A stretch of 64,000 bases of DNA from Alphaproteobacteria bacterium (GTDB lineage Bacteria > Pseudomonadota > Alphaproteobacteria > CAAHEQ01 > UBA3637), in contig JAZUQR010000026.1 of the NCBI GenBank assembly GCA_045605805.1, positions 1 to 64,000 on the forward strand, written 5' to 3'. How positions within the stretch are numbered: the stretch's first letter is position 1; each line of letters begins with the position of its first letter. Below are positions 1 to 64,000 of the stretch, one piece after another. A program made the translations under genes and the position numbers. The notes under the pieces were generated by a model. It worked only from the letters and a program-made list of their open reading frames with translations, had not been told where the DNA came from and made no database searches.

Positions 1-20
1 GAGCACCGAAGCCGATATAT

Positions 21-94
<74 letters not shown>

Positions 95-121
95 CTTCAC
101 TTTCCGCGGGCGTGTCAAAAT

Positions 122-198
122 GCGCCTGTAGCTCAGTTGGATAGAGCAACGGCCTTCTAAGCCGTGTGTCAGGAGTTCGAATCTCTTCAGGCGCACCA
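122..198 (+). tRNA. tRNA-Arg(TCT)
   Basis: Anticodon arm ACGGC-CTTCTAA-GCCGT; TTCGAAT T-loop; CCA. Confidence 0.95.
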
Positions 199-206
199 AA
201 TACTAT

Positions 207-284
207 GGCGGGTGTAGCTCAGTTGGTTAGAGCGCCAGATTGTGGCCCTGGAGGTCGTGAGTTCGATTCTCGTCGCCCGCCCCA
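207..284 (+). tRNA. tRNA-His(GTG), with encoded G-1 and C73
   Basis: Anticodon loop TTGTGGC; extra 5' G; C discriminator then CCA. Confidence 0.93.
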
Positions 285-300
285 CTTTTTTAACCTATAT

Positions 301-376
301 TGGGGTGTCGCCAAGTGGTTAAGGCACCGGATTTTGATTCCGGCATTCGTAGGTTCAAATCCTGCCACCCCAGCCA
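301..376 (+). tRNA. tRNA-Gln(TTG)
   Basis: Starts TGGGGTGTCGCCAAGTGG; anticodon arm CCGGA-TTTTGAT-TCCGG; CCA. Confidence 0.95.
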
Positions 377-419
377 AATGGCAAACAACGCGGAGATATC
401 CGCTTGTATATAAACGCGT

Positions 420-495
420 GGCCCATTAGCTCAGTCGGTAGAGCACCTGATTTTTAATCAGGGTGTCCGGAGTTCGAGTCTCCGATGGACCACCA
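420..495 (+). tRNA. tRNA-Lys(TTT)
   Basis: Anticodon arm CCTGA-TTTTTAA-TCAGG; TTCGAGT T-loop; CCA. Confidence 0.93.
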
Positions 496-499
496 ACGT

Positions 500-575
500 G
501 GATGATTAGCTCAGTTGGTAGAGCAACTGACTCTTAATCAGTGGGCCCAGGGTTCGAGTCCCTGATCGCCCACCA
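500..575 (+). tRNA. tRNA-Lys(CTT)
   Basis: Anticodon arm ACTGA-CTCTTAA-TCAGT; CCA. Confidence 0.95.
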
Positions 576-637
576 ATTTAAAAGTCTTATCAAAATTGAT
601 AAGACTTTTTTGTTTTGATATGGGATGTTCAATTCCT
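569..637 (+). repeat. Copy 1 of ~70-bp imperfect direct repeat (tRNA-Lys 3' end, terminator and tail)
   Basis: CCCACCA..GTCTTATCAAA..GATAAGACTTTTTT.TTTTGATATGGGATGTTCAATTCCT recurs at 1985-2054. Confidence 0.85.
580..611 (+). terminator. Intrinsic terminator of the tRNA cluster
   Basis: AAAAGTCTTATC...GATAAGACTTTTTT hairpin plus T-tract. Confidence 0.8.
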
Positions 638-850
638 TTCATCAATTCGTTTATGACTGCCGTCATAACTCATTGTGTTTCATTGCGTCTCACCGCAAAA
701 CTCCGGCCACAGGCAGGTTTTTGCGGTGCCGTCCTCTTTTTTTAGGAATATTTTCCGGTTCCAGTTATACCTCATAGAGGTCTTTGACAACCTCTAAAAC
801 GCAATATTCTTGCTGAACATAAGAAACTCCTTACAAAAAATTTGATAAAA

Positions 851-1825
851 TTAAAGTCTCAAGTCAAAATCTGATAAAACAGAATCTAGTTCAACTAAAT
901 TTTGGAATGTATCATAAAATTTTTCATAGGATTCCAATTCCATATCAAAATTCAAAAGAGGGATAAAACCATCTTGTTTTTCGAGAGCGATAAATATACC
1001 ATTCTTATTAATTAAAATATTGGAAGTCGAATAGATGGATTTTATTTTTTTTATTCCCTCAATAAGTTTAGGGGAGAAGATTTGCTTGGCATCATGAATA
1101 TTTATTCCGTAAATTGTATATTCATTATTAAGCTGAGAGTCATTACAATCAATAAGTTCCCAGCGTTGACCGTGTTCTAATGATTTTTTTGGATAATTTT
1201 GTGTTAATTTTTCCTGAGACAGATTGTATTCATGTTTCTTGTCCAAAATTAATAAAGAAGAATTGGTCCAAAAAATTTTCTGTGATGAAACAAGCCAACC
1301 TGTAAATACAGTGGATTCTATATGTTCAGGGTCTGTGTACGCTAATTCAAGAAAGCTCGCAGAAAGATTACAATAAGTTTTTTTTAGCGAAAAAGACTGA
1401 TCGATAGAAAACGCATTAAAAATAGGCAAAAAACCATAGTCAGATAAAATATTGATAAGTTTATCATCTTTACTAGTTTTGGGAAGAGGGGTTAAATTTA
1501 ATGCTGAAAAAACTTTCGACTCTACCTGCATGTCAATTTTACGACTAATTTTATCAGAAAGATAGAGTGAAAAGAAAAAAAGAAAAACCGAGAGAGAAAT
1601 GGATGAGAATACGGATAGAAGTTTAACAACCATAAAATCAATGCCTAAAATAGAGGAAAAAATGAGACAAAAAACCCAATAAAATACTACAGATGAAATG
1701 GGTAGAGCTATAAATAAATATTCAAATGAAAGTATTTCTACCAATTTCTCTTTCCATTTACAAGATGAGAGAATTGGAAAAATTTGAGTCTGTACTCTGT
1801 CTAAAAAATCTTGCTTTGATATCAT
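851..1825 (-). CDS. Membrane protein, two N-terminal TM helices plus soluble domain (DUF3137-like)
   Basis: Long ORF in AT-rich DNA; hydrophobic N-terminal helices; family call from overall architecture only. Confidence 0.6.
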   Translation of the reverse strand: MISKQDFLDRVQTQIFPILSSCKWKEKLVEILSFEYLFIALPISSVVFYWVFCLIFSSILGIDFMVVKLLSVFSSISLSVFLFFFSLYLSDKISRKIDMQVESKVFSALNLTPLPKTSKDDKLINILSDYGFLPIFNAFSIDQSFSLKKTYCNLSASFLELAYTDPEHIESTVFTGWLVSSQKIFWTNSSLLILDKKHEYNLSQEKLTQNYPKKSLEHGQRWELIDCNDSQLNNEYTIYGINIHDAKQIFSPKLIEGIKKIKSIYSTSNILINKNGIFIALEKQDGFIPLLNFDMELESYEKFYDTFQNLVELDSVLSDFDLRL

Positions 1826-1984
1826 GAAAAATCCCCGTCCTTTCACCTAGGAAGTTATCACATAAAATCAGACAATGCAATATTTTTTTGTGAGAGAAAA
1901 GGTATAACTGGTTTTTGATATTTTGAATCCGTTTAGTGAAGCATATTAACTCATCCACATTTGTCCGAAGATAGCATGCAATCC

Positions 1985-2054
1985 CCCACCATCTAAAAAA
2001 GTCTTATCAAAGTAGATAAGACTTTTTTATTTTGATATGGGATGTTCAATTCCT
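1985..2054 (+). repeat. Copy 2 of ~70-bp direct repeat (att-like scar)
   Basis: Near identity to 569-637; no intact tRNA upstream. Confidence 0.85.
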
Positions 2055-2156
2055 GGATCTAGAGGTTGTATTGATTTAGCAAATCAGATGGACGATTTTA
2101 CAAAGTGGTATGAAAACAATGCAAAAGATATTCCTTTGATTGTTAAATATAAATAA
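2049..2156 (+). pseudogene. 3' fragment of a Tlde1/DUF2778-like (L,D-transpeptidase fold) gene
   Basis: Reads IPGSRGCIDLANQMDDFTKWYENNAKDIPLIVKYK*; SxGC motif; followed by hairpin GGGTGTATTC..GAATGCACCC. Confidence 0.45.
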
Positions 2157-2230
2157 TCGCAAAATGGGTGTATTCAGAAACGAATGCACCCTATAATTTT
2201 ATTGGATTGATTGTAAAATGTGCAGAATTG

Positions 2231-2372
2231 ACTGGACACTAAAGTTTTTCAAAGCATTCATTGTCTTGTAACGAAAGGAGTCATTATGAAAACAGTGAAA
2301 GTCTATTGAGTGCGAAAACCTTCGGATTTTGAAGAAGTAAAAACCTTATGCAAAAAGTATGCACAAGAAATA
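2231..2372 (+). pseudogene. Truncated copy of the phage-like small gene (DUF6329-like) with its conserved upstream motif
   Basis: High DNA similarity to 41553-41690; ATG at 2286, TGA at codon 8, then truncated. Confidence 0.8.
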
Positions 2373-2378
2373 ACTTTC

Positions 2379-2407
2379 TTGACAATTTGTGGAGAGTGTG
2401 ATAGAGT
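2379..2407 (+). promoter_or_regulatory. Sigma70-type promoter of metK
   Basis: TTGACA-17 nt-TAGAGT with an extended TG. Confidence 0.6.
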
Positions 2408-2438
2408 CTTAGCGAAGTTATCAATGACGGTGGCTTCA

Positions 2439-2486
2439 ATGTGGATTTAACCTAACTTGTCCCACAACAGCGGACTAAACAAGGAG
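2439..2486 (+). ncRNA. SAM-II/SAM-V-like riboswitch candidate
   Basis: TGTGG/CCACA stem enclosing GATTTAACC; 3' CTAAA running into the AAGGAG RBS; directly upstream of metK. Confidence 0.6.
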
Positions 2487-2494
2487 AATGACTT

Positions 2495-3538
2495 ATGCAA
2501 AAAACAGCAGAAGCGGTGTCATTGGGACACCCAGATAAAATATCAGATTATATTTCAAGTTATATTTTGGATAGACTTATTGAGCAAGACCCCTTGGTCA
2601 AATATGCCATAGAAGTGATGATTAAAAATAATCACATTGTCTTGGGCGGTGAGATTAAAGGGAATGTTTCATTGGTCAATCTGAAACAAGATGTATTGTG
2701 TGCCTTGGATGAAATTGGTTATACAACCGAATATGCCAAAAGATGGGGGCATTACGCCATAGAGCCGAATAAAGTTCAAATCACCAATTTAATTGGCCAA
2801 CAATCATGCGAAATCAATCAAGGGGTAGAGCAAAACGGTTGGGGTGATCAAGGCGTGTTTGTGGGCTATGCCTGTCAAGGCGAAGGCTTGATAAATCGGG
2901 AATTGTTTTTGGCAAGAAAGTTGAATAAAGCCCTGTATAAAAAGGCCAAAAAATCGCTTCATTTGGGATTGGATATTAAAACACAAATCACTTTGAACAA
3001 AGGGAAAATTGAAACAGCTATCGTGGCTATCCCAATGTTAAAGGATGAGGATTTGTCACACTTTATCATTGAAACCTTGGGCGAAAAACCACAAAATATC
3101 ATCATCAATGGAACAGGCAGTTATACCGTCCATGCCTCCATTGCCGATTGTGGTATAACCGGACGTAAATTAGCCTGTGATTTTTATTCCACAGCATGCC
3201 CTATTGGTGGTGGAAGCCCATGGACAAAAGATGCCACGAAGGCCGATTTAACCTTAAATCTTTATGCACGCCAGTTGGCCATTGAAAATCTTGAAGACAA
3301 TGACGAATGTTTTGTCTATCTGTCATCATGTATCGGGCGAGCCGAATTGCCAAGTGGCTTGATTAAAACAATCAAAAACGGACAAGAGCATAACAGACAA
3401 TTGTGGTGCAATCAATCACCCAAAATATTGATTCAATATTTGGGATTGGATAAACCAGTTTATGCCAAATTATGTCGTGACGGGTTGCAATCATTACGCC
3501 TTGAAAAAACAAGAGTGTCTGGACAAGACACCATATAA
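2495..3538 (+). CDS. metK: Methionine adenosyltransferase (divergent, short)
   Basis: E.V..GHPDK, GDQG, D.G.TGRKL and GGG motifs. Confidence 0.9.
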   Translation: MQKTAEAVSLGHPDKISDYISSYILDRLIEQDPLVKYAIEVMIKNNHIVLGGEIKGNVSLVNLKQDVLCALDEIGYTTEYAKRWGHYAIEPNKVQITNLIGQQSCEINQGVEQNGWGDQGVFVGYACQGEGLINRELFLARKLNKALYKKAKKSLHLGLDIKTQITLNKGKIETAIVAIPMLKDEDLSHFIIETLGEKPQNIIINGTGSYTVHASIADCGITGRKLACDFYSTACPIGGGSPWTKDATKADLTLNLYARQLAIENLEDNDECFVYLSSCIGRAELPSGLIKTIKNGQEHNRQLWCNQSPKILIQYLGLDKPVYAKLCRDGLQSLRLEKTRVSGQDTI

Positions 3539-3600
3539 AGTTTGGTTTTTCTTGACAAGTCCATAAAAGCACATTACCTCCACCATAAAGGGGAGGTCGT

Positions 3601-4689
3601 ATGAAAAAAAATCTGTCTTTGTTGGCCTTGATTGTGTTTGTGATTGGGGTGTTTGGGATGGGTCGTATCACAAAACACCCCCCAGAGCCACCCCACGAAT
3701 CATCGGAAGTTTTAACGGTTGCCGTTAAAGAGCTGAAAACCTCAGAGTTTGACTATAAACAAAGCTATATTGGTTTTGTTCAAGCCGTTCAATCAGTGGA
3801 TATTGTACCATATCTGGCTGGTTTTTTGGATAAAGTTCTGGTTCAATCGGGCAAAGAAGTGGCGAAAAACGAAGTGTTGTTTATATTGGACCAGCGCATA
3901 CCATTGGCAAAATTGAATGAAGCCAAAGAAGCAATGATGCAAGCTAAAGCCACCCGAGATAATGCCCGCAGTTTTTATGAACGCATCCAAAAAACAGATG
4001 CCAAAGCCATTTCTTCAACCGAATTGGAAGAGGCGCAAACAAAGTTTCAAGCCGCAGAAGCCGACCTTCAACAAGCCATAGCCACCCAAAATCAGGCACA
4101 AACTTTAATGGATTATACGGTGATTCAAGCCCCCATCAACGGATGGGTTGGAAATATCACAGCCACCGTTGGCGAATATCTGTCGCCACAAGGCAAAAGG
4201 CTGGCTCGGATTATTTCGTTTTCGCCAATGCGTTTAACCTTTGGCGTTCCGTTGGCCATAGAAAGCCCCAGATTCTTGAAAGAACCATCCACATTGGAAG
4301 TTGTTCTGTCTAATGGTCAAAAAAAGTATTGGTCCGATTTTGAAGTGCGTCGCAACAATCAAGCCAATCAAACAACCGATTCTGTTTCTTATTTTATTGA
4401 TGTGGAAAATCCGCAAAAGATTTTTGTACCGGATGCCTATGTGGAAGTCAATTTTATCTTTAAGGAAACAGGGATATTGGTGGATAAAAATTGGGTCTAT
4501 CTCACCCCAACGGGAAGCGAAGTTTTTGTGCTTGAAAACGGTATCATTGAAAAAAGAAAAGTGGAAATAGAAGCCAGCATTCAAAATCAGTATTGGATAA
4601 AATCAGGCCTGAACGAAGGGGATAAGATCATCATTGTTCCCATCTCTGTGGCGCAAATCGGACAACAGGCCAAAGGAGTTCTAAAATGA
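3601..4689 (+). CDS. RND efflux periplasmic adaptor (MFP) subunit
   Basis: N-terminal anchor, lipoyl halves (GKEVAKNEVLFILD; IQAPINGWVG), coiled coil, C-terminal GLNEGDKII. Confidence 0.9.
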   Translation: MKKNLSLLALIVFVIGVFGMGRITKHPPEPPHESSEVLTVAVKELKTSEFDYKQSYIGFVQAVQSVDIVPYLAGFLDKVLVQSGKEVAKNEVLFILDQRIPLAKLNEAKEAMMQAKATRDNARSFYERIQKTDAKAISSTELEEAQTKFQAAEADLQQAIATQNQAQTLMDYTVIQAPINGWVGNITATVGEYLSPQGKRLARIISFSPMRLTFGVPLAIESPRFLKEPSTLEVVLSNGQKKYWSDFEVRRNNQANQTTDSVSYFIDVENPQKIFVPDAYVEVNFIFKETGILVDKNWVYLTPTGSEVFVLENGIIEKRKVEIEASIQNQYWIKSGLNEGDKIIIVPISVAQIGQQAKGVLK

Positions 4690-7600
4690 ATTTTTCGTCT
4701 TTTTTTATCACACGCCCTCGCTTTGCCACAGTGATTGCGGTTGTGATGGTTTTGGCCGGCCTAATCGCAGGGCTTGTTTTGCCTGTATCTCAATATCCCA
4801 ACATAACACCGCCACAAATTGTGATTTCCGCCAACTATCCTGGGGCAAATGCACAAGTTTTGGCCGAAACGGTGGCCACCCCCATAGAAAATGAAATCAA
4901 CGGCGTGGAAAATATGTTGTATATGTCATCCACCTCAACAGATACGGGCCAATATACCCTAACCATCACTTTTGATGTGGGAACAGATGCCGATATGGCT
5001 CAGGTTAAAGTGGAAAATCGCCTAGATAAAGCCAAGCCCTTTTTGCCGGATATCGTGGTGCAAGAAGGGCTTCAAGTGAATCAACAATCATCTAACATAT
5101 TGGCCTTTATCGCTTTGACTTCTCCAAACAGCACCTATGATGCCCTCTATTTAAGCAACTTTGCCTTCACGCGCATTCAAAATCCATTCAAGCGGATTGA
5201 TGGTATGGGCGATGTCAATATCTATGGTCCGCAATACAGTATGCGTATTTGGTTGGATGTGGAAAAAATGAACGGCTTAAAAATAACCTCCTCTGAGGTG
5301 ATTCAAGCCATAGAATCGCAAAACAATGTACAAGGCGTTGGCAGCTTGTCCACCGCCCCAAGCCCGCAAGGCACCAACCAAGTGCTGTCCCTAACAACAA
5401 AAGGCTTTTTAACCACAACGCAAGAGTTTGAAGAGATTGTTGTGCGTGCCTCGTTAAAAGGGGGTGTTATCCGATTAAAGGATATTGCCCGCATAGAAAT
5501 GGGGGCAGACAGTTATCAGCTTTCGGCAAGTTATAATAATCAACCCTCAGTGGTGATGAGCCTCAGCCAATTACCCAATTCCAATTCATTGCAAATTATG
5601 AACGCCTTGAAAAAGGAAATGGAAACACTTAAAAAATCTTTTCCGCCGGATATAGATTTCAAAATCGTCTATGATTCCACCACCTATGTGAAAGCAAGTA
5701 TTCACGCTATTTTAATGACTTTGTTCATCACATTCGTGTTGGTGATGTTGGTGGTTTTTGTTTTTTTACAGGATATCAAAGCCACTTTGATTCCCATGAT
5801 AACCATACCGGTTTCTTTGATAACAACATTCGTTGTGATTTATATGTTAGGGTTTGATATCAATATCTTGACTCTGTTTGCCATGATTTTGGCCATCGGT
5901 TTGGTGGTGGATGATGCCATTGTGGTGGTAGAGAGGGTTCAATATCTGATGAAATATAAACAGATGACAAGCCTTGATGCATCGGTTCAGGCCATGAAAG
6001 ATATCACCAGTTCGGTCATTGCCACAACGCTTGTGCTGTTGGCGATTTTCATCCCTGTGGGTTTAATGGCCGGTATGACGGGAAAAATCTATCAACAATT
6101 TGCGGTCACATTGGCCACAGCCGTTTTCTTTTCGTCTATCAATGCTTTAACACTCAGTCCCGCCTTGTGCGCTATTTTTTTGAAAGAAAATAAAACCTCC
6201 AATCAAACATGGACAAAAGTCTTTAATCAAGCCTTAGATAAAGGGGAAAACATATACACCAAAAGCGTTGGATATTTGTGCCGGCATATGAAAATATGTC
6301 TGATAACAAGTGCCTGTGTTTTGTGCGTTGTAGGATGGTTGTTTATGCGCATTCCTCAAAACTTTATTCCCCAAGAAGATCAAGGGATGATATTGGCCAG
6401 TGTTCAATTGCCATCTACTGCCTCAATCAATCAAACGCAAGAATTGCTGTATCAGATGTCTGCCAAAATACGACAAATGAAAGGGATAGAGTCTTTCATC
6501 GGCATTTCTGGAAACAGTATGTTATCGGCAAGTGGGGAAAATATCGGTATGGCGGCCATCGTACTGCGCCCTTGGGAGGAACGGGATAAACAAAAATTAT
6601 CAATGGACAAAATCTTGAATAACTTGAATAAGCTGTATGCCAAAAACCCTCAGGCACAAATCAATTTTTTTGCTATGCCATCCATCCCAGGGGTCGGCAA
6701 CGCAGATGGCTTGACTTTTCAATTAAATGCAGTAGATGAAAAAATCACGCCATCCGAATTGGAAGCAAGTTTGCAAAAGGTGTTGCAGTTTATCAACAAC
6801 AGTCCGCTGTTCAGTGTGGGATTTTCGCCTTTTACAGCCAACACCCCACATATTTATCTGGATATTGACAGAACAAAGTTGTCGGCCTATCAAGTGCCGC
6901 TTGCTAATTTGTTGCAGGTTTTACAAAATAATCTTGGATCACGATATGTGAATAATTTTGTGCTAGACGGTCAAATCAATAAAGTGATTGTGCAAGCGGA
7001 TTTTGATGCGCGTCAAAGTACAGAGCAGGTTGAAAAACTCTATGTGCCAAACACAAATGGGCAATTGATTCAAATCCAAAACTTTATGACAAAAAAAATT
7101 GTGTTTATGCCACAAATTATCTATCGTTTCAATCAATATCTCAGCGCAGGCATCAATGCCCAAACAGCCCCACGAATAAGCACAGGAGAGGGGATATCGG
7201 CCCTTGAAAACTTTAACCTTGACAAACAATTTAATTTGGCGTGGACAGGTCTGACTTTTCAAGAAGTGGAAACATCTGGCTTGGCCTTGATTTTAATCAG
7301 CTTGGCGGTTTTGTTTTCTTATCTGTTTTTGGTGGCCTTGTATGAAAGTTGGTGGATTGCTATGGCTGTTATTTTAACCAATGTCTTTGGCGTTTTGGGG
7401 GCCTTGTTGGGCTTAAAAATATCTGGACTTTCTTTAACAATTTATGCCCAGTTGGGGATTGTCATGTTGATTGGATTGGCAAGTAAGAACGCCATCTTGA
7501 TTGTTCAGTTTATTTTGGATAATCAACACGCAGGGATGGACAGAATCTCGGCCTCGTTAAAAGGTTCAGGCGAAAGATTTCGGGCTGTGGTGATGACCGC

Positions 7601-9200
7601 ATTGACCTTCATCTTGGGAACTTTCCCCATGGTTGTGGCCACAGGGGCAGGGGCAGCCAGCCAGCGTTCCATCGGGACAGTCGTATTCTGGGGAATGATT
7701 GTGGCAACCTGTGTGGGTATTGTGTTTGTGCCGGCCTATTTTGTGTTGTTTGATATCATTGCACAACAGTTCAGCAAAAAGAAAAAACAAATCATATCGG
7801 GGATAATGTTTCTGATTACAGGAGCAGGGTTGTGTGCTTGTTCTGTGGGGCCGGATTATCAACAACCCACTTTCTTTTCGGACGAACAATTGCAACAGGC
7901 CTTGAACACAGTGCCAAGCAAATCATCGGATAAAATAAATGAAAAATTATTTGACAATACATTAAAAACATTGTGGAAAAAAGCCCAAGAAAATAACCCT
8001 ACATTAAAAAGTGCCTTGTGGCGTTTGCATCAATCTCGGGCCAGTGTGAAAATTGCCAAAGCCGGTTTGTTGCCACAATTAGATGCTGCCGCCCAATATC
8101 AAGCCGTCACAGACAGCAAAAATATGGGGCTGATAATGGAAGACAGTTATTATATGATAGGGTTGGATGCGGCGTGGGAGTTAGATTTGTTCGGAGGCAA
8201 AAGACGCCGCATAGAAGCCGAAAAAGCCAATTTGAAACAAGCCTTATATGCAGTTCAAAATACCTTTTTGTCGTTGAATGCAGAAGTGGCAAGATTATAC
8301 ATTCAAGCCCGTACCACAGATGAATTGTTGCGTCAAACAAAAGAAAATATCCGCTTACAAACTGAAATGACAAAGTTGGTGGCCGATAAAAAAGAAACAG
8401 GGCTGGCAAGCCAATTGTCGTTGGAGCAGGCTCTGTATCTGTTAAAAAATACAACAGCCCAGTTAGCCCAACTAGTTTATCAAAAAGAAGAAGCTGAAAA
8501 TGCCTTATCATTAGTGTTGGGGGAATTGCCGGGCAGTGTAAAAGAATTGTTGGCCCAAGAAAAAGAAACACTTCTCAGTCGTCCCTTTGATTTTGATTTG
8601 AACGAAATCACGGCTGTGTCCGCCTCGGTTTTACGCCACCGTCCAGATGTAAAGTCGGCCGAAGAAGCCCTGATCGCCCAAAATGCCATGATAGGTGTGG
8701 CAGTTTCTCAAATGTTCCCACAAATTAAACTCTCCGCCTTGTTTGGTTTGGAAGCATTGGATTGGAATGATGTTTGGAAAAATAACAGTTTTACAAAAAA
8801 TATCATACCGTCTGTCACCACGCCGATTTTTCATTTTGGGGCGTTAAAAGAAAATGTGAATATCCAAAAAGCCATCAAAGAGGAACGATTGGCTGATTAT
8901 GAACAGGCCTTATTGAATGCTGCCAACGAAGTGAAAAACGCTATCACCGCATTGTTTCAAGAACGCCTGCGTTATCAGGCTTTGCAAGAAACCTTTAATC
9001 ATGCGGATAAAGTGGCTCAATTGATGCAGAATAAATATAAAAATGGATTGATAGAATACACCCAAGTGCTTCAATCAGAACAAAACCGACTTCAAGCGCA
9101 AAGCGAAATGATACAATCAGCCGGCACATTATATGCCAATTTGATTCACTTTTATAAAGCAATCGGAAAAGATTTGAACTTTAAGGAAGGGCAAAACTAA
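4686..9200 (+). CDS. HAE1-type RND permease fused to a NodT/OprM-type outer-membrane factor
   Basis: First ~1030 aa AcrB-like (GLVVDDAIVVVE, GLASKNAILIV); from Cys1052 CSVGPDY, WELDLFG, RPDVKSAE OMF motifs; single open frame. Confidence 0.9.
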   Translation: MNFSSFFITRPRFATVIAVVMVLAGLIAGLVLPVSQYPNITPPQIVISANYPGANAQVLAETVATPIENEINGVENMLYMSSTSTDTGQYTLTITFDVGTDADMAQVKVENRLDKAKPFLPDIVVQEGLQVNQQSSNILAFIALTSPNSTYDALYLSNFAFTRIQNPFKRIDGMGDVNIYGPQYSMRIWLDVEKMNGLKITSSEVIQAIESQNNVQGVGSLSTAPSPQGTNQVLSLTTKGFLTTTQEFEEIVVRASLKGGVIRLKDIARIEMGADSYQLSASYNNQPSVVMSLSQLPNSNSLQIMNALKKEMETLKKSFPPDIDFKIVYDSTTYVKASIHAILMTLFITFVLVMLVVFVFLQDIKATLIPMITIPVSLITTFVVIYMLGFDINILTLFAMILAIGLVVDDAIVVVERVQYLMKYKQMTSLDASVQAMKDITSSVIATTLVLLAIFIPVGLMAGMTGKIYQQFAVTLATAVFFSSINALTLSPALCAIFLKENKTSNQTWTKVFNQALDKGENIYTKSVGYLCRHMKICLITSACVLCVVGWLFMRIPQNFIPQEDQGMILASVQLPSTASINQTQELLYQMSAKIRQMKGIESFIGISGNSMLSASGENIGMAAIVLRPWEERDKQKLSMDKILNNLNKLYAKNPQAQINFFAMPSIPGVGNADGLTFQLNAVDEKITPSELEASLQKVLQFINNSPLFSVGFSPFTANTPHIYLDIDRTKLSAYQVPLANLLQVLQNNLGSRYVNNFVLDGQINKVIVQADFDARQSTEQVEKLYVPNTNGQLIQIQNFMTKKIVFMPQIIYRFNQYLSAGINAQTAPRISTGEGISALENFNLDKQFNLAWTGLTFQEVETSGLALILISLAVLFSYLFLVALYESWWIAMAVILTNVFGVLGALLGLKISGLSLTIYAQLGIVMLIGLASKNAILIVQFILDNQHAGMDRISASLKGSGERFRAVVMTALTFILGTFPMVVATGAGAASQRSIGTVVFWGMIVATCVGIVFVPAYFVLFDIIAQQFSKKKKQIISGIMFLITGAGLCACSVGPDYQQPTFFSDEQLQQALNTVPSKSSDKINEKLFDNTLKTLWKKAQENNPTLKSALWRLHQSRASVKIAKAGLLPQLDAAAQYQAVTDSKNMGLIMEDSYYMIGLDAAWELDLFGGKRRRIEAEKANLKQALYAVQNTFLSLNAEVARLYIQARTTDELLRQTKENIRLQTEMTKLVADKKETGLASQLSLEQALYLLKNTTAQLAQLVYQKEEAENALSLVLGELPGSVKELLAQEKETLLSRPFDFDLNEITAVSASVLRHRPDVKSAEEALIAQNAMIGVAVSQMFPQIKLSALFGLEALDWNDVWKNNSFTKNIIPSVTTPIFHFGALKENVNIQKAIKEERLADYEQALLNAANEVKNAITALFQERLRYQALQETFNHADKVAQLMQNKYKNGLIEYTQVLQSEQNRLQAQSEMIQSAGTLYANLIHFYKAIGKDLNFKEGQN

Positions 9201-9421
9201 TCGGCTTTTTTAACAAATAAATTGCAATGACAATGTCCCATTTCGGCCACTTCCTGTGCATGTTCGGCACAAGGACAAAGTCCCCGAGATTGATCACATG
9301 GGCAATTTCCGTTGCAGGCTGTTAAACAGCGTTTCAAAATCTTGTCCGCAAAAGGCGATAATTCCCACCCCTTCGCTTCGGCATATAAAGCCACAGCATG
9401 CTTAAAATGTTCAATTTCCAT
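9197..9421 (-). CDS. Ferredoxin:thioredoxin reductase catalytic-subunit-like protein
   Basis: CPC...CPC...GHCHCNLF motifs; AGGAG RBS. Confidence 0.8.
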   Translation of the reverse strand: MEIEHFKHAVALYAEAKGWELSPFADKILKRCLTACNGNCPCDQSRGLCPCAEHAQEVAEMGHCHCNLFVKKAD

Positions 9422-9441
9422 AAATTATTCTCCTTTGTTGA

Positions 9442-10059
9442 TTACATCTGGAAGTATTCTACCATAAGAACCTGAGCCATAGCAAGGATAAAAGCGGAAA
9501 AAATACCGGCAGTCACATCATCCATCATCACGCCCACAGGGTTTTTGCGTCTGTCCCAAAAGGCCACAGCACCCCATTTGAAAATATCAAAAAAGCGGAA
9601 TAAAACAAAGCCGGCAATCAACATCGGCCAATGCATAAAGTCGGAAATAACAATTGAAAAAGTAATCAGTTGTCCCACCACTTCGTCAATAATCACTTCT
9701 GATGGGTCTTTTTCTTTTTTATCGGCCGTATATTGTTGAATAGCTTTGATGCCAACAATAGCCAAAACAAAAGTCAAAATCCACAACATAGTAATACTGT
9801 ATCTGTTTAAGATATAAGCAATCGGTAAGGCTACCAAAGAACCAATTGTCCCAGCACCCTTTGGGAATAAACCGATTTTCCACAAAGTAGCTAATGGTGC
9901 CAAAGAAAAGCCCTTAGGGGCTGTTTGAAGTTGAGGTGTGGCACTCTTGTGGGATACAGAGCCACTTTTCACCCCAGTTGTTGCGGTTGCCTTTGCGGCC
10001 ACAGATTTTTTAGTCATAGGTTGTTTTTTTTGATTTTTTTTCTTTGAAACGGCCATCAT
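9442..10059 (-). CDS. pgpA: Phosphatidylglycerophosphatase A
   Basis: GTIGSL, DPSEVIIDEVVG, FRFFDI.K and GVMMDD motifs. Confidence 0.9.
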   Translation of the reverse strand: MMAVSKKKNQKKQPMTKKSVAAKATATTGVKSGSVSHKSATPQLQTAPKGFSLAPLATLWKIGLFPKGAGTIGSLVALPIAYILNRYSITMLWILTFVLAIVGIKAIQQYTADKKEKDPSEVIIDEVVGQLITFSIVISDFMHWPMLIAGFVLFRFFDIFKWGAVAFWDRRKNPVGVMMDDVTAGIFSAFILAMAQVLMVEYFQM

Positions 10060-10069
10060 ATCCTCCTTC

Positions 10070-11302
10070 TTATTGTTCGTCTAAGCTATCTGGTTTATCT
10101 GTATTATGTTCTTCTTCCTCTGCTTCTTCATCTTCATCTTCATCAAATGGAACATCGGGGAAGATAGAAAAATGTTTTTTCAGCAGTTGATGAAAGGTTG
10201 TCACATGCTCACCTTCATCTGCTTGATATTTTACCAAATAAATATGATTTTGCAACAAATAATTCACAACAGAGTCATAATTTTGAATAGACCCACGCAT
10301 CAGCAAAATTGTTGGAATAATAGAGGCATCAGGTTCAAGTTTTTCCAACAAAGCAGCTTGCTTCAAAACGGTGGCACCAATCGTTAAAGTTTCACCAATT
10401 TCATTGCGCCAAACCGAGTTTTCAATCGGGCTTGAAATATCCACCACCCAATTATGAGCTTCGCTTAAAAGTTTGCAAATCACAGCATCATTGTCTGAGG
10501 AATAAACCAAGTCAATAATTTGCCCTTCCAAAGCCACTTTCTTAAACACCGCCATATCCAGTGTGTCATCAATGTGCATCAGGCTTTCAATGTCTTGTGC
10601 TTTTTGTGAGACCGAGCTTGTACCAACAGAGGCTGTGGATACTCCAGCCACAGGACTTGCGGATACAGGCGAAACAGGGGGCAATCCCCCCCCTAAGGCA
10701 GCACCCGCTTGTATTGGGGGAGAGGAGCTGGGGGAAGCAACCGCTGGGTGCATAGGTGAAGTTTGAACACTCATGGGCTTTGGCGGTGTCAAAGTTGTTT
10801 TCGGATGTACACTGGGTACGGCAGGGGCAACAGGAGCTTGCGATGGCGAAGGAACGGTCACAGCTTCAACAGGTTTAGAAACAGAAGGAGATTGAAAAGA
10901 CTCAGAAGTCCCTGATTCAATTGGTCCCTGTTGGGATGGTTGTATCACAGAGTCAACTTGTCCCTGTACAGCCAAAGCCGGTTGCGCAACAGGTTCTGCA
11001 TGGGATTGGGGTGGTACAGCAGTTGCAGGGGTACTTACCCCCTCCATGTGTTTTGTGGTGACTTGTGAAACAACAGGTGTGGCCTGTGTGGGGGAATGGA
11101 AAAAGTGATGGCATAATTTAATCCAATAAAAAAGCCAACAGGCCGATAAAAATCCACCAAAGAAAAAGCCAAGAACATATTTGGATGTCCAGTTAATCTT
11201 CTGTAAAAAGGTTAAACCAAAAGCCGAACTTAAAAAATAGGCAGCAAAAATCTCTATCCCAATCCCTAATGCACCGGCGAAAAGACTAAACTTCCAAGAC
11301 AT
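10070..11302 (-). CDS. Hypothetical membrane protein: 2 TM, Pro/Ser-rich linker, globular C-domain, acidic tail
   Basis: Long ORF with RBS; composition. The C-domain only faintly resembles a NERD/PD-(D/E)XK fold. Confidence 0.7.
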   Translation of the reverse strand: MSWKFSLFAGALGIGIEIFAAYFLSSAFGLTFLQKINWTSKYVLGFFFGGFLSACWLFYWIKLCHHFFHSPTQATPVVSQVTTKHMEGVSTPATAVPPQSHAEPVAQPALAVQGQVDSVIQPSQQGPIESGTSESFQSPSVSKPVEAVTVPSPSQAPVAPAVPSVHPKTTLTPPKPMSVQTSPMHPAVASPSSSPPIQAGAALGGGLPPVSPVSASPVAGVSTASVGTSSVSQKAQDIESLMHIDDTLDMAVFKKVALEGQIIDLVYSSDNDAVICKLLSEAHNWVVDISSPIENSVWRNEIGETLTIGATVLKQAALLEKLEPDASIIPTILLMRGSIQNYDSVVNYLLQNHIYLVKYQADEGEHVTTFHQLLKKHFSIFPDVPFDEDEDEEAEEEEHNTDKPDSLDEQ

Positions 11303-11332
11303 CCTTTTATCCCCCCTTATTGCTCGGCTGTT

Positions 11333-13696
11333 TTAGCGTTGGCGCCCCTTAAATGTGAGAAGAAGATGCTCGGTCTCTTGCAGCTCAGTCAATTGGTCCT
11401 GAAGCGTTATCGGGCCTCCATTTTTAAGTTGCTCAAACTTCTTAGAAGCTTTTTCAAAACGGTCATTCAATAATTGCTGTTCAGGGATCAGTACACCTTT
11501 TTTAGCAGAATACCATTTGCCATCCTTTTGGGTAAAAGTTCTTATGTTTCCGCTGTTTAGTTGCATTGTAATTGACTTATTCTTAAGATCATAGGAACAA
11601 AACCCTTCACTCTTATTTTCTTTGCTGTCATAGCTAAAAGTAATGGTTTTGCTTTTCAAATCCACCTCAGTAGTAAAGGTTGTCTGCTCCCTCTCTTTCT
11701 GCATTGTGATAAGATTTTCTGCCTCGTTCTCCGTTTCATCGGCAATACCTTTACCGGATTTCCGTTCTGCTCCCAAAAGAGTCAAAGCCTGTAAAGCCTC
11801 GGCCGGCATAATTTTTGTTTCGGACAAAAGCTTAAACATATCTGCATTTTTGGCGTCAGCCAACATATCCGCCAAATAGTCATTCATTTGCTTGCCAAGA
11901 TCAGGATATTGCGCCTGTAAATCCGCCAATTTATCCATCCCTTTGAAATTGGGGTCGTTCCAAATGGCTTCCAATTTTTCGGCAAAATCCCTCATTTCAG
12001 GATGTTGTTTGGAATCTCGGTACAGACTCTTCAAATACATCTGTTGAAATTGCAATATAGCAGCGGCCGAATTCATCAACCCCAATACATGGGCATCTTG
12101 TGGGGCAAGTTGCGCATTGCCCTTCATCAAGGCTTCCAAACTGACACCGGCGTTTAATGCCTGTTGCAGGTCATAACCACCAATCATAATGTTTGCACCG
12201 TTTTGGTTGCCAAAGTTAAGATTGCTGCCAATCACAGGGCCATAGATATTGATAACAGTGCCGTTTCCGCCATTACCGCCATTTCCACCATTTCCACCAT
12301 TACCGCCATTGGGATTATTCTCATCTGATGGGTTATTACCAGCGTTATTATGAAACGGCTCTTTTGAATCCCACTTACCCCATTTATCTTCACTCAAACG
12401 CAGGTTGCGATTTTTAACCCATTCATCAAAGTTTGCCATCATAGTGGCCAGATTTTGCAAAGGCATCAACAAAAGGCCTTCACAAAAAGTAGCACCCATA
12501 TCCAATGGATCTGCCTTGGATAAAACATTCTTTTGATAAGAATCCCAAGTTTTTTCCCAACTTTTGGCAACAACATCGTTCAAGAAAGAATCCAACCCCA
12601 CATAATTGGAAGAAGATTTGGCAGGGGAAGCATTTTTTGTTAAAGCGTTTTTCAACGCATCAGAATGTTCGGGTTTAAGTTTTAAGCCAACAATTGTATC
12701 ACCATCTTTGTCAACAATATTGTCAGCAGTCACACCGCCACCAATGGTACCAACGATGTCTTTGACGATTTTGTCTTTCAAGCTATCAGGGAGGTCTTTC
12801 AAACTAAACTTTGTTTCGCCAGAATCCCAACCTTTATAATTATTTTTGTCTTTGTGTTTGTTGTATAAAGGAACAGCCCCCTCCAACCCCTTTTCCGCCA
12901 AGTCGTTGACAATAGGTTGCAGTTGTGTTTTCAACGCTTTAGGCGCTTCGGCAAGATTGTTGGTTCTTCTTTTAATGGCAGACAGTGCCTCATTCAAAGC
13001 GTCTTTTGCAGTCGTATCGCCATCTTGAAAAGCCTGAATACGGTTTGTATCGGTCAATATCTCCATCATCTTTTTCAGATCAATATCTTTATCGGACGTT
13101 TCAGGAGAATCGGATTCACGGTCATTAGAAGGTTCAGACTCGGCGGCCTCGTTATAAGCGGTTTGTAATTTCTTAAAGGCCTCCGACATCAAGCTCAAAT
13201 CTGTATTGCCTTCGTTTTTATACTCCTCCAAAGTTTTAGTTTCCCCAATACTTTTCATAATATCGTCCCAAACCTTTTGCACTAAAAGTGGGGGCAGATT
13301 GTCTATATTATCAAACCCTTCCAAAAGGTAATAGTCGTCAGGGTCTCCTGGTATTTGTTTAAATTTGCTCAAATCTTTATGTTTTGTGTAATGTTTAAGA
13401 GCCTCAGGAAAACGTTCGCCAAAATCTTGTTCGGCAATTTTATGAATTATTTCTAAGGCCTGATCCTTTTCGTCCGAGGGCTCTGCGTCGTTAACTTTTT
13501 GTGCCAAAAGTTTAATAGCTGTGTTATAAGAAGTTTTTAGAGCATCATCATCAGAGTTTAGTGCATCGACAGAGTTATCTCTAAGATAATCTGTCAAGTC
13601 ATCATCAGAGTTTAGCACATTGTTAAAGTTATCATTAAGATAATCTGTCAATTCTGCAATGCTGTCTTCCTCTAATTTGTTTGGACCAAGAGTCAT
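11333..13696 (-). CDS. Large acidic hypothetical protein with internal repeats and a basic C-terminus
   Basis: 787-aa ORF; AGGAGG RBS; GGN repeats; 18-aa tandem repeat; ends FKGRQR. Confidence 0.8.
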   Translation of the reverse strand: MTLGPNKLEEDSIAELTDYLNDNFNNVLNSDDDLTDYLRDNSVDALNSDDDALKTSYNTAIKLLAQKVNDAEPSDEKDQALEIIHKIAEQDFGERFPEALKHYTKHKDLSKFKQIPGDPDDYYLLEGFDNIDNLPPLLVQKVWDDIMKSIGETKTLEEYKNEGNTDLSLMSEAFKKLQTAYNEAAESEPSNDRESDSPETSDKDIDLKKMMEILTDTNRIQAFQDGDTTAKDALNEALSAIKRRTNNLAEAPKALKTQLQPIVNDLAEKGLEGAVPLYNKHKDKNNYKGWDSGETKFSLKDLPDSLKDKIVKDIVGTIGGGVTADNIVDKDGDTIVGLKLKPEHSDALKNALTKNASPAKSSSNYVGLDSFLNDVVAKSWEKTWDSYQKNVLSKADPLDMGATFCEGLLLMPLQNLATMMANFDEWVKNRNLRLSEDKWGKWDSKEPFHNNAGNNPSDENNPNGGNGGNGGNGGNGGNGTVINIYGPVIGSNLNFGNQNGANIMIGGYDLQQALNAGVSLEALMKGNAQLAPQDAHVLGLMNSAAAILQFQQMYLKSLYRDSKQHPEMRDFAEKLEAIWNDPNFKGMDKLADLQAQYPDLGKQMNDYLADMLADAKNADMFKLLSETKIMPAEALQALTLLGAERKSGKGIADETENEAENLITMQKEREQTTFTTEVDLKSKTITFSYDSKENKSEGFCSYDLKNKSITMQLNSGNIRTFTQKDGKWYSAKKGVLIPEQQLLNDRFEKASKKFEQLKNGGPITLQDQLTELQETEHLLLTFKGRQR
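13545..13652. repeat. 54-bp tandem duplication encoding LTDYLxDNxxxxLNSDDD twice
   Basis: TCATCATCAGAGTTTAG...TAAGATAATCTGTCAA occurs twice in tandem. Confidence 0.85.
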
Positions 13697-13847
13697 AGGT
13701 TTCCTCCTTAAAAACAGTTATTTCTACTAACAATTATACCATGCTTTAAGGTGATGTCAACAAAATAATGCATAAAAAAATAAAAAATGTTGATTTTTGA
13801 AAAAAAGATTGGTAAGCTGAAAAAAAGTTGTAAAACAAGGGGGTTTT

Positions 13848-15653
13848 ATGAAGAAAAAACAATGGATGCTTCTTTGCTTTTTGGGAATCTTATTTTTTGC
13901 AAAAACGGCCTGTGCGGCAATTGTATATAAAGCAACATTGGCTGCCTATAATGCCATAGATAACGGCTGTTGGTTTTGTGGTGTTTTTGGAACCCTGTTT
14001 GATGTTATGAATGATATCACAACCAATATGTGTGAAGATATGCAAGGCACATTTTTGATGTTACTTGGTTTGTTTATGTTGTTTTGGTTGGCGATGCGGG
14101 TGGGTAAAGTCGTGTTGGATATTTCTCCCAATCCAGACACTTCTTTTGTGCCGGATTTGCTCAAACAAATACTGAAAGTCACAGCGGCTTCCTTGTTGAT
14201 TTCTGGATATATTTATGTGTTTCATAATGTCATAGGTCCTGCTTTGGAATTGAGTATTGGTGTTGGGAATCGGATAATGATGATGCAAGACCCTGGAACA
14301 ATTGTTGAGGCCAGTCGGACAAGTGCCCAAGGGACTGTAGCAAGCACAGAAAAGAGTATCTGTCAGGAGTTACATGATGCAATGGAAGAGGCAAAAAGTC
14401 AAAACGACACCGAAGGAGACAAGGCCTTTTCAAAGGTGACCAAAGAGGCCTTCTTGTGCTATATCAGAACGGCCAGTGCCGCTATGATAAACGGCATGGC
14501 GTTGGGCATAACGGCAGCACTGTCGTGGTATGAGATGAATTTTTGGAATAAATTTACTCATTTTGACATAATACTTGTGGGTACAACCCTATATTGGTGT
14601 TTCTTTATGCTCTTTGTTTACTTTCCAGTGCAGTTGTTTGACCCATTATTAAACCTTGTTTTTGTGTCAGCTATGTACCCATTGTGGATGGTTTTGGCTG
14701 TTTTTAATTCGACAAAAGGCTATGCAAATAAAGCCAAAGATCTGTTTTTAAGCGTGTTGGTTCATTTGATTGTTATTTCTATTATAGGGATGTTGGCTAT
14801 TCAAGTAATGGGTTTTGCCTTGGGAACAGCTGCTGAACGTCATCAGATAGAGCAAGCATTGCTAAATGGTGCTTCTGCTGGCACAGTGTTTTCCAATATG
14901 GTAAATCAAAGAATATGGGTCGTGTTGGCTTTGGGAATTATGGCGTTCAACTTGATGAAACAAGCTCCCAAAATTGCCTCTAACTTCCAAGCAGGTGTCA
15001 GTATGGGTGGAAATGACGCCATGGGTCGTATAACAGGCAGTGCTTTGAAGCTAAGCACAAATGCGGCGGCAAGTGGGATATCTGCCGGTGCGCATGCGGT
15101 GCAAGGTGGTGTGTCAAGAATGGCTCAACGAAACGATGGGTTGGGACGAGTGGGGCGCAATCTGCAACGGGCAGGCGATGCAGCAACGGCCGCTGTCTCC
15201 ACAGGCTTAGCTATAAGTACATTCGGTATGCTTGGCACTTCCAGTGCAGCCACCTCTATAAGAAGATTGGCCAAAGGGCGATCACCTTTTTTGGATGGTA
15301 AAGAGATGAAGAATAGTAAAGGTGAGACCTACACATTTAACAGCAAAAAGAATATCATGGGCAAAAAGGATGCCCAGGGGAATGCGTATAAAATTGATAA
15401 TAATACCGGGGTATATGAATCACAGGATAAATACGGTAAAACGCTTGGAAAATATGATTCAAAACATCAAGAGGTCTCTTTGGATGGAAGGAATTATAAA
15501 ATTGTCGGGGGCACAGTGAAGACAATGGATGATAAAGCTGTGGGTAGCAGTATTGCTAACCGTGTGTTGCAATTCCAAAAAGAAGCTGAGGCTAACATAA
15601 ATCATGTGAATAGAGTATACGGTGCGCTGAAAAAAAAGGGAAAAATTAAATGA
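13848..15653 (+). CDS. VirB6/TrbL-like polytopic membrane protein 1
   Basis: Signal-like N-terminus, CWFC motif, several TM blocks, Gly/Ala-rich then basic tail. Confidence 0.6.
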   Translation: MKKKQWMLLCFLGILFFAKTACAAIVYKATLAAYNAIDNGCWFCGVFGTLFDVMNDITTNMCEDMQGTFLMLLGLFMLFWLAMRVGKVVLDISPNPDTSFVPDLLKQILKVTAASLLISGYIYVFHNVIGPALELSIGVGNRIMMMQDPGTIVEASRTSAQGTVASTEKSICQELHDAMEEAKSQNDTEGDKAFSKVTKEAFLCYIRTASAAMINGMALGITAALSWYEMNFWNKFTHFDIILVGTTLYWCFFMLFVYFPVQLFDPLLNLVFVSAMYPLWMVLAVFNSTKGYANKAKDLFLSVLVHLIVISIIGMLAIQVMGFALGTAAERHQIEQALLNGASAGTVFSNMVNQRIWVVLALGIMAFNLMKQAPKIASNFQAGVSMGGNDAMGRITGSALKLSTNAAASGISAGAHAVQGGVSRMAQRNDGLGRVGRNLQRAGDAATAAVSTGLAISTFGMLGTSSAATSIRRLAKGRSPFLDGKEMKNSKGETYTFNSKKNIMGKKDAQGNAYKIDNNTGVYESQDKYGKTLGKYDSKHQEVSLDGRNYKIVGGTVKTMDDKAVGSSIANRVLQFQKEAEANINHVNRVYGALKKKGKIK

Positions 15654-16993
15654 AACAAATAACAAAAAACATTTTAACAATTGTTTTTTTGATACTTGTT
15701 TGTGTGGCACTTTCAGCATGTGAAGCACCCAAGTTTGACCCAAACGATGGAAGTGCTACAATTAAAAATTGCTGGACCTGTGCGATTTATGGCTCTGTTT
15801 TTAATTTTATCAATTCAGTTGTGAAGGACTCTGTTTCAACTTCACTGTCTGTTGCTCAATTCTTGTTGGGTGCAGGGTTGTTGTTGTTTTTGCTGAAACA
15901 AGTGGGGTCAATCATGATTTTTGCAAGTGAAGCAGACATGCAAAAAACCATGAAAGAAACGGGTTATACGATTTTGAAAGCCATGATAATCTCATTCATC
16001 ATTTACCGACAAGATTGGTTTATGCAAACAATCAAGGATGTGCTGATTTATCCAATTGGCAGTTTTATAATGATGATGGGCAATGCTGTTTTAGACAGTA
16101 TTCCAGAGAGCAGTTCCTATTTTAGCGGGGTTCAAGGCTTGTCAAAAGACGGTACAAGTTTGATAGAAATAGGGGGAAAATTAGTCCCATTTGATGAAAC
16201 AGCAAGCCTTTTTGGTGATATTGGGATTCAGGTTCAATATATAGTAGCTCGGCTTTTTGCTTCGTTCAAAGGTGGCTTTGATTTGGGAAAACGGATCATT
16301 CAAGAAGGGGATATATATGCTTGGGCAGTTGGCTTGTTCTTTATGTGGGAAGTGGCCGATATAATGTTTATTTTTCCATTTGCTTTTGTGGACGCATTCC
16401 TCATCTTGGTTCTTTATGTGACGCTGTTTCCCATTGCGTTGGCACTGTGGGTGTTTCCACAAACAAAGAAATATTTTTCAAAAGTTTTTCCCGCCCCGTT
16501 TATAAGCCCCTTTTTGGATATATTGTTTGGCATAATTATTGTGACGCTGATGATGAGCATGGCTCAAATCTATGGTGATGTGGGCTTAGGGAATCTGATG
16601 AGTGGAGAAGCACAAGTAAATCGTTCGGATATTGCAGAAGGGGCTGCCAATGGTAAGCCGAATGTAATTATCATGCTTTTGTTAATTATGTGTGTCAAAA
16701 AAATGGCATTGAATATTTCGGATTTCAGTGCTCAATTCGGGGGTGAAGCTGCCCCTGCTGGTCTGTTTGCAACATTAAAGAAAGTACAAGATACAGTGAA
16801 AAAAATCGTGGCCCAAGTTGCCTTGGCATTTGCTACCGGTGGTGGCAGTTTGGCCGCAACTGTGGCAAAAGAAGCCTCTAAAGAAGCAGCAAAACAAGCA
16901 ATGGCCGCCGCCGCTGAATCCATGAGTAAAGCGGCCCCCAAAAAGGAATTGAAAGATGAAGAGGCCGAAAAACCAAAACCGGAGGGCGCATGA
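15650..16993 (+). CDS. VirB6/TrbL-like polytopic membrane protein 2
   Basis: Lipobox-like LSAC, CWTC motif, LFPIALALWVFPQTK segment, Ala/Lys-rich tail; ATGA overlap with the next gene. Confidence 0.6.
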   Translation: MKQITKNILTIVFLILVCVALSACEAPKFDPNDGSATIKNCWTCAIYGSVFNFINSVVKDSVSTSLSVAQFLLGAGLLLFLLKQVGSIMIFASEADMQKTMKETGYTILKAMIISFIIYRQDWFMQTIKDVLIYPIGSFIMMMGNAVLDSIPESSSYFSGVQGLSKDGTSLIEIGGKLVPFDETASLFGDIGIQVQYIVARLFASFKGGFDLGKRIIQEGDIYAWAVGLFFMWEVADIMFIFPFAFVDAFLILVLYVTLFPIALALWVFPQTKKYFSKVFPAPFISPFLDILFGIIIVTLMMSMAQIYGDVGLGNLMSGEAQVNRSDIAEGAANGKPNVIIMLLLIMCVKKMALNISDFSAQFGGEAAPAGLFATLKKVQDTVKKIVAQVALAFATGGGSLAATVAKEASKEAAKQAMAAAAESMSKAAPKKELKDEEAEKPKPEGA

Positions 16994-19356
16994 AGAAAAT
17001 AAAATATCTATTGAATCGCCTGTGTTTTGTTGGAGCTGCATTGTTTGGAATATGGGGGTGTTCTTTTCTGCCAACAACATTGTTGTCAGAAATGGGAAAA
17101 GTGTTTTGGGTACTCTCTGGTTTTGTGTTGGCCGTCTTTTGTGTGCTATGCCTAAAACGATATAAGAAAACAGCCATGACGCTTGTGGTGTGTTTTTTAT
17201 GTGGGTCGGCCCAAGCCCAATTTGAAGATAGGTGTGCGGTTGTAATGCAATCTTCGGTGGAAGAGGGAAATTGGTGTCTGTATGAAGGAATGATACAAAA
17301 GTTTGGCAGTCAGACTTGTTCGTTTATGAAGAGTTTTAATCCGACTAAAGTCAGGAAACGCCAAAGAGACAGAGAAGAAATGATGGAGCGGATTGCCAAT
17401 GCCGATGGGATTTTGGATGCCTATAATGCATTAGATGAAGGAAGAAAAAACGCACTGGCCTTAAATTGTCAAAGATTGACCCCAGAAGAAACAGAGTTAC
17501 CTGTTCAAAAAAAAGTCGATAAGTTAAAAAATGCAACGCATCCTGTTTGTTGTGCCGAAAATCTTCAATCATTGTACCAGATATATAACAGCCAATTTTC
17601 CAGCCGAGATATTGAAACTTTGCCAACGATGTTGATGGATGAAAAAAATCAATGCTGGGTGTGTGATGTGGTGTATATTTTAATCAATCTGGCCAATACA
17701 ATGGCATACCGAGCCGCCCCGCAAATGGCCGTTGTGGGTTTGTTCTTTTTGAAGTGGGCCTTTGTGTTTTGGTTGGTGTTAAAAATCGGCATGTTGTTTA
17801 TGAATAGAAACATCAATGGAAAACCATACAGCGGAGGTACTTTTTTCCAAGAATTACTCATCCGCTTGCTGTGTGTAGGCTTGGCAGCCATTGTGATTAC
17901 GGATACAGCCCAAAAAGTAAATGATTCACCAACCAGTGCTGTGACTGATGTTGAAAAAGGAACCATGTTGGATGAAGCATATAGCAAGTTGTTGAATCCG
18001 CCGTTGGAGTTGATTGCCGAAGTTGGTATCAACATTTCCGATAACCTACGCAAGGGCGAAGGCACATTTTTTGGTATGGTTGCAGAAAGGGTTAAACAAT
18101 CACCGAATTACGGTTTTGACTTAAATACAAGTGATTATTGTAAAACCAGTTTTGATATAAAACGTTCCTCTTTGCAACAGAAATTGACAAGTCCAACCAG
18201 CAAAGCAAAAGAGGTGATGGATGGGATCTATACAGGGCGTGTCATAGGCGAAGATTTAACAAAAAAAATGTTATGTTTAACACAACAGGCGTTTCGTGGG
18301 GTGTCACCTCTTGCCACACTGGGATCGTTGTTTTTGACGGATGGCATCAAAAATGGTGAATCGTTGCCACTTGGGATGGGAAGACTGCCAAAGTTAGCCC
18401 AATGTATTTATGGTTTAGTAATGATGCTTTGTTGTTGGTCGCTGGGAATATCTGTGGCCTTCCGATTGATAGATATCACCATACGCCTGTCAATTTTTAT
18501 TTTGTTGGCACCAATTTTAATCGCTTTGGCGGTGTTTCCAATTACCCGTGATAAAGCAAAAGCTGGCGTAAGATTTATGGTAAGTGCAATCATGGGCTTC
18601 ATAGAAATTTCCATAGGTGTCGCCCTTGTCATTCCATTCTTCATGGGTGCCATAGCACGCACTGAGGCACAAAAAGAGGCCTTGCTTGATGCGATGGTGG
18701 CACCGTCCAGTTCCAAATATGTATCCAATTTGTATGATATTTTTTCAAGTGGCGGGTTTATCACATTTGTGTTGGTCAGTTCTATCTGTTGGATGGGTAA
18801 GTTTTTGTTAGATGCCTCACAAAAGTTCTTTAATCATATTTTTGGCACACAAAATGTGGGACAAATGGGTGGTGCCTCAATGGCAGGGGTTGCTGCGGAT
18901 ATGCGTGGTGCAATTGGGGGTGTGGCTGATTGGACAAAAACCGACCGTGCCAAAATGATTGGGGCGGCCGCCAAAAATACCAAAGTAGGACGTGGTATGA
19001 CCAAAATGCAACAGGGGATTAAAAACTCGGCTGCCGGAGCAAAAAGATATGTGCAAGGTAAGGCTTCGCAAGCCTCAAATTATGTAAAGAACAGCAAGGT
19101 TGGTCGAGCCGCTTCGGCCGCAAAAAATGGCGTAAAAAATGTGGGACAAAAGGTGGCCAATTCAAAGGTTGGACAAGCCGCAAAAACCCTTGCCAATTCA
19201 AAGGTTGGACGTTTTGCAAAGGGCACAGGCAAAGTGGCAGGAGGTGTCTTAAAAGGGGTTGGCTCTATGGGTAAAGAAATGTTGCAACGAAGTGGAAAAT
19301 TTGTTAAAGATCAAGCCAAAAAAGGCGTACATGACTTCTTCCATCCCAAAGAATAA
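16990..19356 (+). CDS. VirB6/TrbL-like polytopic membrane protein 3
   Basis: Cys-rich periplasmic region, CWVC motif, LAPILIALAVFPITR segment, basic tail with NSKVG repeats. Confidence 0.6.
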   Translation: MKKIKYLLNRLCFVGAALFGIWGCSFLPTTLLSEMGKVFWVLSGFVLAVFCVLCLKRYKKTAMTLVVCFLCGSAQAQFEDRCAVVMQSSVEEGNWCLYEGMIQKFGSQTCSFMKSFNPTKVRKRQRDREEMMERIANADGILDAYNALDEGRKNALALNCQRLTPEETELPVQKKVDKLKNATHPVCCAENLQSLYQIYNSQFSSRDIETLPTMLMDEKNQCWVCDVVYILINLANTMAYRAAPQMAVVGLFFLKWAFVFWLVLKIGMLFMNRNINGKPYSGGTFFQELLIRLLCVGLAAIVITDTAQKVNDSPTSAVTDVEKGTMLDEAYSKLLNPPLELIAEVGINISDNLRKGEGTFFGMVAERVKQSPNYGFDLNTSDYCKTSFDIKRSSLQQKLTSPTSKAKEVMDGIYTGRVIGEDLTKKMLCLTQQAFRGVSPLATLGSLFLTDGIKNGESLPLGMGRLPKLAQCIYGLVMMLCCWSLGISVAFRLIDITIRLSIFILLAPILIALAVFPITRDKAKAGVRFMVSAIMGFIEISIGVALVIPFFMGAIARTEAQKEALLDAMVAPSSSKYVSNLYDIFSSGGFITFVLVSSICWMGKFLLDASQKFFNHIFGTQNVGQMGGASMAGVAADMRGAIGGVADWTKTDRAKMIGAAAKNTKVGRGMTKMQQGIKNSAAGAKRYVQGKASQASNYVKNSKVGRAASAAKNGVKNVGQKVANSKVGQAAKTLANSKVGRFAKGTGKVAGGVLKGVGSMGKEMLQRSGKFVKDQAKKGVHDFFHPKE

Positions 19357-19446
19357 GATTTTTGTCTAAAAAAAACATTTTTTTTCATTTTGTCTATTTT
19401 CATATTTGTTTTTTTGGTGTATAGTATCCCAAAAAGGAGAGGAACG

Positions 19447-20433
19447 ATGGAAGAAATTGTGTTTCCCAATCAAATCAGAATGATGCGTCGTGTGTCTGGT
19501 AAATCTATGCAAGATGTGGCCGACTTGTTGAATTTAAGCATTTCTGCGGTCAGCAAAATTGAAAAAGGATACCGCCGCCTAAACGAAGCTCAGCTGAAAC
19601 AGATTGCGGCTTTTGTGGATTGCCCTGTTGGTTCATTGTTTGTGGCCGAAGGATCGGCGCAACCGGAAGTGATTCAAGCATGGAAAGAAGAACAAGGGCG
19701 TCGCCATAAAATGAACGAGGGGGGCGGCTTAAAAACTTTGGGGGCAGGTTTGCGTTATCTGCGTGGCCAAAGAAAAATCACATTGTCTGCGTTGGCCAAA
19801 GGGGCCAATATGACCTTGTCTGTCTATCACCGTATAGAAATGGGTCAACGGGAAGTGGATGAAGCTGCCTTTGAAGCAATTGCTCGTGCTTTGGGGATGA
19901 CAGCCTCAGATTTACAAAAGCGCATCTATGATTTGGATATGTCCGGAGCTTTGGAGGATTTGAAAAATAATGAATCACGCACAGGCATCAATCTGTTCAA
20001 GGGGGGATACAATGATTTGCCGATAAGTCGCTTGATGCTAAGGCGTGCTGAAGATCAAGAAGTGACAGTGCCGATTGAAGCATTTCCGGCGCAGGATGGA
20101 AAAATATATCGGGATAAAACACATTCTGTGGGGGCTGTGGTTTGTCCATCCACTTTGGCGAATGACCCAGGGCTGTATGCCATTCGTTTGGGGTCACGAG
20201 AATCGTTTGCAGGTGTGTTGCCGCCAAGTTCTGTGTTAGTTGTTTCACCAACAATGCCTCTGCGTGATAGTGATTTGGCAATTTTCTTGAAAGAGGAAAA
20301 TGAAATTGAAGTTGTGCGTGTGCATAAAACCGAAGGGCAAGAGGTGCAACTGTTCAGCTTTGCCACCGGACAAACATACACCGAAATAACTATGAAGAAC
20401 TTGCAAAAAGTTGTTTGGATTGCAATGTTGTAA
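19447..20433 (+). CDS. XRE-family regulator with two HTH domains and a degenerate S24-like C-domain
   Basis: Two HTH signatures (SAVSKIEKG; SVYHRIEMG); AGGAGAGG RBS. Confidence 0.85.
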   Translation: MEEIVFPNQIRMMRRVSGKSMQDVADLLNLSISAVSKIEKGYRRLNEAQLKQIAAFVDCPVGSLFVAEGSAQPEVIQAWKEEQGRRHKMNEGGGLKTLGAGLRYLRGQRKITLSALAKGANMTLSVYHRIEMGQREVDEAAFEAIARALGMTASDLQKRIYDLDMSGALEDLKNNESRTGINLFKGGYNDLPISRLMLRRAEDQEVTVPIEAFPAQDGKIYRDKTHSVGAVVCPSTLANDPGLYAIRLGSRESFAGVLPPSSVLVVSPTMPLRDSDLAIFLKEENEIEVVRVHKTEGQEVQLFSFATGQTYTEITMKNLQKVVWIAML

Positions 20434-20442
20434 AGGGGAAGC

Positions 20443-21027
20443 ATGATTGATAAACAAACAGAAGTCCAAAATCAATTTCATTCTTTTTTGAAACAAAAGA
20501 ACGCTAAAACAAATGTGGCTATGCAAGAAGCCCAAAGGCTTGTCAATTTATATCGTGTGTTGAATGAATTGGGCGGAGATTTTGTGGATACCTATAATAT
20601 AATGCTTCAAAATGCATCCAGTGAAGCCAAATCCTCTTTGAATGCATTAGTGGGCGGGCAGGAAGTGCGTCAGTACCTTGAGTTTTTGATGGAAAAAAAT
20701 CATATCAAGGAAGAACAAGAAGAAGGTACAGCAAAACAAGTGGGATGGTTGCCGTCCCCCGAACAAGAAAGAAATTCACCCCAAAACCAAAACGGATATG
20801 CTGTGTCGCCTGAACAATGGGAACAATTTGTGGCACAGCAAGAACAAAAGTGGGCGCAAATGGTGGCCGATTTGAAAGAAGAACATAAACAAGAATTAAA
20901 TCGTTTGATGAACCAATTTTCTGTGGCCTTGCAAACCAAACAAACGCCGGCACAAGCCTATACGCCTCCGCCACCGGCTGGGCAACAGCTAGAACCATCT
21001 TATTCCGAAATTATTGAAGAAAAATAA
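20443..21027 (+). CDS. Hypothetical Gln-rich coiled-coil protein
   Basis: ORF with RBS, in operon. Confidence 0.75.
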   Translation: MIDKQTEVQNQFHSFLKQKNAKTNVAMQEAQRLVNLYRVLNELGGDFVDTYNIMLQNASSEAKSSLNALVGGQEVRQYLEFLMEKNHIKEEQEEGTAKQVGWLPSPEQERNSPQNQNGYAVSPEQWEQFVAQQEQKWAQMVADLKEEHKQELNRLMNQFSVALQTKQTPAQAYTPPPPAGQQLEPSYSEIIEEK

Positions 21028-21036
21028 GGAGACAAA

Positions 21037-22326
21037 ATGAATATAGAACGCATTTCTTCTGCTTTACAAACCTATAACGGGCAAGAAGATTCTATGCACG
21101 CCGTGGTGGATGTCCTTCAAGAAGAATTGGGTGAAAACTGGACAGATGTGGTTTTTGAACAGTTGCAACAATTATCCCCTGCCTTAAAGGATAATTTAAC
21201 CCATGCCTATAATTATTATGCCGCCACAATTGCGTGGAATGAAACGCAAAACTATTTGATGGATGAGACACTTCAAAAAACGCCCGATTTGGAAGAAAGA
21301 TTGCCGATTTTGAAACATTGGCTGGATTTTTTCGGTGCGCCAGGACAAAGTGCTTATCAGGAATTGGAAAATAAGCTGAATGCTTTGCCGACAGGGGATG
21401 AAGGAACGGATGATGAAGAAGTTCAAATGCCAGAAGCAGAGGTAATTCCTGAAGAAGAAATCGCCCTGCAAGAAAGTGGGGAAACGCAAACAGAAGAAGA
21501 AATAAACGAATCCTTTGAAGAAGAGGAAAACGAAGTTGATGAATGGATGAACTCTGATCAACCAACGGGGGATTCGGCTGAATCCGAAGAAGAGTTAGAA
21601 GATGTGGCAGATAAGCAAGAACAAGATGAATCGGAAGCAGACGAAACAGAGGAAGCGGATACGGAAGAAGAAAAGCTAGAAATAGAAGAGACCCCTGCCG
21701 TTTTTGAAATTAAAAAACTGCAAAAACAGTTGAATTTGCTAAACCAAAATCAAGCATGGCTTTCGGCCCGTTGTATCCAACTGAAAGGTATTGAAGTCTA
21801 TGCATATCCCTTCTATGGTTTTATTGTTGACCTGTTGCGTCAAACTTTGAAAAGTATGGAAAAAATTGAAAAAGATGAAGAAATGACTGCTTTGTTGCCG
21901 TCTGTGTTTGAAGGGGGAAAAGAAGCCTTTGACAATAAGAAGCAAGCCATTGAACATGATATTGAATTGGCCGAACAAAACTGTGAATCGGCTACCACCG
22001 CATTGATTTCTGATGAAACAGATATGGACGAGGTAAGGCGGACATTGGGGGCTATTGATACAAGTGATACAGTGGAATATGTTGGGCCTGCTCCTGATGG
22101 TTTTGAGTTATTAGATGATGAAGCCCCGCTGGACGAAAGTGTCATCAAACAGCAATATGAAAAATTGGAAAAGATAAATGCTTTAACAGGACAAACCGAT
22201 CAAAAAGCAAATGAAAATAAAATAATTCAAGAAAACACTTCACAAAATGAAGAAAAAGGTGTACAACAAAGAAAATTATCTTTTTCGTTGAAACGGACAA
22301 AACCAACTGAGGAAGGTAGTAATTAA
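21037..22326 (+). CDS. Hypothetical, highly acidic protein
   Basis: ORF with AAGGAG RBS; long Glu-rich central tract. Confidence 0.8.
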   Translation: MNIERISSALQTYNGQEDSMHAVVDVLQEELGENWTDVVFEQLQQLSPALKDNLTHAYNYYAATIAWNETQNYLMDETLQKTPDLEERLPILKHWLDFFGAPGQSAYQELENKLNALPTGDEGTDDEEVQMPEAEVIPEEEIALQESGETQTEEEINESFEEEENEVDEWMNSDQPTGDSAESEEELEDVADKQEQDESEADETEEADTEEEKLEIEETPAVFEIKKLQKQLNLLNQNQAWLSARCIQLKGIEVYAYPFYGFIVDLLRQTLKSMEKIEKDEEMTALLPSVFEGGKEAFDNKKQAIEHDIELAEQNCESATTALISDETDMDEVRRTLGAIDTSDTVEYVGPAPDGFELLDDEAPLDESVIKQQYEKLEKINALTGQTDQKANENKIIQENTSQNEEKGVQQRKLSFSLKRTKPTEEGSN

Positions 22327-22342
22327 ACAAAAGAGGGGACTT

Positions 22343-23488
22343 ATGAAAAAAAAAGGTGTTTGGTTTGGTTTGATAATGGCTTTTATGTGGGCAAGTGCCG
22401 TATTTGCAAATGCAGATATCCAAAAAGTTTCACCTGTGGCACTGGTTGATTTTGAAATGCCGTTTCGGTGTACAACCACACAATCTGATCAAGCCGTGTC
22501 GCAAACAATTGCTTTAACATTGGATGATTTTGCGTTCCAATCGCTTCAAGCAGGGAATGCTTTGCCACGGTTTGCTGTGAACGATTACACATTCAAAGAA
22601 CAACCCTTGGATAAAGTGTTGGCTAAGTTGGTTGAATCGGCAGGCATAAAGGTCATGGCTCCCAAAACAGAAATGATGTTGCTGACAGCAAAAAATGTCA
22701 ATGGCGATTTGGCCTCTGTGGTGCAACAATTGACGGATGCAGGAGAAATGTTTTATAACTATAAAGAGGCTTCCAAAACCTTAACCCTGTTGCGGCGTGC
22801 GGATTTTGCTTTGCAAGTACCAAAAAACAAAGCCATCTTGATGTCTGTTTTAGATGCGTTAAGAGGTCAAGAGATTCAAAATATATCGGTTGATTTTGAA
22901 AAATATAAAATTCGTATGAATGTAAGCCCCGAAGAATTGAAGCAGGCAAAAAAGGTTGTGCGCAAGATTTTAGACGATGCCTATTTGCTGGCCGCAGATA
23001 TAAAAATATATGAGCTTTTTTTGCCCTATGCGATAGAAGGTCAATGGAATACCATAATGCATAAAGCACTGCCAATGATTGCCACAACAAAAAATGCCTT
23101 AACAGGGCGGGCCATGATTTTGAAAAATCATAAAAATTCAGACGATATTGTCCAAATAGTCAAGCAGTTTTATCAAGTTCAGCCTCTGGTCAGCGGACAA
23201 TCTGTTGTGCCAAATGGATGGCAAATGCGGTTTAATATCAATGAATGTACAACAACGCCGTTGCCTTATGACAACATGAGCCTGTTGATGAAAACACGCA
23301 TTCATAACGAAATGGATGAGCGCACCCAAATCACTATCGCTTCTGGAAATGAAGTGTTAACAACCTTTGATATTACCAGCAATTTGAATCAAGAAGTTGT
23401 TTTGTTGGGAATGCGTCAGCCAAATAACAAAGAACTTTTAATTACAGTCAAGTTTAATTTAATACGCTTATCACAGAAAGGAGAATAA
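22343..23488 (+). CDS. Exported protein resembling a reduced secretin (PilN/BfpB-like N-domains)
   Basis: Signal peptide; PLDKVLAKL..AGIKV and GDLASVVQQL....FYNY segments; beta-rich C-terminus. Confidence 0.45.
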   Translation: MKKKGVWFGLIMAFMWASAVFANADIQKVSPVALVDFEMPFRCTTTQSDQAVSQTIALTLDDFAFQSLQAGNALPRFAVNDYTFKEQPLDKVLAKLVESAGIKVMAPKTEMMLLTAKNVNGDLASVVQQLTDAGEMFYNYKEASKTLTLLRRADFALQVPKNKAILMSVLDALRGQEIQNISVDFEKYKIRMNVSPEELKQAKKVVRKILDDAYLLAADIKIYELFLPYAIEGQWNTIMHKALPMIATTKNALTGRAMILKNHKNSDDIVQIVKQFYQVQPLVSGQSVVPNGWQMRFNINECTTTPLPYDNMSLLMKTRIHNEMDERTQITIASGNEVLTTFDITSNLNQEVVLLGMRQPNNKELLITVKFNLIRLSQKGE

Positions 23489-23489
23489 A

Positions 23490-24080
23490 ATGACGGATTT
23501 CAAAGCACCGCCACCACCACAAGGATTTGCACCGGAACCACAGGTGCGTCCAGAAGCCATCACACCAACACAGCCCACCCCTGTGGCTCAGGAACAGGTT
23601 CAGCCTGTGGCTGATACTAAAACGAATACAATGTCTTCGCAAGCAGGTTTGTCGTCACAGCAGATTCAAGGTAAAGTGGCCGACCTAAAAAATAAGTATG
23701 ATGCTTTGCCATCTCAGAAAAAAAACATTATTCTTTGCGTGGCAACCTTTGTGTTGGGCATTGTGATGGGCTGTGTGATGTTTGGTGGGGCAGAATCAGT
23801 CACACAAGCCCCAACAGGTCTGCAAGGAGTTATTGGCAATTCCGATATACGACCGGACCAAAAACTGAAAAGATGTGGTCAGTCAGAAGCCTCTTCGGCT
23901 TGCGTATTGTATGTGATGAATTATTATACATACGAAAAATCGGCAGCCGATTTCTTTGAATTGGCAGCTTCCTTAACGGGACGCAGTATAAGTTCAATCA
24001 GAACGGATAATGTACGATACGCTTCTATGAAAATCCCACCGGGGTATTTTGTGCAAATCAAAGTGCCACGCTATCAATAA
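23490..24080 (+). CDS. Bitopic membrane protein with a C-terminal LysM-like domain
   Basis: Pro/Gln-rich N-terminus, 1 TM, ..AASLTGRSISSIRTDN....KIPPGYFVQIKVP. Confidence 0.55.
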   Translation: MTDFKAPPPPQGFAPEPQVRPEAITPTQPTPVAQEQVQPVADTKTNTMSSQAGLSSQQIQGKVADLKNKYDALPSQKKNIILCVATFVLGIVMGCVMFGGAESVTQAPTGLQGVIGNSDIRPDQKLKRCGQSEASSACVLYVMNYYTYEKSAADFFELAASLTGRSISSIRTDNVRYASMKIPPGYFVQIKVPRYQ

Positions 24081-24082
24081 AA

Positions 24083-24110
24083 AAATCCCCGATGTTAAAG
24101 TCGGGGATTT
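24083..24110. terminator. Hairpin terminator between convergent genes
   Basis: AAATCCCCGA..TCGGGGATTT. Confidence 0.7.
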
Positions 24111-24526
24111 GTCCATGTGAAACATAAAGCATCAAAACTGCCCCCTTTTTCGTGATAATAATTCGGCCGTACACCGGTTTGAATAAAACCATGCTTTTTG
24201 TATAATTGAATGGCTGGTTCGTTGGTGGCCCGTACTTCCAAAAAAATATGGTGTTTGGATTGGTCAAAGGCCATTTGTTGAAGCTGTTCTAAAAGACGGG
24301 AAGCCACCCCATTGCGGCGTCTGTTAGGATGCACGGCCAAAGTCAAAATCTCTAAATCCAGACCCAAATCGGCACAAAGCACAAAGCCAAACGCATCCCC
24401 AAAGCCAAAAGTGGTGGGTAAATCCAAAATCTTGCGAAAGTTATCCTCACTCCAAGGTTCGTCAAAACATAAAGCATGAAGTTTGGCAAGTGGCTCGGCA
24501 AAAAAAGATTCCTTAAAGTGTGACAT
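24095..24526 (-). CDS. rimI: Ribosomal-protein-alanine N-acetyltransferase (RimI-like)
   Basis: EILTLAVHP.RR.G.A; FLEVRATN..AIQLY...GF...G.R.NYY; lies next to tsaB. Confidence 0.85.
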   Translation of the reverse strand: MSHFKESFFAEPLAKLHALCFDEPWSEDNFRKILDLPTTFGFGDAFGFVLCADLGLDLEILTLAVHPNRRRNGVASRLLEQLQQMAFDQSKHHIFLEVRATNEPAIQLYKKHGFIQTGVRPNYYHEKGGSFDALCFTWTNPRL

Positions 24527-25133
24527 CGGCTTCCCGTAAATACAGCGGATGCGGTTCTTGAACTAAATCTGAATGCCATAAAGCAATATGGGCCACATTC
24601 AAAGCCAATGGAGCAACAGGCGATATCACCTCACAGCCAATTTCGTCGGCAAGTAAGGTGGCCCCACTACCCACAGCTGTAAACGGTAAAGATGATTTCA
24701 AAGCCAGCTCATCCAACAAAGCCGGTTCGTTCAAAGGAACACAAAAAGCATCAAAATCTTGAACAAAATAATCGGCCCGCTTGCTGTCTAACACAACCTT
24801 TACCGGTTGATGAAGGCCATAAGCGGTGGCCAAAAAATTATTCACACCATAAACAGGAATGTTAAGAGCCAAAGCTAAGCCTCGTGCAGTGGCAAGACCA
24901 ATGCGTACCCCCGTAAAAGAACCAGGACCCACGGCAACCGCAAGACAAGTCAAATCTTTTGAAGTGCAACCATATTCGTCAAACAAGTTTTGAATCAAGC
25001 CCATCAGGCATTCCCCTTGTCCACGGGAAAGAGTGGAGACCAAACTTGCTAAGCGCCCCTCGCTGTCCAATAAAGCAACAGAGGTGCAATCAGAAGTCGT
25101 ATCAATGGCTAAGCATAAAGTTTTTTTTGTCAT
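24513..25133 (-). CDS. tsaB: tRNA threonylcarbamoyladenosine biosynthesis protein TsaB
   Basis: LAIDTT, GPGSFTGVRIG and PLYLR motifs. Confidence 0.93.
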   Translation of the reverse strand: MTKKTLCLAIDTTSDCTSVALLDSEGRLASLVSTLSRGQGECLMGLIQNLFDEYGCTSKDLTCLAVAVGPGSFTGVRIGLATARGLALALNIPVYGVNNFLATAYGLHQPVKVVLDSKRADYFVQDFDAFCVPLNEPALLDELALKSSLPFTAVGSGATLLADEIGCEVISPVAPLALNVAHIALWHSDLVQEPHPLYLREADVTL

Positions 25134-25268
25134 AACCAAATTATACGCTGAATCCCCCAAAAAATCAAGCCAGAAAACACCTCACTTGATAAGAAAATAC
25201 GATTTTTTTGTGAAAAGATGAAAAAAAATGTTGCACTTTGTTTTTTTTTGTGCTAGTATATCTTCGTT

Positions 25269-25344
25269 GCCGATTTAGCTCAGCTGGTAGAGCAACTGAT
25301 TTGTAATCAGTAGGTCGTTAGTTCGAATCTGACAATCGGCACCA
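25269..25344 (+). tRNA. tRNA-Thr(TGT)
   Basis: Anticodon arm ACTGA-TTTGTAA-TCAGT; CCA; hairpin terminator follows. Confidence 0.95.
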
Positions 25345-25447
25345 TCTTTTTTATAAGAATTGGGTCGTTTCTTTTGAAACGGCTTTTTTTGTTGCTTTTT
25401 GTGTTTTTTTCGGCTATCATAAAATGAATGATTTTAAGGAGTAAAAG

Positions 25448-26746
25448 ATGACAACGCAATTGATTAAACCCGCCTCAATCACAGGTTTTCCGGAATATCT
25501 GCCGGAAGAACGCATTTTAGAACAAAAAATGTTGGATGAAATCCGCAAGGTTTTTGAAAGCCATGGTTTCTGCTCTATTGAAACCCCAGTGGTGGAAAAG
25601 TTGGAAGTTTTGTTGTCCAAAAGTGCCGATACCAACAAAGAAATGTATGTGTTGGGTCGTTTGCAAGCCGAAGAAAAAGAAGAAGCCAAAATGGGTTTGC
25701 GCTATGATTTAACTGTTCCCTTTGCCCGCTATGTTGCCCAACACGAAAATGATTTGGTGTTTCCCTTCAAACGCTATCAAATTCAACCCTGTTGGCGTGG
25801 AGAAAGGCCAAAGTTGGGGCGCTATCGTCAATTCACACAATGTGATGTGGATGTGGTGGCTCGTGAAAAATTGGCCCTTGAATATGATGCCTTGATGCCG
25901 GCCATCGTGTGTGAGGCATGGCAAAAAATTGGCTTTGAAAATATCATCCTTCAAATTTCAAACCGTAAGATTTTGGCGGGTTTTGCCACAGGTTTGGGCA
26001 TTGAAAAGGTGGGCGAAACATTGCGTGTGCTGGATAAATTGAAAAAAATTGGTTCAGATGCGGTGCGTGAAATGTTGGGCGAACTGAATTTGTCTAACGA
26101 ACAAATTGAAGCCTGTTTGAAAATTGCCGAAATCAAAACAAATGATTTGTCCTTTGCTGATAAGGTGCGTGCCTTGGGCGTTGCCAACGAAACATTGGAA
26201 TTGGGCTTGAATGAATTGACACAATGCGTTGAATTATACAGTAAAATGTGTTCTGTGCCATATTGTGTGGATATGTCGCTTGTGCGTGGGTTTGATTATT
26301 ACACCGGCACAACTTATGAAGTTCAGCTGGTTGGCACCGATTTTGCTGATTCTATTGGCGGTGGCGGACGGTATGATAATCTGGCCTCTACAATGACCAA
26401 AAGTCGCTTGCCAGGGGTTGGCATTTCCATGGGGATTTCTCGGGCCTTGGGCGTTGCCTTAAAATTGGGTTTGATGCAAACAGGGGCTAAATCTCCCACC
26501 CAAGTGTTGGTTGTCAATGTGGAAAGCCAAGACAAAACAAAAATGTTGGCTGTGGCTGAAAAGTTGCGAGCCAGAGGCATTCAAACAGAGGTTTATTTGG
26601 AAGGTGGAAAATTGGCAAAACAATTAAAATATGCCAATGATAAAAAAATCCCTTATGTTTGGTTTGATATTGATAACGCTGTAAAAAATATGGAAACAGG
26701 GAATCAGGAAATCGGCAATCCGGACGAATGGCTGCCAACAAAATAA
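25448..26746 (+). CDS. hisS: Histidyl-tRNA synthetase
   Basis: LRYDLTVP, WRGERP..GRYRQF.QCD, RGFDYYTG and GGGRYD motifs. Confidence 0.96.
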   Translation: MTTQLIKPASITGFPEYLPEERILEQKMLDEIRKVFESHGFCSIETPVVEKLEVLLSKSADTNKEMYVLGRLQAEEKEEAKMGLRYDLTVPFARYVAQHENDLVFPFKRYQIQPCWRGERPKLGRYRQFTQCDVDVVAREKLALEYDALMPAIVCEAWQKIGFENIILQISNRKILAGFATGLGIEKVGETLRVLDKLKKIGSDAVREMLGELNLSNEQIEACLKIAEIKTNDLSFADKVRALGVANETLELGLNELTQCVELYSKMCSVPYCVDMSLVRGFDYYTGTTYEVQLVGTDFADSIGGGGRYDNLASTMTKSRLPGVGISMGISRALGVALKLGLMQTGAKSPTQVLVVNVESQDKTKMLAVAEKLRARGIQTEVYLEGGKLAKQLKYANDKKIPYVWFDIDNAVKNMETGNQEIGNPDEWLPTK

Positions 26747-26759
26747 AAAAGGAGATAAA

Positions 26760-27296
26760 ATGAAAAACATAATACTTGCACTGGTGTCATTATTTGCTTC
26801 TGTTAAAACATTTGCAAATCCGGCATGTACAACATTGTGTCCTTTAATTGTGGGGGCATCTTTAACAATTGCCCAAAAAATGGGAGTAAAAGATGAAGTG
26901 GTGGGCGTGCTGTCTGGTGCTTTGTTGGCCATCGTGGGCTATTGGATGATTCGTTTTTGTGAAAAAAGAAATTGGAACTTTCCGGCCAGAAACATTGTTT
27001 TAATGGCGGTATCCATTGCCTCCATCGGTTTTGTTTATGGGGGAACACTTACCTATAACCCCAGATTGCATTGGCATTTATTGTATATTGATTCCTTCTT
27101 GTTGGCGGCCTTATGTGGTGCTGCGGCTCATATTATTGGGGTCAATTTATATGGCTGGATGAAAGAAAAAAATGGGGGGCATGCGCATTTCCCATTTGAA
27201 AAAGTGGTTGTCCCTGTTCTTTTAGACGCACTTGTCTGTTGGATTTTTTGGCAAACAAACTTGTGCGAATGTCACGAAGTTATTATCTTAAAATAA
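26760..27296 (+). CDS. Uncharacterised membrane protein (CxxxCP...HFPFEKVV)
   Basis: 4-5 TM helices; AGGAG RBS. Confidence 0.75.
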   Translation: MKNIILALVSLFASVKTFANPACTTLCPLIVGASLTIAQKMGVKDEVVGVLSGALLAIVGYWMIRFCEKRNWNFPARNIVLMAVSIASIGFVYGGTLTYNPRLHWHLLYIDSFLLAALCGAAAHIIGVNLYGWMKEKNGGHAHFPFEKVVVPVLLDALVCWIFWQTNLCECHEVIILK

Positions 27297-27320
27297 AATC
27301 AAAATAAACAAGGGGGAAAA

Positions 27321-28280
27321 ATGGGAACAACAATAGATTTTTGCTATTTGTTGAATAAAAAAGGATATGCCAAAGCAATCAGTAAAAACAAAATCCAACA
27401 AAGGAAAGCGCCTATATGGGTGCATATTGATTATCAAAAAAAACAAAATCAAAAATGGTTGTCCGAACAAAATCTTTCGCCATCTGTGTTGGAAAATCTG
27501 TTGGATGCAGATACGACACCCCGGTATTTTAAGGATGAAAAAGGAGTGTTGGCAGTGATGCGTGGCATCAATGCAAAAACTGAGTCAGAAGACGATATGA
27601 TAGCCGTTCATATATGGATGAGCAAAAACCTTTTGATGACTTTGTCGCACAGAGAATGTCCGAGTATACAGCAGGTGGTGGATAGATTCATCACAGGCTC
27701 TGGGCCGACTTCCATTCAAGAATGTTTTGTGGCATTGGCCCGCCAAATGAATAGCCAAATTGAAAAAACTTTGGTTGAAATACATGAAGAAGGAGATAGT
27801 TTGGAAGATGCCGTTATCTCAGAAACAACCTTCAAACAAGATTCTATTTTGCGCCACCGTTTAAGTCGTCTGCGCCATAAAATTGTTGGCTTGCGTCGCT
27901 ATTTAATACCCCAGCGTGAGATGATGAATAAATTGGTTCAAGACAGTGTTTTTGAAGAACAAAATAAACTGAATATGCAAGAAATTGCCCGAGATTTGAC
28001 AACTGTTGTATCCGAATTAGATTATGCAAAAGATCGCTCTTCTGTTATTCAAGAGGAATTAGATGCACAAACAAATATAGATATCAGCCGAACCATGTAT
28101 CTGATGAGTTTGATTATGGTAATTTTTACCCCGCTCAGCTTTTTAACCGGCTTGCTGGGGGCAAATGTCAAAGGCATTCCCTTTGGCGAACACGAAAACG
28201 GATTTTTAATTTTAAGTGTGGTTCTTGTGCTGTTTGCATGTGTTCAAGTGGCAATTATCAAAAAAGCAAAATGGTTCTAA
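27321..28280 (+). CDS. CorA/ZntB-family divalent cation transporter
   Basis: P.SFLTGLLGANV signature between two C-terminal TM helices. Confidence 0.9.
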   Translation: MGTTIDFCYLLNKKGYAKAISKNKIQQRKAPIWVHIDYQKKQNQKWLSEQNLSPSVLENLLDADTTPRYFKDEKGVLAVMRGINAKTESEDDMIAVHIWMSKNLLMTLSHRECPSIQQVVDRFITGSGPTSIQECFVALARQMNSQIEKTLVEIHEEGDSLEDAVISETTFKQDSILRHRLSRLRHKIVGLRRYLIPQREMMNKLVQDSVFEEQNKLNMQEIARDLTTVVSELDYAKDRSSVIQEELDAQTNIDISRTMYLMSLIMVIFTPLSFLTGLLGANVKGIPFGEHENGFLILSVVLVLFACVQVAIIKKAKWF

Positions 28281-28283
28281 ACC

Positions 28284-28934
28284 TTACCAATTTTGACAAA
28301 GAGCAGTGGTTTTTTGATAGGATTCCTTTGTGTCAATAGCAGCATTTTTCTTTGCCATGGTATTGTTGATGTGTTGAATAACAGGTTGTAAATTATCAAG
28401 GACAGTCTGTGTCATTTTATTAGTAGCCGATTTAATGTCATTCTTATTATGTACAACCCTTGGTCGTAAAGAGGCAAGAGTTTTGGATAAAACCTTTTCA
28501 ACATCTGGCTTAAAGAAAGTCAATGCATGTTGCGACACAGATACATGATAATCTTCATGTTCTTTAATCACTTTGTATTCACAACTGTTGGCGGGATATT
28601 TTTTATCTATATAAACGGTTAAATTGGGATAGGATAAAGTCACTTCAACATCTTTTAATGAAACACAAAATTGTCCGGCATATTGTTCAATCTGTGGGGT
28701 AATAAGTGTGTTGAGGTCAAATTCTGCCACCGTAAGCCCTAAAGTGTGGGGCGAATAAGGTACCTTTGCTTTCCTAAGAAAATCCTTACGGGAATACGAT
28801 GTAATATATTTTGGGTTGCCTGTTTTTATTTTAACCAGCACTCGGGTACTCATTTGTGTACAAAAAGGCATTGCATTTTGGGCCAAAACAGGCGATACTA
28901 TAAATAAAGATAAAAATAAAAATAATTTTTTCAT
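28284..28934 (-). CDS. Exported protein with HExxH motif (DUF922-like putative zinc peptidase)
   Basis: Signal peptide; HEDYH. Confidence 0.6.
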   Translation of the reverse strand: MKKLFLFLSLFIVSPVLAQNAMPFCTQMSTRVLVKIKTGNPKYITSYSRKDFLRKAKVPYSPHTLGLTVAEFDLNTLITPQIEQYAGQFCVSLKDVEVTLSYPNLTVYIDKKYPANSCEYKVIKEHEDYHVSVSQHALTFFKPDVEKVLSKTLASLRPRVVHNKNDIKSATNKMTQTVLDNLQPVIQHINNTMAKKNAAIDTKESYQKTTALCQNW

Positions 28935-28963
28935 AAAAACACTATATCATAGGAAAAAATAAA

Positions 28964-29758
28964 ATGCAAAAAATAATTTCATGGAATGTAGCCTCGGTTC
29001 GGGCAAGAATGCCTGCCTTAGAAAAATTGTTAAAACAAGAACAACCAGATATCGTTTTATTGCAGGAAATAAAGGCCGAACAAGATACTTTCCCTTTTTT
29101 GGAACTGCAAGGGTTGGGCTATCATTGTGCAATAAGCGGACAAAAATCTTATAACGGAGTAGCCATTTTATCCAAAGAGCCATTGACTGCGGTTCAAACA
29201 GCCCTGCCGGATTTCCAAGATACAGAACAACCACAAGCCCGCTTTGTGCAAGCAACATTGTCCTCAGGACAAAAGGTTATTTCTGTCTATGTGCCAAATG
29301 GCAATCCCCCCGAAAAAGACCCAGAAAATAAGGAAAAATTGGCGTATAAATTAAAGTGGATGGCTGCGCTAAATAAGTATGTAAATCAGCTGTTGTTAAG
29401 CGGAGAAAAAATCATTTTGGGCGGTGATTTCAATGTGATTGAAAAAGATACAGATGTGTATAATCCACAGGCGTATCGGACAAACGCTTTGATGGTAGAC
29501 AGTGTTCGGGAAAAATATGCCGAATTAAATGCGTTGCCGCTTATAAATGCAATCCGTTTGATGAATCCAGAACCCCATACCTATTCGTTTTGGGATTTTC
29601 AAATGCGGGCGTGGCCACTCAATCGGGGAATGTTGTTGGATGCGTTGTTTGTGAACAGCTCTATGAAACAGCAAGTATCCAGTGCCGGCATCTTGAAACA
29701 AGTGCGAGGATGGGAAAAAACATCGGATCATGCCCCCGTTTTTTTAATTTTGGATTAA
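28964..29758 (+). CDS. xth: Exodeoxyribonuclease III
   Basis: SWNV, LQEIK, YNGVA, YVPNG, GDFN and SDHAPV motifs. Confidence 0.94.
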   Translation: MQKIISWNVASVRARMPALEKLLKQEQPDIVLLQEIKAEQDTFPFLELQGLGYHCAISGQKSYNGVAILSKEPLTAVQTALPDFQDTEQPQARFVQATLSSGQKVISVYVPNGNPPEKDPENKEKLAYKLKWMAALNKYVNQLLLSGEKIILGGDFNVIEKDTDVYNPQAYRTNALMVDSVREKYAELNALPLINAIRLMNPEPHTYSFWDFQMRAWPLNRGMLLDALFVNSSMKQQVSSAGILKQVRGWEKTSDHAPVFLILD

Positions 29759-30021
29759 AAATTGGGTAAGGGTAAATCTTCTTTGGAAACGCCCTCCACT
29801 TGAACCACTTTAAGGCGATTCGTTTGTCCTAATACAATGGAAAAAGCCCGTTTGGGTAAATGTAAGGAATCTGATAAAAATGCAATCAGAGCTTCGTTCG
29901 CCTTGCCATCCACAGCCGGAGCTTGAAGGGCAATTTTATAATGTGTGCCATTCCATATACCTGCCCAACCGGAACGCTTGGCATTAGGTAAAACACGAAT
30001 CTGTAAGCGACAATCAACCAT
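29755..30021 (-). CDS. DUF167/YggU family protein
   Basis: APAVDGKANEAL..GQTNR.K. Confidence 0.88.
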   Translation of the reverse strand: MVDCRLQIRVLPNAKRSGWAGIWNGTHYKIALQAPAVDGKANEALIAFLSDSLHLPKRAFSIVLGQTNRLKVVQVEGVSKEDLPLPNF

Positions 30022-30592
30022 GCGTCAGTTTAATTTTTTCGGTTTTGTTGTTCAAAGAGGGCAGGCAGGCGTGTTCCTTCATTTTTTGCAATTCATCTTG
30101 TAAAGCCAAAATCTCTTGATGCAAAGCCTGCAATTGGGGTTGTAAAGAAGTCACCACAGCAATTGCCGTATCAAAGGTTTCTGTTTTGCTGCGATACAGG
30201 CGAAAAGTGCGAATAACAGCATAAAGTACGGCAATAATAGCCACCAGATTTAAGCCAAATACACACAAACTTTGTAAAATATCACTGGTCATTTCCAATG
30301 TGTTCAACTTGGCCGAAACAGAAAACTTTGAAACCAAAGCGGTGATATATTGAAACACCGCCGAAGGATTGGTCAAAGACGAATTATTTTTCATTACTTC
30401 GGCAAACTTGTCCAAAGAAACAAGTTGGTCTTGCAGCTGATCAACGGAAAAGTGTTTGCGAATAAGAGTTGGAAGAATGCTTTTGCCATACAAATAAGCA
30501 ATAGCAACGGGCAATAACCAAACCAGTTGCCACGAAAAACACACAATCAAACGACAAACGGGGCGGACAATGGTCAAAAAAAGTTTTTTCAT
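30014..30592 (-). CDS. Hypothetical membrane protein with coiled-coil tail
   Basis: ORF coupled to priA and DUF167; 2 TM. Confidence 0.65.
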   Translation of the reverse strand: MKKLFLTIVRPVCRLIVCFSWQLVWLLPVAIAYLYGKSILPTLIRKHFSVDQLQDQLVSLDKFAEVMKNNSSLTNPSAVFQYITALVSKFSVSAKLNTLEMTSDILQSLCVFGLNLVAIIAVLYAVIRTFRLYRSKTETFDTAIAVVTSLQPQLQALHQEILALQDELQKMKEHACLPSLNNKTEKIKLTHG

Positions 30593-30605
30593 AACGCAAT
30601 CCTTC

Positions 30606-32558
30606 TTAAAAGAAACTGTATGGATCAATGTCAATGCGCACATCAACAGACGGATGTATTTTAACCTGTTTTAACCATTTTTGCAACAGATTTTGAATTT
30701 TAATTTGTTTATCGGCTTTAATCAAAATGCGATAGCGGTGTTTGTCCCGCAATTTTGCAATGGGAGCAACCACCGGCCCCAACACATCTAATCCTTCCAT
30801 AAAAGGTGCTTTTTGTGTAATCGTTTTGGCGGTTTGATATGTTTTTGCATTGTCCTTACCACTGATAATCAAACCCACCAATTTGCCATAGGGTGGCATT
30901 TTCAACAACTGTCTGGATATCATTTCTTCTTGTAAAAAAGTGTTGCGGTTGTTTTCCTGTAAAGCCTTCAAAATAAGGTTGTCAGGGGAATAAGTTTGTA
31001 AAAGAGCTAGGCCTTGTTTGGCTTCACGACCAGCCCGTCCCATCACTTGGTTCAGTAATTGGAAGGTACGTTCACCGGCCCTTAAATCGCCACCCGATAA
31101 ACTCATATCGGCATCCACAACCCCCACCAAAGTCAGGTTGGGAAAGTGATGTCCTTTGGCCAACATCTGTGTCCCAATTAAAATATCAATCATACCATTG
31201 TGGATTTTTTCCAACAAAGCCTCAAACTCGTTCAAAGAAGATAAAGTATCCGAAGTAATTTGGGCTATCCGAGCGTTGGGAAACAGGGTCAAAACTTCTT
31301 CGGCCAACCTTTCCACACCAGGGCCACACGCCACAAGTGTATCCTTTTCATGACAGCAAGGACATTCCGATGGTGTTTTTTTTGAATAGCCACAGTGATG
31401 ACATTGAACAAGGCCGGCTTTTCTGTGTTCAGTCAGCCACGCACTGCAATGCGGACATTGAAGTCTGGCCCCGCACGCCCGACACAACACAAGGGGCGCA
31501 TAGCCACGCCTGTTGATAAATAATAACGATTGCTCGCCCAAAGCCATCTTTTCGGCCAAAGCCTCTTGCAAGCGTTTGGAAATAAACTTCACAGGGCCTT
31601 TTTCCTTGTGGCGCATATCAACCAAATCAATTTGTGGTAAGCTGGCACCCGCAAAGCGTTCCGGTAAATGAATGTGCTTATAACGCCCATCAACAGCATT
31701 GCAATAAGTCTCCAAACTGGGGGTCGCACTGGCCAATATCACAGGACAGGGCGTTTGACTTGCCCGAACAATCGCCATATCTCGGGCATTATATAACACA
31801 CCATCTTCTTGTTTGAACGAGGCATCATGTTCTTCGTCCACAACAATCAAGCCTAAATCCTTAAACGGCAGGAATAAAGCCGATCTTGCCCCCACAACAA
31901 CCTGAGCCGTTCCTGCACGCACAGCCTCCCAAGTATCACGCCTTGTTTTTGGGGTAATGGATGAATGCCATAAAGCAGGTTGAACACCAAAGCGTTTTTC
32001 AAAACGATTCAACCATGCTGTCGTTAAAATAATTTCGGGTAAAAGAACCAAAACCTGCTTGCCTTGTTCAAAGGCTTGTGACAGAGCTTCAAAATACACT
32101 TCTGTTTTACCGGAGCCGGTCACACCATCCAGCAAAGCCACTTGAAATCCTTTCAATGAGAGCAGTTGCCGTATGGCTTTTTCTTGTGCCAGAGAAAAAG
32201 AAAGAGTTGAAAATTGTGGGTTGGGCGGTAAAAAAACAGTGGGCTTTTTGCTTGTTTTTTCAATTTCGGGATGTAATGCCATCTTCAAAACAGCCCCCGC
32301 CACACTCATGGTATAACCGGCCACCCAATTGATAAATTGAATGGTTTTAGGCGGTAAAGGTGGCAAAGGTAAAACCTCCAAAATCGGTTTTAATTTGTCC
32401 TGTGGAAAGTCTAAATCAGGCTTTTTGTCCCACACAATGCCCATCAACTTTTTTTTGCCCAAAGTCGCCCGCACAAAAGTGCCAACAGGCAAATCACAAT
32501 CATGCCTGTATTCATAACACCCCAAAGCCACAGGGAACAAAACCGAAAGTCGTTGCAT
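30606..32558 (-). CDS. priA: Primosomal protein N'
   Basis: GVTGSGKTEVY, DEEH, SATPS, Cys-rich zinc region, Q..GRAGR. Confidence 0.96.
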   Translation of the reverse strand: MQRLSVLFPVALGCYEYRHDCDLPVGTFVRATLGKKKLMGIVWDKKPDLDFPQDKLKPILEVLPLPPLPPKTIQFINWVAGYTMSVAGAVLKMALHPEIEKTSKKPTVFLPPNPQFSTLSFSLAQEKAIRQLLSLKGFQVALLDGVTGSGKTEVYFEALSQAFEQGKQVLVLLPEIILTTAWLNRFEKRFGVQPALWHSSITPKTRRDTWEAVRAGTAQVVVGARSALFLPFKDLGLIVVDEEHDASFKQEDGVLYNARDMAIVRASQTPCPVILASATPSLETYCNAVDGRYKHIHLPERFAGASLPQIDLVDMRHKEKGPVKFISKRLQEALAEKMALGEQSLLFINRRGYAPLVLCRACGARLQCPHCSAWLTEHRKAGLVQCHHCGYSKKTPSECPCCHEKDTLVACGPGVERLAEEVLTLFPNARIAQITSDTLSSLNEFEALLEKIHNGMIDILIGTQMLAKGHHFPNLTLVGVVDADMSLSGGDLRAGERTFQLLNQVMGRAGREAKQGLALLQTYSPDNLILKALQENNRNTFLQEEMISRQLLKMPPYGKLVGLIISGKDNAKTYQTAKTITQKAPFMEGLDVLGPVVAPIAKLRDKHRYRILIKADKQIKIQNLLQKWLKQVKIHPSVDVRIDIDPYSFF

Positions 32559-32602
32559 TTTGTTTTATTTTCCTTTACGATATAATAATAAGGATACACA
32601 AA

Positions 32603-33562
32603 ATGACACAAGAATTCAAGTCTTTCTCAATAACCACAGATAAAAAGTTGCAAGCCAAAATCAATGATTGGCAAAAATACCTGTTGTCCGAAAGGCGCTT
32701 GTCCGAAGCAACAGGAAGTTCATATTTGTTTGATTTGAAAAAGTTTTTTTCTTTTTTGTATGAACATTTTTCCCAACAAATTACCCTAAAAGAGTTGCAA
32801 GAATTAACGCTGGTTGATTTTCGCTCATTTTTGGTGTGGCGATCGGCACAAAAAATATCCCGCACCAGCATGGCCCGAGGCGTGTCCTCGCTTAAAAACT
32901 TTTTTCGTTTTTTGATGCAAGAAGGCAGTGTCCAAAATAAAGAAATTATGGCCTTAAAGTCGGCCAAAGTGCCACACAGTTTGCCCCATCCGCTTTCGGC
33001 AGAAAAGGCAAAGCAATTTTTGGCATTGGCCAAAGAAATGGCCAACGAACCATGGGAAGGCTATCGTGACAAAGCCCTTTATACTTTGTTGTATGGGGCA
33101 GGTTTAAGAATTGCCGAAGCCCTGTCCTTGAATGTAAAAGATGTCACCCAGAATACAGATGCTTTAAGAATTATCGGTAAAGGAAAAAAAGAAAGGCTTG
33201 TCCCCTTGTTGCCCCCAGTGTTGCATGAATTAAAAATCTATTTGAATCATCATCCGCACCCTATGCCAAATGAACCGTTGTTTGTGGGAACAAGGGGCGA
33301 CAGAATCAACCCTGGTGTTGTGCAACGCAATGTGCGTAAAATAAGGCATGCAATGGGATTGCCAAGCACCGTTACACCGCATGCTTTTCGTCACAGTTTT
33401 GCCACGCATCTTTTGCAAGGGGGGGGTGATTTAAGAAGTGTTCAGGAATTGTTGGGGCACAGCTCACTGTCGGCTACCCAACGCTATACCGAAATCACAA
33501 CAGAACACCTTGAAAAAGTTTATGCCAAAGCGCATCCCCGAGCCAATATCAAAGAAGATTAG
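32603..33562 (+). CDS. xerC: Tyrosine recombinase XerC
   Basis: GLRIAE, GKGKKER, HAFRHSFATH, LGH..LSATQRY; housekeeping context next to priA. Confidence 0.88.
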   Translation: MTQEFKSFSITTDKKLQAKINDWQKYLLSERRLSEATGSSYLFDLKKFFSFLYEHFSQQITLKELQELTLVDFRSFLVWRSAQKISRTSMARGVSSLKNFFRFLMQEGSVQNKEIMALKSAKVPHSLPHPLSAEKAKQFLALAKEMANEPWEGYRDKALYTLLYGAGLRIAEALSLNVKDVTQNTDALRIIGKGKKERLVPLLPPVLHELKIYLNHHPHPMPNEPLFVGTRGDRINPGVVQRNVRKIRHAMGLPSTVTPHAFRHSFATHLLQGGGDLRSVQELLGHSSLSATQRYTEITTEHLEKVYAKAHPRANIKED

Positions 33563-33900
33563 TCTAAATAAAACTCTTTTTCCGTTGCTTCCACAGGACA
33601 TCTGTTGCCACGAAATTGCCAATCAATCACAATGCCTTCGTCTGTATAAACAACAAAATCGCAATAATAAACATAATTGTTCACACCCTTGCGTAAAAAA
33701 CTTTGCTGTTCATAATGATATTCACGAATACCCCAATTATCCACAAATTGTTTGGTTGGCACACCAAAATTGTCATACAAAGACGCCACCGTTTGCCCAT
33801 GATAAATCGTTGCTCGTTCAACATCAATGGGAAGGGATTCGCTGACACGACAGGCAGATAATAAAGCCAACAAAGAAAAAATAAATGTCTTCCTTATCAT
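33559..33900 (-). CDS. Small lipoprotein
   Basis: MIRKTFIFSLLALLSAC lipobox; this is the C-terminal part of the listed 271-aa ORF. Confidence 0.75.
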   Translation of the reverse strand: MIRKTFIFSLLALLSACRVSESLPIDVERATIYHGQTVASLYDNFGVPTKQFVDNWGIREYHYEQQSFLRKGVNNYVYYCDFVVYTDEGIVIDWQFRGNRCPVEATEKEFYLD

Positions 33901-33988
33901 AAAGATATTGTAAGTATTTTTTTTGCCTTGTTCAAGAGTTTTTTTGTTTTTGCTTGAAAAAAATGAAAAATCAAGTATAATAACGGCC

Positions 33989-35020
33989 ATGAAAACACAA
34001 GTTTTTGATTTTGATTTGCCCCAAGAATTGATTGCCAATAAGCCATGCGAACCACGGGACGCAGCCAGATTGTTGCATATTGAGCAGGATAAATTGACAG
34101 ATGGCACAATGGCCAATTTGGTGGATTGGTTAAAGCCAACGGATGTATTGGTGTTTAATGATACCAAAGTCATTCCTGCCCGTTTATATGGAATGCGTGG
34201 CTCAGCGCAAATAGAAATGACGCTTTTCAAGCAAATAGACTTATCAACATGGGAAACACTGGTGAAAAATGCCCGTCGTCTGCGTGTGGGGGATGTTATC
34301 CGCTTTTCCGATGCGTTTGAAGCAACAGTGATACAAAAAACAGAAAAAGGCTCGGTCCTTGTTTGCTTTAACAAAAGGGGTGTGGATTTGTTTGCCGAAT
34401 TGCATAAAGTTGGGACAATGCCCTTGCCACCCTATATCAAACGCTTGCGGGGCGGTTTAGATTCGGACAAGGCCGACTATCAAACAATGTATGCGTGTCA
34501 TGAAGGGGCGGTGGCAGCCCCAACGGCAGGCCTTCATTTTACCCAGCGGTTATTTGACGCCTTGGAACAAAAAGGCATTCAAAAAGAGTTTGTCACCCTT
34601 CATGTGGGGGGAGGCACTTTTTTACCGGTAAAGGTGGAAGATACAGACCATCACCAAATGCATGCGGAATATGGTATTATCACACAAGAGGTGGCCGAAA
34701 GATTGAATGAAGCACATGCGCATGGCGCAAGAATCATTCCTGTTGGTACAACTTCATTGCGCTTGTTGGAATCGGCTGCCGATGAAAACGGAATGATTCA
34801 TCCATTTGCCCAAGAAACATCTATTTTTATCACCCCAGGCTATCGTTTTAAGGCCATAGATGCACTGTTCACCAACTTTCATACACCCAAATCAACACTG
34901 TTTATGTTGGTCAGTGCGCTGGCAGGGTTGGACACAATGCAAAACGCATATAAACACGCCATAGAAGAAAGATATCGTTTTTTCTCCTATGGCGATGCGT
35001 GTTTAATTGAAAAACAATAA
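33989..35020 (+). CDS. queA: S-adenosylmethionine:tRNA ribosyltransferase-isomerase
   Basis: FNDTKVIPAR, PLPPYI, AAPTAGLHF, TNFH.PKST and SYGD motifs. Confidence 0.96.
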   Translation: MKTQVFDFDLPQELIANKPCEPRDAARLLHIEQDKLTDGTMANLVDWLKPTDVLVFNDTKVIPARLYGMRGSAQIEMTLFKQIDLSTWETLVKNARRLRVGDVIRFSDAFEATVIQKTEKGSVLVCFNKRGVDLFAELHKVGTMPLPPYIKRLRGGLDSDKADYQTMYACHEGAVAAPTAGLHFTQRLFDALEQKGIQKEFVTLHVGGGTFLPVKVEDTDHHQMHAEYGIITQEVAERLNEAHAHGARIIPVGTTSLRLLESAADENGMIHPFAQETSIFITPGYRFKAIDALFTNFHTPKSTLFMLVSALAGLDTMQNAYKHAIEERYRFFSYGDACLIEKQ

Positions 35021-35021
35021 A

Positions 35022-35714
35022 TTATTTTTGCAATTTTGACAAAATGACAACATTGGTTGCAATTAAAAGCATCACAGTAAACCATGGGTTAAGCATTACA
35101 TTTGCTGTGAAGATTGAAACAAAATACAGCGCAACCAAAGGAATGACAAAGGTCAATGAGGTCACACGCCATGCCTTGTGATTGCCCAAGTCCAACGCAA
35201 GCAGTTTGGCAAACAACATGGTGAACAACAGCGTAATAAAATAAAACGCAACGGCAAAAACAACCCAAAGGATAAGGGTAATAGCAAAAACACCCCATAA
35301 ACCATAGCGGATGGCTTGACGAATTGTATCAGGTGAAACAATCATGTCCTCAGTTAAAGGTGTTTTGTCTAAACGAGTGCCATTTTCGGAAACCATAAAC
35401 AAAGCATTTTTGGTAAGATACAGCCCATTTGGAATGCCAGCCGGCAATGTTTCCACACTGGAATCAATAACAAACGGTACTTGTGGGGCAATCATCGTAG
35501 CAAAACGAATGTTTGGTTCTTGAATAGCCCCATCTTTAATGGAAAAAGTTGGCACTGAATCAATCAATTTTGTAATGGCAGCAGAATGAAAAAATTGATT
35601 CCCCATTTGGCGGGTAACAGTGGCAACCAAAAGCCCAGAAACAAAAATTAAAATAAAAATAAAAAGAAAACCACGGTTTTTGGCGTTTTGCAAATAATTG
35701 ACAAGTTTGTTCAT
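35022..35714 (-). CDS. Membrane protein (DUF1189-like architecture)
   Basis: TM, soluble loop, then 3 TM; AGGAGG RBS. Confidence 0.6.
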   Translation of the reverse strand: MNKLVNYLQNAKNRGFLFIFILIFVSGLLVATVTRQMGNQFFHSAAITKLIDSVPTFSIKDGAIQEPNIRFATMIAPQVPFVIDSSVETLPAGIPNGLYLTKNALFMVSENGTRLDKTPLTEDMIVSPDTIRQAIRYGLWGVFAITLILWVVFAVAFYFITLLFTMLFAKLLALDLGNHKAWRVTSLTFVIPLVALYFVSIFTANVMLNPWFTVMLLIATNVVILSKLQK

Positions 35715-35848
35715 ATAAAACCTCCTGAAAAAAATATGTATACATCATTATAAGCAAAAAAAGAGGATATAAGTCAAGAGATTTTGTAAAAAAAAATTGT
35801 ATGCTTCATTTTTTAATGATAAAATAGTTTATATCAAAGGAGTCAAAC

Positions 35849-36253
35849 ATGGATAAAAAACGGATAACTGTCACCGCTGGAATCATTGAATATGAAAACA
35901 AGATTTTAATTGCCGAACGACGCAAAGATAAATCTTTGGGTGGTTTGTGGGAGTTTCCTGGTGGTAAAATTGAACAGGGCGAAACTTGCCCCGAAACGCT
36001 GAAACGGGAAATTAAAGAAGAGTTTGATATTGAAATTGAAGTGGGTGAGTATGTGATGGAACACATCTTTGAATATCCCACCTTCTTCTTGAAAATGTAT
36101 GTTTATAAAGCCACATGGAACGGCCAAGGCACAATTCGGATTTGTGACCACGAACAATATCGCTTTGTCACATTGGATGAAATGGCCAATTTTGAATTTG
36201 CCGGTGCTGATGTGCCAGTCATTGAGTTTTTGAAAAACAATCAAAAATCTTGA
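35849..36253 (+). CDS. MutT/NudG-like Nudix hydrolase
   Basis: WEFPGGKIEQGET....LKREIKEE Nudix box. Confidence 0.9.
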   Translation: MDKKRITVTAGIIEYENKILIAERRKDKSLGGLWEFPGGKIEQGETCPETLKREIKEEFDIEIEVGEYVMEHIFEYPTFFLKMYVYKATWNGQGTIRICDHEQYRFVTLDEMANFEFAGADVPVIEFLKNNQKS

Positions 36254-36269
36254 ACAAAAAAAGGGGGGA

Positions 36270-37212
36270 TTGATGAGATTAGGATTATTCAAATTGCGCA
36301 ACCGCTTCATTAAAGCCTATGATGAAGGGTGGTTGCCCCCATGCGATGGACATGAAATACATTATTATCAGGTGGGTAATCCATCAGGTGAAGTGGTCAT
36401 TCATTTTCATGGTGGGCCAGGGGGTAGTGCAAAGCCAAGCAGAGCCAGCACCTATAATTTGAAAAAACAAAGAATTATTATGTTTGACCAACGAGCCTGT
36501 GGCCAATCAAGATATCAAGAGGCGTTTTATAAAAACACCCCACAGGATACAGTCAAAGACTGCCAATCGTCTGTTAAAGGCTTTGAAGATAAAGGGGAAA
36601 GTGGTGTCGGCCGGTGCGTCTTTTGGGGCAACATTGGCGGTGTTGTTTGCCCAAACATATCCCCAAAAAATCAAGCGGTTATGTGTGAATAGTGTCTTTT
36701 TGGGCCGACAAAAGGATGTGGAAAATATGACGCCTGTGTCAGATTTATTCTATCCGGATGCGGTGGCACAAGTGAAAAAACAAGTAAAAGGAAAAAACTT
36801 AAATAAAAGCTATGCCCAATTGGTTTTTAGTAAAAAGCAATCAGATAATGAAAAAGCATTGCGTTATTTTGCTCACTTGGAACGCATGGCAGGCGGTGGA
36901 GCATTAAAGGTTGATTTTCCAAAAACATCCTTTACGGAAAAAGATGTTCATCGCTTTCGGGTTTATATGCATTATGTCAAGAATAATATGTTCTTAAAGC
37001 CCAATCAATTGATAAAAGAGGCCACAAAAATAAAACATATTCCGGCTGAGATTTTTCAAAATCGCCTGGATTTTTGCTGTCCGCCCTATCAAGCATGGGA
37101 ATTACATCAAGCATTGCCAAAATCAAAATTGACCCTTGTGGCTGATAAAGGACATGGAAGCACTTTAATGGGGTATCTGATGTATCTGGGTAATAAAGCA
37201 AGAAAGTATTAA
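36270..37212 (+). pseudogene. pip: Proline iminopeptidase, split by a single-base frameshift near 36560
   Basis: HGGPG and DQR in ORF 36270; GASFG nucleophile and C-terminal GH in the next frame. Confidence 0.85.
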
Positions 37213-37283
37213 GGTTATTTCTCTGTGCGATTTGCTTGACTTTTTCCCATAAAAAGAATATCCTTGTGCAAAACGAGGGAAAA

Positions 37284-38669
37284 ATGAAAGATATCAATCA
37301 CAATCTGTTTGAAAAAGCGGGGGTTCAAAAGGCCTTTTGGACTTTGGTTTTGCCAACGATTATAAGCCAATTGATTGGTGTTGTGTATAATATGACCGAT
37401 TCTTTTTGGATTGGGCAAATGAATATACCGGCCCAAATTGCTGCCGCCACAATATGCGTGCCAACCTTTTTGTTTATATTGGGTATAGCCAACTTGTTCG
37501 GCATAGGTGGGGCCAGTCTGATTGCCCGCTGTTTGGGTAAAAAAGAATTGAATAAAGCCAAATCGGCCTGTGCGTTCAGCCTTTGGTCTGCCATTGGCAT
37601 CGCTGTGTTTTATGGCATTACTTTCGCTTTTTTTGAACAGCCAATTCTGTTTGCCATTGGGGCAACACCGGAGACATATATTTATTGCCAGCAATATGTT
37701 TTGTGGACGGTGATTATTGGTTCCATACCAGCCACATTAAGCACCGTTTTTGCCCATCTTGTGCGCTCGGAAGGATATGCCAAACAAGCCAGTATAGGGA
37801 TGATTTTTGGGCTTATTTTGAACATTATTTTGGATCCGATTTTCATCTTCTTCTTAAAAATGGAAATAACAGGGGCAGCCTTGGCCACTTTCTTGTCAAT
37901 GTCTGCCGGATGTGGGTATTTTTTGTGGTTTATGTCCCATTTGCCCAAAGCAAGTGTTTTAACAATATCTCCACGCTATTATCGGGCAGGGGATAAAATA
38001 GCATCCGAAGTGTTGTTGGTGGGGTTTCCCAGTGCATTGATGAGTTGGATGGCAATGCTGTCCGGAGTTGTGTTAAATGTTTTAACGGCCAGTTATTCCA
38101 CCGTTGTGGTGGCTGGCATGGGCATCGCTAAACGCTTGGATATGGTCATTTTTGCCATTTCTAATGGAATAGGGCAAGGTGTTTTGCCATTGATTTCCTA
38201 TAATTATGCCGCCAAAAACTATGCACGCATGAAAGCGGCCATTAAAATAACATTGCTTTACAGTGTGTGCTTTGCTTTTTTAATTACGGGCTATTTGTTT
38301 TTCGGGGCCCATTGGACAACACAATTGTTTATTGAAGATGCCGAAACGGTGGCGTACGGCAAACAGTTTTTGCAAATCATTTGTTTAACTTGTCCGTGTG
38401 TCGCCATTACATTGGTGATGATGACAATCTTCCAAGCCGTTGGTAAAAAAGCACAACCCACCCTGTTGTCGCTGGTGCGCAAAGGGGGGTTGGATATCCC
38501 ATTGATGTACGGCCTGAATGCGGTGATGGGTGTGACAGGTATTGCATGGGCTATTCCTGTGGAAGATGTGTTGGCTATGTTGATTGCGATCGGCTTGTTT
38601 ATTCCATTTTGGCACTCTATTCAAAAAGAAGAATGTCTTGAAACAAAAAAAGAACAACAGAAAGGATAA
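37284..38669 (+). CDS. MATE family efflux transporter
   Basis: About 12 TM; LNIILDPIFI, GAALAT, SYNY.A.NY.R. Confidence 0.92.
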   Translation: MKDINHNLFEKAGVQKAFWTLVLPTIISQLIGVVYNMTDSFWIGQMNIPAQIAAATICVPTFLFILGIANLFGIGGASLIARCLGKKELNKAKSACAFSLWSAIGIAVFYGITFAFFEQPILFAIGATPETYIYCQQYVLWTVIIGSIPATLSTVFAHLVRSEGYAKQASIGMIFGLILNIILDPIFIFFLKMEITGAALATFLSMSAGCGYFLWFMSHLPKASVLTISPRYYRAGDKIASEVLLVGFPSALMSWMAMLSGVVLNVLTASYSTVVVAGMGIAKRLDMVIFAISNGIGQGVLPLISYNYAAKNYARMKAAIKITLLYSVCFAFLITGYLFFGAHWTTQLFIEDAETVAYGKQFLQIICLTCPCVAITLVMMTIFQAVGKKAQPTLLSLVRKGGLDIPLMYGLNAVMGVTGIAWAIPVEDVLAMLIAIGLFIPFWHSIQKEECLETKKEQQKG

Positions 38670-38671
38670 CA

Positions 38672-39415
38672 ATGAATACAAAAGCCCAACAGCTAAGCCA
38701 AGAAATAGAAGTACGTTATTCGGATATGGATTTGGATAAGAACTTGAAAATGACTTCTGTTTTAAGTTTTTTTCAAGATATTGCAACCGCAAGTGCCGAA
38801 AAACTTGGTTTTGGTCATAGCTATACCTTTCCCAAAAAGATGATGTGGGTCCTGTTGAAATATCGCATAGAAATCAAAGAGTACCCAACCGAACGGGCAA
38901 AGTTGACTCTGATAACCGAACCAAGAGGATGTAATAAGTTTTTTGCTTTTCGTAATTTTCAATTATTTGAACAGAATCGCTTGATTGCGCAAGCCTCGTC
39001 AACTTGGGCGTTGGTCAATTTTGAAACAATGGAGATTATAGGTGTGGAAAACGCCTGTGCCGAAGTGCCAACAATGCAAAAGTTTGTGCCAAACGAAACA
39101 GATTTGAAATATGATAAAATCCCCCCTTTAACACAAACAGATTATGAAGAAACATTTACCGTACGCTATGCCGATTTGGATATCAACCATCACGCCAATA
39201 ATACCCGCTATATTGAATGGGCGTTGGAACCGCTGCCATATGAATATAAAAGACAACATAAATTAAAAAATGTGGATATCGTTTATAAAAAAGAAATTAA
39301 ATATGGGGAAAAATTGGTGTCCAAAGTTCAAATGGTGGATGAAAAAACTACAGTGCATGTGGTGCAAAATGCCGAAAATGGCCAAGATTTGTGCTATCTG
39401 AAATGCGAATGGTAA
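38672..39415 (+). CDS. Acyl-ACP thioesterase
   Basis: VRYSDMD; DLDINHHANN.RY..W double hot-dog signature. Confidence 0.9.
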   Translation: MNTKAQQLSQEIEVRYSDMDLDKNLKMTSVLSFFQDIATASAEKLGFGHSYTFPKKMMWVLLKYRIEIKEYPTERAKLTLITEPRGCNKFFAFRNFQLFEQNRLIAQASSTWALVNFETMEIIGVENACAEVPTMQKFVPNETDLKYDKIPPLTQTDYEETFTVRYADLDINHHANNTRYIEWALEPLPYEYKRQHKLKNVDIVYKKEIKYGEKLVSKVQMVDEKTTVHVVQNAENGQDLCYLKCEW

Positions 39416-39500
39416 AAGTGTGACATCAAGGAAAAGGTAAAAATAGGAAAATAATCCTTTGCTTTTTCTTCAAAATGTGCTATACTTCGTTTCGGTTAGG

Positions 39501-39669
39501 GTGACCAGTCAGATTTCAAAAGTGACCAGCCCCCGATTTTTGAAAATAGTATAAGTATTTGATATTACTGTATTTTTATGCGGCCAGTGACGAGACCGAT
39601 TTTTTCTGTTTCGCTAAAAAAATGGCGCGGCTTGTGTCCCCGAATATGAATTATCACCAGGAAGGATCC
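39501..39669. repeat. Phage-like cis element copy 1: GTGACCAG repeats plus conserved 66-bp block
   Basis: 39601-39666 matches 57343-57408 at 58/66 nt; GTGACCAG at 39501 and 39522. Confidence 0.8.
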
Positions 39670-39733
39670 GGTGGCATATTTCCCCCCTAAAAAGGATTGG
39701 CTCTCTATACCCAAACGGCAGTTATGGCCATGT

Positions 39734-40066
39734 TCATATCTGTTGGATTTCAATCCCCAGCACGCCATATTTTTGTTGAGAATCAGGTGTATAAAATTCT
39801 TGTAAAACCGTAATCAATTCTTCTTTGGATGTAAAACCTGCCTGTTCCGGTGTGATAATTTGGCATAGTTTATCAAAACTTTCGGCCCTGTGCAGGTTTA
39901 TGACCCGAGCAACAAAGGAATCATTTGTATCAGATAAATTAGAAAACACAATCTTATCCCCTATTTTTATTTGTTGCCTTTTTTCGTCAAACAACCTAAG
40001 CTCAACAACTTTTTTACCTGATTTTAACAGATTGTAATACTTTGTTTGGACTTTCATATGATGCAT
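39734..40066 (-). CDS. ASCH domain protein
   Basis: SGKKVVELRLFDEKR..IKIGD.I.F; Y.P....KYGVLGI. Confidence 0.88.
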   Translation of the reverse strand: MHHMKVQTKYYNLLKSGKKVVELRLFDEKRQQIKIGDKIVFSNLSDTNDSFVARVINLHRAESFDKLCQIITPEQAGFTSKEELITVLQEFYTPDSQQKYGVLGIEIQQI

Positions 40067-40138
40067 AATTTTTCTCCTTGAAAAGACTTATATTTTAAGA
40101 TATACTATAAAAAACAGTATGCATTAAAGGATACAAAT

Positions 40139-40663
40139 ATGCAAATAAAAACTTTTCATTCTTTTCACAAAGAGCATAAAAAGTTATACGAAGATATTTT
40201 AAGTTTAACTTATTCTGTCAATGATACTTACCCACAATATTCAACTTGGTTTAAAGAAAAGTTTTTACCAGACCTTAAAAATAAAAAAAGGATGTATATC
40301 GTTGCACAGGATGAAAGCGGAAAATTAGTTGGTTGTGTTTTGATTAAAAACACCGAAGAAGAAAAGAAAATTTGTACATTATTGGTTCATCCGGATTATC
40401 GCAAACAAGGTGTTGGTGAAAAACTGATGGAACAAACTTTATCAGAATTAGGTGAGCACCCTTTGATAACCGTTTCTGATAGAAATATAGCACAACTAAC
40501 TCCTCTTTTAAGAAAAAAAGGTTTTCATTTATCGGCAGTTAAAAAAGGGGCTTATCGTCCAGAAGACACAGAGTATTATTTTAACGATAAAAAAGCAGAT
40601 GCTATAAAAAACGGTCTTATTCCCGTTTTAATCAAAAGAATGAATAAATTACGTCAAAAATAA
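40139..40663 (+). CDS. GNAT acetyltransferase
   Basis: KICTLLVHPDYRKQGVG acetyl-CoA motif; YP.Y..WF N-terminus. Confidence 0.88.
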   Translation: MQIKTFHSFHKEHKKLYEDILSLTYSVNDTYPQYSTWFKEKFLPDLKNKKRMYIVAQDESGKLVGCVLIKNTEEEKKICTLLVHPDYRKQGVGEKLMEQTLSELGEHPLITVSDRNIAQLTPLLRKKGFHLSAVKKGAYRPEDTEYYFNDKKADAIKNGLIPVLIKRMNKLRQK

Positions 40664-40691
40664 ATATTTTTCATCGCCTCATTTCAGGCAC

Positions 40692-40733
40692 GAAAAAAGC
40701 CCGTTTCAAACGGGCTGAATCTTAAATTGGTGG
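40692..40733. repeat. att-like 42-bp direct repeat, distal copy
   Basis: GAAAAAAGCCCGTTTCAAACGGGCTGAATCTTAAATTGGTGG is identical to 60001-60042. Confidence 0.92.
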
Positions 40734-40913
40734 TGTTACTTGATTTTTGAACGAAAAGGATGCATTTGTCCTTTGCTTTTGGGGCATTTTGCAAATGACT
40801 TGTATGCAAAAATAGTGTTGCTTATCGTCAAAAATGCACCTTTTCAAAATATAAGTTGATAAATCTGTAAATAAGAGCATGTATGGTGATCTCCTCAATT
40901 GAAAGGAGAATAC

Positions 40914-41009
40914 ATGGAAAAACAACTTAAACTCTTGGCTCAAATCATCCTGCCAACGCTCTTAACCGTATTGAAAGATAATAAAAAAAATAAAAAACAC
41001 CGATCTTAA
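40914..41009 (+). CDS. Candidate 31-aa hydrophobic peptide
   Basis: AAAGGAG RBS; MEKQLKLLAQIILPTLLTVLKDNKKNKKHRS. Confidence 0.4.
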   Translation: MEKQLKLLAQIILPTLLTVLKDNKKNKKHRS

Positions 41010-41026
41010 GCCAAAAAAGGATACCT

Positions 41027-41467
41027 CTACTTTTCGGTTTTTTTATAGAGAATAAAGTGAGGTAATTTATCCATATCTATATAATTAAACATTTTATAAT
41101 TAGCTCGTCTGGCTTCAGGAGATAAGGTGTACTTTCTTAAATGATCCTTAGGGACGAAAGGATAGAACCAAATCTCATGATGTGAAACACCTTTTTCTTT
41201 CCATTTAAAATTGAGAATTAACAACGGAGGTAAAATCCCAGCTTTCAAAACTTTTTCCATAATGTCCCAACCGGCTCCACGAACAACGGATGAAGGTTTA
41301 TGGTTAGCACTTTTAATTTGGGCGCGAAAATTACAGCCAGTACATTGAATATCACACAGCGGATAATTGTTTGGTAAAAGCATTAACTTTTTACCGCCAT
41401 TAGGACAACAGACCAAATCTACAACTTCTTGTTCCCCAAGCTTTCCATTTTCCTGGTTAATTGACAT
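41027..41467 (-). CDS. DpnI/Dam-replacing-protein-like endonuclease domain
   Basis: CPN.G..L......P..D..C..C...QIKS......GAGW..M matches the DpnI catalytic-domain pattern. Confidence 0.7.
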   Translation of the reverse strand: MSINQENGKLGEQEVVDLVCCPNGGKKLMLLPNNYPLCDIQCTGCNFRAQIKSANHKPSSVVRGAGWDIMEKVLKAGILPPLLILNFKWKEKGVSHHEIWFYPFVPKDHLRKYTLSPEARRANYKMFNYIDMDKLPHFILYKKTEK

Positions 41468-41608
41468 TTCTACCTCCATATCTGTTGTTATATACATAAT
41501 AACAGCTGAAAGTTTTAGAATTTACAATATTATTCAAAAATTTTTCTATTTCACTGGACTTCTTCGTTTTTCCAAGCATTCATTGTAATGTAACGAAAGG
41601 AGTTTATT

Positions 41609-41923
41609 ATGAATACAGTTAAAGTTTATTTGGTGCGAAAACCTTTGGATTTTGAAGAAGTAAAAAACTTATGCAAAAAGTATGCGCATAAGGCCGAAGA
41701 GATCTTAATTGAAGAAACTGTCAACCTACCACCAACTTGGTATGAGGAGTTTTGCCAACGCCCATTGGATAACTACATTTTCTTATCCGGTAAAGGCGGT
41801 TATGATGATTTAGGCCACCGCAAAGTAGTTGCTATAAAATGCCTAGGCAAGCCAACGCTCTAGGTTGATCCTTCCGGCTCAAGCTATTGCCGATATATGG
41901 GAGTAGAAAATGAAAAATTATAA
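41609..41923 (+). pseudogene. DUF6329-like phage small protein with an in-frame TAG at 41861
   Basis: Paralog of 56838-57146; frame continues VDPSGSSYCRYMG after the stop. Confidence 0.8.
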
Positions 41924-42146
41924 TGACATTCCTCCAAATTACAAAATCAGCATGCCGATGGTTTATAACCACGCAATTAGAGTACTTGATAGGCTGGATA
42001 GACGACTGAGCAGACTTAACACCCCAGCGCTACCGATTAAATACAAATACGAAATCAATCGTCTAGAACATAAACTGGAACAAATGGTCGCTAAATACAA
42101 AGCCATTGAAAAGGAGTTGGAATATGTCCGAACCAAAATATCCTGA
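41910..42146 (+). CDS. Hypothetical small coiled-coil protein
   Basis: GGAG RBS; overlaps both neighbours. Confidence 0.55.
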   Translation: MKNYNDIPPNYKISMPMVYNHAIRVLDRLDRRLSRLNTPALPIKYKYEINRLEHKLEQMVAKYKAIEKELEYVRTKIS

Positions 42147-42327
42147 GATAACTGTGCACCTGGCAGGTGAAAATGGGAATGCTTTTTATATTTTAGGCAA
42201 ATGTCGTTCGGCGATGAGGCGTGCTAACATCTCCAAAGAAGAACAAGATGAATTTTACCGCCAAGCCACCGCCAGCGACTATAATCACTTATTCATCACC
42301 TGTATGGAATGGTTTAATGTAGAATAG
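42124..42327 (+). CDS. Phage/ICE small protein with GxxGNAF motif
   Basis: PKYPEITV.L.GENGNAF.ILG; paralog of 56630-56827. Confidence 0.8.
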   Translation: MSEPKYPEITVHLAGENGNAFYILGKCRSAMRRANISKEEQDEFYRQATASDYNHLFITCMEWFNVE

Positions 42328-42392
42328 GTCTATTTTTCTTGATTTTTTATGAATTAAAGGATATGCTGATTAAAAATCAGGAGGAAATAGCT

Positions 42393-43316
42393 ATGCAACC
42401 CAAATTTTTACATTCTTTTGTGACGCGTTCTCATAAAGGCGTTTATGGCATTATTCGGAAAAATAATCAGATTTTACTCATCCGTAAAGCACGTGGTCCC
42501 TATACAGGGCTTTATGATTTGCCCGGTGGAAGTCCGGAAGCTGATGAAACACCTGAACAAACAGTGGCTCGTGAAATCAAAGAAGAAACAAATTGTGATT
42601 TAATTTCTTGCACCAACCAACGTGAAAAAACAATTTTCTTTTCCAAATTTACCAAAGAAAGTGGAGAAGAAGGCTGTATGCAACACACGGGGATTTTGTT
42701 TGATGTTAAGGTGGCGGGTGAACCCACAACCCAAGGGGATGGATTAGATTCCAATGGAGCTGTTTGGGTAGATATCAATACTTTATCCAGTCAAAATGCA
42801 ACACCTTTTGTTTTAATGGGCTGTGGTAAGGAAGTTATCAATTTAGCCAATGAAGAGGATTACCCTGTGGATGTCGCTGTGCGTGGGGAACCTATCCCCG
42901 AAGGAAGGTGTCCCATGATTGCAGGTCTCTTTTTGTTCAACTCTAAAGGCAATATTATTTTGCAGAAAGTGGCTTTATCAAAGAAAACAGATCCGGGGAA
43001 ATGGAGTTATTCTGCTGCTGGGCATGTGGATGCTGGTGAAACTTATGAACAGGCTGCCTTACGTGAATTAAGCGAAGAAATGGGAATTAAGGCCTCCGGC
43101 ATAACCTTTGTTGGAAAAGGCCATATATTAAAGAACGGCAATCCTCGTGCTTTTCATCATGTATTCAAGGTGATTTCTGATGATAAGATTACTTTTGAAC
43201 CGACCGAGGTAGCCGAAGTTAAAGAATGGACTATTCCGGAATTAAAAGAGCAAATAGGGACTCACCCCGAACAATTCAAAGATATTTTTGCCCAAATTTT
43301 TATGGAGGTCTTTTAA
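42393..43316 (+). CDS. Double Nudix-domain protein (second domain IDI-like)
   Basis: GGSPEADET...REIKEE and AGHVDAGET...RELSEEMG; AGGAGG RBS. Confidence 0.88.
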   Translation: MQPKFLHSFVTRSHKGVYGIIRKNNQILLIRKARGPYTGLYDLPGGSPEADETPEQTVAREIKEETNCDLISCTNQREKTIFFSKFTKESGEEGCMQHTGILFDVKVAGEPTTQGDGLDSNGAVWVDINTLSSQNATPFVLMGCGKEVINLANEEDYPVDVAVRGEPIPEGRCPMIAGLFLFNSKGNIILQKVALSKKTDPGKWSYSAAGHVDAGETYEQAALRELSEEMGIKASGITFVGKGHILKNGNPRAFHHVFKVISDDKITFEPTEVAEVKEWTIPELKEQIGTHPEQFKDIFAQIFMEVF

Positions 43317-43329
43317 TCAAGGAGGAAAC

Positions 43330-43764
43330 ATGTCAGGACCAGAAAGATTTAAAGTACCCGTTGGGATTTTTATAATGCTACGTCAAGACGATAAAGTTTT
43401 GTTGCAGCTGAGGCAAAATTGCTCGTTCAGTGGATATTGGGGATTCGTTGGTGGCCATTTGGATGGAAATGAACAGATCATCTCTGCCGCTATTCGTGAA
43501 GCAAAAGAGGAAGTCGGGGTGGATATTTTACCGGACGATTTGACCTTAAAGACCATTTGCCACAGTAATAAAGGCGAAGAGTACCTGCAATTTTATTTTG
43601 AATGTCGCAAGTGGTTAGGTGAAATTGAAAATAAGGAGCCCCACAAATGCGAACGCTTGGAATGGCATGAATGGAATAAGCTCCCTGAGCATACTTGTCC
43701 CTATTTGAAGGAAGCAGTAAGCAAAATCAATTCAGGAATTTCTTTTTACGAGGATACTTTTTAA
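43330..43764 (+). CDS. Nudix hydrolase
   Basis: GGHLDGNE....AIREAKEEVG; N.EP.KC. Confidence 0.9.
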   Translation: MSGPERFKVPVGIFIMLRQDDKVLLQLRQNCSFSGYWGFVGGHLDGNEQIISAAIREAKEEVGVDILPDDLTLKTICHSNKGEEYLQFYFECRKWLGEIENKEPHKCERLEWHEWNKLPEHTCPYLKEAVSKINSGISFYEDTF

Positions 43765-44354
43765 TGCTGAATAAACTTATTTACTTAACGACAAATCCTC
43801 ATAAAGTTCAAGAAGCCAATGAATTTCTTATTAAGAAATATGGGTTTAATTTGGAAATCATGAAACCTTCTTTTGAAGTGCTGGAGATTCAAGCAAAAAC
43901 TTGTGGCGAGGTTGCGAAATTTAGCGCTAAGTATGGGGCTGAAAAACTGGGAGTTCCGGTTTTGAAATCCGATTCAGGACTTTATATCGAAGCATTGGGC
44001 GGTTTGCCAGGACCTTATAATGCCTATTTTGACAAGCAAATAGGAACAGAAAAGTTTTTGGATATGATGAAAGATATCCCAAATAGGCATGCTAAATTGG
44101 AACATTGTTTTGCTTATTGTGAGCCAGGACAAGAACCCATCTTGTTTACAGGGGGAAGTACGGGGCGTATTTCTTATGAAGCCAAAGGAGAGAAAGGGCG
44201 TTGGCATGACAAGTTTTATATCCCTGATGGGGAAGAAAAAACACTCAGCGAATTACGCGCCATCAACCATGAATATGAGGCACAATTTTGGGGACATGCC
44301 TTGGATGACTTTGCAAAATGGTACAAAGAAAAATTAGAAAAGGATAAAATTTAG
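43764..44354 (+). CDS. HAM1/ITPase-family non-canonical NTP pyrophosphatase (divergent)
   Basis: TTN.HK..E, EIQA, DSGLYIEALGGLPGPY. Confidence 0.88.
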   Translation: MLNKLIYLTTNPHKVQEANEFLIKKYGFNLEIMKPSFEVLEIQAKTCGEVAKFSAKYGAEKLGVPVLKSDSGLYIEALGGLPGPYNAYFDKQIGTEKFLDMMKDIPNRHAKLEHCFAYCEPGQEPILFTGGSTGRISYEAKGEKGRWHDKFYIPDGEEKTLSELRAINHEYEAQFWGHALDDFAKWYKEKLEKDKI

Positions 44355-44368
44355 TGAAAGGATAACAA

Positions 44369-44950
44369 ATGCAATTACCAGAACAAATTGAATCAGAACG
44401 GATTATTTTAAAGCACCCTATGAAACCGACCTTTAAATTGGCTGAGGAGCTTTACGCGATTGTGGATAAATCCAGAAATACTTTAAGCGAATGGCTCCCT
44501 TGGGTGGATAAAACGAACTCTGTAGAGGATGAATTTACTGGATATCTGGTGAGTCTGAATCAAAAACATTGGGATGAAGGAAATGGTTTCGGTTATCTTA
44601 TTTATCAAAAGGAAACAAATCAGATTTTAGGCGTTGTGGATTTATGCCATGTTGAGGAAAAACATCAATCCGCCGAAATCGGGTATTGGCTCTCTGATGA
44701 CGCAACAGGTCATGGGTATATGCAAGAGGCTGTGCGTGCGTTGGAAAGCGAGGCCTTTCAAAATGGACTTAACCGGATTATCATCAGAAATGATACTTTG
44801 AATATACGCTCTGCCCATGTGGCTGAACGCTGTGGTTATATTTTGGAAGGTGTCATGCGTCAAGATTGTTGGGATGATTATCATCAGCATTTACGTAATA
44901 CCAATATCTGGAGCAAACTCAAATCCGAATGGGAGAAAGAACAAAAATGA
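44369..44950 (+). CDS. RimL/RimJ-like GNAT acetyltransferase
   Basis: WLPW, AEIGYWL....GHGYM, N.RS..VAERCG..LEG. Confidence 0.9.
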   Translation: MQLPEQIESERIILKHPMKPTFKLAEELYAIVDKSRNTLSEWLPWVDKTNSVEDEFTGYLVSLNQKHWDEGNGFGYLIYQKETNQILGVVDLCHVEEKHQSAEIGYWLSDDATGHGYMQEAVRALESEAFQNGLNRIIIRNDTLNIRSAHVAERCGYILEGVMRQDCWDDYHQHLRNTNIWSKLKSEWEKEQK

Positions 44951-46158
44951 TTTCACTCAAATCAGCCCCTAGATGGTTATCTATTGCTTATGCCTTAACA
45001 TCGGCATTGTTTTGCCTGCCGACATTAATGCTTTTTTATGGGTTTAAAGGTGTTGGTATGGGGGATTTTTTCTTGATTCAAGGGATATCAAATCTCACTG
45101 TATTTTTTATGGAAGTTCCAACCGGCTATATCGGTGATTTGTTTTCCAGAAAACACACTTTAATTATCGGGGTATTGTTTTGGATCTTGGGGCATGTTAT
45201 TTGGATTTTGGGTTCAGGATTTTTCATTATTTTACTGGGGGAATTGTTATTTGCATTAGCGATTGCTTTCATTTCCGGCACGGCGGAAGCATATTTATAC
45301 GATTTATTGAAAAAACGACATAAAGAAAGTTTATTCCATAAAAAATATGCTAAAATGAAAATGTTGGATGGAATTGCTTTGATGGTGGCTACGCTGACCG
45401 GTGCTTTTATCTATCAATTTTTGGGGCCAACCATTCCGTTATACTTAACAATTTTCTGTTTAATGTTAAGTGTTGTTATTTTATGGCAATTACCGGATGT
45501 TCCCGAATCCAGACGTATTGTTGACAAAGATAAAAGCAAATGGCAGGATATTTTGGATATTTCCAAATATGCCGTTAAACATCCTGAAATAAAATGGCTG
45601 ATGCTTTTACCGGCGGTGTATGGGACATTAACGCTTATTTTGATGTGGGGATTACAATCCGTTATGGTATTTCATCAATTACCTGTATTTGTTTTCAGTT
45701 TGATTTTAGGGATAAACGCATTGATGAGAACTTTTTGGTCGGGCGTTTCCGGTCGGATATTGGAAAAAATAAACCTTTCCGGAACCATAAAATTGCAAAG
45801 TTTAATTATTATCATTGCCTCTTTGGGGGCATGTATATCGGCCTATGTTCCGTTATGGGGTGTTTATATATGTTTGGGCTTGATGATTATCGGATCAGCC
45901 TCCAGTTCTTTATCCAGTATCACAACATCTGTTTTGGTCAATCATAGGATTCAATCCAATGAACGGGCGACAATTTTATCGGTTAAATCAATGCTGGCAA
46001 AGGCTTTTCATGGGGTGGGACTTATCTGCTTGAAACCCTTGTTTGACGGAATAGGTGTCGGACCAACTTTTATGGTATCTGCCCTGCTTTTAATCCCTAT
46101 TCTGATTTGTGCAAGACACCTGTATAAGATGAAGTTAAGGATAATGAAAGGGGACTGA
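44947..46158 (+). CDS. MFS transporter
   Basis: EVPTGYIGDLFSRK; SGTAEAYLYD; RATILS; about 12 TM. Confidence 0.9.
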   Translation: MISLKSAPRWLSIAYALTSALFCLPTLMLFYGFKGVGMGDFFLIQGISNLTVFFMEVPTGYIGDLFSRKHTLIIGVLFWILGHVIWILGSGFFIILLGELLFALAIAFISGTAEAYLYDLLKKRHKESLFHKKYAKMKMLDGIALMVATLTGAFIYQFLGPTIPLYLTIFCLMLSVVILWQLPDVPESRRIVDKDKSKWQDILDISKYAVKHPEIKWLMLLPAVYGTLTLILMWGLQSVMVFHQLPVFVFSLILGINALMRTFWSGVSGRILEKINLSGTIKLQSLIIIIASLGACISAYVPLWGVYICLGLMIIGSASSSLSSITTSVLVNHRIQSNERATILSVKSMLAKAFHGVGLICLKPLFDGIGVGPTFMVSALLLIPILICARHLYKMKLRIMKGD

Positions 46159-46159
46159 T

Positions 46160-47053
46160 ATGCTGATACTGAACATCAATGGGCCAATGAATTCTGGGAA
46201 ATCTACGGTTTCTAAGATTTTGGTGAATATGCTCCCTAACGCCACTTTTATTGAAGTGGATGAATTAATGAGTGATGAGGAACAAGAAAAACTGGGGCTA
46301 TCCCTGCAACAAGGGTGGCGGGAACGTCATAAACGATTAAATCAGAAATTAAGGGCTCTTAAAAAATCGCATGAGTATGAAACTGTGATTTTTGCTTATC
46401 CGATTGCTGACAATACTTATCAGGATTGGAAAATGCTGGAGGATAACCACACAAAGTTTTTGAACATTACCCTTGCGCCCAGTTTGGAAGAATGTTTGAA
46501 AAATCGTGGCACACGAGAACTCACCGATTGGGAAAGAAATCGCATTCGTGAAATGTATGAAGAGGGATATCAAAACCGCCCATACGCCGACTTTATCATC
46601 AATAATGACCATCAAACACCCAAAGAAACTGCTGAGATTATTAAAGGATTTATTGAACATGCTCTCTCCCCAAAACAACAATGGTTACATTTGGTGGAAA
46701 AACGTTGGCCCGCCCTTTTGAACGGAGAAAAAACTTCCACTTTCCGTTTCAATGAAGGTTTCATCCATAAGGGCTTCTTGGTTTATAAAGACTGCCCAAA
46801 CGAACAGTTGGCCGAGGTTGTTTATGTGACACATGTGTATTATGTGCCTTTGCGCCAAGCCAATGAAATAGACGGATATGATGAGCATACACCGGATATG
46901 GAAACAGCCTTAAAACAAATGCGTGTTCATTATCCAGATATTACTTTGGATACGCCCATTTTATTTGCTCAGCACTTAGGAGTTCCTGAAACCAAACAGA
47001 AATATCCAGAAGAAGTTAAAGAAATATTGGAGAAAATGAATGTCAAAAACTAA
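46160..47053 (+). CDS. P-loop nucleotide-kinase-like domain fused to an ASCH-like domain
   Basis: NGPMNSGKST Walker A; C-terminal GEKTSTFR...Y PDIT. Confidence 0.75.
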   Translation: MLILNINGPMNSGKSTVSKILVNMLPNATFIEVDELMSDEEQEKLGLSLQQGWRERHKRLNQKLRALKKSHEYETVIFAYPIADNTYQDWKMLEDNHTKFLNITLAPSLEECLKNRGTRELTDWERNRIREMYEEGYQNRPYADFIINNDHQTPKETAEIIKGFIEHALSPKQQWLHLVEKRWPALLNGEKTSTFRFNEGFIHKGFLVYKDCPNEQLAEVVYVTHVYYVPLRQANEIDGYDEHTPDMETALKQMRVHYPDITLDTPILFAQHLGVPETKQKYPEEVKEILEKMNVKN

Positions 47054-47447
47054 ATTATCAGTATGTGGTGTCATTGTACATCAGAGCAAATTTCTAATAG
47101 TCAAACGTTCTGAAACAGATGACTTTTTGCCAAATTGTTGGGAATTCCCTGGTGGTGGTGTAGAAGATGGTGAAACAATATCCGAAGCCTTGAAACGAGA
47201 AATAAAAGAAGAAATAGGTTGGGATATATCAAATGAATATCCAAAACTCATCGGTATTTCTGAAGAGTTTATGAATGAAGAAAAAACAGAAAGATATTTA
47301 CAATTAAATTATAAGATTGTTATGGACACAGAACCCAACATGACACTCAGTTCCGAACATGTCGCTTTTGATTGGGCGGACACGACCGATTCCAGATTGG
47401 ACGATTTTCTAAAAGAGATTATTAGGCAACTGAATACAACAATCTAA
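47040..47447 (+). CDS. Nudix hydrolase
   Basis: WEFPGGGVEDGET...LKREIKEEIG; LSSEH..FDW. Confidence 0.9.
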   Translation: MSKTKLSVCGVIVHQSKFLIVKRSETDDFLPNCWEFPGGGVEDGETISEALKREIKEEIGWDISNEYPKLIGISEEFMNEEKTERYLQLNYKIVMDTEPNMTLSSEHVAFDWADTTDSRLDDFLKEIIRQLNTTI

Positions 47448-47829
47448 ACTCTTCGCATTCTAACATTGTGTCAGGGGTAATGTCTTTCCAATATGCCTTG
47501 TGAATTTTGCGCCAAGTAGCAAGGGTTTTATCTCCTTCGCCTTCTTTACGAGCAAAATCGGCATCTACATTATTAAAAGGAACAACAGAGACTTTGGTAT
47601 CCTCAATAATTGCTTGAGCATTACCAGTAGAATCTAGGATAATACTGATATCTCCTGCTTGATTGGTATTGCCACCTCGATAAATGCAACTAGTGGCCGT
47701 TTTCTCGCCACTTATGACCAATTGCAACAACTCATCTGGTTTGTCGCCAAAAGTAAAGATGTCATAAGATTTGCCTTTATATGATGGGAACTTTTCAACA
47801 AACTCTTTCCATAATTGTTCGGGAGTCAT
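47422..47829 (-). CDS. ASCH domain protein
   Basis: GEKTATS; EGEGDKTL..WR..H. Confidence 0.9.
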   Translation of the reverse strand: MTPEQLWKEFVEKFPSYKGKSYDIFTFGDKPDELLQLVISGEKTATSCIYRGGNTNQAGDISIILDSTGNAQAIIEDTKVSVVPFNNVDADFARKEGEGDKTLATWRKIHKAYWKDITPDTMLECEEFRLLYSVA

Positions 47830-48083
47830 TTGTTTCGCGCTCCTTTTACCCCAAAGACAGCTTTGAAGTTATACCTGTTCTTGTGAATAAGTTCAACCCC
47901 ATGGGCTTTGGATATAACCAGAACATATTTGCCTATCCACAGACGAAAGTAATAACTTTTAATGGCTAATTTAATATTTTCTTTTGTGCGATATTCAGTA
48001 CCATCAGCCCGCTCCACTTCAACACTTCGGCCGAAGCCAAAGCGATTGTTATCCAAATCAAATCCGTATTCAATGTAAATCAT
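47826..48083 (-). CDS. Small hypothetical protein (DUF3977-like)
   Basis: YIEYG...DGTEY...YFRLWIGK; coupled to both neighbours. Confidence 0.6.
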   Translation of the reverse strand: MIYIEYGFDLDNNRFGFGRSVEVERADGTEYRTKENIKLAIKSYYFRLWIGKYVLVISKAHGVELIHKNRYNFKAVFGVKGARNK

Positions 48084-48540
48084 TTTTCTCCAAATAATCT
48101 AAAAACGCTTGGCAACCTTCATAAATATCCCAATAGGTTTCATCAAAGTTGCCAGTGTACCAAGGGTCTTTAACTGGTCGAGGATTTTGGGTGAAGTCCA
48201 ACAGACGATGCACTTTATGGTCTTTATCCTCGCCAACGATATCCAAAATATCCCGCACATTGTTATCGTCCATCGCCAAAATATAGTCAAATTTATCATA
48301 GTCGGACTTGCGAATTTGACGCGAGTAGTGTTGGGTGAAAGGGACTTTCATCTGCCGAAGCATATCCGCCGCTCGGTAATCCAGCGCCTCATGCACCATT
48401 TCGTTATACCCCTCTGTCGCGGCAGAGACAATTTCAAACTTGTCCGCTACACCTTTCTCAGCGACCATTTGCTTCATCACAAATTCCGCCATTGGCGACC
48501 GACAAATATTTCCAAGACATACGAATAGAACTTTAATCAT
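48070..48540 (-). CDS. Low-molecular-weight protein-tyrosine phosphatase
   Basis: FVCLGNICRSPMAE; DPWY. Confidence 0.93.
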   Translation of the reverse strand: MIKVLFVCLGNICRSPMAEFVMKQMVAEKGVADKFEIVSAATEGYNEMVHEALDYRAADMLRQMKVPFTQHYSRQIRKSDYDKFDYILAMDDNNVRDILDIVGEDKDHKVHRLLDFTQNPRPVKDPWYTGNFDETYWDIYEGCQAFLDYLEKNDLH

Positions 48541-51500
48541 TAAGCAACCCTCACATTGTCTGTCCAAAGTTCACATTGAGTCATAACCGTTTCAACGGCA
48601 TCCTCTACACCTTCTGGGGGATACTTATGCTTTTTCAATAACTTTTTAATAAGCATACGCATCTTTGCACGAGCATTCTCACGCCTTTGCCAGTCAATTG
48701 TTTTATTTTTACGCAGTGTTTCTGTTAGTTCTTTTGTAATGGCAACTAATTCGTCATTTTCATAAAAATCCTTAACTGCTTGAGGCTTTGTTAATGCATC
48801 ATAAAAGGCAACTTCTTCTGGTGTTAATCCTAAATCTGCCCCTTCCTTTTGGGCCTCCGAAATTTGTTTTGCCAGGCTGAGTAACTCTTCTATTACCTGC
48901 TCGTTGGTAAGCATACCATTTAGGTAGCGGTTCATAATTGCCTGAATTATTTCACTAAACTTTTCAGAACGCACAACGTTTGTTTTACGGTAAATAGAAA
49001 TTTGTTCTGCAATTAATTTTTTCAAAAGTTCAAGGGCTAAATTCTTTTGTTTCATTTTTGAAATTTCTTCCAAAAACTTCGGATCAAACAAAGAAAATTC
49101 TTTCTTTACATCAGAAAATAAATTAATAACGCCATCGCTTTTTATACTTTGTTTCAGCAACTCATTAATACGTTCATTCATTTCCTTCAAAGAAATCTTT
49201 TTGCCTTCTCCTGCATTAGTTAAGCGTAAGGTCAAAACACGAACGGCTTCCATAAAAGCGGCTTCTATGCGTTTTTCTTCCTTAACAATAGAAGAACACA
49301 AAGATAAGGATTGATGTAGCATCAAGGCATGCTTCAGGAATTGTTCTTTTTTCTTATCTGTTCCAATAATAAAGTTTACTGCCCCACTAATAAGCTCAGC
49401 ACGCTTTAAATTACTACCCGTCATAAATTGTTGATAATCAAATCCATGCAATAAATCACGACAAACACTTAATTTTTCTTCAAATTCTTTAAGTGCTGTT
49501 TCAGCGATATTCATATTTCCATAGTTCTTTTTATCACGAACTGTGTAATCGTTCATCGCTTGTTTCAGCGCATTTGCAATTCCGACATAATCTACAACAA
49601 GTCCACCTTCTTTATCCTCAAATACACGATTAACGCGAGCTATTGCCTGCATTAAATTATGTCCCATCATTGGTTTATAAACATACATCGTTGCCAAAGA
49701 AGGTACATCAAATCCGGTCAACCACATATCCACCACAATGGCAATTTTTAGAGGATCTTTGTTATCCTTAAATTTACGGGCCAACGCTTCTTTATGAGAT
49801 TTATTTCCAATGATTTGACGCCAATCTTCTGGGTCATCATTACTAGAAGTCATCACAACCCCCACTTTTTCTTTCCAATTGGGACGTAATTTTAAGATTT
49901 CTTCATAAATTTTCAAAGCAATAGGACGTGAATAAGCAACAATCATCGCCTTTCCAGTAAGCAAGTTTTCCCGATAATTTTCATAGTGGTCTATAATATC
50001 GTTTACCAAGGAATGAATAGTGTTATCATTCCCCAGAATTGCTTCCATTTGCCCAAGTTTCTTTTTACTTGCTTCAATGACTTCAGGATCTGCATTTTGG
50101 GCCATTAAATCATATTCATCATCAATTTTCTTGAGTGTTTCTTTATCCAGATTCAACTTAACCACTCGACTTTCATAGTAAACGGGGCGAGTTGCTCCAT
50201 CTTCCACAGCCTGTGTCATATCATAGATATCAATATAATTTCCAAACACTTCTTGCGTATTTCTGTCTTTTTTGGAAATAGGTGTCCCCGTAAACCCGAT
50301 AAATGTTGCATTTGGAAGACTATTGCGGATAACACGAGCAGTCCCTGTTTTAATTTTCCCGTCTTTGGTTATTTTTTCCGCCAAACCATATTGCCCCCGA
50401 TGAGCTTCATCTGCCATCACAATAATATTCCGGCGAGTGGACAATGGCTCTTCGGATTCTTCAAACTTCTGCATCGTTGTAAAGAAAATCCCATTGGCCT
50501 TGATACCATTTAATAACTTTTTCAAATGTTCCCGACTAGTTGCTTGAACGGGTTCTTGTCTTAAAAAGTCTTTACATTTGGCAAATTGTCCATAGAGTTG
50601 ATCGTCCAAATCATTGCGGTCTGTTAGTACCACAATTGTCGGACTGTTTAAAGCACTTTGTAGCAGGTGGGCATAAAACACCATAGATAAAGATTTACCA
50701 GAACCTTGTGTATGCCAAAACACACCACCTTTACCATCTGTTTCTGTTGCTTTTTGAGTTGAAGTAATGGCTTTTTTCACCGCGAAGTATTGGTGATATC
50801 CGGCCAAGATCTTTTTGCTTCCTTTATTTTCATTGGAAAAGCAAATAAAGTTCTTCAAAATATCCAAGAGTCTCTCTTTTGGAAAGATGCCTTTAAAAAA
50901 AGTATCAAACTGTGCGTGTTGGGTATTTTCATATTTTCCATCCACAGTTTTCCATTCCATAAAGCGTGTTTCATCAGAAGTAATCGTTCCCGCCTTGGAT
51001 GTCAATAAATCGCTTGTGACGCAAATAGCGTTATAGATAAACATAGAGGGGATTTCATGTTTATAGTTTTGGATTTGGCGATATGCCTCGGAGGCATCTG
51101 TTTCTTCACGGGAAGGAGATTTCAACTCCATCAAAACCAAAGGCAATCCGTTCACAAATAACAAAATATCCGGACGTTTTTCGCTGTTTTCAATAAAGGT
51201 CCATTGGTTAGCTACAATAAAAGAGTTTTTATCAGGTCTATTATAATCAATCAAATAAACAATGGTATCTTTGGGTTCTCCCTTTTCTGTATAGCGAACC
51301 GTAATACCACTTTGCAAATACTCCATAAACACAGCATTCTTTTGTGTTAGTTCTGCGTTCTCAAAGTTCTTTAATTTTGTTAAGGCCTCTTTAATCGCCA
51401 CTTCGGGAAGTTTAGGATTCAAGCGGCACAAAGCATCAATCAACTCATCTTCGTATAAGGGAGAATGAAAATCCCGACTTTCTAAATCAGGCCCATAGAC

Positions 51501-51587
51501 ATACCGATACCCCATCCCCTCAAACAACTCTATTACAGAGTTTTCATAAGCTTCTTCATTTACAGGATTGATAAAAGTATCGGTCAT
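48540..51587 (-). CDS. hsdR: Type I restriction endonuclease subunit R
   Basis: RPD....NGLPL...ELK; HTQGSGKS; DEAH; QAIARVNR. Confidence 0.95.
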   Translation of the reverse strand: MTDTFINPVNEEAYENSVIELFEGMGYRYVYGPDLESRDFHSPLYEDELIDALCRLNPKLPEVAIKEALTKLKNFENAELTQKNAVFMEYLQSGITVRYTEKGEPKDTIVYLIDYNRPDKNSFIVANQWTFIENSEKRPDILLFVNGLPLVLMELKSPSREETDASEAYRQIQNYKHEIPSMFIYNAICVTSDLLTSKAGTITSDETRFMEWKTVDGKYENTQHAQFDTFFKGIFPKERLLDILKNFICFSNENKGSKKILAGYHQYFAVKKAITSTQKATETDGKGGVFWHTQGSGKSLSMVFYAHLLQSALNSPTIVVLTDRNDLDDQLYGQFAKCKDFLRQEPVQATSREHLKKLLNGIKANGIFFTTMQKFEESEEPLSTRRNIIVMADEAHRGQYGLAEKITKDGKIKTGTARVIRNSLPNATFIGFTGTPISKKDRNTQEVFGNYIDIYDMTQAVEDGATRPVYYESRVVKLNLDKETLKKIDDEYDLMAQNADPEVIEASKKKLGQMEAILGNDNTIHSLVNDIIDHYENYRENLLTGKAMIVAYSRPIALKIYEEILKLRPNWKEKVGVVMTSSNDDPEDWRQIIGNKSHKEALARKFKDNKDPLKIAIVVDMWLTGFDVPSLATMYVYKPMMGHNLMQAIARVNRVFEDKEGGLVVDYVGIANALKQAMNDYTVRDKKNYGNMNIAETALKEFEEKLSVCRDLLHGFDYQQFMTGSNLKRAELISGAVNFIIGTDKKKEQFLKHALMLHQSLSLCSSIVKEEKRIEAAFMEAVRVLTLRLTNAGEGKKISLKEMNERINELLKQSIKSDGVINLFSDVKKEFSLFDPKFLEEISKMKQKNLALELLKKLIAEQISIYRKTNVVRSEKFSEIIQAIMNRYLNGMLTNEQVIEELLSLAKQISEAQKEGADLGLTPEEVAFYDALTKPQAVKDFYENDELVAITKELTETLRKNKTIDWQRRENARAKMRMLIKKLLKKHKYPPEGVEDAVETVMTQCELWTDNVRVA

Positions 51588-52438
51588 TTTTTCTCCTTTA
51601 ATCCTTTAAGAAATTCAGCCATTTTGTTTTTCCGTTCTTTATTATCTTTAGCCAAAACGCAGAATAAAAGCAATTGATAAATTTCATCATACCACTTTTC
51701 TAATTCTTCATTGGTCAGATTTGTTACTAGATTATTTTTCTTTTTACCTGCCTTGTTATTATGACGAATATCTAAATTATTAAGCATATTCTTTGCAGTT
51801 TTGAAATAATCAGTGAATCCGTCAATAGGATTATCTAAAATAGGTTCATATTCCTGAGCAATTCGACGTAAAATATCTTTTTTTTCTGCTAATTGTCCCT
51901 TTAATGATGCATGATGGTATTTTAAAATTGCCATTGCTGTATCTGTAGAGGAAATTTCTGCTACAGCTGTTGCAGCAGGATTTTTAGGAATTAAAATAAC
52001 TTTTTCTTCTTCAGTAAATATCTTCTTTTCATGGTGAATATGTTCTAAAAGCAAATCTATATTACTCAAAAGCATAGGATATTCATTATAATACTGAAAA
52101 TTAATATTTTGACGACCAACTCCTCGCTTCTGTATCAATAAATTTATAAGATTAAGATAATACTCTAAAATTGTTACCATTTCATCAGTGGTATCCACAT
52201 GTTCTGAAATGAATATTTTGTGTCTCATTTCATCACAGTTTAAGCAACTTCCTCTTTGCTTCCAATTTACAAAAGCATAACTATCTACCATTTGTTCAAT
52301 AGTTCCCTGTGTTTGTTGAAAATTTAAAGGATTTGTATACACCAACATTGCGGTATTAAATAATTTAACAATTTTTCGAAATTCTTTTTGAAAATCATAC
52401 TTGCTTGCTAAAATTTCAAAGATATTTTTACGAGTCAT
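51584..52438 (-). CDS. Hypothetical protein inserted in the R-M locus (possible AbiJ/HEPN-like)
   Basis: AT-rich; helical C-terminus with LNNLDIRHNN. Confidence 0.6.
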   Translation of the reverse strand: MTRKNIFEILASKYDFQKEFRKIVKLFNTAMLVYTNPLNFQQTQGTIEQMVDSYAFVNWKQRGSCLNCDEMRHKIFISEHVDTTDEMVTILEYYLNLINLLIQKRGVGRQNINFQYYNEYPMLLSNIDLLLEHIHHEKKIFTEEEKVILIPKNPAATAVAEISSTDTAMAILKYHHASLKGQLAEKKDILRRIAQEYEPILDNPIDGFTDYFKTAKNMLNNLDIRHNNKAGKKKNNLVTNLTNEELEKWYDEIYQLLLFCVLAKDNKERKNKMAEFLKGLKEKK

Positions 52439-52914
52439 GGGGCATCCTTTTTATTTTCCAGTGGCTTATTAAAACAATCGATATTCTTTTTTAGTTCTAC
52501 TGTTAAATCGTTGGTTACAGCATATATTTTATAATCTTTTATATTGGCAATATCTTTATTAGTATTATCATCTATTTTGGGAATAAAAACAGTATTATAG
52601 GGAGATATCACAAGGGGACTCCCTAACGCGGTCCAAAAACCACTTTGCGTATTATTATCTTCTACATATATACGGTAAATAACTTCCGTTTTATTTTTAT
52701 GATTAACAATGCAAAAGTTTGTTATATTTGCCTTTTGAGTCTTGTGATCATACATTGCTGTCGGCAAAACAATAGATAAATCGTGCCCCGTTCTTTCTTG
52801 TTTATCATCTTTTGCTATCTTTGCCATGGTCTTGGTAAGGAAAAATATGGCAATTGTCAAAATTAACATTGATGTTGATAAAACTATGTTCCAATCTATA
52901 TAAACCATATTCAA
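52435..52914 (-). CDS. Hypothetical protein with N-terminal TM helix
   Basis: 4-nt overlaps with neighbours; AT-rich. Confidence 0.65.
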   Translation of the reverse strand: MNMVYIDWNIVLSTSMLILTIAIFFLTKTMAKIAKDDKQERTGHDLSIVLPTAMYDHKTQKANITNFCIVNHKNKTEVIYRIYVEDNNTQSGFWTALGSPLVISPYNTVFIPKIDDNTNKDIANIKDYKIYAVTNDLTVELKKNIDCFNKPLENKKDAP

Positions 52915-54122
52915 ACCTCCACATTATCGACATTGATTTTGCCGGACATGAGTTTGGGTAATAAAGTGTCTCGAAGTGCAGACAACTGGATATTTTCTCT
53001 TTGGTTTGCTTTAATTTGTGCAAACATTGGAGAAATCACAGAATGGAAATCTTTCAATTCAGATTCTTCTGGCATAACAAAAGGCATTGATTTAATAATT
53101 TTTGAATTAACGGCAGTTGCAATGGATGACGTGCTCCCCATTGTTTGAAAATTAAAGTTTTTCAAATAATAATACAAATATTCGTTTATTTCTTTTTTAT
53201 CTGTTCCAAAATGAGCAATGGCTTCGTTTGTTGCCATTTCTCCATCTGTAATTGCAATTCTTCCAACAGTCAGTTTAAAGCTCAATAGAACAGTATTATC
53301 TGGTACAATTTTAACATTAAATTTGGAAATTGACTCTGGAACTAAATATTCAGAACTATCAGAAATATACAGCCCACAATTTCCCATATCGGATATAGAT
53401 ATCCATTTAATATCATTAGTGTTTTTTGAAAACCATTCAGGCTCTTTTCGGGGAGGAGTTTTCCCGATTGTAATATTAAAAAATTCTTCAGCTTTTATCG
53501 TTTTTCTGTTTGGATTTATTTTATCTATGAACCAAGATTTAAAGAGGGCTTGGGCTTGGAGTTCGAGGTTTTGATTGATTTTGTTGTTCAGCTCTATCTT
53601 ATCATCCAGAGCCCCCAACACCCCCGCAATCTTCCTCTGCACCTCCACTGGCGGTATATTTACAGGGATGGAATACAAATGTCCAACCTTTATGCTAGGT
53701 TGTACAGAACTTATATTCAATGCTTGTATATAACTTTGTATATTGGGTTGAGATAAACAATAATACATGAATGTAGAGTCAATGTCCTCTTTATACTGCA
53801 TGGCAATGATGTTTTGCGCTATACACCCCTTATCTTGCGGCATTAAAGCAACTTTTCCAATGTTTCCAACAGTTGTTATTAAAACATCTTTTGGGTTGGG
53901 ATGTCCACTTCGAAACCAATTCTGATACGTTTCAATATTAACAAATTTTGATGCAGAAGCCAAATCTGGGTATCTATCTCCAGCTTTTAATAAGTTGCTT
54001 TCAAGTAGAGGAATGATACCTTCCGTATCCAAGGGTGCATTCTTTCCCCGGTTATCAATTGTATTTTTAACCAAATCCCCTAATTTAATCTCTCGCCAAC
54101 CTGACATTATATTATTTGCCAT
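52911..54122 (-). CDS. hsdS: Type I R-M specificity subunit
   Basis: Two TRDs; Q.KIA.VL.ALDDKIELN; LRDTLLPKLMSG. Confidence 0.93.
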   Translation of the reverse strand: MANNIMSGWREIKLGDLVKNTIDNRGKNAPLDTEGIIPLLESNLLKAGDRYPDLASASKFVNIETYQNWFRSGHPNPKDVLITTVGNIGKVALMPQDKGCIAQNIIAMQYKEDIDSTFMYYCLSQPNIQSYIQALNISSVQPSIKVGHLYSIPVNIPPVEVQRKIAGVLGALDDKIELNNKINQNLELQAQALFKSWFIDKINPNRKTIKAEEFFNITIGKTPPRKEPEWFSKNTNDIKWISISDMGNCGLYISDSSEYLVPESISKFNVKIVPDNTVLLSFKLTVGRIAITDGEMATNEAIAHFGTDKKEINEYLYYYLKNFNFQTMGSTSSIATAVNSKIIKSMPFVMPEESELKDFHSVISPMFAQIKANQRENIQLSALRDTLLPKLMSGKINVDNVEV

Positions 54123-54132
54123 CAAATATTCC

Positions 54133-55017
54133 CTATTTTTTAATAAGTTCATATAGCAAAGGAAAGTTACTTTTTTGGTAAGAATCCAAGTATTGGCTTG
54201 GAATGTCCTTTAATGTTTCATTATTAAATTCATAGATATCAACAATTTCCCTTGAAACAATTTTTTCTTCACCATTTTTCTGTAATTTATTATATCTTAC
54301 CAAGGCTAAAATAGTATCATTTTGATTGCTACGACGCAATGGATGCTTTCCTAATAAAAACTCCTCTCTAAACTTCTGGTCTTTTATTGATGCAATTAAT
54401 GTTGTATTATTTTCTAAATCTTTAAAATTCCAATTTCCCTCTGTTTCCGTATTAATTGGTTTGTATATAACTAGTTTCTGGATTTTATATACGGGATCTA
54501 AATTTCTTATGATATCCCCTTCCACATATTTGAGAAAATCTTTTCTTTTAATTGGAAAGGTATGTTCATTAGAAAAACCAACCCCATTAATATGGTTATT
54601 TAGCCAACACCTTTTATAAAAGTTTGATTTTGCATTAAGTGCAGCATCCAAATTTATCGATGCAGGAATTTCGATATGTTCTTGCAACATGAAGCCAGAA
54701 AACATTTCAGAAATATATTGTCCGGCGTTTTCCCCCAATTCATTTAGGCTCTTCCCTGTTAATCCTTTAATAAAACCAGGCACAAATTCATTAAACAAAA
54801 ATGATCCCAAAAACAAACAAATTGTAAATTTTCCTTTAAAAGAACCTTCTTCTGTTGCATTTAAATATATTTGATAATCCGTGTCCTTAAAACAGGTTTT
54901 TGTAATATTTTTATATATCAATTCAATTTGCTGTGATAAAAAAATAAAATCAGATAATTCCAACGCATGTGTTGGGGTATCTAAATGTAATATAAATTCA
55001 CTCTTTTGTTCAGTCAT
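54133..55017 (-). CDS. Hypothetical protein between hsdM and hsdS
   Basis: 294-aa AT-rich ORF coupled to hsdM. Confidence 0.7.
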   Translation of the reverse strand: MTEQKSEFILHLDTPTHALELSDFIFLSQQIELIYKNITKTCFKDTDYQIYLNATEEGSFKGKFTICLFLGSFLFNEFVPGFIKGLTGKSLNELGENAGQYISEMFSGFMLQEHIEIPASINLDAALNAKSNFYKRCWLNNHINGVGFSNEHTFPIKRKDFLKYVEGDIIRNLDPVYKIQKLVIYKPINTETEGNWNFKDLENNTTLIASIKDQKFREEFLLGKHPLRRSNQNDTILALVRYNKLQKNGEEKIVSREIVDIYEFNNETLKDIPSQYLDSYQKSNFPLLYELIKK

Positions 55018-56525
55018 TCAACCTCCCATCCAATTTGTTTCAATTTTGTTTTGATTTCTTCTTGAAGTGTAGAGGATTGTTTGAACATCTCGGAAAGTTC
55101 AGCCGTCAAACGTTTCATTTTGTCTTCAAACGGTTCGCCATCATCGGCTTGTTCCTCTATCCCCACATAACGACCTGGCGTCAAGATGTAATCTTGCTTG
55201 GCAATATCCTCAGTTGTTGCAACAGCACAGAAACCTTTCACATTTTCCAATGTGCCATTTTGGAATGCGGTAAATGTATCGGCCAATTTCTTGATGTCTT
55301 TATCTGTGAAGTCACGGTGTTTTCTGTCCACCATATATCCCATCTTGCGTGCATCAATGAAAACTGTGCGGCCTTTTTGTTGCTTATTCTTGGTAATAAA
55401 CCACAATGTGACCGGAATTGTGACGCTATAGAACAATTGTGTTGGCAGAGCAATAATACCTTCCACTAAGTCAGCCTCAATAATCCGCCGGCGAATATCG
55501 CCTTCACCACTATTGGTAGAGGAAAGGGCTCCGTTCGCCAAGACTAAACCGATTTTACCCCCTGGTGCCAAATGATGTATCATATGCTGAATCCACGCAT
55601 AGTTAGCATTACCTGCCGGAGGTGTTCCAAATTCCCATCGAGGATCGTCTTTTAATTTGTCTTGTCCCCAGTTGGATAGGTTAAATGGAGGATTCGCCAT
55701 AATGAAGTCAAACTTTTCGTGTTGGTGCAGGTCGTTAAAGAATGTATCGGCCTGATACGGTCCCAAATTGGCATCTATCCCACGAATAGCCATATTCATT
55801 TTTGCCATTTTCCAAGTATCTGCGTTGGATTCTTGACCATATACAGAGATTCTGTCACGATTGCCACTGTGGGCTTGCAAGAACTTAACCGATTGCACAA
55901 ACATGCCACCCGAACCACAGCATGGGTCATAAACGCGGCAGTTGTCAAAGGGTTTCAAAACTTCTACAATTGTGCGGACAATGCTGGATGGAGTGTAAAA
56001 TTCACCGCCTTTTGTTCCTTCATACGCGGCAAACTGAGCAATGCAGTATTCATAAGTTCTGCCCAACAGGTCTTTGTCCTTATCCGTTTCGGACATATCT
56101 ATGTTGTTTGTAAACAAATCCACAACATTGCCCAAAACTCGTTTATCCAAATCTTGGTTAGCATAGTTCTTTGGAAGAACGTTTTTCAGGGATTTATTTT
56201 CAGCCTCAATAGCACGCATGGCTTCATCAATCACCATACCGATTTCGGGAGTATGGGCGGCTTCGGCTATTTTGCTCCAACGAGCTGCCTCAGGAACATA
56301 GAAAATGCCTTCCATTATATAAGCATCTTTATCGTTTTCAAAACCATCCCCTTCTGCGACCAATTGGTTATAACGCTTTTCAAATGCAAAAGAAATGTAG
56401 CGCAGGAAAATTAAACCCACAATGACTTTGCGGTAATCCGCCGCAGGAATATGTCCCCACAGTTCGCATGCGGCTTCCCAGATTTGCTTTTCAAAACCTA
56501 TATTTGCGTTGTTTTTCCCTGCCAT
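55014..56525 (-). CDS. hsdM: Type I R-M methyltransferase subunit
   Basis: GEFYTP, YDPCCGSGG, NPPF. Confidence 0.95.
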   Translation of the reverse strand: MAGKNNANIGFEKQIWEAACELWGHIPAADYRKVIVGLIFLRYISFAFEKRYNQLVAEGDGFENDKDAYIMEGIFYVPEAARWSKIAEAAHTPEIGMVIDEAMRAIEAENKSLKNVLPKNYANQDLDKRVLGNVVDLFTNNIDMSETDKDKDLLGRTYEYCIAQFAAYEGTKGGEFYTPSSIVRTIVEVLKPFDNCRVYDPCCGSGGMFVQSVKFLQAHSGNRDRISVYGQESNADTWKMAKMNMAIRGIDANLGPYQADTFFNDLHQHEKFDFIMANPPFNLSNWGQDKLKDDPRWEFGTPPAGNANYAWIQHMIHHLAPGGKIGLVLANGALSSTNSGEGDIRRRIIEADLVEGIIALPTQLFYSVTIPVTLWFITKNKQQKGRTVFIDARKMGYMVDRKHRDFTDKDIKKLADTFTAFQNGTLENVKGFCAVATTEDIAKQDYILTPGRYVGIEEQADDGEPFEDKMKRLTAELSEMFKQSSTLQEEIKTKLKQIGWEVE

Positions 56526-56629
56526 TTTGGACCTCTTTTCGTTTAGAATCATAATATCGTAAATTCTAGCCGATTTTTTCTGAAAAGGCAATCAGAAATA
56601 TAAGGTCTGTTGTATTTAATTATGGTGCT

Positions 56630-56827
56630 TTACTCTACCTCAAACCATTTCATGCAGGTGGCAAGCAAGTGGTCGTAATTGCCGGAGGTGGCTTCTGCCT
56701 GAAAGGCATCTTGTTCTTTTTGATTCAAACCGGCTTGACGCATGGCTCTTAAACAGATACCTAGGATATTAAAGGCATTCCCGTCTTTACCGGTCAACTG
56801 GACAATAATATCAGGATATTTTGGCAT
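56630..56827 (-). CDS. Phage/ICE small protein with GxDGNAF motif
   Basis: MPKYPDIIVQLTGKDGNAF; AAGGAG RBS; paralog of 42124-42327. Confidence 0.82.
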   Translation of the reverse strand: MPKYPDIIVQLTGKDGNAFNILGICLRAMRQAGLNQKEQDAFQAEATSGNYDHLLATCMKWFEVE

Positions 56828-56837
56828 GACGATCTCC

Positions 56838-57146
56838 TTATTTAACCTCAAGCCCCAAGTAGCGGCAGTAGCTTGATCCTGACGGGTCGGCGTAAAGTGT
56901 CGGCTGACCGTCACATTCCAGGGCGATAACCTGACGTTGGTTGTCGTCGTTATATCCGCCTTTGCCGGATAAAAAGATGTAGTTATCCAGAGGGCGTTGG
57001 CAGACAGCCTGATACCAAGCAGGCGATAAATGAACTGTTTCGGCTATCACCACTTCTTTGGCTTGGTGTGCATATTTTTGGGTTAAATCCCGAACTTCGG
57101 AAATATCGGAGGGCTTGCGGACCATGTAAGTTTTAACTGTTTTCAT
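56838..57146 (-). CDS. DUF6329-like phage small protein (intact copy)
   Basis: RKP N-terminus; DPSGSSYCRY C-terminus; AAAGGAG RBS. Confidence 0.78.
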   Translation of the reverse strand: MKTVKTYMVRKPSDISEVRDLTQKYAHQAKEVVIAETVHLSPAWYQAVCQRPLDNYIFLSGKGGYNDDNQRQVIALECDGQPTLYADPSGSSYCRYLGLEVK

Positions 57147-57199
57147 GATAATCTCCTTTCGCATCACAATGAACGCTCTTTTTCGAAGAATTATCCAGT
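57147..57199 (-). promoter_or_regulatory. Conserved upstream motif ACTGGA-N15-RAGCRTTCATTGT plus RBS
   Basis: Same motif and spacing at 2231 and 41553 on the + strand. Confidence 0.65.
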
Positions 57200-57243
57200 T
57201 ATTTCTGTACTAAATCGCAAGAAATATGCATTATTTTGAGGGG

Positions 57244-57410
57244 GTGACCAGCCAGAAGTGACCAGTGACCAGCCAGGAAAAATTGGGTCCCCTTATAACC
57301 CTTGTGTTTATTGGGGTTTGAGATATACCCGACCAGCCAGAATTTTTCGGTTTCGCTAGAAATATGGCGCGGCTTGCGTCCCCGCATATGAAATCTCGCC
57401 AGGAAGGACC
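57244..57410. repeat. Phage-like cis element copy 2: GTGACCAG repeats plus conserved 66-bp block
   Basis: GTGACCAG at 57244, 57258 and 57265; block matches 39601-39666. Confidence 0.8.
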
Positions 57411-57463
57411 TCTGGCCAGATACCTGATCACCCGAGTGGCTAGTAATCCAAGCAACCAAGAAA

Positions 57464-57979
57464 TTATAAAAATTGAACGGTATCGGACAAGGGCTTCTTG
57501 TTCGTATGCGTTGGCGCTGGTGCCGCCGAGGCTGTCGGATAACCGAACATCATGAGCAAAACGGGCACTTCGTTTTCGGGTAAATCAAAAGCCTTGCGCG
57601 TTTCATCCGGGTTAAACATATTCACCCAAGTGGAATGAACGCCCAAGTCTGCGGCCTGCAACATCATGTGTGTTGCCACAATGGATGCATCCTCAACGCC
57701 CGAAGTAATAGTCTCATCAGTTGGGTTGTGCCATTCTTGATTTTTATCATAGCAAATAATCATGGCAAGCGGGGCATTATAATGGCAGGGTGTCACAGCC
57801 CGCAACTTTTCCATGGCCGCCGGTGATTGAACAACATAAACCTTTTGCGGTTGGTTGTTTTTGGCGGTAGGGGCCACCCGTCCGGCTTGTAAAATCTTTT
57901 GGATTTTTTCATCTTCAACCGGTTTGTTGTCATAGCTTCTTTGCGTATAACGCACTGTACTCAGTTCTTCAAATGTCAT
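57464..57979 (-). CDS. Nitroreductase family protein
   Basis: RYTQRSY, APTAKNNQP, MMLQAADLGVHSTWV. Confidence 0.92.
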   Translation of the reverse strand: MTFEELSTVRYTQRSYDNKPVEDEKIQKILQAGRVAPTAKNNQPQKVYVVQSPAAMEKLRAVTPCHYNAPLAMIICYDKNQEWHNPTDETITSGVEDASIVATHMMLQAADLGVHSTWVNMFNPDETRKAFDLPENEVPVLLMMFGYPTASAAPAPTHTNKKPLSDTVQFL

Positions 57980-58058
57980 TGTTTATCCTTTCTGTTTGTG
58001 ATTATTATATAGCACTGTTTTTTCAAAAAAAGAAAGTAAATTAGTAAGCTCAAAACTT

Positions 58059-58823
58059 TTAGCCTTCTTCATTGGTTTTGGCATATTCTTCCCCGTACAT
58101 TTCCCATTGGTCAACCGAACGCTTCCAATCTTTAATTGGGTTGCCATACTTATCACGCCACTTTTGGCGGGAATAATAAGCGTGGAATTGGTAAGGGTTG
58201 ATTCTATGATAGTTCATTGTTTGACAATACTCTTCCACTTGTTCTATGGACGGGCTGTTATCACTTGATCCCAACAGTTGTCCGATTGGAACCGGACCTT
58301 TAGAAATTGAGCCTTGCCTTGGCACACTCCAATTCATTGCCAAGCCTGAGGGAGTTTCTTTTTCATTATATACATTCTGGGCATTCTTTCCTTTCTTATT
58401 TATAGCCGCAGGTAGTTCGCCGGTCGTCCGCAGGTAGTTCGCGCCTGAGTCGCATTGGGACAATTCATCACCGCCTAACACATTGAAATCATTATATTTT
58501 AACATCTTTATAAGTAGTCCGTTTGCTAAGCGTTTTGTATCAACTTCCCCGGTTTTTTTGAGTTTTGCTATAACCCGCTTGATTTATTGCGGGGATTTTT
58601 TTAAGGCCTCTGAAATCACTGCATAACTGGTCAGCAATTCGCCTTTATGGATAACATATTCATAAAGTTCTTTATCTTGGAAATTTGCGCGCAGTAAGAG
58701 ATAAAGATATACTTGGCACACATTCTCATCCGGAAGCCAGCGCCAGTTTAAATAACGTCTGTCTAATTTGACAAAGCCAAGAGGAAAATGCGGATCATCC
58801 GTTTTTTGTTTGTTTTGAGACAT
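58059..58823 (-). pseudogene. Phage replication-initiator-like gene, broken into two ORFs
   Basis: N-part GFVKLDR...WRW...YLLLRAN...GELLTS; C-part PSIEQVEEYC...YY....W......IKDWK. Confidence 0.65.
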
Positions 58824-58856
58824 CAGGTGTGTCCTTTCTAATGAGAGGGAAAATGG

Positions 58857-59814
58857 TTAATCTTTGACGGGTGGAAAACCGAACAGTTTTCTTTGTTCGG
58901 GCCAACTGGCCGGGATAGAGGCCCTCAATAATTCTCGGGCGGTCATAGTTTTGGGTTGAGCTCCCCGTAAAATGGCATCAATAATATCCGGTGCCAAAAA
59001 GGTAAGCCGAATTTGCGCCCCGATATAGGCCGGATCCTGATGATATACTTCGGCCAGTTCATGCAGGTTTAAGTTCTTGGCTTCCTAGGTTTCACGATAA
59101 GTAAAACCGTTGGCCAAAATCTTAATGAGATAGCGGTCTTCTTTCTTGGATGGCTTTTCACCTGAGGTCAAATACAGCATATCCGACACCGTTTCGGGCA
59201 AATGAATCTCTTTGCTCCCACGATGTGTAATCAGGTTAAAGGGAACCGTTGATTCCATCAGTTCCGGTTTTAATTCATTGGGTTTCAAACTGGCTTTCAG
59301 GCGTTTGTCCATCAGGTGAAGGGCCAAAGGTTTCCAGACCACAATAATTTTATCGGCAAAAATCGTTACCCCGTGAACCAGCAGGCTGACTATTTTTTCC
59401 TTTTGCGTGCCGGTCAGTTGTTGAAAGACAGAGTCAGTTTCACGCATGGCATAAAAGACTTCGCTTTCTTTTAAGTCCGGTTGCACTTGGCAGGCTTCCT
59501 GAGCCAGCGCCTGTAAAACATACGGGGATTTAATCAGTGGATTGAGCAAGTCCATCACCAAATTATCCAACAAGTGCATGGGGATGGCATTCAGCCGACA
59601 TGAATGAGGTCCGTATTTTTTGTGTATTTGATTTGAATAGGTTTTGGGCGGATTCAAATGTTTCTTTATCAATAATCGCTTGATGTTGGCCCGGGAAAGA
59701 AGTCCCTTTATGCGTAATCTCACCGATATAAACACGATTATTAAGCATACTCCTTAAAAAGGTCCAGCCGGGAACTTTTCCCCGAAAAGTGCAATTTTCC
59801 CGTAAAAGGCGCAA
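58857..59814 (-). pseudogene. Large serine recombinase remnant (5' part lost, frameshift, internal TAG)
   Basis: L.NRVYIGEI.HKG..FPGQH.AII; after TAG at 59085 the frame continues RLTFLAPDIIDAILRG.QP...W.EQ to a stop at 58857. Confidence 0.8.
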
Positions 59815-60000
59815 AGTTATCGCTTTTTATGGATTACCTAGCAAAGAAAGTTTTGGTTGGTTCATCTGCTTAAATAGCACTTTTGCTTTCTTTTCCCAAA
59901 AAACACAGATGAATTGTGGTAAATGGGCATTTTCACATTGAGCCTAAAATGCATCACAAGAGCTTTTGTAACGGGCTTATCATTCCCCTGTTTCAAATAT

Positions 60001-60042
60001 GAAAAAAGCCCGTTTCAAACGGGCTGAATCTTAAATTGGTGG
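60001..60042. repeat. att-like 42-bp direct repeat, tRNA-proximal copy (contains the tRNA-Ala terminator hairpin)
   Basis: Identical to 40692-40733; AGCCCGTTT-C-AAACGGGCT hairpin with T-tract on the minus strand. Confidence 0.92.
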
Positions 60043-60112
60043 AGATAAGGGGAATCGAACCCCTGACCTACGCATTGCGAACGCGTCGCTCTACCAACTG
60101 AGCTATATCCCC
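60037..60112 (-). tRNA. tRNA-Ala(CGC)
   Basis: Reverse complement GGGGATATAGCTCAG...ACGCG-TTCGCAA-TGCGT...TCTCCACCA; G3:U70 pair. Confidence 0.95.
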
Positions 60113-60159
60113 AAGCGAATGCAAGCATTATAGCATTTTCAAAATCCGCTGTCAAGCGT

Positions 60160-61134
60160 TTATTTCACGGGAACCCAAACCGTGTCGGCAAGTTTGTCGG
60201 CATCAGCAATGAGCATAATCAAACGATCAACCCCCAAAGCATTGCCACTGGCTTCGGGCATGCCCAATTCTAAGGCAGACAAAAAGTCTTCATCCATCGG
60301 ATCTTCCCATCCGTACAGGCGTTTGCGTTCGGCATAATTGGCCACAAAACGTTCTCGTTGTTCAACAGGATCAGTCAGTTCAGAAAAAGCGTTGCACAGT
60401 TCGACACCGCACACATAAGCCTCAAACCGTTCACACACTTTGGGATTGTCTGGCTTTTTGCGTGCCAAAGCCCCAAGCTGGGTGGGATATTCGCATAACA
60501 GAGTGGGGCGTTCGTCCCCCAAATGATCTTCCACTTTATTCAACATAATCCGAAAAAACACATCTTCCCATGTGTCATTTTCACCACAAAAAATGCCTTG
60601 TGCTTCGGCCTCTTTTTTCAAATCATCAGCCCATAAATTGACATTGGCATAACGCTGAAAAGCCTCCTCAACGGTTAAAACTTCCCATTCTAAAAAGGGA
60701 TTGGCACTGCGCCCATTATGCTTTAATTCTGTCACCCCGCAGGCAGTACAGCACGCCCGCACCAACGAAATGGTGTCGGCCATCATGGCATGATAATCGG
60801 TGTCGGTGCGATACCATTCCAACATCAAAAACTCGGGGGCGTGCGTGTCGGAAACAGGCTCGTCACGATAGGCGTGACATAAAGTATAAATAGCCTTTTC
60901 ACCAGCGACTAACAATTTTTTCATGGCCAGTTCGGGGCTTGTGTGCAGATACATATCGCCTGTTTGAAAACATTTCAAGTGTACCTCATCACTTGGGGCA
61001 GGTTGCAGGGCAGGGACATCTACTTCATTTAATCCCACCGAATCAAAGTGTGCACGAATTGTTTTAATCACTTGTCGGCGTATGTTCCGATAAGTTGTGT
61101 TTTTTAAGTATAAATCAGGTTTCCACCATTTCAT
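60160..61134 (-). CDS. epmA: EF-P lysine aminoacylase EpmA/GenX
   Basis: LHTSPE..MKKLL, H.PEF.MLEWYR, ERFE.Y..GVEL.NAF.EL, ALGVDRL. Confidence 0.93.
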   Translation of the reverse strand: MKWWKPDLYLKNTTYRNIRRQVIKTIRAHFDSVGLNEVDVPALQPAPSDEVHLKCFQTGDMYLHTSPELAMKKLLVAGEKAIYTLCHAYRDEPVSDTHAPEFLMLEWYRTDTDYHAMMADTISLVRACCTACGVTELKHNGRSANPFLEWEVLTVEEAFQRYANVNLWADDLKKEAEAQGIFCGENDTWEDVFFRIMLNKVEDHLGDERPTLLCEYPTQLGALARKKPDNPKVCERFEAYVCGVELCNAFSELTDPVEQRERFVANYAERKRLYGWEDPMDEDFLSALELGMPEASGNALGVDRLIMLIADADKLADTVWVPVK

Positions 61135-61201
61135 CTTGACTTTCCTTTCTGATTTTAGTATACTACATTTATTCAATTTTTTCAAGGAAAGGATTTAAAA
61201 T

Positions 61202-61768
61202 ATGAAACAACAAGCAAACCAAATGCGCCCAGGGTGGGTCATTGACTTTAATGGCAAACAATATCTGGTCACAAAAATCAATATCATCACACCGGGAAAA
61301 GGCGGTGCTTTTATCCAAGTTGAAATGCGTGATGTGAAAACCGGTTTGAAAACCGAACAGCGTTGGCGCACAGCGGATACTGTTGAAAAATTGATGAGTG
61401 AAGAGTTTGATTGCACATATCTGTATCGTGAGGGCGATAATTTGTGTTTTATGAATGCTGAAAACTATGAACAATTTGAAATTCCTGCCGAAATGTTGGG
61501 TGAAAAAGCCTTGTTCTTGCAAGATAATATGGCTGTCACAGTGAACTTTATTGAAGGCAAACCTGTGTCTGTGAATTTGCCAATGCATGTGACATTGACA
61601 ATTGTTGAAACAGAACCCTGTATCAAAGGGGCAACGGTGACAACCTCTTTCAAATCGGCTGTGTTGGAAAACGGTATTCGGACAACAGTGCCACCCTTTA
61701 TTGCACAAGGTGAAAGAATTGTGGTGTCCACAGAAGATAATTCTTATGTAGAACGGGCCAAAAACTAG
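61202..61768 (+). CDS. efp: Elongation factor P
   Basis: PGKGGAF loop; VPPFI..GE.I.V.T....YVER. Confidence 0.96.
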   Translation: MKQQANQMRPGWVIDFNGKQYLVTKINIITPGKGGAFIQVEMRDVKTGLKTEQRWRTADTVEKLMSEEFDCTYLYREGDNLCFMNAENYEQFEIPAEMLGEKALFLQDNMAVTVNFIEGKPVSVNLPMHVTLTIVETEPCIKGATVTTSFKSAVLENGIRTTVPPFIAQGERIVVSTEDNSYVERAKN

Positions 61769-62337
61769 GCTTTGCCGGCCTCGCTGATAAGCAGGTTCGC
61801 ATCAATTCCCAAAGTGGCAAGGGCTTCTTGCCACTTTTTGTTATCGGGAGTGTGAAAAATTAAATCCAAATGAAGCGGGGCTAAAATCCACATATTACCC
61901 ATCAATTCTTCCTCCAATTGGCCTCGTTCCCAAACAGACTTGCCCACAAACACGATAAAGTCTTTTGGGCCGGTCCCCTCTGAAATGTCATCTAAAACCT
62001 GTTGTGTTTCGGTCAATAATAAATGATGGCACAGGTCTTGCGAATCCAAAGCATGATAATCATCCGTATGTAAAACAGCACCATGTCCCAAATCAACAGG
62101 GCCACCCTGATAAATGTGAAAATCATCCCCCAAATAAGCAATATCCCTGTTCTTAAACACTTCTTTTGGCGTTAAATGCGTTAAAGGGTGATTCAAAACA
62201 AAACCTGTGGCGCCATCTTGTTCGGTGTGTTTTGTGATTAAAATAACGGATTTGTTAAAAAACTGTCCTGCCTCGTTTTGGGCAGAAATAATCAATTGAC
62301 CTTGTAAAGATTGAAAAGGGGGGAGAGTCCTAACCAT
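61765..62337 (-). CDS. YqgE/AlgH family protein
   Basis: F..SVIL..H...GATGFVLN; GGPV; W..GQLEEEL. Confidence 0.9.
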   Translation of the reverse strand: MVRTLPPFQSLQGQLIISAQNEAGQFFNKSVILITKHTEQDGATGFVLNHPLTHLTPKEVFKNRDIAYLGDDFHIYQGGPVDLGHGAVLHTDDYHALDSQDLCHHLLLTETQQVLDDISEGTGPKDFIVFVGKSVWERGQLEEELMGNMWILAPLHLDLIFHTPDNKKWQEALATLGIDANLLISEAGKA

Positions 62338-62683
62338 TTCCTTCGTCTTCAAAGTTTTCCATAATATCATTCAAGTCTGGATCATTTGGATTCAAATCGC
62401 CATCTTCTTCCAAAATATCCAATTCTTGTGGTTCATCATCTTCATCTGTCAATTGTAAGGAAGTCATATTCAATAAGGCTTCATCATTCAAATCTTCGTC
62501 ATCCAGTTTTGGGGCAGCTTTTCTTGCCATCTTAGCCAAATGTTTTGCCCGAGCCTGTTCATATGTTTCCAAAGTATATTCAACGCCACATTTTGGGCAA
62601 ACAAACTCAGGTTTACCCATATCATAGAAAAAAGCCCCACATTTATGACATTGTCTTTTTAATCCCCACTTTGATTTATCCAT
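62330..62683 (-). CDS. FYDLN acid domain protein
   Basis: WG.KR.C..CGA.FYD.....CPKCG plus acidic tail. Confidence 0.88.
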   Translation of the reverse strand: MDKSKWGLKRQCHKCGAFFYDMGKPEFVCPKCGVEYTLETYEQARAKHLAKMARKAAPKLDDEDLNDEALLNMTSLQLTDEDDEPQELDILEEDGDLNPNDPDLNDIMENFEDEGNG

Positions 62684-62828
62684 ATTCTTCTCCTTTTTTT
62701 CTAAGTGTTTTTCAGACTGTTTTATTGATTTTTTCAAGATTGTCAAGAAAAAAATGTATAAAAGCACTTGTATTGTTAAAAATTATCAGATATCATTGCT
62801 TCCAGCAGAAAAAATACAGGAGATTCTT

Positions 62829-63836
62829 ATGAAAGAAAAAGGAACAATTTATGTTGTCATGCCGGCCTATAATGTGGAACGCTTTTTGGCCACTGCGTTT
62901 GATTCCTTGCTGGCTCAAACATATACAGATTGGGTTTGTTTGTGTATGAATGATGGGTCAAGTGATAAAACATACGAAGTGATGCAAAAATATGCCGCCC
63001 TTGACACAAGAATCAAGATTTACTCGCAAGAAAATCAAGGGCTCACAAAAACAATGAATACATTGCTCAATATGGTAAAAGGGCCATATTTATCTTTTTT
63101 GGATGCAGATGATGCATATCACCCCCAAATGCTGGAAGTGCTGATGAATACGATGGTTTGGGCAAATGCGGATGTTGTTGAATGTGGCGTACGGCGTTTC
63201 GTGGATACAGTTCCCGGCGAATTTTTACAACCGATAGAATCCAGTCAAAATGAAATACAGGTATTGGAAAATATGAATATCTTTTTGACGCATAAAACAT
63301 CGGTTGGAGCATGGATTCCAAAATGGAATAAATTATATGACTTTGATAAAGTAAAAACCATCAGGTTTAGTGAGCAATTATGCCATGAAGACGATTACTT
63401 CTATAATTCATTGGTGCATACGGTTATCAAGAAAAAAGTGCTTGTTCCATATCCGTTTTATTTTTACAGACATAACAGTTCCAGCCTGTGCGGGAATGTC
63501 AATTGGAAACGCTATCAAACTTCCGGTATCAACAGAATCAAATTGAGTTATGATTATTTTATTGCGGGCGGTAAATGTGGTGAAATATATCAAAAGGCCT
63601 TTTTGAATGATTTGTCACAAGATGCGTACAGAATGATTGTCAGAAAGCCCATCAAATGCGAAAAGAACAAAGACACAAGACGACAAATCTATAACAATGC
63701 CAAGACCGCTATGCAAGACTATCTCTCACACGGAATTGTGCAAACACAGTTTCTTAAACCGATGGCTCGTTTTCATATATGGTTGCTGGTTCATAATTGG
63801 TATTATTTAACACTTTTAATGGCTAAATTGAGTTAA
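62829..63836 (+). CDS. Glycosyltransferase family 2
   Basis: PAYN.E, DGSSD, FLDADD and ED motifs. Confidence 0.92.
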   Translation: MKEKGTIYVVMPAYNVERFLATAFDSLLAQTYTDWVCLCMNDGSSDKTYEVMQKYAALDTRIKIYSQENQGLTKTMNTLLNMVKGPYLSFLDADDAYHPQMLEVLMNTMVWANADVVECGVRRFVDTVPGEFLQPIESSQNEIQVLENMNIFLTHKTSVGAWIPKWNKLYDFDKVKTIRFSEQLCHEDDYFYNSLVHTVIKKKVLVPYPFYFYRHNSSSLCGNVNWKRYQTSGINRIKLSYDYFIAGGKCGEIYQKAFLNDLSQDAYRMIVRKPIKCEKNKDTRRQIYNNAKTAMQDYLSHGIVQTQFLKPMARFHIWLLVHNWYYLTLLMAKLS

Positions 63837-64000
63837 CGGCTCAACCATTGTTGTAAAATCACCCGAGCGCTTTCGGCATCCAACACCGCCTTGCGTTTGT
63901 CGGGTCGCATAAAAAGAGCCTCTTTCAAAAACGATTCGGCCCGCAAGGAAGTTTTGGTTTCATCTTGCCAATAAATCGGCAAATGATATTTTTCTTCCAA
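63833..64000 (-). CDS. ruvX: RuvX/YqgF family protein (3' part; runs off the window)
   Basis: Minus-strand translation LPIYWQDETKTSLRAE...RKAVLDAESARVILQQWL*. Confidence 0.8.
   Translation of the reverse strand: MEEKYHLPIYWQDETKTSLRAESFLKEALFMRPDKRKAVLDAESARVILQQWLSR

Follow-up and report, generated by a model that had tools for sequence, protein, structure and literature searches.

The seven-gene operon at 42393-47447 of the alphaproteobacterial window analysed here (the whole 64,000-nucleotide stretch of DNA) appears to be mobile cargo, passed on horizontally and probably vectored by phages, whose house-cleaning, salvage and detoxification enzymes would act independently in a host that is auxotrophic for nucleotides. 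We have moderate confidence in this reading. The stacked enzymes would keep scavenged nucleotides in a clean, usable state. Literature searches gave no account of an operon of this kind.

The seven genes lie on one strand, with neighbors overlapping or at most 14 nt apart, and the ORFs and the sequence itself bear out the layout given in a preliminary description of this DNA (Table 1). Three small co-oriented ORFs directly 5' (41609-42327) are probably part of the operon; homology to the same-genus genome G067, at 91% nucleotide identity, begins at about window position 41550, before these ORFs. The convergent ASCH gene that had been counted as an operon companion belongs to a different, opposite-strand unit (hsdM...hsdR-LMWPc-DUF3977-ASCH), of which it is the last gene; the stops and starts of the ASCH, DUF3977 and phosphatase genes overlap.

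Table 1. Features of the operon and its surroundings, in window positions
Feature	Position	Strand	Remarks
Left copy of 71-nt direct repeat	40668-40738		83% identical to right copy
Short DpnI-like methyl-directed restriction gene	41027-41497	-	156 aa; Pfam DpnI 58.6 bits; PADLOC mREase_II 3.3e-10
o84	41609-41863	+	small ORF of operon head module
o78	41910-42146	+	small ORF of operon head module
o73	42106-42327	+	small ORF of head module; phrog_1933 match, 3e-22
Double Nudix	42393-43316	+	307 aa; 13-nt gap to next Nudix
Second Nudix	43330-43764	+	144 aa; stop overlapped by HAM1 ATG (TAATG)
Divergent HAM1/ITPase-family NTP pyrophosphatase	43764-44354	+	196 aa; 14-nt gap to GNAT
MccE/RimL-type GNAT acetyltransferase	44369-44950	+	193 aa; ATGA overlap with MFS
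MFS transporter	44947-46158	+	403 aa; 1-nt gap to kinase-ASCH
P-loop small-molecule kinase fused to YqfB-type ASCH	46160-47053	+	14-nt overlap with last Nudix
Last Nudix, operon end	47040-47447	+	135 aa
Convergent ASCH	47422-47829	-	overlaps last Nudix by 26 nt
DUF3977	47826-48083	-	Pfam; tail gene of R-M unit
Low-molecular-weight phosphatase (LMWPc)	48070-48567	-	Pfam; tail gene of R-M unit
Type I R-M operon (hsdR, hsdS, hsdM) and three extra ORFs	48540-56591	-	Pfam
Inverted second copy of o73/o84 head module	56631-57167	-	upstream of hsdM; inverted repeats
Right copy of 71-nt direct repeat	59977-60047		overlaps 3' end of tRNA-Ala
tRNA-Ala	60037-60112	-	overlapped at 3' end by right repeat copy

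The gene set is plastic. Of 27 related loci, collected with the kinase gene as anchor (L001-L027), none has the seven genes exactly as in the window. The whole set does recur, at 88-98% protein identity, in one same-genus species, G067, which has a further HAM1 paralog and a kinase besides (G067:C32, in the order o84-o78-o73-Nud2x-NudB-HAM1-HAM1'-GNAT-MFS-Kin-NudC-kinase). Elsewhere, varying colinear subsets that differ in the missing genes are found, in at least eight other species. HAM1 is replaced by HAM1' in G070/L006, and three HAM1 genes stand in tandem without GNAT in G021/L008; other arrays read NudB-HAM1-HAM1'-GNAT-Kin (G023/L012), Nud2x-NudB-Kin (G020/L016), HAM1-MFS-Kin (G040/L018), NudB-HAM1-MFS-Kin (G035) and, lacking the kinase, Nud2x-NudB-HAM1-HAM1'-GNAT-S51 (G072). 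Close homologs (at least 83% identity) occur in three of the 27 loci for the double Nudix, four for the second Nudix, three for HAM1, six for GNAT and three for MFS, and last Nudix homologs at 67-90% identity occur in five. In 14 loci (L001, L003, L007, L009-L011, L013, L015, L017, L020, L022, L025-L027) none of the six non-kinase genes has a homolog closer than 45%, and the sole homolog in L024 is an opposite-strand GNAT at 64%. Sister arrays extend the set with cassettes from the same enzyme classes: further HAM1 paralogs, P-loop kinases, GNATs, His_Phos_1 (a histidine phosphatase), Peptidase_S51 and a hexapeptide acetyltransferase.

Recurrence as a unit thus holds for a single species, and the coherent multi-component system envisaged earlier is not supported, with members missing independently. 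The converse expectation, of random, nonconserved cassette clusters, describes the variable content largely correctly but not the order of the genes, which never varies. Junctions between genes retain traces of the process: in the window, the 14 nt separating HAM1 from GNAT match the 3' end that HAM1' has in L006 and L012, HAM1 of L018 shares its 3' end with the third paralog (HAM1'') of L008, and metagenome contigs hold further direct joints (Nud2x-MFS and HAM1-MFS). These scars point to deletion of genes. A single ancestral mobile operon would account for the pattern, with lineages having lost different members through gene-boundary deletions and recombination between paralogs. Relatives keep the order yet miss different genes, so the locus resembles a pile of separately working enzymes rather than a single machine. 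On this reading its components are not obligate partners; the genes would be co-transcribed and translationally coupled, yet mutually independent.

Conserved order and translational coupling could alternatively reflect a pathway. The fixed order, the coupling and the presence of a transporter would suit a route that makes a modified nucleoside or nucleotide and exports it, but no scaffold-forming enzyme (glycosyltransferase, radical SAM, ligase or synthase) is found among the seven genes. Related species also lose members independently, which a linear pathway would not tolerate, and we regard biosynthesis and export as extremely improbable.

The families of the proteins suggest that most products act on nucleotide-like molecules, as was expected from the outset, and the Pfam matches of the operon genes and the standalone ASCH are all above curated cut-offs. 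NUDIX scores are 124 bits for the double Nudix (two stretches), 65 (64.8) for the second Nudix and 62 (61.8) for the last. The strict Nudix box pattern is present in three of the four Nudix domains. In the 325-aa ORF of the double Nudix, a near-canonical box lies at residue 64 and a strict one at residue 228; the former, in the N-terminal domain, keeps RE..EE and ends in N where the pattern has G. PDB sequence searches place the N-terminal domain of the double Nudix as MutT-like and the C-terminal domain nearest to DR0079, IDI and YfcD. Copies of the last Nudix, at 94% nucleotide identity, are present on contigs C2 and C23 of the assembly. To our knowledge, Nudix substrate specificity cannot be deduced from sequence.

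The operon HAM1 (Pfam Ham1p_like, 106 bits) falls below the NCBIfam equivalog cut-offs (126 versus 145; 147 versus 203) and lacks the FGYDP(I)F and SARY motifs that are both present in the core RdgB. The operon gene is an additional copy, making two in the genome: the canonical RdgB is encoded at C27:135651-136202 and scores 182 bits. The host also has a MutT-like gene of its own at 35849-36253, as previously noted (NUDIX_4, 72 bits), and its synteny in two same-genus relatives at 77-80% identity marks it as a core gene. The operon is therefore accessory, given that a core MutT and a canonical RdgB are already in the genome. By family membership, the four Nudix domains and the HAM1 paralog would hydrolyze noncanonical or unwanted nucleoside di- and triphosphates and related diphosphates.

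The kinase-ASCH fusion joins a kinase (residues 1-170) to an ASCH domain (residues about 175-297), with Pfam scores of 25.4 bits for SKI and 28 bits for ASCH and an AF2 model at pLDDT 93.4 and pTM 0.90. The Walker A motif, GPMNSGKST, is invariant or nearly so in 23 homologs. Foldseek places the kinase domain among shikimate/gluconate kinases, TmrD (2vli) and APS kinase, which are generic matches. In the ASCH octapeptide, GEKTSTFR, residues G189, K191, T194 and R196 are invariant across the 23 homologs, and the motif is of the G-K-T-R type set out in section 22 of preprint 10.64898/2026.02.27.708502, where ASCH enzymes are reported to deacylate ac4C. The same activity is reported for YqfB (PMC6972931) and for EOLA1, there in connection with nucleotide salvage (10.64898/2026.08.01.741249). 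The fusion ASCH may accordingly be predicted, from its family, to strip N4-acyl groups off cytidine-type nucleosides, and the kinase to phosphorylate a small molecule, possibly the nucleoside freed by the ASCH domain.

The fusion at 63% identity or more is found only in this gut alphaproteobacterial clade. Burkholderia and Pantoea plasmid records have the kinase and ASCH halves as separate genes. In sister arrays the kinase domain is alternatively fused to an inorganic pyrophosphatase or to a second kinase, or stands alone. The standalone ASCH scores higher (77 bits) and has relatives in the PDB (1t62, 3s9x), and its octapeptide, GEKTATSC, has C at the R position. An Atlas cluster of AAA/ASCH proteins (score 0.85) is noted as a lead only.

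The GNAT (Pfam Acetyltransf_3, 79.5 bits) and the MFS protein (MFS_1, 72 bits) may neutralize or transport small toxic compounds, be they amino-bearing, nucleotide-like or of other kinds, as their families would suggest. GNAT, MFS, hexapeptide acetyltransferase and kinase classes are classic antibiotic-modifying activities and are not necessarily nucleotide-related. Among solved structures, the GNAT best matches MccE (3r95, 1.8e-14), which confers immunity to microcin C, and then YdaF and RimL; the activity of MccE and RimL is covered in a review (PMC4964394). In the HMMER alignment, GNAT W45 and S148 align with W52 and S152 of the MccE chain, which would be residues 453 and 553 provided that an inferred numbering offset holds.

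These likenesses suggest a set of resistance or immunity cassettes directed at antibiotics of the nucleoside or aminoacyl-nucleotide type, such as relatives of microcin C or tunicamycin, and at other xenobiotics, in which the GNAT would acetylate, the kinase phosphorylate, Nudix and HAM1 enzymes hydrolyze activated analogues and the MFS protein pump them out. This possible but tentative explanation overlaps the preferred one, with the target lying outside the cell's own pool. The placement of MFS directly 3' of GNAT in the window would suit it, as would the match of the kinase to the tunicamycin-resistance protein TmrD and the CPT-like domain on one neighboring fusion form (P0119). Sister arrays likewise carry hexapeptide (Mac/Vat-class) acetyltransferases, Peptidase_S51 and more small-molecule kinases. 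However, all matches are far under equivalog cut-offs: the GNAT reaches 68.6 against 184 for RimL, and the MFS protein resembles HP1165, TetA(P) and Tet(40) efflux pumps weakly, with Tet scores of about 30-38 against cut-offs of 700-800 (NCBIfam). The position aligned to MccE F466 is not aromatic in the HMMER alignment. GNAT-MFS adjacency is also not conserved, with GNAT joined straight to the kinase in L004, L005, L012 and L021 and MFS directly following HAM1 in L018 and HAM1'' in L008, and several Nudix and HAM1 paralogs would be atypical for resistance loci.

The mobility of the preferred cargo operon is indicated by its distribution. Cassettes are 85-98% identical between genera whose core QueA proteins are 61-71% identical, and the operon-type HAM1 is 94-98% identical across three genera with QueA 64-75% identical to that of the host. 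Cassette identity so far above QueA identity indicates recent horizontal transfer. Flanking genes of the arrays show no synteny between loci. The kinase-ASCH gene is present in 36 of 80 family genomes (26 of 54 high-quality genomes, 9 of 16 genera), with no match in the other 44, and the operon-type HAM1 at 70% identity or more occurs in only 15 of the 80.

In the window, the 71-nt direct repeats delimit a putative island, about 19.3 kb long, in which no structural or replication genes were found and no integrase among the ORFs scanned. The o84-o78-o73 head module is phage-derived, judging from its homologs. In a prophage on contig C8 of the same genome, these lie between a ParB/methyltransferase gene and terS, the o84 and o73 homologs coming immediately before terS, terL and the genes for portal, major head and tape-measure proteins. 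The module is colinear with the operon in G067, and o84 shares 63% protein identity with the copy heading the R-M operon. In L001 and L003, the array comes after DUF1833, NlpC/P60 and GpJ tail genes. The phage link of the array rests on these neighboring genes; no intact phage with the array was found. The only RNA evidence for the array is a set of contigs from RNA libraries, which may contain DNA.

The same surroundings would suit an auxiliary module that serves the phage itself, with temperate phages raising or reshaping the nucleotide supply of a nucleotide-starved host while they replicate, or destroying immune nucleotides (cyclic signals, chain-terminating analogues), and the window copy a phage fossil. 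The head-gene homologs 5' of terS in the resident prophage, the tail-gene neighbors, the near-identical cassettes across genera and the nucleotide-auxotrophic host are consistent with this, as are PHROG matches for the Nudix genes, GNAT, MFS and kinase, though to generic families. Yet all frames are intact although the island has no structural, replication or integrase genes, which suggests selection in the host. HAM1 has no PHROG match, a scan of IMG/VR gave no viral contig with the kinase gene, and an MFS transporter would be unusual phage cargo. A phage-serving role is therefore considered unlikely.

The operon does sit among defense genes, between the DpnI-like gene and the type I R-M operon, as the preliminary description stated. 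An antiphage function that depletes or filters (d)NTPs, such as the modified dNTPs of phages evading the adjacent R-M, would fit this setting and the patchy, mobile distribution of the array. R-M genes adjoin it in L021 and G035 and, by weaker matches, also in L010 and L017, and all three Nudix proteins match the PADLOC candidate PDC-S07 (1e-12 to 4e-21; 3.7e-21 for the last Nudix). R-M genes are common phage cargo, though, so the adjacency may reflect a shared vector only. Many arrays have no defense neighbors: tail genes adjoin L001 and L003, and L004 is next to genes for an ABC ATPase and radical-SAM proteins. Apart from PDC-S07, PADLOC gives only a weak pVip-kinase match (3.4e-5), in line with the earlier remark that no named system was recognizable, and the extra ORFs of the R-M operon have weak NucC (4.5e-4) and PDC-S42 (3.3e-4) matches only. 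Sensor/effector architecture is absent, members are individually dispensable, and constitutive dNTP hydrolysis would be costly for an auxotroph. Defense is thus distinctly unlikely; like export, it was an earlier proposal that gained no specific support.

The nucleotide metabolism of the host gives the preferred cargo operon a plausible context. Its genome (98.85% complete) lacks the AIRS (PurM/PurL) domain and OMP decarboxylase, each present in 14 of 14 control genomes, as well as PRK/Udk (11 of 14) and class I/II ribonucleotide reductase (12 of 14). The AIRS domain is found in none of 80 genomes of the host family, which, on this gene content, is incapable of de novo purine synthesis; missing nucleotide synthesis is also described for other genome-reduced gut Alphaproteobacteria (PMC12306168). 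With neither de novo purines nor OMP decarboxylase, host nucleotides must all come from outside, and this external supply would give a nucleotide-cleaning toolkit selective value. The array is patchy in an equally auxotrophic family, so it is not required for auxotroph life.

Among known systems, the operon is closest to the house-cleaning NTP pyrophosphatases (MutT-type Nudix and RdgB/HAM1 ITPase), a concept that reportedly goes back to Galperin et al. in 2006. It shares their superfamilies, has the catalytic motifs and would be expected to share hydrolysis of noncanonical nucleotides. It differs in stacking five such domains, in mobile form, on top of core MutT and RdgB, in its divergent HAM1, and in relatives with up to three tandem HAM1 paralogs. 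The fusion has the ASCH fold and octapeptide type of the YqfB/EOLA1-type N4-acetylcytidine amidohydrolases, by sequence, and unlike them it carries an N-terminal P-loop kinase. The GNAT shares Acetyltransf_3 with MccE/RimL acetyltransferases, and their Trp and Ser positions appear conserved, but it reaches only about 57 bits and no mcc genes lie near the operon. PDC-S07 is a single Nudix gene, enriched in defense islands and only a candidate, and the match is to a generic Nudix model. Phage moron or cargo hotspots, such as those described for P2/P4 (PMC9122126), likewise hold, at set positions, variable accessory genes and R-M beside conserved phage genes and are exchanged between hosts. The window copy, in contrast, sits in an island without phage structural genes, and the cargo of the array is not defense genes but a long, translationally coupled set of metabolic enzymes.

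Sequence comparisons support viewing the operon as a mobile set of enzymes for house-cleaning, salvage, and detoxification that each stand alone and whose composition is plastic; temperate phages have probably spread it among gut Alphaproteobacteria that are nucleotide auxotrophs. Its seven genes overlap or are spaced by at most 14 nt, and every encoded protein scores above the curated Pfam cut-off. The gene calls, packing, and Pfam scores bear out the view of a real, unusual operon taken in the preliminary description, which was also right about its nucleotide flavor, accessory nature, and restriction–modification (R-M) neighborhood. The convergent standalone ASCH gene is the last of a minus-strand string (hsdM...hsdR-LMWPc-DUF3977-ASCH). 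A promoter and terminator scan gave no excess over shuffles (20 versus 24.2 and 10 versus 7.0) and found no terminator between the two convergent operons, and the sole Rfam match in window positions 35000–61000 was a tRNA-Ala.

Coordinates of the operon, its surroundings, and features of related loci
Feature	Location	Position	Strand	Size	Remark
Seven-gene operon	window	42393-47447	+		
Double Nudix	operon		+	307 aa	two Nudix domains
Second Nudix	operon		+	144 aa	
HAM1-family protein	operon		+	196 aa	ATG overlaps stop of preceding gene
Acetyltransf_3 GNAT	operon		+	193 aa	
MFS transporter	operon		+	403 aa	start overlaps GNAT stop (ATGA)
P-loop kinase–ASCH	operon		+	297 aa	C-terminal ASCH domain
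Last Nudix	operon		+	135 aa	
Standalone ASCH	window	47422-47829	-		26-nt overlap with last Nudix
o84, o78, o73 (small ORFs)	window	41609-42327	+		directly upstream of operon
o84-like fragment	window	2286-2366		27 residues	81% identical to o84; near tRNA cluster at window start
Second direct repeat	window	39420-39740; 57170-57470		78 nt	85% identity
R-M-embedded ORFs	window	51584-52438; 52435-52914; 54133-55017	-		within type I R-M operon
Prophage (L049)	host genome, contig C8	~21.8-39.9 kb			outside window; ParB/DNA-methyltransferase, o84-like, o73-like, terS, terL, portal, major head, tape measure
Tail genes	L001; L003	5569-8780; 5488-8663			DUF1833, NlpC/P60, GpJ/Phage-tail_3; directly upstream of kinase–ASCH array
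Genes downstream of array	L004; L005	5368-9593; 8458-12653			ABC-F-like double ATPase, two radical-SAM proteins (one with SPASM)
Flanks of stand-alone kinase	L024	6442-9684			nitroreductase, SIR2, PPDK_N-domain protein
Alternatively fused kinase	L021	10001-10867			
Tandem HAM1 paralogs	L008; G055 contig C70 (L048)	7050-8785; 10421-11553			two or three copies
Extra last-Nudix copies	host genome, contigs C2; C23	4849-5241; 3947-5360			94% nucleotide identity

A recurrence scan with the kinase–ASCH protein, using one genome per species, returned 30 loci. Three are from Microvirga and have a distant kinase only; the other 27, some of which share one MAG, come from gut or rumen MAGs labeled Alphaproteobacteria (one is labeled Pseudomonadota), at 68–90% identity. 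Among the neighbors at these 27 loci (tblastn, at least 50% coverage), close homologs of the double Nudix were found at 3 (L006, L008, and L016), the second Nudix at 4, the operon-type HAM1 at 3, the GNAT at 6, the MFS at 3, and the last Nudix at 5 (67–90% identity). No homolog more than 45% identical was found for any of the six genes at 14 of the loci (L001, L003, L007, L009–L011, L013, L015, L017, L020, L022, and L025–L027), and L024 has a single 64% GNAT homolog, on the opposite strand, and none of the other five. A DNA search of 80 genomes of the host family recovered the whole unit in a same-genus genome, G067, on a 7,455-bp contig at 88–98% protein identity. Recurrence as a unit holds in part: the whole set is present in G067 and its order is fixed elsewhere, but the exact seven-gene set occurs at none of the 27 loci. 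A fixed multi-component system is not supported, with members differing among loci.

In G067 the unit runs o84-o78-o73, double Nudix, Nudix, HAM1, an extra HAM1 paralog, GNAT, MFS, kinase–ASCH, Nudix, and a further kinase. Colinear subsets are found in G070 (L006), with a 35%-identical paralog in the place of HAM1, and in G021 (L008), with three tandem HAM1 genes and no GNAT. Shorter versions are Nudix-HAM1-HAM1'-GNAT-kinase in G023 (L012; HAM1' is an extra paralog), double Nudix-Nudix-kinase in G020 (L016), HAM1-MFS-kinase in G040 (L018), Nudix-HAM1-MFS-kinase in G035, and, in G072, a kinase-less stretch from double Nudix to GNAT followed by an S51 peptidase. No permutation of gene order was seen among these carriers. 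Metagenome contigs add two direct joints: a contig from a DNA run links the double Nudix to MFS, and one from an RNA library links HAM1 to MFS. Operon parts that the RNA-library contigs do not cover were given no weight.

The junctions themselves indicate how the subsets arose. The HAM1–GNAT spacer in the window matches the 3' end of the HAM1' gene that is absent there, and HAM1 in L018 ends like the third HAM1 paralog of L008; these scars argue for deletion by recombination between paralogous C-termini. Because remnants of neighboring genes are visible at the junctions, a cassette-insertion mechanism for the exact joints was set aside in favor of deletion and paralog recombination. The pattern is read as one ancestral long operon that moved between lineages and lost different genes in each. 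With its constant order, varied subsets, and visible deletion scars, it lends itself to the study of operon plasticity as a natural experiment.

The core protein QueA, encoded in the window and found in 75 of the 80 family genomes, is 72–78% identical within the genus and 61–71% across genera. By contrast, just 15 of the 80 have an operon-type HAM1 at a threshold of 70% identity; it is 97–98% identical in a pair of same-genus species, 97% in a pair from another genus, and 94–95% in a pair from a third. The MFS is 96–98% identical. Kinase–ASCH is more widespread (36/80 genomes, 26/54 of high quality, 9/16 genera; 63–90% identity); the nearest copy (90%) belongs to another genus, where QueA identity is 67%. 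Most of the 27 loci share no related flanking sequence, and comparison of the window with the two closest relatives examined shows synteny ending after the MatE gene (~38.7 kb). Near-identical cassettes set against diverged QueA and unrelated flanks indicate that family members have recently exchanged these genes horizontally.

An integron cassette array was considered and rejected, because gaps of 14 nt or less, or overlaps, cannot accommodate attC sites and the scan of the island ORFs turned up no integrase domain. Small serine recombinases lie near some sister arrays and none is in the window. The 1.21-Mb host genome (98.85% complete) has five such resolvase genes, on contigs C13, C21 (three copies), and C30, at 55–62% identity to those adjoining sister arrays in L003, L006, and L010.

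Phages are the probable carriers. The three small ORFs that precede the operon are found again, in inverted orientation, upstream of hsdM; o73 matches phrog_1933, and a third copy of o84 and o73 sits between the ParB/methyltransferase gene and terS of the prophage on contig C8. At L001 and L003, phage tail genes adjoin the kinase–ASCH array. The two copies of a 71-nt direct repeat (83% identity) flank the island in the window, the right one overlapping the tRNA-Ala 3' end, and neither integrase nor structural genes were found in the island. Judged by neighborhood, phage cargo is the most likely nature of the arrays, and the window most likely holds a decayed phage-derived island. An IMG/VR scan with the kinase–ASCH protein, by a method that finds close relatives only, gave 39 pattern hits, none confirmed, and so no viral contig with the kinase gene. 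Plasmid tblastn returned o73 homologs annotated as hypothetical proteins, and c27, a small ORF before the kinase gene of L001, proved not to be an o73 homolog. The second direct repeat, which has iterated GTGACCAG(C/T)CAG motifs nearby and no Rfam match in its region, brackets together with the 71-nt repeat an ASCH/DUF3850 gene and a GNAT on the left and a nitroreductase and three unknown ORFs on the right.

Sister arrays carry related cargo. Recurrent co-oriented and equally packed neighbors include two further P-loop kinase families (AAA_17/18 and AAA_33/Zeta-like), another GNAT, His_Phos_1 phosphatases, Peptidase_S51, and DUF3850/ASCH, and a hexapeptide (Mac-type) acetyltransferase and an LMW phosphatase recur convergently. 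The common theme is small-molecule chemistry of phosphate, pyrophosphate, and acyl groups, a large part of it plausibly nucleotide-directed. The genes downstream of the L004 and L005 arrays may form a peptide-modification locus. The flanking genes tabulated for L024 accompany a stand-alone kinase at L025 as well.

The Nudix and HAM1 proteins belong clearly to their superfamilies and match no curated equivalog. Three of the four Nudix boxes are strict (GX5EX7REUXEEXGU); in the fourth the catalytic RE..EE is intact and N replaces the terminal G. The three Nudix proteins score 124, 64.8, and 61.8 bits for PF00293 (cut-off 21.1); all three fall short of MutT (8-oxo-dGTPase), at 35–60 bits versus 97.9 (TIGR00586) or 148 (NF008044). 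The operon HAM1 scores 106 bits for PF01725 (cut-off 22.5) and misses the RdgB/HAM1 equivalogs (TIGR00042, 126 versus 145.35; NF011396, 147 versus 203). It and its paralogs retain the N-terminal TxNxxK and D-(S/V)-G motifs and lack the base-binding motifs FGYDPIF and SARY of the genome's own core RdgB, which the operon HAM1 replaces with W-HDKFY and N-AY, so their base specificity is likely to differ. The tandem HAM1 paralogs are only 34–37% identical to one another. The extra last-Nudix copies on C2 and C23 adjoin AAA_33-type kinases in small mini-arrays on short contigs.

The fusion protein has an ASCH domain with the octapeptide GEKTSTFR, in which G189, K191, T194, and R196 are invariant in 23 homologs, as expected of a YqfB-type (G-K-T-R) ASCH amidohydrolase; the standalone ASCH has GEKTATSC, without the Arg. 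The octapeptide Lys and Thr are described as essential in YqfB-type enzymes in section 22 of 10.64898/2026.02.27.708502, and that source, PMC6972931, and 10.64898/2026.08.01.741249 describe deacetylation of ac4C by ASCH proteins, as free nucleoside and in tRNA. The structural model is confident (pLDDT 93.4, pTM 0.90), and in Foldseek the kinase resembles the NMP-kinase-fold group as a whole, with no specific match (shikimate, gluconate, and APS kinases, TmrD, and RapZ at 13–24% identity). It is no shikimate kinase (AroK) equivalog (NF010553, 21 bits versus 204; Pfam SKI marginal, 25.4 versus 22.1), and a PDB sequence search with kinase–ASCH gave nothing significant (best 0.066, P-loop only). 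Plasmid tblastn found only the separate halves, at 32–40% identity. The kinase domain comes in four forms: fused to ASCH, to an inorganic pyrophosphatase, or to a second kinase, and alone. At L020 and L021 and in proteins P0106, P0107, P0118, P0119, and P0037 the same domain (78–90% identical) is joined to inorganic pyrophosphatase, a second Zeta/CPT-like kinase, or PPase plus ASCH (410 aa).

The GNAT has the Acetyltransf_3 fold (79.5 bits) and is no RimL equivalog (68.6 versus 184). Its nearest solved relative is MccE, then YdaF and RimL. PMC4964394 gives the adenine-stacking and catalytic residues of MccE as 453, F466, S553, and E572; with an inferred numbering offset, the Trp and Ser equivalents align and the Phe position does not, and the Glu position lies beyond the aligned stretch.

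No AIRS domain (PurM/PurL) or OMP decarboxylase was found in the host genome (controls detected in 14/14 and 14/14 genomes), nor a PRK/uridine kinase or class I/II ribonucleotide reductase (11/14 and 12/14), and none of the 80 family genomes has an AIRS domain. For the phosphoribosyltransferase fold there were just two weak hits, and for dNK a single one below threshold. An ATP/ADP translocase (PF03219) search was uninformative either way, its control being found in 0 of 14 genomes. The host nonetheless has nine Nudix-domain matches and two HAM1 genes, and four of its genes encode ASCH domains (three from the family search, two in the window and one on C12, plus the fusion by Pfam). PMC12306168 describes missing nucleotide synthesis in another lineage of genome-reduced gut Alphaproteobacteria, of which the host is not claimed to be a member.

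We give a low probability to a fuller account, in which the operon is a phage-borne nucleotide-pool toolkit for hosts unable to make nucleotides, its content tuned by loss and exchange. Kinase–ASCH would then be a bifunctional salvage enzyme converting scavenged N4-acylated cytidine to CMP in one step, and each HAM1 or Nudix paralog would purge a different modified NTP arising from promiscuous salvage of gut-derived modified nucleosides, the pan-operon acting as a diversifying arsenal. Alternatively, the paralogs might destroy nucleotide-based immune signals or chain terminators on behalf of the phage. A defense, phage-serving, or antibiotic-immunity role is possible for some or all members. 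The operon lies beside R-M genes, its Nudix proteins match the candidate PDC-S07 (a generic Nudix model, itself only putative), and there is a weak pVip-kinase match (3.4e-5). PADLOC-DB 2.0 matched the operon to no named multi-gene defense system (6 of 10 scanned proteins had no hit) and no operon protein reached a curated NCBIfam equivalog, in keeping with the earlier view that it is not recognizable as a named system. A biosynthetic pathway is unlikely. The three ORFs embedded in the type I R-M operon have no Pfam family above cut-off and only weak NucC-like (4.5e-4) and PDC-S42 (3.3e-4) similarity; the first two recur in L021 with a 99%-identical hsdR.

The locus cautions defense-island mining that a Nudix, kinase, or GNAT beside R-M genes can be co-traveling phage cargo rather than defense. 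Phages may distribute the enzymes needed for a scavenged nucleotide pool, and the arrays may show how genome-reduced, nucleotide-auxotrophic gut bacteria handle a pool drawn wholly from scavenged and partly modified precursors. The three HAM1 paralog types without the purine-binding motif, the double Nudix, and the kinase–ASCH fusion are candidates for new specificities. No Nudix/HAM1/ASCH/kinase operon was found described in the literature searched; nor were the pan-operon architecture, the kinase–ASCH fusion, and the tandem HAM1 radiation found described there, the enzyme families themselves being known.
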